Origin: Chthoniobacterales bacterium
GTDB taxonomy: Bacteria > Verrucomicrobiota > Verrucomicrobiia > Chthoniobacterales > Chthoniobacteraceae
DNA: 64,000 nt
Assembly (NCBI GenBank): GCA_038207335.1
Contig: JBBQZX010000001.1
Coordinates: 64,001 to 128,000 of the forward strand
Direction: 5' to 3'
Below the pieces are notes generated by a model. It made no database searches. It saw only the letters and a program-made list of their open reading frames with translations, and was not told the origin of the DNA. A program made the translations under genes and the position numbers. Numbering within the stretch: the stretch's first letter is position 1; each line of letters starts with the position of its first letter. Positions 1 to 64,000 of this stretch are shown in pieces.

Positions 1-1610
1 TTCCCGGTGCCCTTCCTGGTGCCGATGCCGGTGCCGGCATTCTGCCTTCCGTGAGTCCCACAGATGCGCGCATTACCGTTTCGCTGACGAATATTCCTCT
101 CGTCGAGGCGCTTCGATACGTCACACAGCTCGCTGGCTTGAAATTCAAGGTCGAGCCATACGCCGTTTCAATCGTTCCGATTAACACGCCGACCGACGTC
201 TTGGTCACGAAGGAGTATAAAGTGCGTCCTGGATTCATCGGAACGAAGCCCGCAGGCGGCGGCGGAGACGCCCTCAATCCCGCGGGTCCACCGGCGGATG
301 CCACCCGCAACGGCACGGGAATCGCCGGTCGTCTCGATGCAAAGGAGTTTCTCATCGCTCAAGGTGTTCCGTTCCCAATCGGAGCGTCGGCCACCTATCT
401 CGCCGGGAGCAGTCGCCTCGTAGTTCGCAATACTCAGGAAAATCTCGAACTCGTCGATACACTGATCGACGCGAGCACGGGGGACTCGATTCCCGCGCAG
501 GTGGAAATCGAATCCAAATTCGTCGAGATCACGCAGCAGAATCTTAAAGAACTGAGCTTCGATTGGCTGCTCGGCCAATTCAACGTCGGCCAAGGTGGTG
601 TCTTCGCTGGCGGAGGCACGTCCGGCAATCAGCCCGCGACCGATCCGGCTGACTTTCCGTTTGTCGGGCCCGGCGGTGTGCCGGTTGGCAGGTCTCCTGT
701 CACTGGCGGCAATCGCAGCGGTTCAACCGCGATCTCCGCCAGTGCGATCGATGCGTTGCTTTTCGGAACTACCGGCGCGTCCAGGCTGGCTCCAGCTCTT
801 GTCGGACTGTCCGGCGTCTTCACCGATCCGCAGTTCCAACTCGTGATCCGCGCACTGAACCAGAAAAAAGGCGTTGATCTCCTATCCGCACCCCGCGTGA
901 CAACCAAGAGCGGCCAGCGTGCTGTCATCGAGATCATTCGCGAATTCCGCTATCCGACCGAGTTCGACCCACCGCAAATCCCGCAGAACTTCGGGAACAA
1001 TGGAAACAACGGCGGTGGTGGTGGCACAGCGCTCATCAGCGTTGCTCCGAGCAGCTTTCCGGTTACGCCGACGACTCCCACCGCCTTCGAGACCCGCAAC
1101 ACGGGTGTCACGCTCGAGGTCGAGCCAGTCATCGGCCCGGACGGTTACACGATCGACCTGAATTTGGTGCCGCAGGTCGTCGAATTTGAAGGCTTCATCA
1201 ATTACGGGAGCCCGATTCAGACGACGGCCACGAATCCAATCACCGGCATCAGTTCGACAAACGTCATCACGCCGAACGTCATCAACCAGCCGATCTTCAG
1301 CACGCGCAAAGTCACGACTAGCGTGAGCATTTTCGACGGCCAGACCGTCGTTCTCGGTGGCCTCATGCGTGAGGACGTCCAGAAAGTGGAGGACAAGACG
1401 CCGCTGCTCGGCGACATCCCTCTCATCGGGCGGTTGTTCCGCTCGAGTGTTGATCAGCATCTGAAGCGCAATCTCGTCATCTTCGTCTCGGCCCGTTTAA
1501 TCAATCCGGCGGGAGAGCCAGTGCATCTTGAGGAGGAAAAGGAAGAGGAAGTCGAAGTAATTCCCGTTCCTGAAATTCCCGCTCCCGAACTTCCGCTGAT
1601 GCCGAAGTAA
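1..1610 (+). CDS. Type II secretion / type IV pilus secretin (GspD/PilQ-like), 5' end outside window
   Basis: Secretin motifs QVEIESKFVEI, LLSAPRVTTKSGQRAVI, NTGVTLEVEP, DGQTVVLGGL, PLLGDIPLIGRLF; frame is open from position 3 to the GTG at 51, so the gene starts upstream. Confidence 0.9.
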   Translation, partial: PGALPGADAGAGILPSVSPTDARITVSLTNIPLVEALRYVTQLAGLKFKVEPYAVSIVPINTPTDVLVTKEYKVRPGFIGTKPAGGGGDALNPAGPPADATRNGTGIAGRLDAKEFLIAQGVPFPIGASATYLAGSSRLVVRNTQENLELVDTLIDASTGDSIPAQVEIESKFVEITQQNLKELSFDWLLGQFNVGQGGVFAGGGTSGNQPATDPADFPFVGPGGVPVGRSPVTGGNRSGSTAISASAIDALLFGTTGASRLAPALVGLSGVFTDPQFQLVIRALNQKKGVDLLSAPRVTTKSGQRAVIEIIREFRYPTEFDPPQIPQNFGNNGNNGGGGGTALISVAPSSFPVTPTTPTAFETRNTGVTLEVEPVIGPDGYTIDLNLVPQVVEFEGFINYGSPIQTTATNPITGISSTNVITPNVINQPIFSTRKVTTSVSIFDGQTVVLGGLMREDVQKVEDKTPLLGDIPLIGRLFRSSVDQHLKRNLVIFVSARLINPAGEPVHLEEEKEEEVEVIPVPEIPAPELPLMPK

Positions 1611-1616
1611 GGGCGA

Positions 1617-2213
1617 ATGCCCGTCCTCGGTGTTACTGGCGGAATCGCAACCGGCAAATCCACGTTCGCACGGGACCTTGTCCAGCGGTTATCGGCCGAG
1701 TTTTTCGACGCCGACGCTTGCGCCCGTTTGTTGCTCAAGACAAATCTTCAGATTCAAGCGGAGGTGCGGCAGCAGTTTGACGCAGTGGCCAAAGATGGAA
1801 CACTGGATCGCGCTACGTTGCGGGATCTGATTTTTTCAGACCCTGAGAAGCGCATGCGTCTCGAGGCGATTCTTCATCCCGCGATCCGCGAAAATTGGAT
1901 CGGGCAAGCTCGAAAGACTGCTGATTCCGGGCACTGGTTTATCGCCGAGATTCCGTTACTGTTCGAGACAGCCGCTGAGTCGCACTGCGATCGCGTGATC
2001 GTCGTCGCCTGCACATCCGCGACACAACGCGCTAGGTTAAAAGCCAACCGCTTGATCGATGATGCGCTTGCTGGAAACATTATCGCCGCACAGCTCGACC
2101 TCCGTTCGAAAATCACGAAAGCCGATCATCTTATTTGGAACGACTCCACTGCCGCCGCATTGACCGGTCAAACCGACCTACTCGCTGCTTGGCTGCGCCA
2201 CCGTTATGGCTGA
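1617..2213 (+). CDS. coaE: Dephospho-CoA kinase
   Basis: GVTGGIATGKST P-loop, DAD, LDRATL, LEAILHP, EIPLLFE motifs. Confidence 0.95.
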   Translation: MPVLGVTGGIATGKSTFARDLVQRLSAEFFDADACARLLLKTNLQIQAEVRQQFDAVAKDGTLDRATLRDLIFSDPEKRMRLEAILHPAIRENWIGQARKTADSGHWFIAEIPLLFETAAESHCDRVIVVACTSATQRARLKANRLIDDALAGNIIAAQLDLRSKITKADHLIWNDSTAAALTGQTDLLAAWLRHRYG

Positions 2214-3552
2214 ATCTACCACCGACATCCCACTGGACAGCACCGATCCCGCCGAAGAACCGAGGATTGGTGATGAGCCGCATGTACCCGCAGAGTTGTG
2301 GGTGGAAGAGCTCAATTCCGAGCCCCTCCATTTGCTCATCGAGCGAGCCGAGACGCTCGGGCTGCGGATGAATGCAGACAAGACCCGCCACCATATCGTT
2401 TTCGATTTGCTCCGGACTTACGCGTCGCGCGGGACCGCACTTTTTGCCGACGGCGTCATCGAATTTAGCGGGCAAGGTGGCGCGTTTTTGCGCTGGCCGC
2501 GCTTTAATTTTCGCTCGCTCCCGCAGGACATCTACGTGTCTCCGCATCACGAGCGCCAGTACGGCCTGCGCAACGGGAACCGCCTCGCCGGCAGGATTCG
2601 TGCGCCGCGCGATCGCGAAAAATTCATGGCGCTGGAGGAGGTCATCTCGATCGAGGGGATACCTGTCGATCAGTGGAAAGAGACGACGGAATTTGAAAAG
2701 TTGACCGCGCTTCATCCGACAGAACGGATCGTCCTTGAAACCGCTTCGTTCCCCTCCGTGACCGCCCGCGCGCTCGATCTCATCGTCCCACTGGGCCGTG
2801 GTCAACGTGGGCTCATCGTCGCGCCGCCTCGCACCGGCAAAACGATTTTAATGAAAGATATTGCGCGCTCAATCTTGGCGAATTCGCCAGAGACCGCGCT
2901 CATTCTCCTGCTCGTCGATGAGCGCCCGGAAGAGGTCACGGACTTCAAGACCTCGCTGAAAGGCTGCGAAATCTACAGCTCCACTTTCGACGAGAGTCCT
3001 CAGCGGCATACGCAGGTTGCGGAGATCGTCAGCGATCGCGCGAAACGGCTCGTGGAGCTGAACCGGCATGTCGTGATCCTGCTCGACTCGATCACGCGTC
3101 TATCCCGCGGCTACAATAATCTGATGGGCGGAAAGGGGCGCACCATGTCCGGCGGTGTGGATGCGAAGGCGCTGGTGAAGCCGAAAAAATTCTTCAGCGC
3201 TGCCCGCAATACCGAAGAGGGCGGCAGTCTTACGATCCTAGCGACCGCGCTCATCGAGACCAACAGTCGGATGGACGACCTCATTTTCGAGGAATACAAG
3301 GGTACCGGAAACATGGAGATTCGCCTCGATCGAAACCTCGCGGACAAGCGCGTCTTTCCCGCGATCAATATCCTCGGATCCGCCACGCGGCGCGACGAAT
3401 TGCTCTACCACCCGCAGGAGTTCGACAAGATCAACGTTCTCCGAAAGCAGTTGGCCGCGCTCCCGCCGATTGAAGCGACAGAGGTGCTCATTCACGCGCT
3501 GAAAGCGACGAATTCCAACGCCGAGTTGCTGCTCGTGGGGCTCCGCAGCTGA
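2206..3552 (+). CDS. rho: Transcription termination factor Rho
   Basis: [65 protein letters not shown]. Confidence 0.95.
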
Positions 3553-3556
3553 TCCG

Positions 3557-4651
3557 ATGGAAGGAGCCGTGCAAAACGCCATTCCCACGCTCATCGGCGA
3601 ACCGGATGGGCTCGCTGCGATCCTCCCGATCATCGGTGAGCACGCTCGTATCGCGATCGATACGGAGGCGGACAGCCTTCACTGCTATTTTGAAAAACTT
3701 TGCCTCATTCAGGTCACCGTTGGTGGACGCGACCTCCTGATCGATCCGCTTGCGGGGTACTCACTCGATCCGCTTTTTGCTGCGCTCGAGGGCAAAGAAC
3801 TCATTTTCCACGGAGCCGATTACGATCTTCGGCTTTTGCGCCGTGTCGGTTACGGTGGCCCGGCTCGCATTTTCGACACGATGATTGCCGCAAGATTGTG
3901 CGGCGTGACGGAATTCAGCCTCGCGGCGCTGATCGGAAAACATTTCGGACTCAAGCTTGCGAAAGCCTCGCAAAAAGCGAATTGGGCGCTGCGCCCGTTG
4001 CCGCCGGTGATGGTGGAATACGCAGTAAAAGACACACATTACCTGCACGAACTCGCGGAAATCTTCACTGCCGAACTGATGCAACTCGGTCGCTGGGAGT
4101 GGTTTCGGCAATCGTGCGAGCGCGCGATCCGGCTCACGGAGACATCGAAGGAGCGCGATGCGGAAGAGATCTGGCGGATCGCCGGAAGCGGGCTGCTACG
4201 CGGGCGGACTGCGGCGATTCTTCGCGAGCTGTGGCGCTGGCGCGATGAAGAGGCGCGAGCGATCGACAAGCCCGCGTTTCACATTCTGCACAACGAGCAA
4301 CTCATTGCGGCTGCGAATCGCATCGATCAAGGCGGGCTCGCAGAAGTCCGCCACCTGCGAGGTTCTAGGCTGCGCCGTTTTGAAGATGCGGCGGCGCGCG
4401 CGCTGGCGATGTCGCCCGATGATTGGCCCGTTTTCACCCGCACTCATACACCGCGACCGACGCGTGAAGAGGAGGCACGGTTCCGGGAATTGAGAGGAAA
4501 GCGCGACGCCTCCGCATCGTCCCTCAATCTTGATCCGTCCTTGATCGCACCGAAAGCGGCGCTCGAACTGATCGCCTCCGACCCTGTAGTGGGAGTAGCG
4601 AAATTGATGCCTTGGCAGCGCGAGTTGCTAGGTGTTCAAGAATCGCTGTAG
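3557..4651 (+). CDS. rnd: Ribonuclease D family 3'-5' exonuclease with HRDC domain
   Basis: AIDTEADSLH, LCLIQ, FHGADYD, FDTMIAA, W..RPL, YAVKD (DEDDy); HRDC LWRWRDEEARAIDKP. Confidence 0.85.
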   Translation: MEGAVQNAIPTLIGEPDGLAAILPIIGEHARIAIDTEADSLHCYFEKLCLIQVTVGGRDLLIDPLAGYSLDPLFAALEGKELIFHGADYDLRLLRRVGYGGPARIFDTMIAARLCGVTEFSLAALIGKHFGLKLAKASQKANWALRPLPPVMVEYAVKDTHYLHELAEIFTAELMQLGRWEWFRQSCERAIRLTETSKERDAEEIWRIAGSGLLRGRTAAILRELWRWRDEEARAIDKPAFHILHNEQLIAAANRIDQGGLAEVRHLRGSRLRRFEDAAARALAMSPDDWPVFTRTHTPRPTREEEARFRELRGKRDASASSLNLDPSLIAPKAALELIASDPVVGVAKLMPWQRELLGVQESL

Positions 4652-4701
4652 TCGATCCCGGCCTTCGTGCCGAAACCCGACTACCGCTGAAGCCACCCGG
4701 C

Positions 4702-4914
4702 TCACGCAGCGGGCACTTCGGGCACAACCTCCGCAGGCTTCGGAGTCGGCGTTGCTTTGATTTTCACGCCGTCTTTCCACGTTCCTTCGCGCAATGCTTC
4801 GGAGTAGGGCCCGTTGCCTTTTCCACGGCTGTAAACGTCACGTTTGGTGACGAGCGTGTTGCAGGCGGCGAGCGAAAGTACGGCGAGGAGGAGGAGGGAG
4901 ACGGCAAATTTCAC
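4702..4914 (-). CDS. Small lipoprotein of unknown function
   Basis: MKF + hydrophobic stretch + lipobox LAAC; fills the gap between rnd and the DAHP synthase gene. Confidence 0.7.
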
Positions 4915-5035
4915 GCTCGGATCGGAGCAGATCGGAAATGGAGTGTCAACCCACGCGCATCAACGCGCCTCACGCGACTGCGAGATTTCCGATTGCCCTC
5001 GTTTTTTGTCCCGCTACTTTCCTCGCCCCTTTTCC

Positions 5036-6052
5036 ATGATTATCGTCACAAAACCAAACGCCACGGACGAGCAGGTGCAGCACATCGTCGATCGAATCGT
5101 CGAGTGGGGGCTAAAGGCGGAAGTCAGTCGTGGAGCCATGCGGACGGTGATCGGCGTCATCGGCGCGGAGGATTCCGTGCGGGAAAAACCCATCGCCGCG
5201 ATCCCGGGAGTCGAGTCGGTGACGCCGGTGCTCAAGCCCTACAAATTAGTCGCGCGAGAATTCCGCGGCGGCAACGACTCGAAGGTCAAGATCGGCGGAG
5301 TCACCGTGGGGAACGGCGAGGTGGTCATCATGTCCGGGCCGTGTTCCGTCGAGACGCGCGAGCAAATCATCTCGATCGCTGGTGCCATCAAGGACGCGGG
5401 CGCGAAAATTCTCCGTGGGGGCGCTTACAAGCCGCGTACGTCGCCCTATTCATTTCAAGGACTCGGAGTCGAGGGGTTGCGTCTGCTGGCGGAGGCGCGG
5501 GAGGCGACCGGCCTGCCAGTCATCACCGAGATCATGGATACGAAAGATCTCGATGTGGTCGAGCGATACGCCGATTGCCTCCAAGTCGGAGCTCGCAATA
5601 TGCAGAATTTTTCGCTGCTCAAGGAAGTCGGGCGCAGCCGCCTGCCGGTCATGCTGAAACGCGGGATGAGCGCGACTATCAAAGACCTTTTGATGAGTGC
5701 AGAATACATCCTGAGCGAGGGAAATTTCAACGTCATGCTTTGCGAGCGTGGCATCCGCACGTTTGAAAACTACACGCGTAACACGCTCGACCTGAACGCC
5801 GTGCCGGTGCTCAAAGCTGAGACGCACCTGCCGGTCGTCGTCGATCCAACGCATGGCATCGGCCTGCGCGAACACGTCTTACCGATGGCGCTCGCTGCCG
5901 TCGCCGCCGGGGCGGATGCGCTCATGGTGGAAGTTCACAACTCGCCGGAGCTCGCGAAAAGCGACGGCGAGCAGGCGCTACTGCCGGCAGAGTTTGCGGA
6001 CCTCGTCGCGCGGGTGCGCAAAGTCGCCGAAGCCGTTGGGCGTTCCGCCTAG
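5036..6052 (+). CDS. aroF: 3-deoxy-7-phosphoheptulonate (DAHP) synthase, class I-beta, with N-terminal regulatory domain
   Basis: [46 protein letters not shown]; start moved to ATG 5036 (MIIVTKP). Confidence 0.93.
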
Positions 6053-6254
6053 CAGCCCTTTCGAGATAGCGCAGGGGACGCGGAAACGCAGGGAAGGTGA
6101 CGCGCGCGTCCGGATGTTCTCCTGTCTTCCTGCGTCGACCAAAGGTCTGCCAATTCCCACACAGCGGACTGTCATTCAACAGGCAACCAATCTTCCTGTG
6201 TTTACGCGGCGCGGCGAGGTTGGCGAGAGGCAAGGGCTGCGTTGAATTCGCGAC

Positions 6255-6851
6255 ATGATCTCCTTTCCACTCGATTTTCGATTTCGACATTTCACGCTCT
6301 CGCCGCAGGTCGCGGTGACAGACTCTCACGGAGCGGAGGTTTGTTTCATCAAACAAAAAGCGTTTCGACTGCGCGAATCTGTCACGGTTTTTCGCGATTC
6401 GAGCAAGGCGACGATCGTCGGCAAAATCGAAGCGAACCGCATCATCGACTGGTCGGCACGCTACACGTTCTCGGACGCCGAAGGTCTTCCATTCGGAGCC
6501 GTCGGTCGGCGCGGTGCGCGGTCGCTGTGGCGGGCGCATTACGATATTTTTGCTCATGCGGAATCGAAGACGCCGGCGATGTCGATTAGCGAGGATAGCG
6601 TGCTGACCCGCTTTCTGGACGGTCTTTTTTCGGAGATTCCGATCCTCGGAATTTTCAGCGGTTACGTCTTCCATCCGAGCTATGCGGTGATCGGAAACGA
6701 CGGCACGGTTGTGGCGCGTCTGCGGAAGCGCGCGGCATTTCTTGAGAGGTGTTTTACTTTGGAAAAGCTTACCGACCTCGAGCCCGAGCAGGAACTCGAA
6801 ATCCTGCTGAGTTGCCTGATGATGATTCTCCTGGAGCGCCGCCGCGGGTGA
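6255..6851 (+). CDS. LURP-one/scramblase-like (tubby C-terminal-like) hypothetical protein
   Basis: KQKAFRLRESVTVF, IIDWSARYTF, RSLWRAHYDI, GYVFHPSY and a hydrophobic C-terminal helix. Confidence 0.65.
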   Translation: MISFPLDFRFRHFTLSPQVAVTDSHGAEVCFIKQKAFRLRESVTVFRDSSKATIVGKIEANRIIDWSARYTFSDAEGLPFGAVGRRGARSLWRAHYDIFAHAESKTPAMSISEDSVLTRFLDGLFSEIPILGIFSGYVFHPSYAVIGNDGTVVARLRKRAAFLERCFTLEKLTDLEPEQELEILLSCLMMILLERRRG

Positions 6852-6896
6852 GCGAACCTCGAACTTTCTCTCCGTCGCGCTTGCCCCGGTTAAAAA

Positions 6897-8468
6897 TCAA
6901 ACCGGTAAATCTGCCAGGGCGATTCCGGGATTGAGTTCTCCGAAATAGCGCTGGGTCCAGCCGCTGGGGAAAAGCACGCCGGGCTTTCCATCGGTATCGT
7001 AGGCGACCCGGCAACCAGTCGGCAGTTTCAGGCCCGACGCCTCGACTCCCGCTTGGATCCATCTGAATGCCTCCCATGAAGCGGTTTCGAGACGCGATTC
7101 CGCCCCGTATTCGCTCTCGAGTCGGTATTGCACGACCTCGAATTGCAGCGGACCGACCGCTGCGAGCAGCGGCACTTTTTGCAGAGAGTCGCGCAGTTCG
7201 AAAACTTGCATGACGCCCTCCTGCAAGAGCTGTTCGAGCCCCTGCCTGAACTGTTTGAACTTTGACGGATTCGGATTTTGGAGAAACGCAAAGCACTCCG
7301 GAGCGAAGCGCGGAATCTCATCGTAGGCGATCGAAGCGTCCTCCGTGAGCGTGTCGCCGATGCCGAACTCGGAGTGGCCCACTAGCCCGATCACGTCGCC
7401 TGCGTAAGCCTCATCGACCGTCTCGCGATCCTGCGCGAACAGCTTGTGCGCGCTCGAGAGCCGAACGCGTTTGCCCGTGCGACTGTGCGTGACAGTCATG
7501 TCGCGCGTGAATTTCCCTGAGCAAATCCGCAGGAACGCAATGCGGTCGCGATGCCGTGGATCCATGTTTGCCTGGATCTTGAATACGAATCCTGAAAACG
7601 CTGGAGCCGAGGGCTCGATCGTCCGCCCTCCAGCGACGTGCGGCTGCGGAGGAGCGGAGCGCTCAAGAAAGGAATCGAGCAGAAGCTGGACGCCGAAATT
7701 ATTCATCGCGCTGCCGAAATAGACGGGCGTGAGTTCGCCACGCAGCACGGCGTCGCTGGAGTAGTCCACGCCCGCGCCGTCGAGCATTTCCAGCTCCTCG
7801 GTGGCTTGTTGAAAATCACCCTCGTCCAGCCGCTCGCGCACGAATGGTTCGTCGATGCCGCCGACCTCCACGGGGGCGCGATATGCGCCATGCGAAGTCT
7901 TTTCAAAAAGATGCACCTGCCGCTTTTGACGGTCGTAAACTCCGCGAAAACTGACGCCCGCGCCGAGCGGCCAGTTCACCGGAAAGGCGCCGATGCCGAG
8001 CACGCTTTCGAGTTCATCCAGCAGCGCAAGCGGCGAGCGGGTGGGCCGGTCGCACTTGTTCATGAATGTGAAAATGGGTACTCCGCGCCGCTTGCAGACC
8101 TCGAAAAGTTTGCGCGTCTGCGCCTCGATTCCCTTGCCCGCGTCGATCACCATCACGACCGCATCCACGGCAGTCAGGACGCGGTAGGTGTCCTCGGAAA
8201 AGTCTTTGTGGCCGGGCGTGTCGAGGAGATTGATCCGATACCCGCGATAGTCGAACTGCAGCACCGTCGAACTCACGGAGATACCCCGCTTTCGCTCCAG
8301 CTCCATCCAGTCCGAAGTGGCCGCGCGCGCGTTTTTCCGAGCCGTCACAGAGCCCGCGAGCTGCACGGCTCCGCCGTAGAGCAGCAGCTTTTCTGTGAGC
8401 GTCGTCTTGCCCGCGTCTGGGTGCGAAATGATGGCGAAAGTCCGCCTGCGACCGATCTCATCGAGCAT
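6897..8468 (-). CDS. prfC: Peptide chain release factor 3
   Basis: RRTFAIISHPDAGKTTLTEKLLL, SDWMELERKRGIS, LDTPGHKDFSEDTYR, FKIQANMDPRHRDR; start at ATG 8468. Confidence 0.96.
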   Translation of the reverse strand: MLDEIGRRRTFAIISHPDAGKTTLTEKLLLYGGAVQLAGSVTARKNARAATSDWMELERKRGISVSSTVLQFDYRGYRINLLDTPGHKDFSEDTYRVLTAVDAVVMVIDAGKGIEAQTRKLFEVCKRRGVPIFTFMNKCDRPTRSPLALLDELESVLGIGAFPVNWPLGAGVSFRGVYDRQKRQVHLFEKTSHGAYRAPVEVGGIDEPFVRERLDEGDFQQATEELEMLDGAGVDYSSDAVLRGELTPVYFGSAMNNFGVQLLLDSFLERSAPPQPHVAGGRTIEPSAPAFSGFVFKIQANMDPRHRDRIAFLRICSGKFTRDMTVTHSRTGKRVRLSSAHKLFAQDRETVDEAYAGDVIGLVGHSEFGIGDTLTEDASIAYDEIPRFAPECFAFLQNPNPSKFKQFRQGLEQLLQEGVMQVFELRDSLQKVPLLAAVGPLQFEVVQYRLESEYGAESRLETASWEAFRWIQAGVEASGLKLPTGCRVAYDTDGKPGVLFPSGWTQRYFGELNPGIALADLPV

Positions 8469-8581
8469 AAAAATGGGCGCGACTTTCGGCCAAACACGGC
8501 GGTGGCGCAAGCGGCGCGAAAAGCCATTTCAAGTGGGGCACCACATCTGCTAGTCTCACTTTCCGTTTTCTCTCCCCGACC

Positions 8582-10006
8582 ATGCCTTCCCTCAGCATCA
8601 AGCTCCCCGAGAACAAAGGCGAGATCACGCATATGCTGGCGGGTGAGCGGATTACGATCGGCCGCCGCCCCGACAATACGATCCAGATCGTCGATCGCAC
8701 AGTCTCCGGTCACCACGCGGAACTCATTGCGACGAACGGCCACTATCGCCTGCACGATTTAGGATCCACGAATCTCACCTGCGTCAACGGGCAGCAGGTC
8801 ACCGATTACCACCTGCATCTCGGGTGCAAGGTTTCCTTCGGAACCGTCGAGTGCGAATACAGCCCTGATGCGCCTGCGAGGTCGGAGGAAAAGGCCGTGG
8901 AAATGGTGCCGACGCGTGCGGAACTCGAGTTTTTGCGCCGTGAAAATCTCGATCTTCAGTCGAAAATCGCGACCCAGCAGAAGCAGATCGACATCCTCAG
9001 CAGCGCGCGGCTGATGACCAAAGAAACCCAGCAACTCGGCATAGCACCGGAGGCGCACCGGCGGGTTTCGATGGAACGCGACTCGCTGAAGGCCGAGAAC
9101 GAACAACTCAGACGCGACGTCGAGAATCTCAAGGCCGATCTTGCCGCCAGCAAGCGCGACCGAGATGCCACGCGGCAGGCGTGGGAGACAGTGAAGGCGG
9201 AACTCGCGACTTCAAAAGCACCGTCCCCTTTTCCCGAAAAATCGGAGCCGCCCTCTGCCGATCGCGCCGCCGGCTCACCGAATTCGCCGGAATCCAATCG
9301 CGCGCTCGCCACCGTGCTTGCGAGGACGCCGGCCGTGCTGGAGTCGCTCCGGGAAGCGCTGCAAAAACTGAGCGACGATCCTGCAGATGCAGATGCGCGC
9401 GAAGCGATGGTCGCCGCCTCCGCATCTCTGAATGAAGGCACAGCTGCGATCAAACGGCATCCCGTGCAACAACTCGCCGCGTCGCTCGATTCACTCGTCC
9501 GCGAAATCTCTCCCATCGAAGCCCCTCTAGAGCCGAGCGCGATTCGTACGTTGAGCCAGGCTGCGGAACTCACCCGCACGCTGCTCGAACCAAAGCATCT
9601 CAAACGCGCCAAAGAAGTCAGCGCGCCTCGCGCCATTGTCATCGACGATGACGAAGAGTTGCGCGAGACCGTCGCCGCGGCGCTCGAGTTTGGCGACATC
9701 TCGGCCACCGGGATATCCGAACCGGGCGAAGCGCTCGCGAATCTTCGCGAACATCCGGCCGATCTCGTCTTTCTCGATATCGGACTGCCGGGTCAGAACG
9801 GTGTGGACGTGTGTGCTCGCATCCGCGAGATCGAACGCTGCCAGAAAACGCCCATCGTTTTCCTGACGATTTCCGACGATGTGGAGCATCGCGCTCAGTC
9901 GAGCCTGAATGGCGGGAACGACTTTCTCGTGAAGCCTTTCAACATCGTCGAGCTGACGTTGAAGGCCCACACGTGGATTTACCGCGGGCAATTCGGGCTG
10001 CTCTAA
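8582..10006 (+). CDS. FHA - coiled coil - HPt-like helical region - receiver domain protein
   Basis: FHA motifs IGR, VSGHHA, DLGSTN; heptad coiled coil; C-terminal REC IDDD, FLDIGLP, FLT, VKPF. Confidence 0.85.
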   Translation: MPSLSIKLPENKGEITHMLAGERITIGRRPDNTIQIVDRTVSGHHAELIATNGHYRLHDLGSTNLTCVNGQQVTDYHLHLGCKVSFGTVECEYSPDAPARSEEKAVEMVPTRAELEFLRRENLDLQSKIATQQKQIDILSSARLMTKETQQLGIAPEAHRRVSMERDSLKAENEQLRRDVENLKADLAASKRDRDATRQAWETVKAELATSKAPSPFPEKSEPPSADRAAGSPNSPESNRALATVLARTPAVLESLREALQKLSDDPADADAREAMVAASASLNEGTAAIKRHPVQQLAASLDSLVREISPIEAPLEPSAIRTLSQAAELTRTLLEPKHLKRAKEVSAPRAIVIDDDEELRETVAAALEFGDISATGISEPGEALANLREHPADLVFLDIGLPGQNGVDVCARIREIERCQKTPIVFLTISDDVEHRAQSSLNGGNDFLVKPFNIVELTLKAHTWIYRGQFGLL

Positions 10007-10016
10007 GCTGCGCGTC

Positions 10017-11408
10017 TCAACGCGCGCCGAAGCCGAAAATCACGACGGGGATCGTGCGCAAAAGGATCGCGAAATCGAGCCAGAGCGACCAGCCGTCGAT
10101 GTATTGCAGATCAAGCTGCACCCATTCGTTGAAGCTTTTCACCTTGTTCCGCCCCGCCACCTGCCACAGGCACGTCAGCCCCGGCTTCATGCTGAGACGG
10201 CGTCGCTGCGCAGTCGTCTCGAATTTCTCCACTTCGTAGATCGGCAGCGGACGCGGCCCCACGAGGCTCATCTCGCCTTTCAAGACGTTCAGTAGCTGCG
10301 GCAATTCATCGAGGCTCGTCTTTCGCAAAAAGCGCCCGAGCTTCGTGATCCGCGGATCGTTTTCGATTTTGAAAACCGGCCCGGACATTTGGTTGAAAGC
10401 CGCAAGTTCTGCCTGCTGCATCGCGGCATCGGTGCGCATCGAGCGAAATTTATACATCGTGAAAGGTCGCCCGTTTTTGCCTCCACGCAGTTGGCTGAAA
10501 AAGATCGGCCCCGGCGACGTGATGCGAATCGCAATCGCGACCGCGATGAGAATCGGAGCTGCGAGCACGAGCCCGACGAAAGCTCCCGTGCGGTCGATGA
10601 CGCTCTTCACCATGAGCGCCCACGACAAATCCGGTGTGGTGCGAAAGACGAGCATCGGCCGTGTTCCGAAGACATCGAAGGCCGGACGCGCGATCGACGT
10701 GCGGATGAAATCTGCGATCAGCCACGCCTCCACGCCCTCGGTTTCGCACGCCGCGATTGCGTCCTGCAAATTGTTCAGATGGCTGTGTCCGCCGGCAAAA
10801 ATAACGCGACTCACCGAGTGCCGATGCAGCGCTTCCACGAATTCCGCAAGCGGCTGATTTTCAATATCGAACTCCTCGACGACCTCGAGCTCCATGATCT
10901 GCTCCGCCGTGAAGGTGTGCCGGAGTTGATGCGTGTCGGCCTTTGTGCCGGCGAGGATGATCGATTCGCGGAGGGACTCAGTTTTTGCACGATGGCGCAG
11001 CCGCTGGATGCCGATTCGTTCACGCAGGAGCAGGAGCACCGGCGCGATGAGGAGAAATAGCGGCATCACGGCGCGGCTCGGCACTTGGAGTCGCAGGAAA
11101 TAGGAGCACGCGGCAATGATGAGCCCGAGCCAGAACGCGGCACGCGCGAGTTGCCCGAGAGACTTCGCGAGCGTCTTCTGGAGCGGATGGGTGTAAAAGC
11201 CCTGCAACTCCAGAATGATCGGGCCGAATGGCATAATCACGAAAAGTAGCCACTGAAATTCCGAGAACGGACCGATCGGTTTGTCGAAAATAGTCCAGTC
11301 GCTGCCGAGGTAGCGCAGCGTGTGCGCGAACCAGAACGCGATGACCAGAAGGATGCCATCGACGATCTGCTGGAATTGGAGATTCAGTTCTTGTTTTCGG
11401 CCGAGCAT
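10017..11408 (-). CDS. Polyprenyl-phosphate glycosylphosphotransferase (WcaJ/WbaP-like priming sugar transferase)
   Basis: N-terminal TM helices; KFRSM, DPRITKLGRFLRKTSLDELPQLLNVLKGEMSLVGPRP, KPGLTCLWQV. Confidence 0.93.
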   Translation of the reverse strand: MLGRKQELNLQFQQIVDGILLVIAFWFAHTLRYLGSDWTIFDKPIGPFSEFQWLLFVIMPFGPIILELQGFYTHPLQKTLAKSLGQLARAAFWLGLIIAACSYFLRLQVPSRAVMPLFLLIAPVLLLLRERIGIQRLRHRAKTESLRESIILAGTKADTHQLRHTFTAEQIMELEVVEEFDIENQPLAEFVEALHRHSVSRVIFAGGHSHLNNLQDAIAACETEGVEAWLIADFIRTSIARPAFDVFGTRPMLVFRTTPDLSWALMVKSVIDRTGAFVGLVLAAPILIAVAIAIRITSPGPIFFSQLRGGKNGRPFTMYKFRSMRTDAAMQQAELAAFNQMSGPVFKIENDPRITKLGRFLRKTSLDELPQLLNVLKGEMSLVGPRPLPIYEVEKFETTAQRRRLSMKPGLTCLWQVAGRNKVKSFNEWVQLDLQYIDGWSLWLDFAILLRTIPVVIFGFGAR

Positions 11409-11459
11409 CGGTGTTTTTGCCGTGGGAGAAGCGCGGCAAAGTTACGCGCGTAAAATCAA

Positions 11460-12158
11460 ATGGCTGCGAGCAAATTAACCACAGAACCGCGAATCGCACA
11501 GGTCGTAGGCACGGTCCACTCCCCTGGATCTCTGCGCCGGGCACTGCGTTTGCGCGCGGGCGATGTCGATTTTCTCGAGCTGCGGGTGGATCATTTTGTG
11601 AAAGATCGCCAAGCGCTTTTGGCTGCGATTCCGCGGCTGAAATTCCCGCTGATCGTGACCGCTCGACATCCTGCAGAGGGCGGCGCAAACGGACTTTCGC
11701 TCGCGCAGCGGCGTGCGCTTTTAGCGGAGTTTTTGCCGTTCGCATCGGCGATCGATGTGGAATTACGCACGGTTTTCGGCGTGGAGACGATCCTCGCGAT
11801 GGCGCGTGGACATCGGGTGAAAGTCATCGTTTCGAGCCACCACTTTACCTCAACACCGAGTGCAAAAGCTCTCGCAGCCTTGATCCGAGGGGCGCGTGAT
11901 GCCGGCGCGGACATCGTGAAAATCGCCGCCCTCTCATCAACGATCGTGAGCCTCCAGCGTTTGATCTCCATCTTCGAGCGCCCGCCCGCACTTCCACTCA
12001 GCGTGATGGGCATGGGCGAGTTCGGGAAAATCTCGCGTCTCGTGCTCGCCGATGCGGGCTCGGTCCTGAATTACGGATACCTCGACGAGCCCAACGCGAG
12101 CGGGCAATGGGAGGCAAGAGAACTCAAGAAGCGCCTCGTGGATATCGCAGCGCGATGA
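11460..12158 (+). CDS. aroD: Type I 3-dehydroquinate dehydratase
   Basis: ELRVD, T.R...EGG, IDVE, IVSSH, DIVKIA (Schiff-base Lys), MGEFGKISR, ASGQ. Confidence 0.88.
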   Translation: MAASKLTTEPRIAQVVGTVHSPGSLRRALRLRAGDVDFLELRVDHFVKDRQALLAAIPRLKFPLIVTARHPAEGGANGLSLAQRRALLAEFLPFASAIDVELRTVFGVETILAMARGHRVKVIVSSHHFTSTPSAKALAALIRGARDAGADIVKIAALSSTIVSLQRLISIFERPPALPLSVMGMGEFGKISRLVLADAGSVLNYGYLDEPNASGQWEARELKKRLVDIAAR

Positions 12159-12161
12159 GAT

Positions 12162-12542
12162 CTACGCCGTCTTTGCAAGCGCGGTTTGCGAAAGCACGCG
12201 CATAAGCGCGGTGTAAATCTCGCTTGGACCCATGCCTTTGCTCACATATCCGTTTGCGCCGGCTTTGCGTGCGGTCTGCATCGCCTCTTCGTCGTAGCCG
12301 AGCCCGGTGAACATCACGATGGGCAGGTCCGGGTAGCTGGCGCGGATGATTTTCACGAGTTCGAGGCCGTTGATTTTCGGCATCCCGATGTCGAGGATTA
12401 CTGCCTCGCACGGGTTGAGATCGAGCCACGACTCGACCTTCGTGCTGTCCGTCAGCGACGAAGCGATGTGCCCTTTGTCGCGGAGGAACGTGGTGAGAAA
12501 GCGATTCAGGAGCCGGTTATCGTCAACAACGAGGAAGTTCAT
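12162..12542 (-). CDS. Single-domain response regulator (receiver only)
   Basis: VVDD, ILDIGMP, MFT, GYVSK; start at ATG 12542. Confidence 0.88.
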   Translation of the reverse strand: MNFLVVDDNRLLNRFLTTFLRDKGHIASSLTDSTKVESWLDLNPCEAVILDIGMPKINGLELVKIIRASYPDLPIVMFTGLGYDEEAMQTARKAGANGYVSKGMGPSEIYTALMRVLSQTALAKTA

Positions 12543-12645
12543 GGAATAGGAGCGGTGCGGCGGTTTCGGATGAAAGTTTAGCAGCAGCCATGCCATCCGT
12601 TACCGCTGAGCTTCGGGACTTCGACCGCGGCTGCGTCACCCGCGA

Positions 12646-12846
12646 TTAAAAGAGCGTGTAGATGAACGGCGCAGCGGAGGTGGCTCCGAGGATGAGCAGC
12701 GCTGCGAAAAGGCCGAGGATGACGACAATCGGGATCATCCAGTACTTCTTGTTGTGCTTCAGCATTTCGACGATTTCGCGTCCGAGGCTCGGCGGTTTTT
12801 CGTCGCCGGCTTGCTTGAAGGTTTTCGGTTCGTCGGGCTGGCTCAT
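12646..12846 (-). CDS. SxtK/DUF5989-like 66-aa single-TM protein
   Basis: KKYWMIPIVVILGLFAALLILGATSAAPFIYTLF; the APFIYTLF end is characteristic of SxtK; ATG 12846 lies 8 nt after the sxtJ-like stop. Confidence 0.85.
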   Translation of the reverse strand: MSQPDEPKTFKQAGDEKPPSLGREIVEMLKHNKKYWMIPIVVILGLFAALLILGATSAAPFIYTLF

Positions 12847-12854
12847 GTGGAGAT

Positions 12855-13292
12855 TTAAAATTGGCGGAAATAGCGGGCCGGATCGACCGACTTTTCGGCA
12901 TCGCGCCAATACGTCGGACGCGTGGGATCCCATTTTTTCTGCAGAGGATCGCGGCCGAAGGCGCGCATGAGGACGCCGATGGGCGTGATGACGAGGAAGA
13001 AGAACGCGGCGACGAGAACATTGCTCATCACGATGCCGATGCAACACGCCACGAAAAACCAGAGCAGATAAAACGGCTTCGCCACCGCAGGGAAAATCCA
13101 AAGGGCGACGCCGACGAGGATGCCATACGTGAGGAATTCCGAGAGGTGCGGCTTCGGGGCGATGATGTGCAACCATGCAGCGAGGCGAAGTGCGATTTTG
13201 ATCACCGCAAAGCCGATCGCCATCGTGCGGGCAAAGCTGCGCCGCTCGTTGAGGTTCGGATGCCAGTTGGTGTCGGTGAAGGGGTTGATCAT
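12855..13292 (-). CDS. SxtJ-like membrane protein
   Basis: RSFA, hydrophobic helices, FFLVITPIGVLMRAFGRDPL, TYW, C-terminal RQF; directly follows the carbamoyltransferase. Confidence 0.8.
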   Translation of the reverse strand: MINPFTDTNWHPNLNERRSFARTMAIGFAVIKIALRLAAWLHIIAPKPHLSEFLTYGILVGVALWIFPAVAKPFYLLWFFVACCIGIVMSNVLVAAFFFLVITPIGVLMRAFGRDPLQKKWDPTRPTYWRDAEKSVDPARYFRQF

Positions 13293-13304
13293 TCGTGCGG
13301 CGAT

Positions 13305-15152
13305 TCAGTCCAGCCCGAAGCTCTTCACGTATTTTGATTTCTCGGTGTCGGAGAGTTGCGGCTGCTCGGGCTTGAAGAGGATGCAGTTTTCCAACACGAG
13401 CACGTCCATTTCGCTCGCCATGAAGCAGCGGTAGGCATCCTGCGGGGTGCCGACGATCGGTTCGCCGCGAATGTTGAAGCTCGTGTTGACGATGAGCCCG
13501 CAGCCGGTCTGGCGTTTGAACTCGCGGATGAGGCGGTAGTAGCGGCCGTTGCGACGCTCATCGACGGTCTGGATGCGCGCGGAAAAATCGACGTGCGTGA
13601 TCGCGGGGACGGTGGAGCGGGGGATATTTACGCGTGTGCGGAGATCGGGGTCGCACATGGCTGTGAGCTGGTCGGACGAGAGCGGGAGGCGCTTCGATTC
13701 GCGTACGGACGCGACGAGCAGCATGTAGGGCGACTCGCAGTCGAGATCGAAAAAATCGGGTGCGTCCTCAATGAGGCAACTCGGAGCGAAGGGGCGGAAC
13801 GACTCGCGGTATTTGATCCGCAGATTCATCTGCGACTGCATCGCGGGGCTGCGCGCGTCGCCGATGATGCTGCGGGCACCGAGCGCGCGCGGGCCAAATT
13901 CCATGCGGTCTTGAAACCAGCCGACGACCTTTTCCTCGCGCATCGCATCGACGGTTTTGGTGAGGAGTTCCGCTTCGTCGGCGATGAAGTGGTGTGGGAT
14001 TTTCTCTGCATCGAGGAATGCGCGGATTTCGTCGTTGGAAAATCGCGGGCCGAGCAATGCTCCTTTCAGCGAGTCGTGCGGGTCTGCCTTTCGATCGAGC
14101 CCGAGGAGATGGAATTGCGCAAAGAGCGCGGCTCCGAGCGCGCCGCCTGCGTCTCCCGCGGCTGAGGGAATCCAGATGCGATCGAAGATTTTCTCGCGGA
14201 GCAGGACGCCGTTCGCGACGCAATTCAGTGCGACTCCGCCGGCGAGCACGAGATTGCGTGAGCCGGTGAGCGCGCTGGCGTGTCGCGCCATGCGGAGGAC
14301 GATTTCCTCGGTCACTTTTTGGATCGAAGCGGCGAGGTCCATCTCGCGCTGCGTGATCGCCGATTCGCTGAGGCGAGGTGGGCCGTCGAAGAGCGTGTCC
14401 AACTTCGGACCGGTCATCGTGAGGCCCTGCGCATAGTTGAAAAAGCTCATGTCCATCGCGAACGATCCGTCGTTCTTGAGGTCGATGAGTTTCTCCAAAA
14501 TCACATCGGCGAAGCGCGGTTCGCCATACGGCGCAAGGCCCATAAGTTTGTATTCGCCGCTGTTGACTTTGAACCCGCAGAAATACGTGACCGCGCTGTA
14601 GAGCAGGCCGAGTGAGTGGGGAAATTCGAGCGTTTTGAGCAGCTCAATTTTGCTGCCGCGCCCGTGGCCGATGCTCGCGGTGTCCCACTCGCCGACGCCG
14701 TCCATCGTGAGGATCGCGGCGTCGTCGAAAGGCGACGGATAGAACGCGCTCGCGGCGTGGGATTCGTGATGGAGCGTGAATGCGATGCGTTTTTTGAAGT
14801 CGCCGCCGAGCGATTTTTGGATTTCGCGCGCGAGATGCAGCTTCGTCTTCAGCCACAGCGGGAGGGCCATCATGAACGAGCGCAGGCCCGATGGGGCGTA
14901 GGCGAGATAGGTCTCGAGGAGGCGGTCGAATTTGAGGAGCGGCTTGTCGTAGAAGACGACGTAGTCGAGTTGGTCGGAAGTGATGCCTGCCTCGCGAAGG
15001 CAGTATTTTACAGCGTTCGAGGGGAATGCGTGGTCGTGCTTGATGCGCGTGAAACGCTCCTCCTGTGCGGCGGCGACGATGTCTCCATCGACGATGAGCG
15101 CGGCTGCGCTGTCATGGTAAAAGGCTGAGATGCCGAGGATGCGCGTGCTCAA
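13305..15152 (-). CDS. O-carbamoyltransferase (NodU/CmcH/TobZ/SxtI family)
   Basis: GISAFYHDSAA, EERFTRIKH, HHESHAAS, DGVGE, EYKLMGLAPYG, GGVALNC, EFGPRALG, IKYRESFRPFAP, NTSFN; TTG start overlaps the MBOAT stop (TTGA). Confidence 0.95.
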   Translation of the reverse strand: MSTRILGISAFYHDSAAALIVDGDIVAAAQEERFTRIKHDHAFPSNAVKYCLREAGITSDQLDYVVFYDKPLLKFDRLLETYLAYAPSGLRSFMMALPLWLKTKLHLAREIQKSLGGDFKKRIAFTLHHESHAASAFYPSPFDDAAILTMDGVGEWDTASIGHGRGSKIELLKTLEFPHSLGLLYSAVTYFCGFKVNSGEYKLMGLAPYGEPRFADVILEKLIDLKNDGSFAMDMSFFNYAQGLTMTGPKLDTLFDGPPRLSESAITQREMDLAASIQKVTEEIVLRMARHASALTGSRNLVLAGGVALNCVANGVLLREKIFDRIWIPSAAGDAGGALGAALFAQFHLLGLDRKADPHDSLKGALLGPRFSNDEIRAFLDAEKIPHHFIADEAELLTKTVDAMREEKVVGWFQDRMEFGPRALGARSIIGDARSPAMQSQMNLRIKYRESFRPFAPSCLIEDAPDFFDLDCESPYMLLVASVRESKRLPLSSDQLTAMCDPDLRTRVNIPRSTVPAITHVDFSARIQTVDERRNGRYYRLIREFKRQTGCGLIVNTSFNIRGEPIVGTPQDAYRCFMASEMDVLVLENCILFKPEQPQLSDTEKSKYVKSFGLD

Positions 15153-16591
15153 AACTGGAAATAGACGAAGGGCCGAGCCTGCTGCTGCGGGCCGGTGAGC
15201 GCGAGCGCGAGGAATGCGACGGCGAAGGCGTAGTAGGCGCTCCAGCGGAGCCAGCGCGGCTTGGTGGCGAGGATGTCCCAAACGGGTCGCGCGCGGCCGA
15301 TGGACTCGGCGGCGAAGAGCGCGCAGACGAGGGCGAGGGCGATGAGGAATTCGGCGGAGCTGAGGCCGGGATGGAGGGTGGCGATGGGCGCAGTGAAGTC
15401 GGTGAAGATACGCCGCATGATGAGAGATGCGTCGGCGAGATTCGAGGCGCGGAAGAAAACCCAGGTGAGGGCGATGAGATTGAAGACGAGCGCGATTTTC
15501 AGTGCAGCGGCGAGGGTGGACGGGTGCGGATTTGTGGGACGGATTTTGCGTAAGAGGAGTTGCGCGCTGACGAAGATTCCGTGGAGGAGGCCCCAGACGA
15601 CGAAGGTCCAATTTGCGCCGTGCCAGATACCGCTGAGGAAGAAAACGATGAGGAGATTCACGCAACGGCGGGCGAGCGGGACGCGGCTGCCGCCGAGCGG
15701 GATGAAGACGTAATCGCGGAACCAAGTGGAGAGTGAGATGTGCCAGCGACGCCAGAATTCGCCGACGGACTGCGCTAGATAGGGCCGCCAGAAATTCCGC
15801 ATGAGGTCGATGCCGAGGATGCGCGCGGTGCCGCGGGCGATGTCGGAGTAGCCGGAGAAGTCGCAATAGATCTGGACTGAAAATGCGTAGGTCGCGATGA
15901 GAAGCTGCGCGCCGGAATGCTGTGCTGGAGCGGCATAGACGGCATCGACGAGGATCGCGAGGCGGTCGGCGATGACGACTTTTTTGAAGAGACCGGAGGC
16001 GATGAGTTTCAGGCCGTCGAGGCAGCGGGCGAGGTCGAAGCGGATGAGCCGGATGTTGTGAAATTGCGCGAGAAGATTTTGCGGACGTTCGATGGGGCCG
16101 GCGACGAGCTGGGGGAAAAAGAGGACATAGACGGCGAAGTTGAGGAGCGAGCGCTCGGGCGGAACGCGTCGCCAATAGACCTCGAGCGTGTAGCTCATTG
16201 ACTGAAACGTGTGGAAGGAGAGGCCGATGGGCAGGAGGATCGCGAGGTGCGATAGCGGCGCGGGCTGGCCGAAATGTGCGAAGAGTCCTGAGATATTGTC
16301 CTGAAAGAAATTGAAGTATTTGAAGAAGCCGAGGAGGGAGAGATTTGCAGTCAGACTCGCGGCGAGGATCACGCGACGCCGCGTGCCATTGGCCTTTTCC
16401 AAGAGGAGCCCGGAGGTGAAATCGATGAGGATGACGCCGAATAGGATAAGGATGTAGGCAGGGACGAACGCCATGTAGAAGACACAACTGGCGACGAGCA
16501 GCAGCGGCATCCGGGCGCGGACGGGTAGGAGGAAGAAGAGAAGCGCGACCAGCGGGAAAAAGACCGCGAACTCAAGAGAGTTGAAGAGCAT
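15149..16591 (-). CDS. MBOAT family O-acyltransferase (AlgI/DltB-like) with C-terminal FVYFQF motif
   Basis: MLFNS, LPIGLSFHTFQ, FPQLVAGPIER, QIYCDFSGYSD, FWRRWHISLS, SGIWHGA (catalytic His). Confidence 0.95.
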   Translation of the reverse strand: MLFNSLEFAVFFPLVALLFFLLPVRARMPLLLVASCVFYMAFVPAYILILFGVILIDFTSGLLLEKANGTRRRVILAASLTANLSLLGFFKYFNFFQDNISGLFAHFGQPAPLSHLAILLPIGLSFHTFQSMSYTLEVYWRRVPPERSLLNFAVYVLFFPQLVAGPIERPQNLLAQFHNIRLIRFDLARCLDGLKLIASGLFKKVVIADRLAILVDAVYAAPAQHSGAQLLIATYAFSVQIYCDFSGYSDIARGTARILGIDLMRNFWRPYLAQSVGEFWRRWHISLSTWFRDYVFIPLGGSRVPLARRCVNLLIVFFLSGIWHGANWTFVVWGLLHGIFVSAQLLLRKIRPTNPHPSTLAAALKIALVFNLIALTWVFFRASNLADASLIMRRIFTDFTAPIATLHPGLSSAEFLIALALVCALFAAESIGRARPVWDILATKPRWLRWSAYYAFAVAFLALALTGPQQQARPFVYFQF

Positions 16592-16665
16592 TCAGCGGAG
16601 AAATTAAACCGCGGAGGAACGGCGCCGCCGAGAATACCAGAGGCGTTCAATGCGCACTTTGCTGT

Positions 16666-17700
16666 TCAATGTTTTGTCGTTGCGATTGGAAGGTGGAGGG
16701 GATTTTCGCGGATGAGTTGATTCACGAAAATGTCCGCCATGAGGACGTGTCCGGCGGCGTTTGGGTGTGGGTCGTCGGCTTGGATCCAAAGCGAGGTGAC
16801 GTCGGCTCCGAACTGCTTTTGGAAGGTGGGAAAGGTGTTGGTCGTCGGGATGCCGAGTGCGGTGAAAGCGGTTTCCATTTTCGCGTAGAGGGCGGCGAAT
16901 GGTGAGCCGGGGGCGAGGTCGTGAATGTCGGGGATGATCTGAATTTCAAAGGACACCCCGGCGGCTCGGCAGCTGTCGCGCAACGCAGCGATGTGCTCTC
17001 GCGTGATTTTCCATGCGTCGGAATCGTCGGCGTAGAGCTGGTTGTAGAAGGTGAAGAGGTCGGTTTTTTGCTGCCGGAATTTGAACTGCCCGAAGCGGTC
17101 GTAGCAGAAGGCGGCGAGCAGCGAATGCTTTAGCAGAGGGCTGTCGTGGCCCATCGAGCGCGGCTGCACGTCGCTGATGAAGTAGTGGAGCAGCACCATG
17201 TCCGGTCGGACACGCGGGAATTGATCAAGGAAAAGCTGGTGCTGGAAGACGGTGTTGTAGTTGCCGATCCCGGCGTTCTGGATTTCAAAAGTGACGTCGG
17301 GGCCGAATAGCTTTTCGGTGTTGAGGCGATGCTCGGCGACGGCGGTGAAGACGGAGTCGGCGGAGACGCCCCAGCCCATGGTGATTGAGCTGCCGAGGAC
17401 GAGGATGCGCTCGGTGCCGGGGGGCTTTGGCTCGAGGAGTTCGGGGGCGCGGTTACCGAGGGAGTTGAGCGAAATTTCCACGCCCATGAGCCGCGCGCTG
17501 CTGCCCGGACGATGGACATGGCTGACGATGCCGCGAGGGTCGCGCATTTTCAGCGCCTTCGCGTATTTCACCATCTCGATATTGTAGATGAGCTTGCGCG
17601 CGGTAATGAGGCGGAGCGCGAGTTCGCCGAGCGCGAGGGTGAGGACGGTCGCGGTGAGGATGAAGATGCAGCCGAAGATCAGCTCGCGTTTGCGGGTCAT
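16666..17700 (-). CDS. Membrane-anchored SGNH/GDSL family protein
   Basis: N-terminal TM, NSLGNR, LVLGSSITMG, NAGIGNY, DDPHPNAAGH; start at ATG 17700. Confidence 0.85.
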   Translation of the reverse strand: MTRKRELIFGCIFILTATVLTLALGELALRLITARKLIYNIEMVKYAKALKMRDPRGIVSHVHRPGSSARLMGVEISLNSLGNRAPELLEPKPPGTERILVLGSSITMGWGVSADSVFTAVAEHRLNTEKLFGPDVTFEIQNAGIGNYNTVFQHQLFLDQFPRVRPDMVLLHYFISDVQPRSMGHDSPLLKHSLLAAFCYDRFGQFKFRQQKTDLFTFYNQLYADDSDAWKITREHIAALRDSCRAAGVSFEIQIIPDIHDLAPGSPFAALYAKMETAFTALGIPTTNTFPTFQKQFGADVTSLWIQADDPHPNAAGHVLMADIFVNQLIRENPLHLPIATTKH

Positions 17701-17827
17701 GCGAAAAAGGCGGAAATGGTCGAACTCCCGGGCACTAGGGAGGCGGGAGCGATGTGCGCCGCGCGCCGGGGTGGCGAGGCCCGGAGTTTGCACTTACGAT
17801 TTGCCCGCGAAAGTGAATTCTGCGCGC

Positions 17828-19009
17828 GTGAATTTTTCTCTGAAGGCAAAGCTGGTCGTGGCGCTTTTCGCGACGCTGTTTTGCATCCTCTTTCTAGAAG
17901 CCGCCGTGCGGATGATGTGCCGCCGGGATGTGGATGGGAATGTGTGGGTCCGATCGACGCACCTGAAGCCGTATTGTGTGCCGGTGAGATCGGTGGAGGC
18001 GGTGCTCGAGCAGTATGCGGCGAGACCCGATTCGGCGCTCGAATACGATGCGCAGCTCGGCTGGACACAGCGCCCCGGCGTCGATGTCCACAACGCGCAG
18101 GGGTTCATTTCATCGCAGCCGGAGGTGCCGCTTGTGGCAGCCTCCGGGCGGCTGCGCGTCGCGGTGTTTGGCGGCTCTTTTACGCAGGGGAATTTCCAGA
18201 CGGGCTGGTGGCGGGTGCTGGAGGAAAAATTGCGTGCCGCCGGGGTGGACGCGGAGGTGCTGAACTTCGGCGTGGCCGGTTACGGGATGGATCAGACACT
18301 GCTTCGATGGAGGCTGGACGGGGCGAAGTACTGCCCGGAAATCGTGGTCTTTGGTTTCTGTGCCGCGAATGCACGGGACAATGTGAACCTCGTCCGCGCG
18401 CTGCAGCACGCGGATAGCAGCATTCCTTTTTTAAAGCCACGCTTTTTGCTGGATGGTGAAAATCTGAAGCTGATCGATTCACCGACGCCGCCGCCGGATG
18501 CTGTGGCCGGGCTGCTAGCTCGGCTTTCGGAGTGGCCGTTGATCGGGGACGATTTCTTTTACGACCCGGATGATTTTCGGATGACATTACGGCGGAGAAG
18601 CCGCCTTTACGCCATGGTGGAGGCGAAAGTGGAGGCACTCACGGAGGGACGAGGGAATGCAGAGATTTACGCGCCGGAGGGTGAGCCGATGCGGCTTTCG
18701 GAGGGGATCGTGGATGAGTTTGCGCACCAGGTGGAGGTGGCGGGGAGCCGGTTCGTCGTCCTGAATCTGCCGACGGCGCCTGACCTTTTCGAGTTTCAAA
18801 CGCGGGGGGCATTTTCGTTTGAAAGCCTGTATCGTGCGTTGGAGAAAAAGCACGAAATGGTGCCGACGGAGGGCGCGCTTCTGGACGCTGCCGGGACTCG
18901 GCCACTCCGCGGTTTTTATCATGACGGTCACTACTCGAAGGAGTTCAACGCGGTGATTGGGAGGGTGCTGGCGGATGCGATACGAAGGGGGCGGGAGACT
19001 GGGAAGTGA
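17828..19009 (+). CDS. Membrane-anchored SGNH/GDSL family protein
   Basis: N-terminal TM, LGW, NAQGF, AVFGGSFTQG, NFGVAGYG, DGHYS; start uncertain (GTG 17813 or 17828). Confidence 0.82.
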   Translation: MNFSLKAKLVVALFATLFCILFLEAAVRMMCRRDVDGNVWVRSTHLKPYCVPVRSVEAVLEQYAARPDSALEYDAQLGWTQRPGVDVHNAQGFISSQPEVPLVAASGRLRVAVFGGSFTQGNFQTGWWRVLEEKLRAAGVDAEVLNFGVAGYGMDQTLLRWRLDGAKYCPEIVVFGFCAANARDNVNLVRALQHADSSIPFLKPRFLLDGENLKLIDSPTPPPDAVAGLLARLSEWPLIGDDFFYDPDDFRMTLRRRSRLYAMVEAKVEALTEGRGNAEIYAPEGEPMRLSEGIVDEFAHQVEVAGSRFVVLNLPTAPDLFEFQTRGAFSFESLYRALEKKHEMVPTEGALLDAAGTRPLRGFYHDGHYSKEFNAVIGRVLADAIRRGRETGK

Positions 19010-19042
19010 GAAAGGCACTGTCCACAGCGCGCACGCCTTCGG

Positions 19043-20185
19043 CTATTTTGTCCAGCGGTGGGCGTCGGGGCTTCGAAGGAAATGGATGAAGCCGCGGACG
19101 ATTGTGATGTTCAAAAAAAGAAATCCGGCGGGGAGCGAGAGGATGCGGGAGCGTGCGGACGGGAGCGCGATGCCGACGATGGCGAGAGCGTAGAAACAGC
19201 TCTGGCAGATGAATGGGAGGCGATACAGCCGATGAGCGAGGAGCGCGAGGTTGCTGGCGAAAAGCGCCGCGAGGAGGAACGGGGCGAGGAGGCGCAGGTA
19301 TTTGTGGGAGATTAGTTGCCACCAGAGGCGGTGCTTCCATGGGAGGAGCCACGCGGGATGCGCGATGAGCATTTGGAAATTACCGGCGAGTGTGCGGCGT
19401 TTGCGGTGGCGCTCGGCGGCGGGGCTCAGTGGCTGCGGGTCGAACGCAAGCGCGTCCGGGTCATGCAGCACCCGAAAGCCGCGAGCGGCGATCTGCATCG
19501 GAATGACGACATCATCGAGGATCGTGCCGGGTGCGAGCGGTGTGAATGCGGAGCGACGGATCGCGTAAACGGCGCCGGTGCAGCCGATGCAGGAATCCCA
19601 GTCGGATTCCGCGGCGCGGATGGATTTCTCCATTCGCCAGTACGCGTCCACGCCTTTGGCGAGGCCACTCTCCGAGGGTGCGATCTCGAGCGAGCCACTG
19701 ACGGCTCCGATTTTAGGATCGGAAAAATGCGCGGTGAGACGCGCGATGGTGTCGGATGAAAAACGCTGGCGCGCATCGGTGAAAACGAGGATATCCGCGG
19801 AGGCGCGCCGAACGGCGGCGTTGAGCCCGGCGGCTTTTCCGCGACGCTCGGCGAGGGAAAGCATGTCGATGCGCGAGCTTTCCAATGCGTGAGCCGCGGT
19901 GGTGGTGGCGTCAGTGGAACCGTCCGATATGAGGAGGACGCGCAACTTTTCGGGCGGATAGTCAGAGGCGAGCAGGTTTTCGATTCGCGTGGAAATGAGA
20001 GCGGCTTCGTTGTGCGCGACGACGATGGCGCAGACCTCGGGTTGTGGATGATCCTGCGCCATGGCGATGCCGCGAGCGCGGCGGTGCGCGAGGAAGCCGA
20101 TGAGGAGCTGGTATCCGAGAAATGTGTAGGCGAGCGCGAGCCCGCTTCCCCAAAAGATCGCGGTGAAAATGGGTGCGCCAGTCAT
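19043..20185 (-). CDS. Glycosyltransferase family 2 with N- and C-terminal TM segments
   Basis: VAHNE, SDGSTD, GKAAGLN, FTDA, TGAVYAIR, ILDD, RKRRTLAG. Confidence 0.9.
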   Translation of the reverse strand: MTGAPIFTAIFWGSGLALAYTFLGYQLLIGFLAHRRARGIAMAQDHPQPEVCAIVVAHNEAALISTRIENLLASDYPPEKLRVLLISDGSTDATTTAAHALESSRIDMLSLAERRGKAAGLNAAVRRASADILVFTDARQRFSSDTIARLTAHFSDPKIGAVSGSLEIAPSESGLAKGVDAYWRMEKSIRAAESDWDSCIGCTGAVYAIRRSAFTPLAPGTILDDVVIPMQIAARGFRVLHDPDALAFDPQPLSPAAERHRKRRTLAGNFQMLIAHPAWLLPWKHRLWWQLISHKYLRLLAPFLLAALFASNLALLAHRLYRLPFICQSCFYALAIVGIALPSARSRILSLPAGFLFLNITIVRGFIHFLRSPDAHRWTK

Positions 20186-20222
20186 GTCTTCGCGAGCCCG
20201 CATGGCCGCACAGCCGAGGCGC

Positions 20223-21674
20223 TCACATGCGCTTCAAAACGGCGGCCCAGAAATGAATGGTGGCCCAGACGATAGTCCCAATGGCCAGCAGGTCGAACCA
20301 GCCGATGCGATTCCACGGCATCGCCGTGTTTGGCGCGGTTTCGGGCTCCATATTGTCGCGCTGCAAAGTGGCGATGGCCGCCACCGGTTCGAGCGCGAGC
20401 ACTGCGGTGTCGATGGCAGGCGCGAGTTCGCCGGCAAGTTCGGGCGTTGGCAAAAAACGACCGCGCCAGGACGGGATGGCGGGCGTGAGCGGCGCGGCTT
20501 CCGGATCGGGAACGTATTGCGAGATGCCGCGGAGATGCCGGTGAAATGCGGCGATCGCGGCGGTGAACATGAAGAAAGTCGGGCGATATCCGAAATCCAC
20601 CATCCATGAGGAAACGAGGTAGGAGACGACGAGGACGAAGAGACATCGCCGGATGCGCTCGTCGTCGTCCGTGGAGGTTTTCGCGGTGATGAGTGTGCGC
20701 AAATTGCAGAAGAGGACGCCGAGAAAGCAGAAGAGGCCGACTTTTCCCAGCTCCGCACCGATCTGCACGTAAGAAGAGTGTGCAGCTTTGTTGTAGTGGT
20801 GGACGGCCTTGAAGTCTTTTAGCCACTGGCCGTATCCGATCCCGGTTGTGCGTGTCTGTAGGCGGTTCAGGCCGTGGGTGAATGCGACGACGCGGCCCAT
20901 GATCGCGCCATCTGATTTCGCGCGGTCGAGTTCTGTCATGCGCGGAAGTTTCCAGAGGACGGCTCCGCCAAAACTGATCGCGGCGACGATGATGATTATC
21001 TGCACAGCCTTTGGCCGGCCAAACGTCTGCGTCGCGAGCACGGTGGCTGCGGTGCACAGAAACGCGCCTTTCGAGAGTGTGAGGTAGATGCACAAGAGCG
21101 GCAGGAGGATGAGGGTGATGCCAAGGCATTTCACTACGACTGGGCGCTTCCAGACGAAGAGGAAGTAGATCATTGGGATCGCCGGGACGACGTTGTGACC
21201 GAGCGCGTTTGGGTTTTTGAAGATGGAAAGATTGATCGTGAGGCGTCCTTGCATCCGGCCATTCGTAATCTCATAGCTGCCGAGCGGGTCGAATCCGTAC
21301 TCGCTCGCGACGGCGAGTGCGGCGAGGGCGACGACAAGGAGCGCCCACCAGCCGACGAATTGCCGAATGCGGGGCGTGGTGGTGAGCGTCTGGACGATGA
21401 CAACGTAGAAAACGGCGAGCGGGAAAACCGCCTTGCAGGTCTCCCAATGCGCGTCGGATGCGCTGATGATCCATGCGAAAAATGCGAGCATCATCCAGTC
21501 GTGCGGCGTCCTGAGCAGGTCGCCAAGGCGCAGGCTGCGCTCGCGAAAAAAGAGGGTGACCAGCGCCATGATCATGACGAGCTGGACGAAGTGGAGCTTT
21601 GAAAAAATAGCCCCCCACTCCTGCGGACGGATGTAATACATCACGAGGAAAAGGATGACGGAGACGAAGTCCAA
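20223..21674 (-). CDS. O-antigen ligase / Wzy polymerase-like membrane protein
   Basis: Many TM helices, NPNALG, TLSKGA, GIGYG, AHSSY...AELGKVG (Wzy_C signature). Confidence 0.82.
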   Translation of the reverse strand: MDFVSVILFLVMYYIRPQEWGAIFSKLHFVQLVMIMALVTLFFRERSLRLGDLLRTPHDWMMLAFFAWIISASDAHWETCKAVFPLAVFYVVIVQTLTTTPRIRQFVGWWALLVVALAALAVASEYGFDPLGSYEITNGRMQGRLTINLSIFKNPNALGHNVVPAIPMIYFLFVWKRPVVVKCLGITLILLPLLCIYLTLSKGAFLCTAATVLATQTFGRPKAVQIIIIVAAISFGGAVLWKLPRMTELDRAKSDGAIMGRVVAFTHGLNRLQTRTTGIGYGQWLKDFKAVHHYNKAAHSSYVQIGAELGKVGLFCFLGVLFCNLRTLITAKTSTDDDERIRRCLFVLVVSYLVSSWMVDFGYRPTFFMFTAAIAAFHRHLRGISQYVPDPEAAPLTPAIPSWRGRFLPTPELAGELAPAIDTAVLALEPVAAIATLQRDNMEPETAPNTAMPWNRIGWFDLLAIGTIVWATIHFWAAVLKRM

Positions 21675-21761
21675 TTCGGTGAAAGTTGAGGGTTGTTGAG
21701 GTGAGCGTTGAGACGGATCTTTCGCTATTCTCCTTCCGGCAGGGCAGGGAAGAGTGAAGGA

Positions 21762-22892
21762 CTAACCGGCTCGGCGTGGTGCGGCGGTGGCGCGGTAGAG
21801 GCGCTCGTAAGCGTCAAGCATCGCGGCGATCGAGAAGCGGTCTACCGCTTTCCGGCGCGCGGCGCGGGCAAATGTAGCGAGCTGTGCGGGGTCGGCAAGC
21901 AGCCCGGTGAACGCGGCGGCGAGAGCGGTGGAGGTGGAGAGGTCGGTGATGATTCCGTCACGGCCGCTGTCGATGAATTGCTCGTGGCCGCATCCGGTAT
22001 TCGCGAGAACAGGGACTCCGCAGGACATGGCTTCTAGCGCGGCGTTCGAAAGACCTTCATTCGAGGAGGGGACTGCGAGGAGATCGAGCGCTTGGTAAAA
22101 TGGAACCGGGTCGAGTTTGAAGCCTGTCAGATGGATGCGATCGCAGTGCGGACTCGCTGCGGCGCGGTCGTGGATCGCACGTTCCTTTGGTCCGCCGCCA
22201 CCGATCACGAGGAGGTGTGCCGCTGGAAAATGGGGTGCGATTTTCTCGAATGAATCGAGGAGAACATCGTGGCGTTTGAACTCACCGAATCGCCCGGAGA
22301 TGCCAATGAATACAGCATCCGCAGGTAATCCGATCGCGTCGCGGGCGACGGAACGCTGCGCGGGTGTGAAGCGTGTGGTGTCCACGCCGTTTGGAATCGG
22401 CGTGATTCTTTCGAGTGGAAAATGGAGTGCGGCGAGTTGCGCGCGGATGCCGTCGGAGACGGTGTGAACGTGGCGGCAAGTGCGGTAGAGCCAGCGGCGT
22501 TGGCGCAGGCGTTTCGTGGTTAGGTCGGCGTCGGTTAGCTGGCTGTGCTCGCCGTGGAGGAGTGGCGTTCGGTAGCCGGCGAGCGTGGCGAGTGCGGAGT
22601 AAATGAGCGGGCCGAGATTGTGACTGTGGACGACATGAGGACGGACGCGGGAAATCTGCCGGGCGAGGCCGCGCACGGCTTTCCACGAAAAAGCGGTTTT
22701 TTTTCCCAGCACTTCGACGTCGCTGGGCGCTGGCAAACGTGCTGCGAACGCGCCGCGGCGCTCGAGGCAGGCGATGTGCATTTCGATGCCGCGTGGGAGC
22801 AATCCGCTGGCGAGATTGACGACGCCATTTTCCATCCCACCGGGTTCGAGCGAGTGGACAACGTGGAGGATTTTCAGCGGTGCGCTGCTCAC
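21762..22892 (-). CDS. Glycosyltransferase family 4
   Basis: ILHVVHSLEPGGME, VVHSH, IPNGVD, PSSNEGLSNAALEAMSCG; GTG start overlaps the upstream stop. Confidence 0.92.
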   Translation of the reverse strand: MSSAPLKILHVVHSLEPGGMENGVVNLASGLLPRGIEMHIACLERRGAFAARLPAPSDVEVLGKKTAFSWKAVRGLARQISRVRPHVVHSHNLGPLIYSALATLAGYRTPLLHGEHSQLTDADLTTKRLRQRRWLYRTCRHVHTVSDGIRAQLAALHFPLERITPIPNGVDTTRFTPAQRSVARDAIGLPADAVFIGISGRFGEFKRHDVLLDSFEKIAPHFPAAHLLVIGGGGPKERAIHDRAAASPHCDRIHLTGFKLDPVPFYQALDLLAVPSSNEGLSNAALEAMSCGVPVLANTGCGHEQFIDSGRDGIITDLSTSTALAAAFTGLLADPAQLATFARAARRKAVDRFSIAAMLDAYERLYRATAAPRRAG

Positions 22893-23923
22893 CGGGTGCG
22901 TGGAAATGCGCCTTCCACAGCGGGCGGTGCGGTGACCTTTGCCGGTGCAGTGAGGAGGAATCGTGCGAGTGTGCGAAGCCTGAAAAGTGGACGCTCGGTG
23001 ATGCGGCCCGGGCGGAGAAAAATCGGATACAAAAGGACGGATGTCGTGAGGTAGGCGAGCGGGCGTAGGCGGAGCCCTTCGTCGAAATGTGTCCACGCGA
23101 TCTGGAAATAATGAACAGACCATGCGCGGAGCCAGAAGGGGATGTCGGCGTGTGAAACCGCCGCAGAAGACCAGGCTTTTCGCAGCACGGCGCGCGAGTT
23201 GTGCATCATGCGGGCGGCATTTTTGCTCATGTTGCCGGAGTGTCGGCGGATGAGCGCGAGTGGTTGGCCGATGAACCAAACGCGGTACCGCTTGGCGGCG
23301 CGAATCCACATGTCGCGATCCTCGGAACTGCGCAGCGAGGTATCAAAGTCCCCGCATTTTGCGAAGACGTCGCGGCGGATGACGATGGAGGAGGAGAGGG
23401 GGCGGTTGCGGAGGACGAAGTCGCGCGCGGTCAGCTCGCGGTCGGGCTCTGGGGCGGAATAGCGGGATTCGACGTGTGCGCCAGCGGAGTCCATTCTGAA
23501 ACTGTTCGTGGCAACGAGGGCGAAGGAATCGGAGAGTTGCGCGAACTGGCGCATGACATCCGCGAGGAGCGAGGGAAGCCAGAGATCATCGGCATCAAGG
23601 AATGCAACGAAGGGAAATCGCGCCTCGTGGATGCCGGTGTTCCGAGCGGCGGAAAGCCCGGCATTTTCCTGCCAAATATAGCGGACGCGAGGATCGGGTT
23701 GCTGTGCGACGATTGCGCGAGTGTCATCCGTGGAGCCATCGTCGATCACGATGACTTCCAGTTCGCGGTGCGTCTGGGCCAAACCGGACGCGATCGCGCC
23801 GAGGAGATAGTGCGCGTAATTGTGCGCGGGGATGACTACGGAAACACCGACAGCGCGACTCTCCGCATTGCCGACGCGCTGTGGCTGCGAAGAAAACTCC
23901 GGCTCAAGGCCACGACTCATCAC
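22889..23923 (-). CDS. Glycosyltransferase family 2
   Basis: VSVVIPAHN, IDDGSTD, NAGLSAARN, FLDADD, SED. Confidence 0.92.
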   Translation of the reverse strand: MMSRGLEPEFSSQPQRVGNAESRAVGVSVVIPAHNYAHYLLGAIASGLAQTHRELEVIVIDDGSTDDTRAIVAQQPDPRVRYIWQENAGLSAARNTGIHEARFPFVAFLDADDLWLPSLLADVMRQFAQLSDSFALVATNSFRMDSAGAHVESRYSAPEPDRELTARDFVLRNRPLSSSIVIRRDVFAKCGDFDTSLRSSEDRDMWIRAAKRYRVWFIGQPLALIRRHSGNMSKNAARMMHNSRAVLRKAWSSAAVSHADIPFWLRAWSVHYFQIAWTHFDEGLRLRPLAYLTTSVLLYPIFLRPGRITERPLFRLRTLARFLLTAPAKVTAPPAVEGAFPRTR

Positions 23924-26103
23924 GCATTCTCGAGGGTGTGCGTGTTGTAGTAGTAGTCGTGGGAGTAGTAGTAGTACTGGTAGTAGTTCTGCGTGGCGTT
24001 GAGATCGAGGCGATTGAGGATGAAGCCATAAAAGTTAGCCCCGTTCCCATTGAGCATCTCGATGGCCGCCTTCATGTTGCGGATCGGTGTGTGTCCGCTC
24101 CAGATGACGAAGAGCACGCCGTCCACGTAGCGCTGAAGAATCGACGTTTCGGACAGACCGAGGACCGGGGGAGTGTCGATGACGATGCGATCGAAAGTGC
24201 CGCGCAGAAGCGTCATGAGGTCTGCGAACTTCTGCGAGCCTAGCAGTTCGGTGCCGGTTTCGAGATGGCGTCCGGCACTGAGGACGGTGAGGTTTTCGTG
24301 CGTCGTGGGGCGCAGCGCTTCATCGAGGGTGGCCTCGCCGAGAAGGACGTTGCTGAGGCCGGGGCTCTTCCGATATCCAAAGAGCCGATGGAGACGACCA
24401 CGGCGGAGGTCGGTATCGACGAGAAGCGTCTTGGAGCCGGTCTGTGCGAACGAAATAGCAAGATTGGACGAGACGACTGTCTTGCCCTCTTTAGGCATCG
24501 CGCTCGTGATCATCATGACGTGCGGCGGCTTGGAGAGCGCGCCCATCGAGAGGAGATTCGTGCGAATGACGCGGAAGTTTTCGACGAGACTGGACTTGGT
24601 GGAGTCCTCGGTGTCGATCAATGCAGGTGCGGTGGTGGTTTCGACTTTTGGGACGATACCGAGTCCGCGAAGCTGGAAGGCGGATTCTACCTGGTCGAGA
24701 TTCGAGAGCGTGTGGTCGAGATATTCGATGAGGAAAGGAATGCCGAGGGCAAGGACGGCGCCGAGGGCGAGCGTAAAGATGAGCAGCTTCATCCGATTCG
24801 GTGAAACTGGGCGATCGTGAACCTCGGTCAGGCCGGCGAACGTGAGGTCGATGCGCTCTTTGTCGTAGGCGTAGTCGAGAGCCTGTAGGCGTTGCATCAT
24901 TTGTTTGTAGATGCTATTCCAGCGGAGCTGGCCGTTATCGAAAAGCGTGCTGTCGAGCTTGATCAGATCGGCCTTTTTATTGACATCGGCGTACTGCGGC
25001 AGCTTGTGCTCGAAGTCCTGCTTTTTGTTGAGCAGATGCTGATACTCGACCTCAAGGCGGTTCTGAGCGACTTGGAATTCAGCGTCGAGCTGCTTACGGA
25101 CGTCCTCCATTTGCTTGGTGAGGGCGATCATTTTATGATGGCCTGGGAGATAAATTTTCGAGGCTTCGGCCCTCTCGTTCTTGAGTTGCTGCTGCTGCTT
25201 TTCCAATCCCTCCCAAGGCCTTGCTGAAGAAACCATGGAAGGCACGACGACCATGGAATTCCCGGACGTCTGACCGGAATTTTTGCCATCGTCAGCAGCG
25301 GTGTCGCCTGACGAATTCGAGTCCTGAGATAACGGTCCCAGAAAATTGATGTCCGGTGTTTTCTCCATCGCGACGGTCGCGATCAGGGAGAGCTTGGTGA
25401 CGCTGTCGAGCGCCGGGTCTTGAATCTGGATGCGGACCCGGCCGAGTTCGTCAAGGCGTTTTCGGATGCGGACGAGTTCGACGGGAATGCTCCGCATTTC
25501 GTTGAGTTCGATGAGGGTTTTCTGCGAGTCGCGTTCGTCCTTGAAATCGAAGCGTTTACCAATGTTCGCGATGAGCTTGTTCCTGACTTCCTCGGTCTCG
25601 CGGGTGTATGCCTCGAAGATTTCGTCGCGGTCGTGGACGCGTTTTTCTTTACGATAGGACAGGAACTCGTTGACGAGCGTTTCAGCCCAGACATTCGCGA
25701 GCGGGGCGGTCGTGGGCCAGACTTCGATCTCGAGGTTCTTTTCGGAGTTTTGCCGGATGCTGACCTTGAGGACGTATTTTGAGGCGATTTCACGCGCACT
25801 GCCCTTGAGCCCGAGTTTTCGTGCGGTCCGTTCGACGATGTGCGGAGCCATCATTTCGCGGATGATCGCCCGGATGCGCCCGTCGTGGTAAATTTTGTCG
25901 GTGTCCACCGGCAGGGCGAGGTAGTCCATCTGGACCAGAGCGCGGGCGTAATAAACGGGTCGGGCGTAAACGTAGTAGGCTAGTCCCGCGCTCAGACTCG
26001 CCGCCATCAGAAGCAGCATCAGCCGCAGATGTTTGCGGGCGATCGCGACGTACATGATGACGTCGTGAAGATTGAGAACACGTTTTTTAAGACCGGGGAT
26101 CAT
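23920..26103 (-). CDS. Polysaccharide co-polymerase / BY-kinase (Wzc-like)
   Basis: Two TM segments around a coiled coil, PVSP, Walker A SAMPKEGKT, DTDLR, IDTPP, Tyr cluster YYQYYYYSHDYYY. Confidence 0.93.
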   Translation of the reverse strand: MIPGLKKRVLNLHDVIMYVAIARKHLRLMLLLMAASLSAGLAYYVYARPVYYARALVQMDYLALPVDTDKIYHDGRIRAIIREMMAPHIVERTARKLGLKGSAREIASKYVLKVSIRQNSEKNLEIEVWPTTAPLANVWAETLVNEFLSYRKEKRVHDRDEIFEAYTRETEEVRNKLIANIGKRFDFKDERDSQKTLIELNEMRSIPVELVRIRKRLDELGRVRIQIQDPALDSVTKLSLIATVAMEKTPDINFLGPLSQDSNSSGDTAADDGKNSGQTSGNSMVVVPSMVSSARPWEGLEKQQQQLKNERAEASKIYLPGHHKMIALTKQMEDVRKQLDAEFQVAQNRLEVEYQHLLNKKQDFEHKLPQYADVNKKADLIKLDSTLFDNGQLRWNSIYKQMMQRLQALDYAYDKERIDLTFAGLTEVHDRPVSPNRMKLLIFTLALGAVLALGIPFLIEYLDHTLSNLDQVESAFQLRGLGIVPKVETTTAPALIDTEDSTKSSLVENFRVIRTNLLSMGALSKPPHVMMITSAMPKEGKTVVSSNLAISFAQTGSKTLLVDTDLRRGRLHRLFGYRKSPGLSNVLLGEATLDEALRPTTHENLTVLSAGRHLETGTELLGSQKFADLMTLLRGTFDRIVIDTPPVLGLSETSILQRYVDGVLFVIWSGHTPIRNMKAAIEMLNGNGANFYGFILNRLDLNATQNYYQYYYYSHDYYYNTHTLENA

Positions 26104-26239
26104 TTAGGGAGTGCCGCCGGGGTGGGCGAGAAGTTCAAAAAAATTGCAACCAACAAACGCCAAGGTGACGCGAAAACGGAGATACGCAATCTTTTGACGA
26201 GAACCCCTTCACGAGAGCGCGCTTGGCGCTCGGGTGCCG

Positions 26240-27448
26240 TCAGAAGCTGAACCACTTTTCCGGCACGACGACGATGTCGCTGCTCTGGAGTACGACATCA
26301 GGCGACTGTCCCTTTTGAATTCCGACGACGTTGACGTCGAGTTTCGCCTTGGTGCCATCCGGCAGTGCGCGCAGGACGTGGACATGCCTGAGATCGGCAA
26401 ATTTCGCAAAGCCGCCGCTCTGCAGGATGGCGCCGTATGCCGTGAGTCGCTCGCCTTGGACGAGGTGGTAACTGCCTTGGCGCTTCACGTTCCCAGTGAC
26501 GTAAACGAGGTTTGCGGTGCCGATCGGAATGGTAATGACGTCGCCTTCGCTCAACGAGATATCGGAGGTGAGTCCGCCACCATCGAGGATCTTCTGCACG
26601 TTGACTTCTTCTACGATCCCTTTGTGTGCGGCGACGCGCATGACTTTGACGCGCGTGAGGTCGGCTTTTTCAGAAATGCCCCCACAGCTCAAAATGACGC
26701 CGACGAGTGTGGGTGCAGTGCCGGCGGGGATGCGGTAGGGGCGGGGATTTTTGAACGCGCCAGCGAGGTAGATGAGCGGGCCGGACTCGAGATCAACGCC
26801 GGAGACACGCTCGACGATGACAGAGGCGTGCTGCAGTTGCGAACTCTGGAGAGCATGGCGGACCGAGGCCTCTGCCGCGTCCAGCGATTTGCCGGCGACG
26901 GCGATGCGGCCGACTTGCGGCAGGATGATGTATCCCCCTCGGCGGACTTGGTAGCGGCCGTTAAAGGAAGGGTCTTCGACGACAAAGATTTCGAGGTTTT
27001 CGCCGGGAGCAACGACATCGCTGCCGGTGAGGACGGGCGCTTGGACCGGGTTGACTTTCTGGAGTTCGGCCTCGACTTGAGCGAGCTGCGCCCGGGTCGC
27101 CTGAAGGCGTGTCTCCCAGTCCTTGACGTCTTGGTTTGAGCGGTCTGCCTGATCGACGTTCCCCGCCGCACTCTGGATTGCGAGCCGTTTCTGTGCGGCA
27201 TCGAGCTTGGCTTTACCGTAGCGGACTTCACCTTCCAGCGTCTGCTTTTGCTCGGCGAGGCTTTCGGATTCGGCTGCGGCGACCCCTGGTGAAACGACTT
27301 CGACTTGAGAAGCGGTGTTAAGGGGGATCTCGGATTTTCGAAAAGTCACCTCTTTTTGTTCAGCCACTTGGCCATACACCGAAGTGCATGAAAGCAGCGC
27401 GATCCCACAGATTGCAGCGAGTGAAAAGGAGGATTTTTTGTGATTCAT
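26240..27448 (-). CDS. Polysaccharide export OPX protein with SLBB repeats (Wza-like)
   Basis: Signal peptide, GYIILPQVGRIAVAGKS, SLBB repeats (VYVTGNVKRQG), ends at VVVPEKWFSF. Confidence 0.88.
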   Translation of the reverse strand: MNHKKSSFSLAAICGIALLSCTSVYGQVAEQKEVTFRKSEIPLNTASQVEVVSPGVAAAESESLAEQKQTLEGEVRYGKAKLDAAQKRLAIQSAAGNVDQADRSNQDVKDWETRLQATRAQLAQVEAELQKVNPVQAPVLTGSDVVAPGENLEIFVVEDPSFNGRYQVRRGGYIILPQVGRIAVAGKSLDAAEASVRHALQSSQLQHASVIVERVSGVDLESGPLIYLAGAFKNPRPYRIPAGTAPTLVGVILSCGGISEKADLTRVKVMRVAAHKGIVEEVNVQKILDGGGLTSDISLSEGDVITIPIGTANLVYVTGNVKRQGSYHLVQGERLTAYGAILQSGGFAKFADLRHVHVLRALPDGTKAKLDVNVVGIQKGQSPDVVLQSSDIVVVPEKWFSF

Positions 27449-27533
27449 CTAGGGTGGAGTTTGGAAAACGGGCGTGAGAGTAGGGACCTGAGATTTTGCG
27501 TCAATGCGTAACGCGTCGAATGACGAATTTAGG

Positions 27534-29237
27534 TCAATCGAAATACTTCGTGACGGTGAGGAAGACGAGATTTTCGTCGAAATTGTCCCGCTCTCGGCTG
27601 GAGTCGCGAGTCTGGTATTGATAGAGAAGCCTGGCGACGAGCGTATCGGTGAAGCGATAGGTGAGATGGAGGCGTGCTGTGTAGGTCTCGTGGTGCCCGA
27701 GATCGTCGGAGTTGTAGCGGCGGTCAGTGTAAAGGCCGCTCAACTGGATCGTGGTGCGAGGGCCGGGATCGAGCGTGAAGCGGACGCCGGTGCGCCATTC
27801 GGTGCGGTCATATCCATCATCGGAGAGGTCAGCGACTTCCGAGTAGGAGACGAACGCTGCGGCGCGGATTTTCGGCCCGAGCACCTGCTCGATATGGTAG
27901 ATGGCGTCATCGCGCAATTCATTGCTCAAGTCGTTGTAGTGGCGGCGGAGCGTGAGCGTCTCGGTGGTATAGGGTCCCGCGATGTGCCGGAGTTGCAGGC
28001 CGTAGAGAAAGCGGTTGGTGCCGTTGTCGTCCTGGTGGAAAAGGCCGACATCTGCGTGCAAGAATAGCTGGTCGGTGATGGGGCCGTTGATCCCGAGGCG
28101 GATTTCGTGGCGGAATCCATCGATTTGGTCTGTGTGGACGCCTCGGTAGGCAGCAAATGGCTTGAAGCGCTGGTTTTCGCGCTCGGAGTAAATGCTCGCG
28201 TTTACGACATCCCGCAGCCGTGGCAGGCCGCGGTTGCCTTGATTATACCAAAGATTTTCATGGTAGGCGCCAACCCGCAGACGCACCGGCCCGGGAAGCA
28301 ACCGCTCTGCTTCGACGCCGATTTTATTGCTGTAGTAGAGAATCTCCGCCTCAGTGTTGTCATCGATGTTTCGATGGTGGCTGTCGCTGTTTCGCCCTGG
28401 AGCGCGAAAGGCGTAACGTCCCGCACGATCGACTTCGTTGAACTGGCCACCTTCGAAAATGTCGAGCGTATCGCGGTCGCCGGCGGTGATGCGGGCCGCA
28501 TCGATCGTGAAGTCATCGGAAAATACGACGTCCCACGCTCCGATTTTCGTCTCCCATGTTACCTGCGAGTGCAGAAGCGGCGAGCCATCGAGCGCGATGT
28601 CGTACGGCGCGAAAAGGCCAAACCCGGCAATGCCAAATTTATTCTCGAACGGCAGCCACACGAGATTGCCAGTCACCGCAACATGAAGGCCTTCGGTGAG
28701 CTGGACGATCGCTGTGATCCCCAGCCGAACGATCCCGATCACATCCGACTCCCGGTTTTCGTTGCTGTGGTGGATATTGTCGCTGAAAAGGATGCCGGCG
28801 GTGAGGGCGCGCAGCTTCAGGAAAAGCGGGCCGAGCTTCAGGTCCGCGTCTTTTGGCTCGAAGCCGCGCTCGAGGAGAGGGAAGCGCAGGCGGGGCCCGG
28901 GAAAGGTCAGTCGTGTGTCACTCTGCACGGAGCCGAGATGCAGCGACGGATCGGGATTCAGCGGCCGCAGTACGTGGGTGTAGGGCGCTCCGGTGTCGCG
29001 AAAAACTGAGTGATATGGTATTCCCACGGCTGGCTCATCCACGAACGCGCCCTCCGGTGGTCGTCGGAGGCCCTCAGCAGCAGAAGGCGCTTCTGTGGGG
29101 CTGCCGACTGTGATCTGCGCGTGCCCGTGCGGTGTCGCGAATACCCCGGTCATCAAGGCGAGACACAGTCCTGTAGCCCTGCCTCCGCGGGAAACGAGCC
29201 CGGCTATTAGCCGACAGGACTGTCGTGCGAAAATCAA
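27534..29237 (-). CDS. Outer-membrane beta-barrel protein associated with polysaccharide export
   Basis: Signal-like N-terminus, alternating aromatic beta-strands, C-terminal FDENLVFLTVTKYFD; start uncertain (TTG 29237 overlaps the upstream stop). Confidence 0.75.
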   Translation of the reverse strand: MIFARQSCRLIAGLVSRGGRATGLCLALMTGVFATPHGHAQITVGSPTEAPSAAEGLRRPPEGAFVDEPAVGIPYHSVFRDTGAPYTHVLRPLNPDPSLHLGSVQSDTRLTFPGPRLRFPLLERGFEPKDADLKLGPLFLKLRALTAGILFSDNIHHSNENRESDVIGIVRLGITAIVQLTEGLHVAVTGNLVWLPFENKFGIAGFGLFAPYDIALDGSPLLHSQVTWETKIGAWDVVFSDDFTIDAARITAGDRDTLDIFEGGQFNEVDRAGRYAFRAPGRNSDSHHRNIDDNTEAEILYYSNKIGVEAERLLPGPVRLRVGAYHENLWYNQGNRGLPRLRDVVNASIYSERENQRFKPFAAYRGVHTDQIDGFRHEIRLGINGPITDQLFLHADVGLFHQDDNGTNRFLYGLQLRHIAGPYTTETLTLRRHYNDLSNELRDDAIYHIEQVLGPKIRAAAFVSYSEVADLSDDGYDRTEWRTGVRFTLDPGPRTTIQLSGLYTDRRYNSDDLGHHETYTARLHLTYRFTDTLVARLLYQYQTRDSSRERDNFDENLVFLTVTKYFD

Positions 29238-29533
29238 ACCGTACGGCCTCTTTTGAGATTTTGATGCCGTTTCTGCCGACTTTGCTTTCCGAGAAAAAGC
29301 TGCGGCAAATCCTCCCGGCGAAAGGAAAAAGGCAAATACGCCAGCAGACCCAACACTGGGAAAACCACGACGATCCCGAGCCAGAAATTGCGCTGAGACC
29401 GCGTGAAAGGCTGCGCTAAAACGCTGGATACGGTGCAAACCAGCACGACAAGCCAGACGAAGAGCAGGCAGACCGCGACCTCGGGGCTGAGCTTGGCTTG
29501 TTGAAAACTAAAACGGGTGAGGAGATCGCGCAT
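29234..29533 (-). CDS. Small two-TM protein (PLDc_N-like)
   Basis: Two hydrophobic helices with RNFWLGIVVVFPVLGLLAYL and a basic tail. Confidence 0.7.
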   Translation of the reverse strand: MRDLLTRFSFQQAKLSPEVAVCLLFVWLVVLVCTVSSVLAQPFTRSQRNFWLGIVVVFPVLGLLAYLPFSFRREDLPQLFLGKQSRQKRHQNLKRGRTV

Positions 29534-29719
29534 GAAAATTGGGGAGGCGGTGCGAGAAAAAGCGCGCTCGTTGAAGCAGGCGCGCGCCACTCGTGCAACG
29601 TGTTTTGCGCTCCGCCATGAATTTGGCATCGGGCATTCCCTCACTCGCACGCGAATCGCGAAACTTCCCGGCCCGTGCTGGACGCTCCGCAAGCCGCGCT
29701 CTAAGCTCTTCCCTCCAAA

Positions 29720-30514
29720 ATGAAACGGCTGCCACTCCTGCTGCTCGCCAGCGTCCTACTTTCCTCCACATTGCTGAATGCTGCGGATCCCGCCCTGCAA
29801 AACGGCTCATTCGAGCTGCCGAAAGTCGAAAAGCGTATGACCGAAATGGAGGGCGGCAATCCCTGCCTCACCGATCAGCCTACCGATTGGGCGCACTTCA
29901 TCCTCCGGGCCGGGAAAAAAGAAGGCAGTCTCGCGATGGGCATGACCGACGAAATCGCGCGCACCGGCAAGCAGTCGATCTACTTCGACTTTGATAAACT
30001 GAAAGCCCGTGGCTGGACGGCGATGCTCATGACGAGCCTCATCCCCGCGAAGGCACTCCAGCCGTATAAAATCTCGCTGTGGGGGCGGCTGGATCGCAAG
30101 CGCCCAATCACGCTCGACCAGCGCCGCCCGTATCTGCGATTCAACGTCGAATTCTACAAAGCCGACGAAGAGACGCAGGTCGGCGAAACCGAATATCGCA
30201 CCGTTCGGATTCCTGGGAGTCTCGGCAAGCTGCTCTTCACCAGCGCGAAATGGTCGCAGGCATACGGAATCGTTCGCGCTCCGGAAGGCGCCGAACTCAT
30301 GAAAATCACAATTGCGTGTGAAGCCCCTTCCGGTGAGAGCGACACCGACGGCACGATTTTTTTCGACGACGCGACCATCGAGGAGCTGCCGGACGATTTC
30401 CCTATCGCGCCCTCGAATGAAATCATCATCGAGGACGAGACCAGCGAGGCGCCGGAACCGCTGGAGCCCACTGAGGTGGAGCCCGCGCCCGTGCCGACTC
30501 CAGAGAAAAAGTAG
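29720..30514 (+). CDS. Secreted hypothetical protein, possible carbohydrate-binding jelly roll
   Basis: Signal peptide, LQNGSFE, ARTGKQS, IFFDD, acidic Pro-rich tail. Confidence 0.7.
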   Translation: MKRLPLLLLASVLLSSTLLNAADPALQNGSFELPKVEKRMTEMEGGNPCLTDQPTDWAHFILRAGKKEGSLAMGMTDEIARTGKQSIYFDFDKLKARGWTAMLMTSLIPAKALQPYKISLWGRLDRKRPITLDQRRPYLRFNVEFYKADEETQVGETEYRTVRIPGSLGKLLFTSAKWSQAYGIVRAPEGAELMKITIACEAPSGESDTDGTIFFDDATIEELPDDFPIAPSNEIIIEDETSEAPEPLEPTEVEPAPVPTPEKK

Positions 30515-30523
30515 CGCTGCGCA

Positions 30524-31765
30524 GTGATCATGAATCGACGGGCATTCCTCGCCTCCATAGTTGCCGCGGCTCTCGCTCCTGCGCTCCGTGCATCGCAGTC
30601 GCCGCGCCGCATCCTGCTGCGCTCCTCGTGGCAGACGGTGAATATCGGCGACATCGGCCACACGCCCGGCGTCTTGGCGCTGCTCCGGGAATATCTCCCG
30701 GACGCCGAAATCACGCTTTGGCCGGGCAGCGTCGGAGATGGAGTCGAGGAGATGCTTCGGCGAAATTTTCCCGCGCTGCGTTTTGCGCTCACCGCTGGAG
30801 ATGTGGCGCGGGCATTCGTCGAGTGCGACTTTTTTCTCCACGGCTCCGGTCCGTCGCTGGTCGCGCAAAAGCATCTCGCAAAATGGGTGGCCGAAACCGG
30901 TAAGCCGTACGGGATTTACGGCATCACGTTCAGCGCGGTGGATCCCGAAGCGGTGCGTCTGCTGAGCGGCGCGCGTTTCGTGTTCTTTCGCGACAGCGTC
31001 TCGCTCGACTTTGCAAAAACGAACGGCGTCGCGTGCCCAGTTATGGAATTTGGCCCCGACGGTGCATTTGCGGCGGATGTGCGCGACGAAGAGTCAGCGA
31101 CCGCATTTCTCCACGCGCACGGGTTGGAGGATGGCAAATTCCTCTGCGTCATCCCTCGTTTTCGCAACACGCCGTACTGGAAAATCCGCGGGCACGCGAT
31201 GACAGCCGCGGACGATGCAAAACACGCGCGCAACGAAGCGATGAAGGAGCACGACCACGCTTCGCTGCGAGCCGCGATGGTCGCAGTCGTTCGCGAGACG
31301 GAAATGAAAATCTTGCTCTGTCCCGAGGACCAGAGCCAGATGGCGATCGGCAAGGAAATGTTGCTCGATCCGCTGCCGGGGGACGTCCGCGAGCGCGTCG
31401 TCTGGCGCGAAAAATACTGGCTCACAGACGAGGCGATCAGCACGTATGTCCGCTCCGCCGGCTTGTTTGGAAATGAGATGCACTCGCCGATCATGTGCAT
31501 CGGCCACGGCATCCCCGCGATCGTCTGCCGGTGGAAAGAGCAGACATCGAAAGGCTTCATGTGGCGCGACATCGGGCTCGGCGACTGGCTCTTCGATCTC
31601 GATGACGAGCGCGACCTCCCGCGCATCGCGCCCGCCGTGCTCGCGCTCGCGAAAGCTCCCGCCGCCGCCCGCGAGAAAGCGCTCGCTGCGCGCGAAATCG
31701 TCCATCGTCGGCAGCGCGAGACGATGGGCATCCTGGCCGCGAGCCTGCCCGTCCGCGCGGAATAA
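30524..31765 (+). CDS. Polysaccharide pyruvyl transferase family protein with twin-arginine signal
   Basis: NRRAFL Tat motif, NIGD, FFRDSVS, GPDGAF, EMHS. Confidence 0.8.
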
Positions 31766-31791
31766 ACGCCCATTTACGCGCTCCCAAGGCC

Positions 31792-32523
31792 ATGAGCGCG
31801 CGCACACTTCTACTCTCCGCCAGCCTCGCAGTCCTGTCTTTATCAGCCTTCGCGCGCGACATGACATTCAAGAGCACTGCCGCCCGCACCCATCTTCTGG
31901 AGCTTTACACTTCAGAGGGATGCAGCAGTTGCCCGCCTGCCGAGCGTTGGCTTACGCAGCTCCAACAAAGCCCGCGGCTCTGGAAAGATTTCGTCCCGGT
32001 CGCCTTCCACGTCGATTATTGGGACAACCTCGGCTGGCCCGACCGCTTCGCTGCAAAAGCGTTCACCACCCGCCAGCGCGCGTTGGCCGCGACGTGGCAC
32101 ACCGGCACCATTTACACGCCGGGCTTCGTGCTCGACGGCGCGGAATGGAGCGGCCGCTCACTCGATCGAATCCCCGTGGCGAGCGGCGACGCGGGCATCC
32201 TCACCGCGACTGTCGTCGATCCGCAAAACGTCACTGCCACGTTCCATCCCTCGAGCCGAGCAACGGCGTTCGAGGCCAATATCGCGATCCTCGGCTTCGA
32301 TCTCTCGGTGCATGTGAAGGCCGGTGAAAATAGCGGGCGCGAGCTGCTTCATGATTTCGTCGTCCTCTCCCACGAGGTGAAATCCATGCGAGCCGACGGT
32401 GACACATTTCGCGTGGATGCAAAAATCCCGCCGCACAAAATCCCGATGAAAACCGCCGTCGCCGTCTGGATCACCGAGCCCGGAAATCTGACGCCGATCC
32501 AAGCCGTCGGCGGCGAATATTAA
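31792..32523 (+). CDS. DUF1223 family secreted thioredoxin-like protein
   Basis: ELYTSEGCSSCPPA, FHVDYWDNLGWPD, YTP, GENSGR. Confidence 0.88.
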   Translation: MSARTLLLSASLAVLSLSAFARDMTFKSTAARTHLLELYTSEGCSSCPPAERWLTQLQQSPRLWKDFVPVAFHVDYWDNLGWPDRFAAKAFTTRQRALAATWHTGTIYTPGFVLDGAEWSGRSLDRIPVASGDAGILTATVVDPQNVTATFHPSSRATAFEANIAILGFDLSVHVKAGENSGRELLHDFVVLSHEVKSMRADGDTFRVDAKIPPHKIPMKTAVAVWITEPGNLTPIQAVGGEY

Positions 32524-32658
32524 GTTGTAGCCGGGATTGCCGGTCCCGGCGGCGTACGTGACAGCCAGCGTCACAAGGCCCGCGAGATCTCGCCTTCGTC
32601 TGCCACGTCGCTTCTAGCGAATCGCTGAGGCTGGGGTAATCTCTGCCGCTTCCCCGCG

Positions 32659-35600
32659 ATGCAAAATCTCCTCTCCGCCTTCACGTTTCTCTTCGCGGCT
32701 CACCTCGCTTTCGCTGCCGAGCCGGCGGTGAAATTCAACCGCGATGTCCGCCCGATCCTTTCGGACAAATGCTACCACTGCCACGGCCCCGACGCCGCCG
32801 AGCGGAAGGCAAAACTCCGCTTCGACATCCGCGAAGAAGCGCTGCGTGACCGCGATGGAATCCGCGCGATCGTCCCCGGCGACGTGGACGCGAGCGACGC
32901 GATCGAGCGCATATTTTCGAGCGATAAAAAAGAGCAAATGCCGCCGCCGAAGGCGCATCTCGATCTCACCGAATCGGAGAAAAACACGCTGCGAAAATGG
33001 GTCGCGCAGGGTGCCGAGTATGCGCCGCATTGGGCGTTCGTTCCTTTGCCAGACAGCATTCCAGCGCCATCGGTGAAAAATGAGGTGTGGGCGAAAAACG
33101 AGATCGACCGCTTCATCCTCGCGCGTCTCGAAGCCGAAAATCTCGCGCCTTCACCCGAGGCCACGCGCGAGCGCTGGCTGCGGCGCGCGACCTTCGACCT
33201 CACGGGACTGCCGCCCACGCAGCCCGAGATTGACGCCTTTCTCGCCGATCAAAACGACGGCGCATATGAGCGCGTCGCCGACCGCCTGCTCGCCTCCCCG
33301 CGCTTCGGCGAACGCATGGCCGTGCCCTGGCTCGATGTCGCGCGTTACGCCGATTCATTTGGATACCAGGCCGACATCGACACGCACGCTTGGCCGTATC
33401 GCGACTGGGTCATCCGCGCGCTCAACGACAATCTGCCGTGGGACGAATTCATCACCTGGCAGCTCGCCGGCGACTTGCTGCCGGGTGCCACGCGCGAGCA
33501 AAAACTCGCGACTGCATTCAACCGCATCCATCGCAAAACGAACGAAGGCGGAAGCGTCGCGGAGGAGTTCCGGCAGGATGGAGTCAACGACCGCGTGCAG
33601 ACCGTAGGCACCGCGTTTCTCGGTCTCACGCTCGAATGCGCGCGCTGCCACGACCACAAATTCGACCCGATCAAGCAGCGTGATTTCTACGCCCTCGGCG
33701 CGTTCTTCAACAGTATCGACGAGCACGGCCTCCTCCACGCTCTCGCCAACATCCAGCCGCAACCCGCGCTGCTGCTTCCGACACCTGAGCAGGAGCAAAA
33801 ACTCGCGCACCAAAAAGCCGCAATCGCTGCAGCGGAGGCTGAACTCGAAAAAACCAACGCCGCCCGTGAACCCGCATTCCAACAGTGGCTCGCGGCGCAT
33901 CCCGCTCAGCCCGCCACGCTCCCAGATCGCGCCGCGAGCTTTGATTTCGACTCCGAGAAAAGTGGCGTACTGGCCAACGCCGCGCATCCCGACCAACCCG
34001 CCACCCTTGGCGCCAACACCCTCGTTCCCGGCCACGCCGGCAGCGCGATTCGCTTCACCGGCGACGACGAACTGAAACTCCCCGCAGTCCCGCTCGCGCA
34101 CATGCACGCGCCCGCGACTTTCGCCTTTTGGCTTCAACCCGGCGCCGACTATCCGCGCGCCGTCGTGCTCCACAACTCGAACAGCCCGGATATCAATTAC
34201 AACGGCTTCGACCTCCGGCTCGAACACGGGCACCTGCAGTGGATGGTCGTCCGCGAGTGGCCCGGCAACGCCATCGCGATCCGCACAAAAGCCACGGTTC
34301 CCGTCGGTGCGTGGACCCACGTCGCTGCGACCTACGACGGCTCAGCACGCGCCGCCGGATTGCAACTCTGGATCAATGGCGCGCCCGCCGAGACAGAAGT
34401 GCTCCGCGACAAACTCACCCGCGACACTGTCGCCACAAACGACCTCCGCTTAGGCGCGCGTACCCGCGACCTCGGCCTCCGTGCGGGCGCGATCGACGAC
34501 CTGCAAATCTTCACCCGCGCCCTCACCCCGCTCGAGATCGCGCAACTCCACGACGGGCAAATCCCAGCGCTCGAAAACAGCGGCCCGGTCCGCGACTTTT
34601 ACTTCTCCGCGATCGACCCCGAGACCCGCGCCGCCGTCGCCAAAATTGCCGCCGCGCGTGACACTTGGCGCGGCATTTTGGCGGGAGTCAGCGAGCTGCC
34701 CGTCATGGCCGAGGAGCCCCAGCCGCGCCCCACCTTCATCCTCGCTCGCGGAGCCTACGACGCCCCTGCTGCGCCGGTCGAACGCACGACTCCGGACGCG
34801 CTTCCGCCTTTCCCACCCAACGCGCCGTGCAACCGGCTCGGACTCGCGCAATGGCTCACCGATCCGCACCACCCGCTCACCGCCCGGGTACTCGCGAACC
34901 GGCTTTGGCAGGAGTTCTTCGGACGCGGCATCGTCGTCACGGCGGAAAATTTCGGACTTCAAGGCGCGCAGCCGTCGCACCCGGAATTGCTCGACTGGCT
35001 CGCGCGCGACTTCATCGCGCACGGCTGGGATCACAAACGCGCGTGCCGCCAGATCGTCCTCAGCGCCACTTACCGCCAGACCTCCACCGCCTCGCGCGAC
35101 CTTCGCGAGCGCGACCCCGACAACATCCTCCTCGCCCGCGGCCCCGCCCGCCGCCTCCCCGCCGAGATGCTCCGTGACGACGCCCTCGCCCTCGGCGGCA
35201 TCCTCGAGCCCGGCCTTGGCGGCCCGCCCGTCAGGCCCTACGCCCCCGACGGCTCCATGGGCAAATCCCTCAACAACTTCCTACCCGAATACCGCGCCGA
35301 CACCGGTGCCGCGCTCCACCGCCGGTCCCTTTACACCTTCTGGCGCCGCACCACGCCGCCACCAAACATGATGGTCTTCGACACCGCCACGCGCGACGTG
35401 TGCACCGCCCGCCGCCAGCCCACGAACACCCCGCTCCAGCCGCTCGTCCTCTTGAACGACCCGCAATTCGTCGAAGCCGCGCGCGCCCTCGGCGAGCGGA
35501 TGCTCCGAGACGGCGGCGGCACCCCGGAGCAGCGTGTCGCCTGGCTTTTCCGCGAAGTCACCAGCCGTCCCCCAACCGCGCGAGAGCTCCCCGATCTCGT

Positions 35601-35775
35601 CGCTTTGTATGAAAGTCAGCGAGCCACCTTCACCGACGACCCCACCCGTGCCACCGCCTTCCTCAAAATCGGCGAGCACCCCGCGGACCCAGCCTTTCCC
35701 CCCATCGAACTCGCCGCCGCCGTCACCACCGCGACCGCCATCTTTAATCTCGACGCCAGCGTCATGCTTCGCTGA
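32659..35775 (+). CDS. Planctomycete cytochrome c (PSCyt1) / DUF1549 / LamG / DUF1553 (PSD1) protein
   Basis: FNRDVRPILSDKCYHCHG, MPP, WLDVARYADS, CARCHDHKFDPI, LamG WTHVAATYDG, HPELLDWLA, TNTPLQ. Confidence 0.93.
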   Translation: MQNLLSAFTFLFAAHLAFAAEPAVKFNRDVRPILSDKCYHCHGPDAAERKAKLRFDIREEALRDRDGIRAIVPGDVDASDAIERIFSSDKKEQMPPPKAHLDLTESEKNTLRKWVAQGAEYAPHWAFVPLPDSIPAPSVKNEVWAKNEIDRFILARLEAENLAPSPEATRERWLRRATFDLTGLPPTQPEIDAFLADQNDGAYERVADRLLASPRFGERMAVPWLDVARYADSFGYQADIDTHAWPYRDWVIRALNDNLPWDEFITWQLAGDLLPGATREQKLATAFNRIHRKTNEGGSVAEEFRQDGVNDRVQTVGTAFLGLTLECARCHDHKFDPIKQRDFYALGAFFNSIDEHGLLHALANIQPQPALLLPTPEQEQKLAHQKAAIAAAEAELEKTNAAREPAFQQWLAAHPAQPATLPDRAASFDFDSEKSGVLANAAHPDQPATLGANTLVPGHAGSAIRFTGDDELKLPAVPLAHMHAPATFAFWLQPGADYPRAVVLHNSNSPDINYNGFDLRLEHGHLQWMVVREWPGNAIAIRTKATVPVGAWTHVAATYDGSARAAGLQLWINGAPAETEVLRDKLTRDTVATNDLRLGARTRDLGLRAGAIDDLQIFTRALTPLEIAQLHDGQIPALENSGPVRDFYFSAIDPETRAAVAKIAAARDTWRGILAGVSELPVMAEEPQPRPTFILARGAYDAPAAPVERTTPDALPPFPPNAPCNRLGLAQWLTDPHHPLTARVLANRLWQEFFGRGIVVTAENFGLQGAQPSHPELLDWLARDFIAHGWDHKRACRQIVLSATYRQTSTASRDLRERDPDNILLARGPARRLPAEMLRDDALALGGILEPGLGGPPVRPYAPDGSMGKSLNNFLPEYRADTGAALHRRSLYTFWRRTTPPPNMMVFDTATRDVCTARRQPTNTPLQPLVLLNDPQFVEAARALGERMLRDGGGTPEQRVAWLFREVTSRPPTARELPDLVALYESQRATFTDDPTRATAFLKIGEHPADPAFPPIELAAAVTTATAIFNLDASVMLR

Positions 35776-35793
35776 GCGCCCGAACCTCGCCCC

Positions 35794-37260
35794 ATGACAC
35801 CCTTCCAAATCACCCGCCGCCACTTCTTCTCCCGGCTCGGTACCGGCCTTGGCGCAGCGGCCCTCGCCTCCATGCTCCCGCGCATCGGCGTCGCCGACGA
35901 GACCACCGGCGCACTCCCCGGCTTCCCGAATTTCGCCCCAAAAGCCAAGCGGGTGATCTATCTCTTCATGTCCGGCGGGCCGGCGCAGCAGGATCTTTTC
36001 GACTACAAACCGAGACTCCGCGAACTGAACGGGCAGCCGCTTCCGCCGGAGGTGCGCGGTCAGCAACGGCTCACTGGCATGAGCGGGAATCAAGCAATCC
36101 TGCCGCTTGCGGGGTCGCACTTCGATTTTGCGCAGCACGGCCAGAGCGGTGCGTGGGTCAGCTCTCTCATGCCGCACACAGCGGGCGTCGCGGATGATTT
36201 GTGCTTCATCAAATCGATGTGGACCGAGGCGATCAACCACGACCCGGCGATCACATTTTTTCAAACCGGATCGCAAATCGCCGGGCGTCCGAGCCTCGGC
36301 GCTTGGGTGAGCTACGGCCTCGGCTCGATGAACAAAAACCTTCCAGAGTTCGTCGTCCTCGTCACGAAAAAGGGCACCGACCAACCGCTCTATGCACGCC
36401 TTTGGGGAAATGGTTTTCTGGATTCGCGATACCAGGGGGTGCGCTTTTCCTCGGGAAAAGACGCGGTCTTTTACCTCACGAATCCCGACGGCGTCTGCCA
36501 GAGCGGTCGGCGAGCGATGCTCGATAAAATGGCCGCGCTCAACCGCCAGCAATTCGAGGCTGAACTCGACCCGGAGATCGAGTCCCGCATCGCGCAATAC
36601 GAAATGGCTTATCGGATGCAGACCAGTGTCCCGGAGGTCACCGATATCGCCGGCGAGCCGCAGAGCGTGCTCGACCTCTACGGGCCTGAAGCCGCGACGC
36701 CCGGCACGTTCGCGGCTAACTGTCTGCTCGCACGACGGCTCGCCGAGAAAGGCGTGCGCTTCATCCAGCTCTACAATCCAGGGTGGGATCACCACGGCGC
36801 GCTGCCGCAGAATATCCCAAAACTCGCGAAGGAAGTGGACCAAGGCTGCGCTGCGCTCATCACCGATCTGAAACAGCGCGGAATGCTCGACGACACGCTG
36901 GTCGTCTGGGGCGGCGAATTCGGTCGCACCAGCTATTCCCAAGGCAAACTCACAAAGGACACCTACGGCCGCGATCACCATCCGAGGTGCTTCACCGCAT
37001 GGATGGCGGGTGCCGGGATCAAGCGCGGAATCACCTACGGAGCGACCGACGACTACGGCTACAACATCGTCGATGCTGCGGGGAGAAAGCTCGAGCCGAG
37101 CAAAGAAAAATTTACGCCTGGAGCAGTCCACGTCCACGACCTCCACGCCACGATCCTCCAGCAGCTTGGCATCGACCACACGCGCCTCACCCATCTACTA
37201 CAGGGTAGGCGTTTTCGCCTCACCGACGTCCACGGTCACGTCATCGAGGAACTGATTTAG
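35794..37260 (+). CDS. DUF1501 family protein (Tat-exported)
   Basis: [50 protein letters not shown]. Confidence 0.93.
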
Positions 37261-37348
37261 CGGCTCGTTGAAATGCGCGTAGCAGTGCGATTTACAACCC
37301 GCAAAATAGCCCGCTAAAATGTCCCGATTCCGGTCCCCATCCTCTCCC

Positions 37349-40255
37349 ATGAATCGTCCTACCGCTCTTCTCCTCGCAACTACGCTGATCTTCACCGCCG
37401 CCGCTGACCCGCGCAACGACCCCGGTCGCCCCGTCGCCAAGACCGATGCGCTCTCACCGGCGGCGACTGCGGCGCAATTCAAAGTGCCCGAGGGTTTTCA
37501 CGTTGAGGTCGTCGCCGGCGAGCCGGCCATCGTGCAGCCGATCGCCTACACCATCGACGATCGCGGGCGGCTTTGGGTCGTGGAAAACACCAATTACCCG
37601 GACTGCCCCGGCGCGGCGAAGGACAAGATCGTGGTCTTTGAGAGCACGAAGGGGGACGGCAAATACGACAAGCGCACGGTGTTTTGGGACAAGGCGACTT
37701 TCACCAGCGGCATCGCGGTCGGCTTCGGTGGAGTCTGGCTCGGGTCGCCGCCAAATCTGATTTTCATCCCCGTGAAAGACGGCGAGCTGAAGCCCGCGGG
37801 CGAGCCGCAATTCGTGCTCGATGGCTGGGGAAATGAGGACACTCACGAGACGCTGAACGACTTCGCGTGGGGGCCGGACGGCTGGCTTTACGGGACGCAG
37901 GGGATTTTCACCGAGTCGCACGTCGGCACGCCCGGCACGCCGGACAAAGAGCGCGTGGCGATCAGCGGCGGCGTGTGGCGCTACCATCCGACGCGCAAAG
38001 TTTTCGAGCGGTGGGTCGAGGGCGTGAGCAATCAGTGGGGGCTCGACTGGAACGACCACGGCGAGGCGTTCTTCGCGGCGTGCGTGGTGCCTCACATGTG
38101 GCAGGCGATCGGCGGCGGGCACTACCTCCGGCAGGCGGGCGCGGACCTGAACCCGCACAACTACGAACTCATCCAGACGATCGCGTGGGGGCGCTACGAA
38201 AAGGCGGCCTACTGCGGGGCGATGATCTACCTCGGCGGCGCATTCCCGGGCGAGTGGCGCGATAAATTTTTCTTCCACGACATCCACATGAACAAGACGC
38301 GCTGCGAGCAGTTCGTGCGCGTCGGCTCGGGATTTCGCAGCGAGAAAGTCGCGGACTTTCTTGTGAGCCCGGACGCGTGGTTCCGCGGGCTCTCGCCGCA
38401 GTACGGGCCGGATGGCAGCGTGTTCTTCAACGACTGGTACGACCGCGTGCCGTGCCACCAGCAGCGCGCCTTTACGGATCGGTCGAATGGGCGCGTGTAT
38501 CGGCTCACGCACGACGCGGTGAAGCCGGTAGCCGTCGATCTCACGAAGGCCAGCAGCGAGGCGCTCGTCACGCTCCAGCTCGATAAAAATGACTGGCTCG
38601 TGCGGCACGCGCGTCGGCTGCTGCAGGAGCGCGGACCCAAGCCCGAGACCACGCGGATGCTCGAGGACATTCTGAATCACAACACCGACGACACGCGCCA
38701 ACTCCGCGCGCTGTGGACGCTCCACAGCCAGCGCGCGCTCACCGAATCGACCGCACTCGGCGCGCTCGCGGATCGCTCCGAGCACGTCCGCGGTTGGACG
38801 GCGACGGTCGTCTGCGAGGAGGGAAAGCCGTCGGCGGCTCTGCTGAAAAAGCTCATCGACATGGCGAAAAGCGACCCCTCTCCGCTCGTGCGACTGCGGC
38901 TCGCCTCCGCGGCCCAGCGCATCCCGGTCGCAGACCGCTGGCCGATGTTAGAGGAGCTCGTCGCGCATGAGGAGGACGCGAAAGACATGAATCTGCCGCT
39001 GATGAATTGGTACGCCGCCGAGCCCGCCGTCGCCGCCGACCCAATCCACGGCATCGCGCTTTTCTCCGATGCGAATATCCCGAAGCTCCACGAATTCATC
39101 GCGCGCCGCATCACCGCGCTCTCGATCGAAGACGCCGCAAAAGCCAGCGCCGCGATGGACGCACTCTCGAAAACGCTCGCCACCGCCGACTCCCCCGTCC
39201 GCCGCGACGCACTCCGCGGAATGCTCGCCGCCCTAAAAGGCCGCAAAAATCTCGCCACCCCCGCCGCTTGGGATGCCGCCTACGCCGCGCTGCAAAAGGA
39301 CAGCGACATCCAAGTCCGCGACGACGCGCGCAAGCTGGCGCTCATCTTCGGCAGCCGTGCCGCGCTCGATGACCTCCGCGCTATGCTCACCGACAAAAAC
39401 TCGACGCCTGAAAACCGTCGCGCCGCCATCGAGGCCCTCGCCGTCCAGCGCGACGCGGCCTCTCTTGATCTTCTTATCGCGCTCCTTGCCACGGCATCGC
39501 CCCTGCGCGCCGACGCCCTGCGCGCCCTCGCCGCATTCGACGACGCGCGTATCGCACCCGCCATCGTCGCGCGCTTCGCCGAGCTCGATCCCGCGGAGAA
39601 AAGCGCTGCCTTGAACACCCTCACCGCCCGTCCCGCCAGCGCGCGCGCCCTCCTCGCCGCGATCGACGCCGGCACGATCCCCAAAGCCGCGATCACCGCT
39701 CCGCTCGCCCGCGTCGTGCAGGGCTTCAAGGACGCGCAGTTCAACGCGTGGCTGGAGAAAAACTGGGGCTCCCTGAAATCCACTAGCGCTGAGAAGCAGG
39801 CCGAAATCGCGCGTTACAAAAAGTTCCTCTCCCCTGACGCCATTCTCCTCGCCGACGTCAATCACGGCCGCGAAATCTTCCGCCGCACCTGCGCCGTCTG
39901 CCACACGCTCTTCGGAACCGGTGGGAAAATCGGCCCCGAGCTCCCCGGCTCCTTCGCCGACATGGATTACCTCCTGACCAACATCCTCGATCCTAACGCC
40001 GTGATCGGAAAAGACTACCAGATGGTTTTCGTGACCACGAAAAGCGGAGAACTCCAAGCCGGAATCCCCGCCGGAGAAGACGCCAACTCCCTCACGCTAA
40101 AAACCCTCGCCGCCCCCGTCACCATCCCGTTGAGCGAGATCAAATCCCGCGAAGTGAGTCCCAACTCCATGATGCCCGAAGGCCTCCTCAGCGGCCTCCA
40201 AGAGCCCGAAATCCGCGACCTTTTCCTCTACCTCCGCCAGTCAAAGGAACCGTAG
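37349..40255 (+). CDS. PVC-type membrane-bound dehydrogenase-like protein (beta-propeller, HEAT repeats, C-terminal CxxCH)
   Basis: DDRGRLWV, WGPDGWLYG, GPDGSVFFNDW, NGRVYR, CAVCH, IGPEL, SMMPEGL. Confidence 0.9.
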   Translation: MNRPTALLLATTLIFTAAADPRNDPGRPVAKTDALSPAATAAQFKVPEGFHVEVVAGEPAIVQPIAYTIDDRGRLWVVENTNYPDCPGAAKDKIVVFESTKGDGKYDKRTVFWDKATFTSGIAVGFGGVWLGSPPNLIFIPVKDGELKPAGEPQFVLDGWGNEDTHETLNDFAWGPDGWLYGTQGIFTESHVGTPGTPDKERVAISGGVWRYHPTRKVFERWVEGVSNQWGLDWNDHGEAFFAACVVPHMWQAIGGGHYLRQAGADLNPHNYELIQTIAWGRYEKAAYCGAMIYLGGAFPGEWRDKFFFHDIHMNKTRCEQFVRVGSGFRSEKVADFLVSPDAWFRGLSPQYGPDGSVFFNDWYDRVPCHQQRAFTDRSNGRVYRLTHDAVKPVAVDLTKASSEALVTLQLDKNDWLVRHARRLLQERGPKPETTRMLEDILNHNTDDTRQLRALWTLHSQRALTESTALGALADRSEHVRGWTATVVCEEGKPSAALLKKLIDMAKSDPSPLVRLRLASAAQRIPVADRWPMLEELVAHEEDAKDMNLPLMNWYAAEPAVAADPIHGIALFSDANIPKLHEFIARRITALSIEDAAKASAAMDALSKTLATADSPVRRDALRGMLAALKGRKNLATPAAWDAAYAALQKDSDIQVRDDARKLALIFGSRAALDDLRAMLTDKNSTPENRRAAIEALAVQRDAASLDLLIALLATASPLRADALRALAAFDDARIAPAIVARFAELDPAEKSAALNTLTARPASARALLAAIDAGTIPKAAITAPLARVVQGFKDAQFNAWLEKNWGSLKSTSAEKQAEIARYKKFLSPDAILLADVNHGREIFRRTCAVCHTLFGTGGKIGPELPGSFADMDYLLTNILDPNAVIGKDYQMVFVTTKSGELQAGIPAGEDANSLTLKTLAAPVTIPLSEIKSREVSPNSMMPEGLLSGLQEPEIRDLFLYLRQSKEP

Positions 40256-40263
40256 CCGGCTGC

Positions 40264-41241
40264 CTACAGTCCCGCGAGCGTCACCTCGCCCGCCGAGAGC
40301 CGACGCAGCTCGCCACTTCCTTCGCGCAGCAGCAACTGCCCCTCAGCGTCCAGCCCCTCCGCTCGTCCCTCGCGCACCGCATCGCCGTCGCCGACGCGCA
40401 CCCAGCGACCGATCAGCGCGCTCCGCCGCTGCGCCTCCGCGAGCGTCGCGGGAAAGGTCACATCCATTTCCTGGAGCCCCCCGTCGAGTGCGCGCAGCAG
40501 AGCAGCCGCCAGCGCCGGTCGATCCACACGCGCAATTGCGGCCATGCGCAGCGAGCCGGCTTTTTCCCGGAGTTCCGGTGGAAAATCATCCGCCTCGTGA
40601 TTCACGTTCACGCCGACTCCGAGCACCGCGAATGGCCCCCGCACAGCATCCGCACCCGTCTCGACCAGAATCCCCGCCACCTTTTTTCCCGCCGCGTAGA
40701 GGTCATTCGGCCATTTGATCTCCACTCTCACGCCCGCGTGCGACTCCATCGCAGCCGCCAGCGCCACCGCCGCGCACGTCGTCATTCGCGGCCACTTTTC
40801 CGCCGGTAAATCCGGTCTGAGCAGCACCGAAAACCACACCCCGAGATGTGAGCGTGACTCCCACTTTCGCCCGAAGCGCCCGCGCCCCGCGCTCTGCCGC
40901 TCCGCGAAAATCACGATCCCCGCCTCCGCCCCGCGCGCGCCAAATCCCATCGCCACCTCATTCGTCGAGCCTGTCTCCTCGAATACCAAAATCTCTCTCG
41001 CGAGCGCGCACTCGCCCAGCCGCGCGTGCAAGTCACCCGCCATCAGCCGGTCCGGCGACGCCACCAACCGAAGCCCGAGCCCCGGCCGCTCCTCGATCTC
41101 AAAACCCGCCTCGCGCAACTCTCCCACGCACTTTTCCACTCCCTCCAAATCCACCTGGCACATTCCCGCCAATTCCCCGCACGAGACATGCACCGCCGCG
41201 CCGCGCAGCGCCTGCAGCACCGCCACATCGAGCGCGTTCAC
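40264..41241 (-). CDS. birA: Bifunctional biotin--[acetyl-CoA-carboxylase] ligase / repressor
   Basis: N-terminal HTH, STN, QSAGRGRFGRKW, KWPND, KKVAGIL; GTG overlaps the nadC stop. Confidence 0.93.
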   Translation of the reverse strand: MNALDVAVLQALRGAAVHVSCGELAGMCQVDLEGVEKCVGELREAGFEIEERPGLGLRLVASPDRLMAGDLHARLGECALAREILVFEETGSTNEVAMGFGARGAEAGIVIFAERQSAGRGRFGRKWESRSHLGVWFSVLLRPDLPAEKWPRMTTCAAVALAAAMESHAGVRVEIKWPNDLYAAGKKVAGILVETGADAVRGPFAVLGVGVNVNHEADDFPPELREKAGSLRMAAIARVDRPALAAALLRALDGGLQEMDVTFPATLAEAQRRSALIGRWVRVGDGDAVREGRAEGLDAEGQLLLREGSGELRRLSAGEVTLAGL

Positions 41242-42095
41242 GCGGGCAGAAGCTCGAGCGAGAGATCGATCGACGGCGCCGAGTGCGTCAGCGCGCCCAC
41301 CGAAATGAAATCCACACCCGTCGCCGCAATCGCCCCGACGGTTTCCAGCGTCACCCCGCCGCTCGCCTCCAGCTCCATGCGACCCGCGGCAGCACTCACC
41401 GCCTCCCGCATCGCACCGGTCGTCATATTATCCAGCAAAATCACATCCACCCCGCGCAGTTCCACGAATTCCCGCACCTGCGCCAGCGTCTCCGCCTCGA
41501 GCTCCACTCGCACTCCCGGATGCGCCTCGCGAAACCGCTCGATCGCCGCCTGCAGCGCCCCGGGCCCCTGTCCCGCGAGCAGGTGATTATCCTTCACCAT
41601 CACCATGTCGTAGAGCCCAAACCGGTGATTCATCCCGCCTCCGGCCACCACCGCCGCCTTCTCCAGTGCGCGCAGCCCCGGCGTCGTCTTCCGCGTGTCT
41701 AAAATCCGCGCCTTGTGCTTTCCCGCCGCGTCCACAAAGCGCCGCGTCAGCGTCGCCACTCCCGAGAGATGCTGCAAAAAATTCAGCGCCACCCTTTCCG
41801 CAGTCAGGATCGAGCGCACCCGCCCGCTGATCTCCAGCACTGTGTTCCCTTTTAAAATGCGCGTCCCCGACCCATTTACCACGTTCACCACCAGCCCCGG
41901 ATCCACCCGTTTGAACACCTCCGCAGCCGTTTCCACCCCTGCCGCGGTCGCCGGTTGTTTCGTGAAAATCCGCGCTTTTCGCGCCTCCTCGCCGACAAAA
42001 AAGAGCGACGTCAAATCTCCGCCGCCGATGTCCTCCGCCAGCGCCACAGCGATCGGATCCGGCATCTTCGTCGAGGTCAAATTCACATCATCCAT
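41238..42095 (-). CDS. nadC: Quinolinate phosphoribosyltransferase
   Basis: EDIGGGD, ERVALN, DTRKTTPG, HRFGL, KDNH, LLDN, EASGG; start could be 42065. Confidence 0.95.
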   Translation of the reverse strand: MDDVNLTSTKMPDPIAVALAEDIGGGDLTSLFFVGEEARKARIFTKQPATAAGVETAAEVFKRVDPGLVVNVVNGSGTRILKGNTVLEISGRVRSILTAERVALNFLQHLSGVATLTRRFVDAAGKHKARILDTRKTTPGLRALEKAAVVAGGGMNHRFGLYDMVMVKDNHLLAGQGPGALQAAIERFREAHPGVRVELEAETLAQVREFVELRGVDVILLDNMTTGAMREAVSAAAGRMELEASGGVTLETVGAIAATGVDFISVGALTHSAPSIDLSLELLPA

Positions 42096-42137
42096 TGGAA
42101 AATCCCCGTCTCTCGACTCACAACATTTAGTCCCAGC

Positions 42138-43340
42138 TCACAGCCCCAGCATTAGCCGGGCAGGACTTTCCAAACAATCCTTCAGCCGCACGAGGAACGT
42201 CACCGCTTCTTTCCCATCCACCACTCGATGATCGTAGCTCAGTGCCAGATACATCATTGGCCGGATCACCACCTGCCCCTTCACCGCCACCGGACGCTCT
42301 TGGATCTTGTGCATCCCGAGGATGCCACTCTGCGGCGGATTCAAAATCGGCGTGCTCAGCAGCGACCCATACACACCGCCATTACTGATCGTAAAAACGC
42401 CCCCCTGCAGCTCCTCGATCTTGATCTTCCCCTCGCGCGCTTTCACCGCAAACGCCGCCAGCTCGCGCTCGATCTCAGCGAACGACTTCGCATCCGCCTC
42501 GCGCACCACCGGCACCACCAGCCCGCGCTCCGTTCCCACCGCCACGCCGATGTCGTAAAAGTGATTCTCCACCAGCTCCTCACCCTCCATCCGTCCATTG
42601 ATCGCCGGCACCGCTTTCAGCGCGCTCACCGCCGCCTTGATGAAGAACGACATGAACCCGAGCTTCGTCCCGTGCTCCTTTGTGAATGCCTCCTGCATCT
42701 CCGATCGCAGACTCATCACAGCGCTCATGTCCACCTCGTTGAAGGTCGTCAGAATTGCCGCCGTCTGCTGCGCCATCACGAGTTGAGACGCGATCTTTCG
42801 GCGTAAAGGCGAGAGTCTCCGGCGTGTCGTGCGCCCCTCCCGGCTAGGCACCGCGGCAGCCGAATGTTCCCGGGCCGTTTCTGCCATCTGCCTCTGCTCA
42901 TCCTGCGCCGACGCCTCGGCAACCGGCTCTGCCACAGGTTTCCCAGCCGACCCGCCGTTCGCCACCGGCTCCGCCACAGTCTGGCCGGTTTCCTCGCTTT
43001 GCGGCACCGCCACGGCTTTCATCGTATGCGCCGGTGCCACATCGCTCGGCGAAGCCAGTGCCGCCACGGGCTTCGATTTTTTTCCCTTCTTCGGTGCTTC
43101 CGCTCCGGCCTCCTCGATCGTCGCCACCACCTCCCCGATTTTCACCTCCGCGCCCGCTTGCGCCACGATGTGCAACACACCCGCCTTCTCCGCAGTGATC
43201 TCCGTCGAGACCTTGTCCGTATCCAGCGAAAGCAACACATCCCCGGTAGCTACCGCATCTCCATCATTCTTCAGCCACGCAGCGATCACACCGCTCGTGA
43301 TGGACTCACCGACCGCCGGGATTTTGACATCGAAACTCAT
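42138..43340 (-). CDS. sucB: 2-oxoglutarate dehydrogenase E2 (dihydrolipoamide succinyltransferase)
   Basis: Lipoyl [48 protein letters not shown]; start at ATG 43340. Confidence 0.93.
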
Positions 43341-43374
43341 AGCGTAAAAGGCACGCAGCAAACCACCCGCTCAC

Positions 43375-43431
43375 CGACGTGGCAAGCAGCACCAAACTCC
43401 GGTGGTGTCCTAATTTGGACGTGCCACGTCG
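43375..43431. repeat. Intergenic inverted repeat (10-bp perfect arms, 37-nt spacer)
   Basis: CGACGTGGCA (43375-43384) and TGCCACGTCG (43422-43431), inner CCAAA/TTTGG; lies just after the stop of the small ORF at 43433. Confidence 0.6.
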
Positions 43432-43432
43432 T

Positions 43433-43543
43433 TCATTTGCGTTTGAAAATGAAGAATACGCCTGCCGCGACGGCGAGGAAGATTGCCGCCACGATGGGTG
43501 TGGGGAGCGAGCCGGACAAAGCTATTGCGATGAGTGTCGTCAT
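43433..43543 (-). CDS. 36-aa single-TM small protein (absent from the ORF track)
   Basis: MTTLIAIALSGSLPTPIVAAIFLAVAAGVFFIFKRK; fills the gap between the TPR gene and sucB. Confidence 0.55.
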   Translation of the reverse strand: MTTLIAIALSGSLPTPIVAAIFLAVAAGVFFIFKRK

Positions 43544-43574
43544 TTCCTTGCTTGGGAAGCAAGCCACACGTGCA

Positions 43575-46500
43575 TCATCGCGGCAGTTGTCCGAGAATTT
43601 TCTGGGCGAGGCCGAGGGCAGTTGCGTTTAGACCGACTTCTGAGTCATGGGAAAAGCACGCGCGCCAGGCTGCGGGGCGGCGCGCGGGGTCGGGGAGAAA
43701 CTTTTGAATCTCGTCGTCGAAGTGGTCGAGGCGGTCGGTGGCCCTGAGAAAGTCGGCGATGTCCGCGTATTCTTGGTTTGCGCGGTTTTGGAAGGCGATG
43801 CGGAGAGCTTTTGCAGCCCGGGGGAAATCGTCCGCGTTCGTGAGGAAGCGGGCGTAATCAAGAAAGACCTGGTAGCGCTGGACGCACGGGTCGCCGGAGA
43901 TGGCTTGCTGGAAAAAATGGTCAGCCCGCGGGCGGATGCCGAGGTCGGCGAATGCCTGCGCGACTTTACCGGAAAGGTCGTCGTCGAAGACAGCGCGGCG
44001 ACCGAGTTCCTCGAGGACTTTCACTGCGTCTGCGGTACGGCCCGCGCCGTGCAGCCCGCGCGCCCAGTCGAGCATCCGCGCGACATCGAGCGGATTCAGC
44101 CGCGCCAGGCGCTCCTCCGCACGTACGGCGAGCGTGGGCTGCGCGGCCTCGGTGAGGATGCTGACGAGTTTCCGCAAAATCGGCTCCGAAAGATTGTCGC
44201 GCGCAAAGAGGCGCGCGCATATTTGCGCGCCGTGTTCCGCATCTCCGTGTGCGAACTGCCATTGCAGGAGCGTCGTCGCGGCGACGAGAGAGCCGCCATC
44301 CGCATCCTGCGCGAGTGCTGCGGCGAATTCCGCGGACATCCCAAGGCGCGGCATCTCGCGCAGGGCAAGGTCGTAGTAGCCGCCGAGAAGCGTAGGGTTT
44401 TCACCGGCCATCTGGCGCAGTCGGCGCATCTCCCGTGCGATGGTGGCGCGGTCGTGTGCGAGCGTGAGCAACTCGATGAGTTTGCTCTGCAAAGTGAAGT
44501 CCGCGCTTGCATCGGGCGCCTTTGCGAGCGCGTTGCGAAGCGCACTCCGCGCCGCATTCAGGTCGCCGCATTTTACAAGCCGATCGATGAAGGGCAGCAC
44601 CGCTGCGAGCTGGCTGGAAGCCGGCTGGCGTTCGATCGCGGCGAATGCGTCGTCGATGCGCCCCGTCGCCGCATAGAGCTGCGCGAGCATCGCATCGGCC
44701 TCGGTGCCCGGACTTTTCTCGAGAAGTTCGATCGCTTCCGGCGCGCGATTTTGGCGCTCCAGCAGCGATGCAAGCGCTAGGCACGCGGCGATGTTCGCGG
44801 GCTCGAAGCCGAGCACCTTTCGATAAACCGATTCCGCCCGGTCGAGTTGGCCTGCATTTTCGTGGAGCAGCGCGAGGCGCAGTTGCAGGCGCGAGTCGCG
44901 CGGCACGGCCTTGAGGCAGCGCTCGAGCGCGGCGCGCGCTTTTTCGCTCTCGCCGCGGGGCTCGAGCGCGTCGGCGAGCTGCAGCGTAAGGTCGCGATTG
45001 GCAGCGTCGTTGAGCAGGAAAAATCCGCCTTCGACGCAGCGCGTGAGCACCGCTGCGAGCGCATCGTTGTCACTGGAGGCATGGCATTCGTTCAGCAGAT
45101 TGCGGAGCGCGAGCGGGTTCGTCGGCTCGCGTTCCCATAGGCGGCGGAGAATCGCGATGCTCTGTGAATGCGCGCCCATCGCGGAGAGCGTTTCGGCGAG
45201 CGGCAGCAGGCCTTCGACTCCGGGATAGCGCGCGTAATCCGAGGTCAATTTCTCGACGTCCTCCGGGCGCGCACGGACGATTTTCAAGGCCGCGAGATGG
45301 GTGCGGATTTCGAGGACACGCGCGCCGACTTGCTCACGCTGCGGCAGCATTTGGAGGCGAATGATCGCTTCGTCGTCCAGCGCGTTTTCCCACAAGAAAA
45401 TTGCGAGCGAATACAGCTTCCACGTCTCGAGTTGCACACCGGCATTCAGGATGAAATTCCAACCTCGCGATGCCGAATTTCCGGTGTCGTCTTCCGCGAT
45501 TTGTGAGATCGGACGCAGCGCTAGGAGGCGGCGCAAATCGTCGCGCGCGGCAGTTTCATCACCGCTGAGCGCGTGAAGCAGTGTGCCGCAGATCGCTGTG
45601 TGCACGGACATTGCCGGGTCGAGGTGTTTTAGAAAGTCACTTGCAAAAGGCTTTTGGTCAGGCTCCGGCAGCAGCAGGAAATACTCGCGCAGGGCTTTGT
45701 AAAACGGCGCCTCGAAGGCTTCGCCCGCGCCGGCCAGCGAATCGTGCAGTACGCGCCGCGCGGCATCGGCCTCACCCAGGTAGAGGTGCCAGTGCGCGAG
45801 TTCGATCCCATAGGGCGGGCGCTGAGACGAGAGGGAATCGAACACGCGTTGGCCGAGCTGCACGGCTTCGCGGAAATGCCCGCGATTGGCGAAGGTGAGC
45901 GCTGCCTGCCAGAGCCGCAGCGGGTAATCCTTGGTGAATAGTTTCGCGACCAGCGCGGGATCGGGTGCGGTCGAGCCGGCCTGTAAATGCTGCGTGAGCG
46001 CGACTTGAAAATAATCGCGGTCAGCGGCGGTGCGGCGTTCATCGTGCAGCCACGCGGCGAGACGGTCGTATTCGCCGGTTTTCAGCGCGAACCAAATGAA
46101 CGCCTGCGTGCTGGGTGCGGCGAGTTTTGGGACAAGCATCAGAGCCTCGACGTGATCGAGCAGCGGGCTGCTCGCTCCCGCGTAAAACAAGGCCCAGATG
46201 GCTTCTCCGGGGGACTGACTGGCGGCGGAGCGCCAGCGCGCGACCCATTGCGCGAGCTCCGAAGGCGTGCCGTTCGTCGCGATGGATTGTGCAAGATCAC
46301 GGATTGCGCGGAGCCGTGCGTCGGCCTCGGGTTTCACCCCTGCGGGCTCCTCGACCCAGAAGCTGCGCAGCGCGACGAGCGCGTCCGCGGTGGGGCGTCC
46401 GCCGCGCATTTTCACGGCGCTCAGGTAAGCGTTTTGGAGCTGGCCCGGCTCCTCGGATTTGAATGAAGGAAAGCGAATCGGATCGCCGGAATTTTCGGCT

Positions 46501-49352
46501 TTGGAATGGCTGAGAATCTCCTCGAGACATGAGCGCGCCTCGGCAGCCGAACCGGCCTCCGCGGTCAATTCCGCGAGAGCGGCGAGTGCGCGCAGATTGC
46601 CAGGGTCGAGCGTGCGGATCCGCCGCAGCAGCGCGAGCGCACGCGCGGGTGTCCCCCATTTCATTTGAAAATCGACGGCCTGCTGGAGTGCGTCGGCGTC
46701 GCGCGGGAAGCGCATTGCGATGCGCTCCCATGTGGCGCCAGCATCATCGTTTTTGAACGTCTTTTCCTGGAGTTGCGCGAGCTTGATGAGGCCGTCGGGA
46801 GTGGTCTGCGAGACGATGCGGACGAGCTGCGACTGGAGGCGCACCGCAGCGTCGATTTTGTGCAAGTCCTCCGCCTCGCGCACGAGCTCAGGCAAGGCCA
46901 GCGCTTGATCAGGCGCTGCGAAAGAAGCGTCGGAAAGCAGGTCGAACGCCCGCGCTTTCTCGCCGGTTTCTTTCAAAATGCGGCCCAGTGACATGCCGGT
47001 GAAATAGTCATCGGCACGCGTTTTATGGCGCTCCTCGAATTCGGTGCGGAGCCAGCCGAGCATGTCGTGCTTCTCGCAAAAGGTGAGCAAATCCTGAAAC
47101 GCGGCGAACGACTCGTGCTCGGTAGTCTGCGCCTCGACTTGCTGGAGGAGCAGCGTCGCCGCGTCGCTCGGGAGATTGAGGCGGTCGTAGATTCGGAGGA
47201 TCGCGGCGGCGGATTCCTTTCGGCGCGGTACGGGCGTCATGGCGAAAATCTTGCGCCATGTAGCGAGCGCATCGGTCCAGCGGTCGGCGCGCTGCTGCGC
47301 AGTTGCGAGGTCGGTGAGCGTCGTCGCGTCGCCGGGATTTTCGTCGGCGAGTTCGGTGAAGATGCGGAGCGCTTCCTCCACGCGTCCGGCGCGCAAATTC
47401 GCCTCGGCGGCGCGGCGCTGATAGGTGGCGCTCGCGGCGGGATTGAGCTTCATCAGCTCGTCGAGATGCGCGAGCGGCAGAGTCGAGCGCGGGTCGTTCG
47501 CGCCGAGGTCGGCGAGAAACTCGTGCGCGGCGATCGACCGCGGATCAAGCGCCAGAGCCTGTTGCGCGCATTCCTGCGAGACGCGCGGGCTGCGATTCCA
47601 CGATTGCCAGCGGGCGACGCGCAGCCAGCCGCCGACGGTCTTCGCCTCGGCCGCTTCGCGCGTCAGCTTCAGTAAATAATCGGCGAGCGCCGGAGATGTC
47701 GCGTCCGCGCCGCGAGCGACGGTTGCAGCATGGGCACCGCTGACGATGCCGAAAAGTTTTTGGTCGGCCTCCTGCGATTCCGCGGGCGTGCGGCTGAGCG
47801 CGTAGGCCTTTTCGCAAGCCTCGCGCGCGGCCTGCTCGTGGCCTTGCGTGGCTTCGAGGTCACCGAGGAGGAGGTGGAATTCGCGCGACTCGGGCTGCAG
47901 TGCGATCGCGGATGACACGGCAGCGGTCGCGGCGGCGGGCTCGTTTTGGTCTTTCAAAAACCCGGCGATTTGAAATTGCGCGGCAGCGCGGCGGGTGGGC
48001 GAATCGCCCGGATGCACCAGCCGCGCGAGTGTGCGCTGCGCTTCGGCGGCGCGATTTTCGGCGAAAAGAAAACGAGTGAGCGCGAGCAGCGAATCCTCAC
48101 TGGCTGACGCGGCGGCGTTGGTGAGCAATTCTTCCTCGGCGGCCGTGAGGCGGTTGTTTTGGTAAAATTCCATCGCCTTTTGACGCAGCGATTCGTCGGC
48201 GGGTTTCGCGGCGAGCAGCGCGGCGATACGGGTGCGGGCGGCAGGGAGTGCGTCGCGCTGGACATCGATGCGGGCGCGCTCGAAGACGAGTTCGGGATTT
48301 TCGGGCTGTGATTTCAGCAGCGTGTCGTAGATGGAGGCTGCGCTTTCGAGGCGGTCCATGCGCGCGTCGAGGCGCGCAAGGCGGAGCTGGTATTCGGCGG
48401 TTTTCGGAGCGAGCGCGGTGAGATTTGCGAGGCAGGCACGTTCCTGCTCGAGGTCGCCGAGGCGCTCGTAGAAGCCGATCAATTCAAGCTGAGCGCCGAG
48501 GTCGCGCGGATTTTCCTTCGCGGCGCCTTTCAGTTTTTCCTCGAGCTCCGCGGTGCGGTGGTAGCGCTGGTGGAGACGGATGAGCTCGGCTTCGAGTTCG
48601 CCGCGGAGCCAGTTGCCGGGTGCGGTGGCGACGAGCGCTTCCTCGAGCGCAGCGATGGCGGCGTCCTGTCGTCCGGCGCCCTGATGAAGCCGCGCGAGCT
48701 GTTGCAGCGCCTGCGCGCGCTCGGCGGGCGGGGCGTGTTGTTTGAGGTATTCGAGATGCGGGATCGCGCGGTCAGGGAGGTGATTTTGCGCGTAGGTTTC
48801 TGCGAGGCGGCGGCGGAGCGCGAGGTCGCTCGGATTCGCGGAGACGGTACGCTCCCACGCGGCGCACGCGTTTTCCAGATCGCCAGATGCGAGCCACGCT
48901 GAGCCGCATTGCAGCAGGGTTTCCGGGAGACGCGGATCGCTCGCGGGCAGCATCTTGGCGGCCTTCTCGAAGAGCGTGGCGGCGTCGGCGGAATGGCCGG
49001 CGTCGAGTTGCGATTGGGCGAGTGCCAGGATGGGCTGCGGGTTATCGGGCGCGAGTTTTGCGGCGCGCCGGAATGCGGCTGCGGCCTCATCGGGTCTCGC
49101 GGCTTTTTTCAGCAGCAGCCCGGCGATCATCTCGCCGCTGAAGCCGCCCGTGGACTTGTAATCGTCGATGAGTTCGCCGGTCTTTCCGGCGTCACCGTAG
49201 GCTTTCCAGAGGCGGTCGAGCGCGGTGCCTTCCGCGGGATTCGCGGCGAGCATTTGCTTGTAGCGGGCGATGATTTTCTCGGAAACGGGCGGCTCGGCGT
49301 CTGCGCTGAGCGCGACGAGCAGGAGGGAGAAAATGACCGGCCAGCGTGGCAT
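43575..49352 (-). CDS. Giant secreted tetratricopeptide-repeat protein (1925 aa)
   Basis: Signal peptide ending ALSADA; many A..L.P-type TPR units throughout. Confidence 0.88.
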   Translation of the reverse strand: MPRWPVIFSLLLVALSADAEPPVSEKIIARYKQMLAANPAEGTALDRLWKAYGDAGKTGELIDDYKSTGGFSGEMIAGLLLKKAARPDEAAAAFRRAAKLAPDNPQPILALAQSQLDAGHSADAATLFEKAAKMLPASDPRLPETLLQCGSAWLASGDLENACAAWERTVSANPSDLALRRRLAETYAQNHLPDRAIPHLEYLKQHAPPAERAQALQQLARLHQGAGRQDAAIAALEEALVATAPGNWLRGELEAELIRLHQRYHRTAELEEKLKGAAKENPRDLGAQLELIGFYERLGDLEQERACLANLTALAPKTAEYQLRLARLDARMDRLESAASIYDTLLKSQPENPELVFERARIDVQRDALPAARTRIAALLAAKPADESLRQKAMEFYQNNRLTAAEEELLTNAAASASEDSLLALTRFLFAENRAAEAQRTLARLVHPGDSPTRRAAAQFQIAGFLKDQNEPAAATAAVSSAIALQPESREFHLLLGDLEATQGHEQAAREACEKAYALSRTPAESQEADQKLFGIVSGAHAATVARGADATSPALADYLLKLTREAAEAKTVGGWLRVARWQSWNRSPRVSQECAQQALALDPRSIAAHEFLADLGANDPRSTLPLAHLDELMKLNPAASATYQRRAAEANLRAGRVEEALRIFTELADENPGDATTLTDLATAQQRADRWTDALATWRKIFAMTPVPRRKESAAAILRIYDRLNLPSDAATLLLQQVEAQTTEHESFAAFQDLLTFCEKHDMLGWLRTEFEERHKTRADDYFTGMSLGRILKETGEKARAFDLLSDASFAAPDQALALPELVREAEDLHKIDAAVRLQSQLVRIVSQTTPDGLIKLAQLQEKTFKNDDAGATWERIAMRFPRDADALQQAVDFQMKWGTPARALALLRRIRTLDPGNLRALAALAELTAEAGSAAEARSCLEEILSHSKAENSGDPIRFPSFKSEEPGQLQNAYLSAVKMRGGRPTADALVALRSFWVEEPAGVKPEADARLRAIRDLAQSIATNGTPSELAQWVARWRSAASQSPGEAIWALFYAGASSPLLDHVEALMLVPKLAAPSTQAFIWFALKTGEYDRLAAWLHDERRTAADRDYFQVALTQHLQAGSTAPDPALVAKLFTKDYPLRLWQAALTFANRGHFREAVQLGQRVFDSLSSQRPPYGIELAHWHLYLGEADAARRVLHDSLAGAGEAFEAPFYKALREYFLLLPEPDQKPFASDFLKHLDPAMSVHTAICGTLLHALSGDETAARDDLRRLLALRPISQIAEDDTGNSASRGWNFILNAGVQLETWKLYSLAIFLWENALDDEAIIRLQMLPQREQVGARVLEIRTHLAALKIVRARPEDVEKLTSDYARYPGVEGLLPLAETLSAMGAHSQSIAILRRLWEREPTNPLALRNLLNECHASSDNDALAAVLTRCVEGGFFLLNDAANRDLTLQLADALEPRGESEKARAALERCLKAVPRDSRLQLRLALLHENAGQLDRAESVYRKVLGFEPANIAACLALASLLERQNRAPEAIELLEKSPGTEADAMLAQLYAATGRIDDAFAAIERQPASSQLAAVLPFIDRLVKCGDLNAARSALRNALAKAPDASADFTLQSKLIELLTLAHDRATIAREMRRLRQMAGENPTLLGGYYDLALREMPRLGMSAEFAAALAQDADGGSLVAATTLLQWQFAHGDAEHGAQICARLFARDNLSEPILRKLVSILTEAAQPTLAVRAEERLARLNPLDVARMLDWARGLHGAGRTADAVKVLEELGRRAVFDDDLSGKVAQAFADLGIRPRADHFFQQAISGDPCVQRYQVFLDYARFLTNADDFPRAAKALRIAFQNRANQEYADIADFLRATDRLDHFDDEIQKFLPDPARRPAAWRACFSHDSEVGLNATALGLAQKILGQLPR

Positions 49353-49396
49353 CGCGTGAAGCTATGCCGGAGCGCACTGGCGGCAAGGCCGGCGCG

Positions 49397-50257
49397 CTAT
49401 TTCCGCGATGCGCGCGCAGCGATTTTCTCGCGGCCTTTGTCGAGGATTTTCCGCTCGGAGCGGGTGAGGCTGTGCATCCCTTCGCGCGAGATTTTATCGA
49501 GGATCGGATCGATCTCGGCGTCGATGAATTGTGCAGCGCTCATGCGTTCGATGCGTGCGTGGCGCTCCCGTTTTTTGAAGATGTAGCGCTGGATCGCGAG
49601 CGGATTTCCGAAGCCGAGTTGCTTCACGTAAGCCCAGCCGACCACGACTGCGGCGAGCATGGCGGCAGGGCCGATCGTCGCGGCGATGTGCGTGGCCCAA
49701 AGTGCGATGCAGGCGGCGATCAGAAGGAGGCCGATGTATTTGGTGCGGATGCGGAGCGGCAGGATGAAGAAGATATTCACCGTGACATCGAGCTCCGGCA
49801 GGATCGTGGCGTAGGCACCCAGCAGCGCGGCGACCCCGGCGGACGCGCCGAGCAGCGCGATGGACGGCATGGCGAGCAGATGCACCGCGCCGCCGACGAG
49901 GCTGCCGAGGATGTAAATCGCGAGGAAGTGTCGGCGACCGACGATGGGCTCGACTTCGCGGCCTGCGAAGAAAAGTCCGCACATATTCGCCAGCAGATGC
50001 AGCGGCGCAGGCTCGGCGTGGATGAAGGGAAAGGTGAAGAATTTCCACACCTCGCCGCTGCTCACAGCTTCAGCGTCGAGTGCGAGCCAGTGCGTCCAAC
50101 CATCGGCCGGAAGCGGCACTTCGGAGTGGAGGAGCGCGAAGACCGCCTGCGCCGCGAATGCGCCGACGTGGAGCGCGATAAGCACAGCGGTGACGGACGG
50201 CTTCGATCCGCTCCAACGCCGCGTGAACGGCTGCATTTGGCGGCGGGAGGGGCGCAT
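49397..50257 (-). CDS. Rhomboid family intramembrane protein with DUF6576-like C-terminal domain
   Basis: GEVWKFFT..FIH, HLLANM, GASAG, IDPILDKISREGMHSLT; start uncertain. Confidence 0.85.
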   Translation of the reverse strand: MRPSRRQMQPFTRRWSGSKPSVTAVLIALHVGAFAAQAVFALLHSEVPLPADGWTHWLALDAEAVSSGEVWKFFTFPFIHAEPAPLHLLANMCGLFFAGREVEPIVGRRHFLAIYILGSLVGGAVHLLAMPSIALLGASAGVAALLGAYATILPELDVTVNIFFILPLRIRTKYIGLLLIAACIALWATHIAATIGPAAMLAAVVVGWAYVKQLGFGNPLAIQRYIFKKRERHARIERMSAAQFIDAEIDPILDKISREGMHSLTRSERKILDKGREKIAARASRK

Positions 50258-50516
50258 GGCGGCGGGAAAATATGTTAGTCCGCGAGCGTTGTAAAATCGC
50301 ATTTGACGCTGTCCGCGGGGAGGAAAGGACAACCTTGCCCATACACACGCTATTCGTCGCTTTCCACCGCCAAAATGCAGCCAAGGGCGCGTTGCGGCCC
50401 CCGGCGTGTTGTTTCGGAGATTTGGGCACGGAGACTTCTTTAAATGTCGTTGTAATCGTTGATCCTCGGCAGACCCGTTGTAAACGTAACCCGCCGGTCC
50501 ACCTCAAACTCTCCCT

Positions 50517-53500
50517 ATGAACACCAAAGTCCCCACCTCCAAGCCTCGCTCCGTGGCGCGCGTCGTCAGGCTCGCTGCCGCAGTCGCGCTCGTGGTGGGC
50601 GCGGACGCGAGCGCGGCGACGGCTGTCTGGAATAACATTGGCACCGATTTCAATACTGGCACCAACTGGGCAGGGGGCACGGGACTGGATGGAATCCCCG
50701 GCACCGGAGACAACGCGACTTTCAATGCTGCGACGCCTACTTTTCAGCCGGAGTTGAGTGCCTCGCTGACCATCCAAGGGCTGACCTATTCGACGAGCGG
50801 CTGGCTGCTCTCGAGCGCAAATGGGTCGCTGCTTTCGCTGACAAACGTGGGCACTCTCGTGGCGAGCGCGATCAACGCGACGAACGCCACGGGCACGGAT
50901 ACAATCAGCGCCGGGTTGGTATTGGCCGGGGCCGCGGCGAGCACCGCGACCTTTACGCAGGCGCGCGGTGGGACGCTCGTGCTGTCCGGGCCGATCACGA
51001 GCACGAATGTCATCACGGGACTGTCACTTTCAGGAGCGGGTGCGGGTAGCTCGACGTTCACACTTTCCGGCAGCAACAGCTACTCGGGCAACACGACGAT
51101 CGGCGCGGCGAATATCGTGGTGAATGTCAACTCGACGACGGCACTGAGCTCCGGTGCGCTGGCGGCGAACAATAGCGTCACTCTGGACAACACGAGCGCG
51201 ACCGCGGCGCTCGTGCTTTCCAATAACAACAACATCAATCTGAGTGGCGGGAGCCTGACCTACACAGGGACGGCTGGGAACAGCCTGAGCTTCGGGACCG
51301 GCGTGGTGACGGCGAGCGTCTTAAATCGCTCAATCACCGTGAATGGCGGCACACTGACGATCGGCTCGCTGAACACGGACACAATAGCGCGCACGATCCT
51401 CAAGGGCGGGGTGAACGGCACACTTGTAATCACAGGCGCTGCTGGCAGCAACTTCCAGGGGGGCTACACCACCGGTTCGGGCACGACCTTGATCGGCGAC
51501 AAGGCATCGCTCGGGACGGGCGCGATTTCGTTCGGCGGCTCAGCGCTGCAGGCATCGACGCCGCTGACTGGCTCGGCGAACAAGCTGGCTAATGTGATCT
51601 CGCTGACTGGCACTGGGACGGTGAGCGGGAACAACAGCATCGAGTTCGGCGGAAAGCTCACGGGCATCGCCGGCGGCAGTCGCACCCTCACGAGCAGCAT
51701 CATCGGGGGGACGCTCACCTTGAATGACGTGGACCTGAACAGCGACGCCGGGACCGTACGGACGCTGACGATCAACGGGGCGGGTAGCACGAACATCAAC
51801 GGGCTGATCTCCAGCGGGCCGGGGCTGGCCACGCACTCGCTCATCCTGACCAGTACGGCGGGCGTGACGACATTCAACAACGCCGGCAGCACCTTCAGCG
51901 GCGGTGTGAATATCAACAACGCGGGCTCCACGCTCGCATTTGGCGCGGATTCCACGCCTTCCGCCTCGGGCAGCACGGTCACCAGCGGGCCGATCGGCAC
52001 CGGTGCCCTCACGATAGGAAATGCGGGCACTTTAACCGCCGCAAATGGCGCGCGCACGATCGCGAACACCATCCTTTTCAACAACGTCTCGGGGACGATT
52101 GGCGGGAGCAACAATCTGACGCTGAACGGCGCGGTGACGTGGGGCGGCTCCAATACCATCACCTTCACGAATCAGGGACTCACCACCTTTGGCGGGCCTG
52201 GCTTCACGCTGCGCAATGGCACGGGCACCTCACCACAGGCGCAGCGTACGCTCACGCTCGCAGGGGCGGGCACGTCCGTCTTCGCCACACCCCTCGTCAA
52301 TGGCTTCACGGTCAATGGCATCGTCACCCTGGCCGGCACGGGCCTCACCACCTTCTCCGGCGACAACTCCTACTCCGGCCTCACCAGCGTGAACGCGGGC
52401 ACGCTGCGGCTCGGGAGCCCGACCGCGCTCGGCTTCGGCGGAGTCAGCGTCGTAGCGGGCACTACAAATATCGCCAGCGGCGCGACCATCGACCTGAATG
52501 GCCAGGCGAGCGTCAACGAGAGGATCACCCTCAACGGTACCGGCGTGAACGCGAACGGCAACCTCATCAGCGACAACACCGGGGCCGTCGCGAGCGTCGG
52601 GAGCGGAGTCTCCGCACTGGCCGTGACCACGAGCGGCGCGGGATACTCCACGGCACCGCTCGTCACGATCACCGGCGCGGGCGCGGGCGCGACGGCGGTC
52701 GCGACCTTGGGGTTGACGCCGGAGAGTTTCACCTTGAATCCTGGCGACAAGGTGTATTCCACGGCTCCGACCGTGACCATCACCGGGGGTGGAGGGCAGG
52801 GGGCCTTTGCTACCGCGGTCCTCAGCGGCGGCACGGTCGTCGGACTGACGATCACCACCGACGCCCGCGGCACCGCCTACACGAGCGCCCCGACGATCAC
52901 CTTCTCCGGCGGCACAGCCACCAGCGGCACCGTCGATCCCACTGGCACCGGCAACGCCTCGAACTTCACCGTCACCGCCCTCCAAATCACCGCCCCCGGC
53001 ACCGGCTACACCGGCACCCCCACCGTCTCCTTTGACTCCGGCGCCGCAGCGGCCACCGCCATCGCCAGCGGCCTCCTTCTCAACGGCACCAGCGACAACT
53101 CCATCGGCGGCGCGGGCGACATCCTCGTCAGCGGCACCATCAACGGCGGCGCCCTGAACCCCCTCACCAAAGTCGGCCCCGGCACCCTCACCATCGCCGG
53201 CAACGCCCCCTACCTCGGCGCGACCAACGTCAACACCGGCACCCTCCGCGTCAACGGCACCCTCGGCACCAGCCTCGTCAGCGTCGCCAGCGGCGCCACC
53301 CTTTCAGGCACCGGTAGCGTTGCTTCTGTGAACATCGCGCCCTTAGCCTTCCTCCAGGGCGGCGATGGACTCACCCCCTCCGGCGCGCTCTCCTCCGGTG
53401 GGATTGTCAGCCTCAGCGACGGCGCAGTCATCAGGCTCACCCTCGGCACCGGCGACACCCACTCCAGCCTCAGCCGCACCGGCGGCACGTGGGGCTTCGA

Positions 53501-53765
53501 CCCCACCGCGCAGGCCTTCCTCTTCAACTCCGGCGCACAGCCCGGCAACTACCTCGGCATCATCACCGGCCTCACCGGCAGCGAGACCGGCCTCGACGAC
53601 ATCGGGAACTGGACCCTCAACGCCCAATACGCTGGCAGCGTCTTCGTTTACGACGGCGCTGGCAGCGTCAATCTCTTCCTCATCCCCGAGCCCGGCGCCG
53701 CCCTCTCCCTTCTCAGCGGCATCGGCATGCTTCTCGCCCTCCGCCCCCGCCGCCGGGACTCCTGA
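50517..53765 (+). CDS. PEP-CTERM surface protein with autotransporter-associated beta-strand repeats
   Basis: Signal peptide; repeats such as TLSGSNSYSGNTTI and LTKVGPGTLTIAG; C-terminal IPEP + TM + RPRRR. Confidence 0.9.
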   Translation: MNTKVPTSKPRSVARVVRLAAAVALVVGADASAATAVWNNIGTDFNTGTNWAGGTGLDGIPGTGDNATFNAATPTFQPELSASLTIQGLTYSTSGWLLSSANGSLLSLTNVGTLVASAINATNATGTDTISAGLVLAGAAASTATFTQARGGTLVLSGPITSTNVITGLSLSGAGAGSSTFTLSGSNSYSGNTTIGAANIVVNVNSTTALSSGALAANNSVTLDNTSATAALVLSNNNNINLSGGSLTYTGTAGNSLSFGTGVVTASVLNRSITVNGGTLTIGSLNTDTIARTILKGGVNGTLVITGAAGSNFQGGYTTGSGTTLIGDKASLGTGAISFGGSALQASTPLTGSANKLANVISLTGTGTVSGNNSIEFGGKLTGIAGGSRTLTSSIIGGTLTLNDVDLNSDAGTVRTLTINGAGSTNINGLISSGPGLATHSLILTSTAGVTTFNNAGSTFSGGVNINNAGSTLAFGADSTPSASGSTVTSGPIGTGALTIGNAGTLTAANGARTIANTILFNNVSGTIGGSNNLTLNGAVTWGGSNTITFTNQGLTTFGGPGFTLRNGTGTSPQAQRTLTLAGAGTSVFATPLVNGFTVNGIVTLAGTGLTTFSGDNSYSGLTSVNAGTLRLGSPTALGFGGVSVVAGTTNIASGATIDLNGQASVNERITLNGTGVNANGNLISDNTGAVASVGSGVSALAVTTSGAGYSTAPLVTITGAGAGATAVATLGLTPESFTLNPGDKVYSTAPTVTITGGGGQGAFATAVLSGGTVVGLTITTDARGTAYTSAPTITFSGGTATSGTVDPTGTGNASNFTVTALQITAPGTGYTGTPTVSFDSGAAAATAIASGLLLNGTSDNSIGGAGDILVSGTINGGALNPLTKVGPGTLTIAGNAPYLGATNVNTGTLRVNGTLGTSLVSVASGATLSGTGSVASVNIAPLAFLQGGDGLTPSGALSSGGIVSLSDGAVIRLTLGTGDTHSSLSRTGGTWGFDPTAQAFLFNSGAQPGNYLGIITGLTGSETGLDDIGNWTLNAQYAGSVFVYDGAGSVNLFLIPEPGAALSLLSGIGMLLALRPRRRDS

Positions 53766-53887
53766 GTCCGTCGAGGCCGGCTGGATCGCCGACTAGCTGA
53801 TCAGGCCGGAGAGGATAACCCGAATGGCAGTGGGTCGCGGCTCTTGCTATGCCGCCCACTTTCGCCACGCTCTGCGGGAGAGTGAAC

Positions 53888-54889
53888 ATGCCCGACCACG
53901 ACACCTCCGTACCGAAGCCCCGCCGCATCGACCTCCACGTCCACATGGTCGCGAATGAAGGCGGCGGCAGCGGTGCATGGCTCCGGCTCGGCTCGGCGTG
54001 GCACCGGTGGCTGGCGGGCTTCATGTTGAAACAGCTCGGCATCCCGTCGGCCGCGCTGAAAGGCGACCTCGATACCGCCTACGCGGAGCATCTCCTGCGA
54101 CAAGTGCGCACGGCGGAGTCGCTCGATGCGGTCGTCTTGCTCGCCCACGAGCAGGTCTATGACGCCGACGGCACCCTGCGGCGCGACCTCGGCACCATGT
54201 TCGTGCCAAACGACATCGTCCTCGACCTCGCCCGCAAGCACCCCGAGTTCCTGGCGGGCGTCAGCATCCACCCCGCGCGCCGGGACGCCATTCAGGAACT
54301 CGAGCGCTGTGCCGACGCCGGCGCCGTCCTCATGAAATGCCTCCCCAACTGCCAGAACATCGACTGCTCCGACCCCCGCTACCGTCCCTTCTGGGAGAAA
54401 ATGGCAGCCCTCGGCCTTCCCCTGCTGGCCCACACCGGCGGCGAGCACACCGTCCAGATCGTCCGGCAGGAATATGCCGACCCGCGCCGGCTCCGGCTCC
54501 CCCTGGAGTGCGGCGTCACCGTCATCGCCGCCCATTGCGCCACCAAAAGCGGCCTCCTCGACCGCGACCATTTTGAAGATTGGGCCGCCATGCTCCCCGA
54601 GTTCCCCCGCCTCTTCGGCGACATCTCCGCCCTCGTCTCCCTGAACCGCAGCGGCCACCTCCGCGACTGCCTCCGCCCCGAAATCGCCCCGCGCATCCTC
54701 CACGGCAGCGACTTCCCCGTCCCCGTCCTCGGCCACCGCCTCTGGCTCCAGCGCTGGATCGACACCCCCACCTTCCGCCGCTGCCGCGCCATCGAAAACC
54801 CCCTCGAACGCGACTGGCAGTACAAATCCGCCCTAGGCTTCCCCCCCGAAACCCTCACCCGAGCCGCCACCCTCCTGCGCCCCGCCTGA
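53888..54889 (+). CDS. Amidohydrolase family (Amidohydro_2) metalloenzyme
   Basis: IDLHVH, SIHP, LLAHTG, IAAH, HGSDFP. Confidence 0.85.
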   Translation: MPDHDTSVPKPRRIDLHVHMVANEGGGSGAWLRLGSAWHRWLAGFMLKQLGIPSAALKGDLDTAYAEHLLRQVRTAESLDAVVLLAHEQVYDADGTLRRDLGTMFVPNDIVLDLARKHPEFLAGVSIHPARRDAIQELERCADAGAVLMKCLPNCQNIDCSDPRYRPFWEKMAALGLPLLAHTGGEHTVQIVRQEYADPRRLRLPLECGVTVIAAHCATKSGLLDRDHFEDWAAMLPEFPRLFGDISALVSLNRSGHLRDCLRPEIAPRILHGSDFPVPVLGHRLWLQRWIDTPTFRRCRAIENPLERDWQYKSALGFPPETLTRAATLLRPA

Positions 54890-55018
54890 CCCCGGCACCT
54901 CGCAAAAGCGAGCCGTGCGGGGAGCTGGCCGCGTCGGCGCGGGCATCGCGGGTTGCAACTTCGCCCTCCGCGGTCATGCTGTGTGCATTCGTGGATTTCC
55001 CCCCCGCGTTCCCTCCCC

Positions 55019-58000
55019 ATGCGACGTTTCCTCACGCTCCTTTCTGTTCTCGCCTGCCTGCTCGCCCCGCTCCGCGCGGAGCAGGTCATCTTCAGCGAAA
55101 TCATGTACCATCCGCCGGGTGTGAAGCCGGAATACGTCGAGGTCTGGAATATCACCAATACCCCGCTCGACTTCGCGAAGTGGCAGTTCACGGACGGCGT
55201 GAGCTTTACCTTCCCGGACTTCAATGCGGGCAACGCGCAGGATGCTTTTCTGCGGCCGATGGAGCGAATCGTGGTCAGTTCCGCCGACCCGACGACGACC
55301 CGCGCGGCGTATGGCATCTCGCCCGCCGTGCGCGTCTATGGGCCGTGGACCGGCAGCCTCGACAATGCCGGCGAACGCGTGACGCTGAGCGACAAGAACG
55401 GCGTCGGCGTCTGCTCGGTGAAATACAGCAACGGCGGTCGCTGGCCGAAGGCGGCGGACGGCGCGGGGCATTCGCTCGTGCTCCGCAATGAGAACAACCC
55501 GATCGATTCCTTTCACAACTGGCGGCAGAGCCTCGCGATCAACGGCACTCCGGGCGGCGCGGAATTCACCATCACCGAAGCTTTCCCAAACCCCGAAGTC
55601 GCGTCGGGCGCGCTGGCCACGATCCTCGACTACGGCGCGACGTGGAAATACCTCACGCCTGCGAGCGATCCCGGCACGACGTGGCGCAACCTCGGCTTCG
55701 ACGAGTCCCTGTGGCTCAGCGGGCCGGGTCTCCTGGGCTTTGAAAATGCCGCGCTGCCTGCGCCCGGATTGCAGACGACATTCGGCGCGCCGGGGCCGAT
55801 CACTTATCTCTTCCGGAAGACGTTTAACTTCAGCGGCAACACGAACGGCGCATCCGTAATCATCGACCAGATCATCGACGACGGCGTGGCCTATTATCTC
55901 AACGGGACTCCGCTCGGCTCCGTGGGCTACACCCCCGGCGGGCAATGGAATGTGGGCGCCAGCCGAACGGTAGGCGATGCGACGGAGGAGTTGAATGTCA
56001 TCAACGTCCCGGCGTCCGCCTTGGTGAATGGAGCGAACGTGCTCAGCGCGGAAGTGCATCAGGTCAGCAGCGGGAGTTCCGACATGGTCTTCGGTGCGCG
56101 GCTGAAAGTGAGTGCGCCCGCGTCGGTGGTCATCAATGAGGTGAAGCCGGGCGCAGTCGGTCAGGGGTTCGTCGAGTTTTTCAATACCACTGCGTCGCCG
56201 ATCGATCTCAATGGCTACTACCTGTCCGACGACTCGGCGATCCCGACGAAGTTTCGCATCGCCTCCAGCCTAGTCGTCGCCGCGAATAGCTTCGCCACCA
56301 TCGGCTTTGCGGAGTCCAGCCTCGCCGTCGCCGCCACGACGAAAGTCTATCTCACCGCGCCGAATGGCGTCACCACGGTCAATGCGATCAGCGCCGCCAT
56401 GCCGATCGACGGGCGCGCTCTCGGGCGCGATCCGTCGGGCTCCTCGTCGTGGTTCCTCTTCACCACGCCCACGCTAGGCGCGCCGAATATGAGCGTCACT
56501 TCGGAGAGCCTCAGCCTGCGACTGAGCGAGGTGCATTTCGACGCGAGTGGGAACATCGACTGGATCGAGATCGAAAACCGCAGCACCGCGCTGCAATCCG
56601 TCTCCGGCCTGTCGGTGGCCACGGCGGACGATCTTTCAAACAAGATCGCGCTGAACGGCAGCGTGCCGGGCTCGGGATTTGCCAGCTTCGATGTGAGCTT
56701 TCTCGTGGGCGGCAGTGGAAAGGTGAACGTCTATCTCGTCGATGCGCAGGGCAATGCCGCCGGAGCCGCCGAACTCCAGCGCGTGAGTGGCCGCCCGTCC
56801 ATTCAGGCCGTCTATCCGAAAATCCCGGCCGTGCTGCCGAGCTACGAGACGCCGAAGCGCGCCGCCGAGTGGTTTTCCTCGCCGACGGACACCCGCGACG
56901 CGGCCAATAACCCGCCGGTCACCACCAGCATCGTGATCAACGAAATCATGTGCGACCCGCCCTCGGGGCAGGACAACGGCGAATTCTTCGAGCTCTACAA
57001 TCGCGGCGGCGCGCTGGTGAATCTCACCGGTTGGAAAGTGCGCGGCGGCATCGATCTCGACTTCCCCGACGGCACGACCATCCCCGTCGGCGGCTATCTC
57101 GTCGTCGCTGGGGACAAGGCATTCCTCCAGGCGAACTATCCCGGCGCAACCGTCGTCGGCAACTGGTCCGGCAGCCTCGGCAACAACGGCGACTTGATCC
57201 GCATCACCGATGAATATGGCAATCTCGCCGACGAGGTGGATTACAAAGTCGGGGGCGACTGGCCTGTGCTCGCGGGCGGGCTCGGGAGCAGTCTCGAGCT
57301 GATCCACCCTGACATGGATAACAGCCGCGCGTCGGCCTGGCGGGACAGCGACGAGTCGAACAAGACGAGCTTCACGACCTTTACCACCAGCGGCATTTTT
57401 CAGCAGCTCACCACCCTCGGCGCCGTGACCGATTACAAAGAGCTGCACCTCTTTCTTGTTGGCGACGCGCATTGCATCGTGCGCAATGTCACGCTCAAGG
57501 CCAACGGCAACGGAGCGAACATCATCACCAACGGCACCGTCCACGCGACCGACGGATCGAGCGCCACGGGCTGGCTCATGCAAGGCACGCACTGGGCCAG
57601 CTACATCGACAACGGGGACATCCATCTCATCGCCGATGGCCACGGCGACAACCGCCCAAACCGCGCTGAGATCGACGCCACCGCGCTCGTGCAAGGCACC
57701 AATTACACCCTGCAATTCGAGGCGCGCTGGGTCTCGGGAAAGCCCCGGCTCATCGCGCAAACGTGGGATCACAGCATTGGCAAACCTTTCCTCCTCCCCG
57801 TCCCGAACAATCTCGGCACGGCGGGCGCGGCCAACTCCGCGGCCACCGCCACGCCGCCGCCGCAGGTCGATTCCATCTTGCACAACCCGCCGGTGCCCAA
57901 GCCGGCCAACGCCGTCACCGTCACCGCCCGCGTCTTTTCCGCCACGCCGCTCACCTCCGTGCAGGTCTTCCATCGTGCCTCGGATGCGGCTGTGACAGGT

Positions 58001-61000
58001 CCGAACGGATTCGTGGCCGCGCCGATGTTTGACAATGGCACCAACGGCGACGCTGTGGCGGGCGATGGGCTCTACACCGCGACCATCACCAGCCATCAGG
58101 TGAATGGACGCATCGTGCAGTTCTATGTGCGCGCCACCGCGACAGGCGGCGGCATCGGCGAGCTGCCGAAAGAGCCCACGACTTACCCCGCCATGTGGGT
58201 CGTGGACAACCGCACCCTCGACGCGCGCCTCCGCCAGCAGCGCTTCGTCATCGGCCTCTACGAGCGCGACTCCATGGACACCAACAGCGGCCAAAGCACC
58301 AAGTTCCAATACGACTTCCCGCGCCTCTCCAATCACTACCAACGCTGCACCTTCATCCACAACGAAACCGACGTTTATTACAACGCCGAGATACGCAAAA
58401 GCGGCAGCCCTTGGACACGCGCGGATGGCAACGGGCTCGACCGCGGCAAATGGAAAGTGCCTCCCGACCGGGCATTCCGCGGGCGCGACAAATCCACCTT
58501 TGACAACGACGCCGAGAACGGCGCCCGCCATCACAATCGGCTCGTCCGCTACTGGCTCTACGTCCTCGGCCATCCGGCGAATGAAAACGAGTACGTCTAT
58601 AACGTCATCAATACCGACGGGCTGTTCATCCGCGAGGATACCGAGCCTGTGGACGGAGAGCTCGTCTCTCGCGCCTTCCCCAATGGTAGCCAGGGCCAGC
58701 TCATGCGCAGCGACGACGAGTGGTGGTTCCAGGACGACTGGAACCGCAGCAATCGCAACGCCGACTGGAGCTACAAGAACACCGACGAGTCCATCCGCTA
58801 CCACACGGAATGGATCACCCGTTCCCGCGAGACGGAGCAGGATTACAGTTCGCTGATCGAGTTCTTCAAGACCGTCTCGAATGGCTCCTCGACCGAGGAG
58901 CAGCTCAACCGCGTGCTCGATCCCAAGCTCACGCTCATGATGGCGGCGGTGCGCGGCTATGCGTACGACTGGGACTCGCTCACCATCAGCCGCGGGAAGA
59001 ACGGCTTTTTCTACCGCAAGCCCACGGATGGACGCTGGATGTTCCTGCACTGGGACAGCGACCTTGCCTTTCAAGATGCAAACAACGTGGTAGTCGGCGG
59101 GCTCGCCGGCTGGGGCACCTACATCGGCAAGCCGTGGGCGCGGCGGACCTTCAACTACTACCTGACCGAGATGTTGAAGCTCACGACCGGCACGAACGCC
59201 GCGCGCACGCAGGCGTTCTTCGACGCGGAGGAGGCATCAAGCACCGCCTACACCGTGGCGACCTCGTTTTATCAGACCTTCTTCAGCGCCCGGCAGTCGG
59301 TGATCGAGACGGAGATCAACAAAACAATCGGCACCGGCGGCACGGGCAACGCCTTCACTACGACGTTCACAGCGCCAGCCGGCGGCACGACCTCCTCGGC
59401 CACCGCGACGATCACCGGCACCGCGCCGTCGTCAGCCTTCACCATCGTGGTCGTCGGGCATCCCGAGATCACCGTCACGTGGCTCAACCAGACCACCTGG
59501 CGCATCGACGGGCTCGTGCTTGCCTCCGGGCTCAACACTTTCACGCTCCAAATGATCGACGCCGCGGGCAACGTGATCGGCACCACCACCTACTCGGTCA
59601 CCAAGACGGGCAATGCCCTGCCCGTGATGACGCTCGCCATCGGCGCAGCCGCGCAAAATGTCGCGCTCGGAGTCCCGGTCACGCTCGATGCCGCCGGCAG
59701 CTTCGACCCCGACGGCGGCGCGCTCGGCTTTGGCTGGTCGAATACACCGACGAGCGGCGTCGCCGTGTCGCATCCCGTTCCTTCCGGCACGACCGCGGTC
59801 TTCAGCACGCCCGGTGTTTACAACTTTACCGTCACGGGCACCGATCCGGCCGCGGGAGTCAGCCAGTTCACGCGCGAGATCACGGCATACAACCTCGCCG
59901 ACTTCTCGCCATTCAACGCGACGCCACTGGAGGGCTACTGGTCCGCGCAAAACGTCGCACCGCGCAACAGCTACTCCTCCAGCGCATGGTATTCGCTCGA
60001 AGACACGCCCAAGAGCCTCGTCGTCCAGGTGCTAGACGACACCGCAAAGCCCCTCGCTTACTCGAATCCCACGCACCCGCTGCTGCTGCGCCCCCTCCCG
60101 GCCAGCGCGGACTTCGCCCTCCAGACCGACCTCACGCTCGAGGCCCGCCGCACCGGCACCTTTCACACCGGCCTCTACGCGCAGCTCGTGGAATCCGGCA
60201 CCACGGTGCGCTACGCCTTTGGCATCGACGGCGGAAACCTCCTCACCGTGAAGCGCTCGACCGGCGGCACCTTCACCACCCTCGCGACCCCCGCCTCCAC
60301 CGGCTATCAGGCCATCCTGCGCATCCGTCGCGTCGGCAATTCGCTCCGCTTCGACCGTCGCGACGACACAGGGGCATGGGTGAATATCCACACCCTTGCC
60401 ATCGCCGCGGGCAGCACCGCGCAGCAGGGCGGCATCTTCCTCGCCACCACCACGGCGCAGAGCGTCCGCGTCGCCTTCGACTACGTGCTCCTCGCCAATC
60501 CGTCGAATATCACCGCTCTCCTCGGAAATCTCCGCATCACCGAGGTCATGTATCACCCCGAAGCGCCCGGCACCGTGGAATTCATCGAGCTGCGCAACAC
60601 CGGCGCGCAGGCCATCAACCTCAGCGGCGCGCACTTCGACGCGGGCAATCCCTTCGATCCCTACGCCTTCGGCAACGTCACGCTCAGCCCCGGCGCATTC
60701 GCCATCGTCACGAACAGCGCCTCCGCCTTCCAGACGCGCTACGGCTTCGCCGCCACCGCCCAGTGGCCCGGCGGCAGCCTCAATAACATCGGCGAGCGCA
60801 TCACCCTGCGCGACGTGAATGAAAGCATCATCCACGACTTCAGCTACGGAGTCACCGCGCCCTGGCCTGCGACCCCGCACGGCTTCGGCCCCTCTTTGGA
60901 AGTCATCGACACCAACGGCAACTACGCCGACGGGAGCAACTGGCGGCCGAGCTGGGAAATCGGCGGCTCCCCCGGCTTCATCGGCGCCGGGTCCGACACC

Positions 61001-61288
61001 GACGGCGACGGCCAGCCCGATAGCTGGGAAATCCTCTTCGGCACGAACCCGAACGACCCGGGTTCGCGCTTCAAGGCCACATCCTCCGCGAACGCCGGCG
61101 GCCAGCCGCAGGTCACCTTCCCGACCGTCTCGGGGAAGAGCTACCGCATCGACTACTCCGACGGCCTCAATCCGCCGAGCTGGCAGGTGCTCACCACCGT
61201 CTCCGGCACCGGCGCACCGGTGACCTACACCGACAGCACGACGCCGAAGCCCGGGGAGCGCTTCTACACCGTCACCCCGCTACCGTAG
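55019..61288 (+). CDS. Giant secreted lamin-tail-domain / CotH-kinase-like protein with PKD-like and Asp-rich C-terminal modules
   Basis: Signal MRRFL; LTD repeats (FSEIMYHP, INEIM, ITEVMYHP); DW....KN..FY and WDSD CotH-like motifs; DNGTNGDAVAGDGLY; DTDGDGQPD. Confidence 0.85.
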   Translation: MRRFLTLLSVLACLLAPLRAEQVIFSEIMYHPPGVKPEYVEVWNITNTPLDFAKWQFTDGVSFTFPDFNAGNAQDAFLRPMERIVVSSADPTTTRAAYGISPAVRVYGPWTGSLDNAGERVTLSDKNGVGVCSVKYSNGGRWPKAADGAGHSLVLRNENNPIDSFHNWRQSLAINGTPGGAEFTITEAFPNPEVASGALATILDYGATWKYLTPASDPGTTWRNLGFDESLWLSGPGLLGFENAALPAPGLQTTFGAPGPITYLFRKTFNFSGNTNGASVIIDQIIDDGVAYYLNGTPLGSVGYTPGGQWNVGASRTVGDATEELNVINVPASALVNGANVLSAEVHQVSSGSSDMVFGARLKVSAPASVVINEVKPGAVGQGFVEFFNTTASPIDLNGYYLSDDSAIPTKFRIASSLVVAANSFATIGFAESSLAVAATTKVYLTAPNGVTTVNAISAAMPIDGRALGRDPSGSSSWFLFTTPTLGAPNMSVTSESLSLRLSEVHFDASGNIDWIEIENRSTALQSVSGLSVATADDLSNKIALNGSVPGSGFASFDVSFLVGGSGKVNVYLVDAQGNAAGAAELQRVSGRPSIQAVYPKIPAVLPSYETPKRAAEWFSSPTDTRDAANNPPVTTSIVINEIMCDPPSGQDNGEFFELYNRGGALVNLTGWKVRGGIDLDFPDGTTIPVGGYLVVAGDKAFLQANYPGATVVGNWSGSLGNNGDLIRITDEYGNLADEVDYKVGGDWPVLAGGLGSSLELIHPDMDNSRASAWRDSDESNKTSFTTFTTSGIFQQLTTLGAVTDYKELHLFLVGDAHCIVRNVTLKANGNGANIITNGTVHATDGSSATGWLMQGTHWASYIDNGDIHLIADGHGDNRPNRAEIDATALVQGTNYTLQFEARWVSGKPRLIAQTWDHSIGKPFLLPVPNNLGTAGAANSAATATPPPQVDSILHNPPVPKPANAVTVTARVFSATPLTSVQVFHRASDAAVTGPNGFVAAPMFDNGTNGDAVAGDGLYTATITSHQVNGRIVQFYVRATATGGGIGELPKEPTTYPAMWVVDNRTLDARLRQQRFVIGLYERDSMDTNSGQSTKFQYDFPRLSNHYQRCTFIHNETDVYYNAEIRKSGSPWTRADGNGLDRGKWKVPPDRAFRGRDKSTFDNDAENGARHHNRLVRYWLYVLGHPANENEYVYNVINTDGLFIREDTEPVDGELVSRAFPNGSQGQLMRSDDEWWFQDDWNRSNRNADWSYKNTDESIRYHTEWITRSRETEQDYSSLIEFFKTVSNGSSTEEQLNRVLDPKLTLMMAAVRGYAYDWDSLTISRGKNGFFYRKPTDGRWMFLHWDSDLAFQDANNVVVGGLAGWGTYIGKPWARRTFNYYLTEMLKLTTGTNAARTQAFFDAEEASSTAYTVATSFYQTFFSARQSVIETEINKTIGTGGTGNAFTTTFTAPAGGTTSSATATITGTAPSSAFTIVVVGHPEITVTWLNQTTWRIDGLVLASGLNTFTLQMIDAAGNVIGTTTYSVTKTGNALPVMTLAIGAAAQNVALGVPVTLDAAGSFDPDGGALGFGWSNTPTSGVAVSHPVPSGTTAVFSTPGVYNFTVTGTDPAAGVSQFTREITAYNLADFSPFNATPLEGYWSAQNVAPRNSYSSSAWYSLEDTPKSLVVQVLDDTAKPLAYSNPTHPLLLRPLPASADFALQTDLTLEARRTGTFHTGLYAQLVESGTTVRYAFGIDGGNLLTVKRSTGGTFTTLATPASTGYQAILRIRRVGNSLRFDRRDDTGAWVNIHTLAIAAGSTAQQGGIFLATTTAQSVRVAFDYVLLANPSNITALLGNLRITEVMYHPEAPGTVEFIELRNTGAQAINLSGAHFDAGNPFDPYAFGNVTLSPGAFAIVTNSASAFQTRYGFAATAQWPGGSLNNIGERITLRDVNESIIHDFSYGVTAPWPATPHGFGPSLEVIDTNGNYADGSNWRPSWEIGGSPGFIGAGSDTDGDGQPDSWEILFGTNPNDPGSRFKATSSANAGGQPQVTFPTVSGKSYRIDYSDGLNPPSWQVLTTVSGTGAPVTYTDSTTPKPGERFYTVTPLP

Positions 61289-61441
61289 AGCGGTCTTAAA
61301 ATGTCGTAGCCGGTGCGCGTTGGGAAGAGCACCCACGATTCGTGGCTGGCTGCGCACCAACGGTGCGCAAACATGCCAGCCCAGTGCAACGCCCTGGGAA
61401 ACGGATATCCCCGCCACCCACACCCGTGCTGCCGAAGCCGC

Positions 61442-61727
61442 ACTCGCCATCCCTGTAGTTCGGCTGGGTATCCCTCCGCAGCGCCTCAGTATCGCCCCGG
61501 CATTCCTCAGTATCGACGAGGGCCTCCTCGGTGTCGGCGAGGGTCTCCTCAGTATCGGCGAGGGTCTCCTCGGTGTCGGCGAGGGCCTCCTCAGTAGCGA
61601 CCAGGGTCTCCTCAACCTGAGGAATGCCGCGACGATACTGAGGAAGGCCAAGTCGATACCGCGGAATGCCAAGCCGATACGAAAATCCCCCGCCCCTGCA
61701 CGGAGGAGCCCCGCGGCGATACCGACG
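61442..61727. repeat. 21-bp tandem repeat array with an inverted second arm
   Basis: Six direct units at 61484-61609 (consensus CCTC(A/G)GT(A/G)TCGGCGAGGG(C/T)CT), then reverse-complement units from 61623 (19/21 match to unit 1); degenerate outer units. Confidence 0.85.
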
Positions 61728-61831
61728 GCCTGCGCGGGGACATGCCCGACCCCTCCGCGCACAGGGCGGCGCAATTCAGGATGTCGAAATCATGCGCTGA
61801 TTCGACACATTCGCACCACAGCATCCGCTCA

Positions 61832-62692
61832 TCACGTCGCGGCGGGGGCCAAGACGCGCAATTTTCTAGAGGAGATGCGGAAGGTGACGGGGACTTGGGT
61901 GGTGACTTCGCCATCGACTTCGACGGGGACGCGGCTGTCGCTGCGGACGGTGGCGCGTTTGGTCTGGAAGTACTCGACGTCGCGCAGGTCGGTGTGGCGG
62001 CCGACGAGGATCATGCCGATGTAGCGGGCGAGGTCGAGGTAGCCGAGGTTTTTGAAGATGAGGATGTCGAGGAGGCCGTCGTCGATCTTGGCGTCTTTGA
62101 AGAAGGGGAGGGGGCCGCCGTAGTAGCGGCCATTGCCGATGAGGACGAAGGAGCCGTCGATGCCGCGCCCGTCGGCTTCGATGTGGAGGCGGGGCGGGGG
62201 CTGGTAGGCGATCTGGGCTGCAGTGATGAGGTAGCTGAGGGGGCCGAGGGCTTTGCGCGATGCCCGACTGGTGCTGGCGACGACTTGGGCGTCGAGGCCG
62301 ACGCCGGCGAGCTGGACGAAGTATTGGTCATTCGCGCGGCCGAGGTCGATGCGGCGGGTGTGGCCGGCTTCGATGACGGCCCAGGCTTTGCGGAGGTCGC
62401 CGGGGATGCCGAGCTCGGCGGCGAAGACGTTCATGGTGCCGACGGGGAGGACGCCGAGGGTGATGTCGGCTCCGGCGATGCCGTTGACGACGTCGTTGAT
62501 GGTGCCGTCGCCGCCAGCGGCGACGATGGTGGGGTAGCCGTGCTCGACGGCGCGGCGGGCGAGGCCGGAGGCGTCGCCGGCGGCGGTGGTGGGCATGAGC
62601 TTGCAGCGCGGGAGGGCGCGGATTTTCTCACGGACGCGGCCGGCTTTCTCGCCGCGGGCGGCGGGGTTGTAGATGACGGCGATTTCGTCCAT
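61832..62692 (-). CDS. Diacylglycerol/lipid kinase family protein (YegS/DagK-like)
   Basis: YNPAARG, AAGGDGTINDV, LPVGTMN, GVGLDA, NGRYYGG, DDGLLD, EVDGE. Confidence 0.92.
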   Translation of the reverse strand: MDEIAVIYNPAARGEKAGRVREKIRALPRCKLMPTTAAGDASGLARRAVEHGYPTIVAAGGDGTINDVVNGIAGADITLGVLPVGTMNVFAAELGIPGDLRKAWAVIEAGHTRRIDLGRANDQYFVQLAGVGLDAQVVASTSRASRKALGPLSYLITAAQIAYQPPPRLHIEADGRGIDGSFVLIGNGRYYGGPLPFFKDAKIDDGLLDILIFKNLGYLDLARYIGMILVGRHTDLRDVEYFQTKRATVRSDSRVPVEVDGEVTTQVPVTFRISSRKLRVLAPAAT

Positions 62693-62749
62693 GGCGCGGC
62701 TGTCGTTTCGGCCTTTTCTTTCTAAAGTCGAGTCGTAACTTCACCGCCC

Positions 62750-64000
62750 GTGAAACGTCTTCCGAAGCTGCTCTTGATCGCGCTCGTGGCGCTGGTGGCG
62801 CTGGGCGCTGTGCTCCTGCTGGGGCTGAATCTTTATGTGCAATCGCCAGCGACGCAGGGGCGGATCCAGGCGGAGCTGAGCAAGGCGCTGAAGCTGCCGC
62901 TGGTGATCACGAATACGAGTCTGACGCCGTGGAGCGGGATGAATATCAATGGGATCACGGTGCCTGCGGATGGGGGGAATTTCCTGGAGGCTGCGAGCTT
63001 TGGCGCGCACTACAAGCTGCTGCCGCTCCTGCGCAGACGGCTAGTGATTTTCGACGTGAAGCTGGAGCAGCCGAAGATCGTGTGGCGACAGAACGCGGAT
63101 GGAAAATGGGTGCTGCCCGGGCTGGCAAAGAAGGCGGCGCCGGGCGAGCAGAAGCCGGTGAAGAAGGAGGAGAAAAAGTCGGGCGGCGGCTTCGAGGTGG
63201 AGCTGACTGAGCTGAGGATCGTGGGCGGCTCGGTGGATATGCTGGATGTAAACGGCAAATGCGCGGCGCGGCTGGTGGGTGCGGACCTGAACTATGTGAT
63301 CGAGTCGGCGACGAAGGGGCGGGGGACGCTGGTGGCGTCGCGGCTGACGGCGGGGACGCTGGGGTTTGAGACGGTGACGGGCGAGTTCAAGTATGATGCG
63401 GGGGTGGTGACGATCCCGGCGCTGGAGGGGACGCTCGCGGGGGGCAGTGTGAAGGGGACGCTGGAGCTGCGGCCGGATGAAGCGAAGGGGCCGTTCACGA
63501 TGTCGCTGGCCTGGGACAAGGTGGATGCGGCGACGCTGAGCACGGATGCGGGCTGGGAGAAGGGGCAGGTGTCGGGGACGCTGGGCGGTGAGTTGGAGCT
63601 GCACGGGCGGCTGAAGTCGCTGGATAAGCTGGAGGGAAGCGGGAAATTCTCGATGGCGAATGGACAACTGAAGCAGCTCGATTTTTTCCAGACGATCGGG
63701 CAGCTCCTGCAGATCGAGGGGCTCTCGAATCTGCGGCTGCAGCGCGGGGTGACGACGTTTCGGATCGCGGATGAGCGGGCGTATGTGGAGGAGTTCGTGC
63801 TCGAGACGCAGGACATCCGGCTGTCGGCGGAGGGGCAGGTGAAGATGGACGGGAAGATGGCGCTTGATGCACGGCTGGCGTTGTCGCCGGGGCTGGCGAA
63901 GGATTTGCCGACGTTCGTGCGGCAGAGTTTTGTGGATGTGGATGCGGAGGGGCGGTCGGGGGTCGCGTTTCGGATCACGGGGAAGACGGATCGGCCGAAG
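62750..64000 (+). CDS. AsmA-like protein, 3' end outside window (absent from the ORF track)
   Basis: GTG start, KRLPKLLLIALVALVALGAVLLLGLNLY anchor, LLPLLRRRLVIFDVKLEQP, LEGSGKFSMANG, FRITGKTDRPK; open to the window end. Confidence 0.85.
   Translation, partial: MKRLPKLLLIALVALVALGAVLLLGLNLYVQSPATQGRIQAELSKALKLPLVITNTSLTPWSGMNINGITVPADGGNFLEAASFGAHYKLLPLLRRRLVIFDVKLEQPKIVWRQNADGKWVLPGLAKKAAPGEQKPVKKEEKKSGGGFEVELTELRIVGGSVDMLDVNGKCAARLVGADLNYVIESATKGRGTLVASRLTAGTLGFETVTGEFKYDAGVVTIPALEGTLAGGSVKGTLELRPDEAKGPFTMSLAWDKVDAATLSTDAGWEKGQVSGTLGGELELHGRLKSLDKLEGSGKFSMANGQLKQLDFFQTIGQLLQIEGLSNLRLQRGVTTFRIADERAYVEEFVLETQDIRLSAEGQVKMDGKMALDARLALSPGLAKDLPTFVRQSFVDVDAEGRSGVAFRITGKTDRPK

Follow-up and report, generated by a model that had tools for sequence, protein, structure and literature searches.

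A block of genes at positions 12646 to 19009 of the window, the 64,000-nucleotide stretch of Chthoniobacterales DNA analyzed here, may encode two parallel routes for decorating the adjoining Wzy polysaccharide, a reading we give even odds. In one route, an MBOAT would hand an acyl group, probably acetyl, from its own tail to an SGNH protein (SGNH1). In the other, which is MBOAT-free, a carbamoyltransferase (CT), an SxtJ-like membrane protein and the microprotein SxtK would pass a carbamoyl group to a second SGNH protein (SGNH2). Genes, motifs, co-occurrence and fusions are seen directly. An earlier note on this DNA proposed a single relay in which carbamoyl crosses the membrane through the MBOAT or SxtJ/K, and named separate acylation and carbamoylation routes as its main alternative, which we judge to be the better reading. 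No MBOAT-free tyrosine-shuttle passage of carbamoyl across a membrane was found in the literature searched.

Gene organization and a recurrent four-family module

Five genes run co-directionally on the minus strand, as first described: SGNH1 (16666..17700; 344 aa), MBOAT (15149..16591; 480 aa), CT (13305..15152; 615 aa, TTG start), the SxtJ-like membrane protein (12855..13292; 145 aa) and the SxtK/DUF5989 microprotein (12646..12846; 66 aa). SGNH1 and MBOAT are separated by 74 nt, the MBOAT stop and the CT TTG start share a TTGA overlap, and gaps of 12 and 8 nt precede SxtJ and SxtK, respectively. SGNH2 is divergent on the plus strand (17828..19009, start inferred; ~393 aa), in a frame that is open from 17588 with a probable start at 17828. 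The block abuts a Wzy-dependent EPS locus on the minus strand (19043..29438) encoding GT2, Wzy_C, GT4, GT2, Wzc, OPX and a BBP2 porin; coordinates and family matches thus bear out the arrangement reported earlier. The MBOAT matches PF03062 (E 7e-32, 111.5 bits; AlgI/PatA-type), CT matches PF02543 and PF16861, and SxtK matches PF19451 (E 5e-18). Three matches lie below their cut-offs: SGNH1 to PF13472 (E 2e-7, 31.9 bits, slightly below 32.9), SGNH2 to the same family (27 bits) and SxtJ to PF19588 (22.3 bits against 24.4), a domain carried by most of the 93 SxtJ homologues. CT, SxtJ, SxtK, SGNH1 and SGNH2 each occur once in the genome, with three further MBOATs elsewhere. Seven other genomes of the family (L215, L216, L315-L318 and L320) carry matching genes within a matching EPS locus, and the arrangement is therefore non-random. 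A sigma-70 promoter scan found none, terminator matches were at about chance level, and no core sxt biosynthetic gene was present among 33 proteins scanned (window 1-40 kb).

The earlier note expected all five families to co-occur; this holds for CT, SxtJ, SxtK and, mostly, SGNH, and fails for MBOAT. A tail-pattern search gave 120 loci, of which 40 with only 300-base flanks were dropped; removal of two chance matches (L064, L092) and one locus cut by a contig end (L089) from the remaining 80 left 77, drawn from many phyla. Within ~10 kb of SxtK, these contain CT in 69, SxtJ in 70, SGNH in 48 and MBOAT in 0, and the 48 loci with 8 kb on both sides contain them in 46, 46, 33 and 0. The 60 SxtK loci of the phylum give 49, 47, 32 and 1, with concordant tblastn results (duplicate regions L218-L221 were excluded from alignments and trees). 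Among 301 phylum genomes, SxtK is found in 67, SxtJ in 66, both in 65 and neither in 233, and CT is found in 65 of the 67 with SxtK. SGNH is the least constant neighbor, none being detected near SxtK in 15/48 full cross-phylum loci and 18/41 full phylum loci. Where SxtK stands alone, SxtJ and CT lie together elsewhere in all eight drafts examined and in G070, and CT was found in 4/5 and 4/5 further cases; service to other donors by a lone SxtK is disfavored on these grounds. In the window, CT, SxtJ, SxtK and SGNH stand together as in an sxtIJKL-type module.

A candidate carbamoyl route through SxtK

SxtK is, by sequence prediction, an N-in microprotein with one transmembrane (TM) helix and an outward FxYxxF tail, here FIYTLF with Tyr63. 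This ending is present in 119 of 120 homologues. It is also present in 65 of 68 SxtK-like ORFs from 60 phylum and 7 family loci, which were found by Pfam model and not by tail pattern, and all 68 have a Tyr within the last six residues. Basic residues precede the TM helix in 150/150. UniRef names one DUF5989 protein SxtK. Two fusions bear on topology and partnership. In L041, an SGNH domain and four TM segments are followed by SxtK at the C-terminal end, and since the number of TM segments is even, tail and SGNH lie on one side of the membrane; in L077, SxtJ is fused to SxtK. These features make SxtK the candidate carbamoyl shuttle. No DltX family appeared in the best 25 of 63 Pfam families compared with SxtK, both proteins being very short, and no PDB relative was found.

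CT is a NodU/TobZ-type (class III) O-carbamoyltransferase of the SxtI subfamily without a TM helix. It can be aligned to GdmN and TobZ, contains the Carbam_trans_N and Carbam_trans_C domains with the catalytic His and iron ligands, and keeps H13, Y68, H128, H132, D151 and D334 in 106-107 of 107 sequences; against the NodU equivalog NF041651 it scores 139 bits, short of the curated cut-off of 1000. SxtJ is modeled with a pLDDT of 93.9 as three helices (14-40, 48-66 and 68-111), for which a fold search returned no match at E<=0.001. In a model of the complex, CT is predicted to dock on SxtJ/SxtK with a score of 0.88, against 0.02 for the best of three controls (SxtJ replaced: 0.02), where the mark for such scores, reached by 116/157 solved and 2/215 mismatched pairs, is only roughly applicable to this complex. 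Contact agreement among runs is at least 96% and partner pLDDT at least 89. SxtJ is thus predicted to be a membrane dock for CT via Y128/W129 and Y141. On the CT side, the contact surface takes in residues 70-87 and 230-241, whose aligned counterparts in the GdmN acceptor pocket are helix 1 and loop 4. Other features argue against a relay: in the model, SxtK makes contacts through residues 10-51 only, leaving its tail outside the interface; CT is cytoplasmic while that tail points outward; and the three helices of SxtJ form no visible MBOAT-like funnel.

In the proposed route, CT would convert carbamoyl phosphate and ATP to carbamoyl-AMP, as suggested by TobZ and GdmN and by the catalytic residues seen, while predicted docking on SxtJ would hold it at the inner membrane face. 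The carbamoyl group would then be loaded onto Tyr63 of SxtK, whose hydrophobic tail of 10-15 residues may extend into the bilayer next to SxtJ. On the pattern of DltX/DltD and PatA/PatB, the tail could pass the group to the serine of an SGNH outside and from there to a sugar hydroxyl. SGNH2 is the candidate carbamoyl acceptor. It has an N-terminal anchor and GGS and DGH motifs, it co-travels with CT-SxtJ-SxtK, and in L315 and L316 it is co-directional with these genes while SGNH1-MBOAT is divergent. Of the earlier proposal that a tyrosine shuttle and an SGNH carry carbamoyl to an exported glycan, the SxtJ/SxtK branch remains tenable and the MBOAT branch fails.

The chief competing explanation, unlikely in our estimate yet a serious contender, is that SxtJ and SxtK do no more than tether CT to the inner face and activate it, that CT there directly carbamoylates a lipid-linked repeat unit or another membrane-bound acceptor, and that the SGNHs are outside hydrolases trimming or editing the decoration. 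The predicted complex lies wholly on the cytoplasmic side, with the acceptor pocket brought up to the membrane, direct transfer is what PMC9633730 describes for known class III enzymes, and the carbamoyl of the Pseudomonas LPS core is credited to WapO, with no helpers named in the relevant part of PMC8005017. The inconstancy of SGNH near SxtK points the same way, as does the block II Gly, which is described as a mark of hydrolases rather than transferases (PMC12148441) and is kept in 31 of 47 SxtK-linked SGNHs, SGNH2 included; SxtL has also been proposed as a decarbamoylase (PMC2679770). However, direct transfer leaves unexplained the near-invariant outward FxYxxF tail, the L041 fusion and a large SGNH clade mostly tied to SxtK loci.

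The MBOAT and the lineage of SGNH1

In the window, the MBOAT is a passenger next to the CT-SxtJ-SxtK module and brings a shuttle of its own. Its C-terminal tail, FVYFQF, conforms to the FxYxxF motif defined in PMC12148441, as do 7/7 tails in the family clade. A conserved H324 within WHG is the likely equivalent of PatA His315. Among relatives, 73 of 75 complete ones end in FxYxxF, 38 of 80 have an SGNH beside them and 1 of 80 has CT, SxtJ or SxtK. A specialized MBOAT is rejected, since the 96 positions that 73 stand-alone relatives conserve show no consistent departure; by sequence, the protein is probably an ordinary AlgI/PatA-type enzyme that uses acyl-CoA. The near-total absence of MBOATs from SxtK loci also rules out an obligatory carrier. 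Action from elsewhere in the genome is unlikely as a rule, as PF03062 has no match in 20 of 66 phylum SxtK genomes (including G177, assembled as a single contig) or in 15 of 30 genomes from other groups, but it may apply to family genomes that lack an MBOAT at the locus, 5/5 of which have others elsewhere.

SGNH1 has an N-terminal anchor (TM 7-25) and the residues S105, D310 and H312, and is modeled as an SGNH fold with a pLDDT of 95.6. The closest solved fold is CgnD (TM-score 0.50), described as a slow peptide hydrolase, which counts against a transfer role; the crocagin source has no SxtJ/K-like gene and no 'sxt' match among the supplement table rows listed. SGNH1 co-travels with the MBOAT and is the presumed acceptor of the acyl group from the MBOAT tail. 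In a FastTree phylogeny, it is placed in the SxtK-linked clade, apart from the SGNHs of other MBOAT loci (support 0.86), and its assignment to the MBOAT therefore depends on the two genes occurring together in a single clade of seven. Its block II Gly is replaced by Asn and its block III Asn by Ser. Blocks I and III are changed in 7/7 MBOAT-linked SGNH1 proteins, which represent one clade and one event, and these changes would fit a new acyl group. SGNH1 seems to be an SGNH of the SxtK lineage that switched shuttles.

Recruitment of the MBOAT into the carbamoyl route, as first modeled, with CT as donor, the MBOAT loading its own tail or SxtK, and SGNH1 as transferase, is improbable: the TTGA overlap, the presence of the MBOAT beside the module (under two gene orders in seven family genomes and, as separate cases, in L201 and L295) and the descent of SGNH1 are weighed against its unspecialized sequence and own tail, the altered blocks of SGNH1, and a matching locus in the same genus (L216; CT 88% identical) that keeps SGNH2-CT-SxtJ-SxtK and lacks both MBOAT and SGNH1.

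Relation to known systems and the target glycan

Like the PatA/PatB and AlgI/J/X systems outlined in PMC12148441, MBOAT-SGNH1 pairs an MBOAT bearing an FxYxxF tail with an anchored SGNH carrying Ser/Asp/His; unlike those systems as presented there, SGNH1 belongs to the SxtK-linked lineage with Ser for the block III Asn, and the operon holds a second shuttle protein. SxtK resembles DltX of the DltB/DltX/DltD system, summarized in the same source, in being a microprotein with a single helix, an outward FxYxxF and an SGNH partner. Unlike Dlt, the window has no tail-less MBOAT or carrier protein among the genes scanned, and loading probably falls to a cytoplasmic NodU/TobZ enzyme with predicted docking on SxtJ. 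The four families are identical to those of saxitoxin sxtI-sxtJ-sxtK-sxtL, in which SxtI is said to work with SxtJ and SxtK in carbamoylation and SxtJ/K are labeled 'unknown' (PMC2679770, PMC2684587, PMC12300590). Unlike the saxitoxin clusters portrayed in these papers, the unit here lies in an EPS locus and is widespread across many phyla. CT shares Kae1-like and YrdC-like domains, the catalytic His and iron ligands with TobZ, GdmN, NodU and WapO, and differs from them, as characterized in portions of PMC9633730 and PMC8005017, in belonging to a subfamily with a conserved, more hydrophobic 70-105 region and near-constant SxtJ and SxtK co-occurrence.

We tentatively propose, at somewhat under even odds, that CT-SxtJ-SxtK-SGNH may form a third tyrosine-shuttle class beside MBOAT-SGNH and AT3-SGNH, with a soluble ATP-using loader, no acyltransferase channel and an interchangeable FxYxxF tail, SGNH1 having been rewired to an incoming MBOAT. 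If so, one polysaccharide would bear both acyl and carbamoyl groups, and SxtL-type proteins would be carbamoyl transferases outside the cytoplasm rather than decarbamoylases. The two-route model would extend the acyl-tyrosine relay to carbamoyl, dispense with its membrane enzyme, assign a role to SxtJ and DUF5989, two families that have none (the latter in 67/301 phylum genomes and many other phyla), and predict that O-carbamoyl groups are a common but overlooked decoration of bacterial surfaces.

The target of both routes is probably the adjoining Wzy polysaccharide. A real relay aimed elsewhere, such as at LPS, peptidoglycan, a glycoprotein or an exported small molecule, has only an outside chance: in the saxitoxin cluster the four families do act on a small molecule, the genes are scattered in some genomes and few glycan genes lie at most phylum loci, but the module stays in one EPS locus across eight family genomes despite rearrangements. 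With gene models from the window's genome, at least two glycan genes lie nearby in 15/48 cross-phylum and 6/41 phylum loci, compared with 16/229 tiles of that genome. With models from the loci themselves, the corresponding figures are 17/48, 5/41 and 17/229.

A gene block with two FxYxxF tails

On re-reading the window sequence, the six-gene arrangement described in the earlier note is borne out, including its TTGA overlap and 12- and 8-nt gaps. SGNH1, MBOAT, a NodU/TobZ-type carbamoyltransferase (CT), SxtJ and SxtK lie on the minus strand (12646–17700) with a divergent SGNH2 (probably 17828–19009), and the Wzy/Wzc/OPX locus said to abut them comes directly after the block. In a Pfam search of the window proteins, MBOAT, CT and DUF5989 (UniRef gives the name SxtK to a DUF5989 protein) scored above the cut-off. 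SxtJ and both SGNHs fell just below it; the SxtJ and SGNH assignments are backed by homologues and motifs despite these scores, and SGNH1 has a confident SGNH fold in structure prediction. Between a WcaJ-type priming sugar transferase (10017–11408, minus strand) and the EPS genes lie the CT–SxtJ–SxtK module, a receiver-domain gene and a type I dehydroquinase, an order repeated in two compared loci, L215 and L216.

Two of the block's proteins, the MBOAT (FVYFQF) and SxtK (FIYTLF), terminate in FxYxxF. PMC12148441 defines the acyl shuttle in DltX and PatA by this motif and states that tail-bearing MBOATs have no DltX-like protein; a second tail in the block therefore points to a second route. 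Since all 150 of 150 SxtK sequences have basic residues ahead of the helix, the SxtK tail, 10–15 residues long in most, is likely outward. Downstream of an SGNH–SxtK fusion, SxtK-like microgenes with variant ends (NFQYNI, EFIYTL, FVYNVY; L041:2325–2682 and L140:87–287) may encode shuttles of different specificity.

Genes that accompany SxtK

A search of one-genome-per-species data with a DNA pattern built on the SxtK tail found at least 120 loci; among the matches listed, 80 from many phyla had long flanks, and leaving out two chance matches and one cut short gave 77. Near SxtK, these 77 listed loci hold CT in 69, SxtJ in 70, SGNH in 48 and MBOAT in none (46, 46, 33 and none in the 48 that are flanked by 8 kb on each side). 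Sixty of the 70 matches within Verrucomicrobiota ("the phylum") gave CT in 49, SxtJ in 47, SGNH in 32 and MBOAT in one. The MBOAT search recovers the gene in L201, L212 and L215. Of the five families whose co-occurrence the earlier note proposed to check, CT, SxtJ and often an SGNH accompany SxtK; the MBOAT stands outside this conserved set.

Across 301 genomes of the phylum, SxtK occurs in 67, SxtJ in 66, both in 65 and neither in 233; CT is present in 65 of the 67. Of the 18 genomes that have CT but lack SxtK, 15 carry only enzymes 30–44% identical. Because related genomes are not independent, these counts are descriptions rather than statistical tests. An MBOAT family match is absent from 20 of 66 SxtK genomes of the phylum, among them a single-contig genome with a complete module (G177), and from 15 of 30 genomes of other groups; draft assemblies may hide genes. 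There is often a second CT, from a different subfamily, no more than 10 kb from the module (L049, L058, L059, L061, L086, L093). In one family (L167, L172, L177, L179, L180, L187, L197), SxtK is solitary, with SxtJ and CT paired elsewhere in the genome, and mur/fts cell-wall genes are found close to several of the solitary copies.

Relatives of the MBOAT end in FxYxxF in 73 of 75 complete sequences, and their loci hold an SGNH found by profiles in 38 of 80 and CT, SxtJ or SxtK in one of 80. The MBOAT and a close SGNH1 adjoin the module in seven genomes (window, L212, L215, L315–L318), whose MBOATs form a single clade (support 0.98). Compared at the 96 positions that 73 stand-alone relatives conserve, these seven show no consistent change, and 89 of the positions are unchanged in all of them. 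The module is kept within the same EPS locus in eight genomes. L216, of the same genus, has this locus with SGNH2–CT–SxtJ–SxtK and without SGNH1 or MBOAT. In L315 and L316, SGNH2–CT–SxtJ–SxtK run in one direction and SGNH1–MBOAT are oriented oppositely; L320 and L321 have the module and a distant SGNH1 relative, without MBOAT. An additional SGNH2 copy lies between MBOAT and CT in genome G391 (L318:11028–12266). L215 (genome G308, a draft 54% complete) has frameshifts in CT and in a number of EPS genes, likely an assembly error.

The module's four families correspond to sxtI, sxtJ, sxtK and sxtL of saxitoxin clusters, whose literature gives SxtJ and SxtK as unknown or as working with SxtI and proposes that SxtL is a decarbamoylase (PMC2684587, PMC2679770, PMC12300590, bioRxiv 10.64898/2026.06.11.731795). 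PMC8005017 credits Pseudomonas LPS core carbamoylation to WapO. Judged on titles and abstract openings, and within openly accessible main texts other than the original DltX paper, literature searches gave no paper describing a tyrosine-shuttle carbamoyl route or DUF5989. The module arrangement is real. It falls outside the Dlt system, whose obligatory partner is a tail-less MBOAT, and is probably a variant of tyrosine-shuttle systems whose SxtK/SGNH part, by analogy, likely works like DltX/DltD. The MBOAT–SGNH1 pair has those defining features of PatA/PatB that sequence can address.

Fusions and predicted contacts among CT, SxtJ, SxtK and SGNH

Fusions link several of these proteins. The L041 fusion runs from an SGNH through four hydrophobic segments and ends in SxtK, which places the SxtK tail and SGNH on the same membrane side; L077 encodes an SxtJ–SxtK fusion. 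Short SxtJ forms of 59–78 aa without the first two helices (L044:9527–9763, L044:11563–11742, L041:6169–6378) suggest that the working core is the long helix and C-terminal part.

A model of SxtJ, SxtK and CT scored 0.88 (best control and SxtJ-replaced control, both 0.02), above a mark that 116 of 157 solved complexes attain, as do 2 of 215 mismatched pairs; for three chains and the alignments used here these counts are only a rough guide. Runs agreed in at least 96% of contacts, with partner pLDDT of at least 89. Structure searches found no solved relatives of SxtJ or SxtK, making a memorised structure less likely as the source of the score. The best contacts involve the residues of SxtJ that are most conserved (Y128, W129 and Y141) and CT segments that correspond in alignment to the acceptor pocket of GdmN, at its helix 1 and loop 4; the large-hydrophobic fraction around CT helix 1 averages 0.41 (minimum 0.26) in 107 SxtJ/SxtK-linked enzymes versus 0.18–0.34 in six others. 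The model supports a predicted binding of CT to SxtJ/SxtK, part of the complex that the earlier note suggested modelling. The SxtK tail is missing from the interface residues it names.

Candidate routes and SGNH lineages

At roughly even probability, we favour two parallel routes onto the polysaccharide, carbamoyl through CT–SxtJ–SxtK to SGNH2 and acyl from MBOAT to SGNH1. CT would make carbamoyl-AMP and, held at the inner membrane face by SxtJ, load SxtK Tyr63, a step in which the outward tail would have to reach an active site in the cytoplasm with no funnel. The tail would pass the group to the SGNH2 serine, and SGNH2 would place it on the polysaccharide. On the other route, the MBOAT would acylate its own tail and SGNH1 transfer that group. 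Serine hydrolases react readily with aryl carbamates, and the carbamoyl-serine that forms is slow to hydrolyse, so transfer would be favoured; against this, unsubstituted aryl carbamates are themselves labile.

A FastTree phylogeny of 155 SGNH domains, computed on 242 columns with a midpoint root and with profiles that had been seeded from the window, counts against a clean split of the two SGNHs. Both sit in a clade of mainly SxtK-linked sequences (support 0.86), and the sister sequences of SGNH1 come without an MBOAT. All seven MBOAT-linked SGNH1s carry GSS in block I, and in block III they have Ser at the position where nine of nine MBOAT-free relatives checked keep Asn; these changes lie in one clade and represent one event. 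We infer that SGNH1 changed partner, the MBOAT tail replacing the SxtK tail. That this switch and the carbamoyl relay both hold is somewhat less probable than even.

The main rival, in which a lipid-linked acceptor is carbamoylated directly at the inner membrane face and the SGNHs act as hydrolases, is less likely, yet the block II Gly that marks hydrolases is retained in 31 of 47 SGNHs, and SGNH is the least constant module neighbour. Also in its favour, the closest solved fold to SGNH1 (16666–17700) is CgnD, described as a slow hydrolase. CgnD comes from the crocagin cluster, which also contains a carbamoyltransferase. An MBOAT-carried carbamoyl route is improbable, and equally so is a target besides the polysaccharide. 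At least two glycan genes lie near the module in 15 of 48 listed cross-phylum loci versus 16 of 229 tiles of the window's genome, and in 6 of 41 loci of the phylum; the enrichment is present across phyla and hardly exists inside this one. Just past the BBP2 gene, a polysaccharide pyruvyl transferase (30524–31765, plus strand) suggests that the polysaccharide of the window locus may bear a third decoration.
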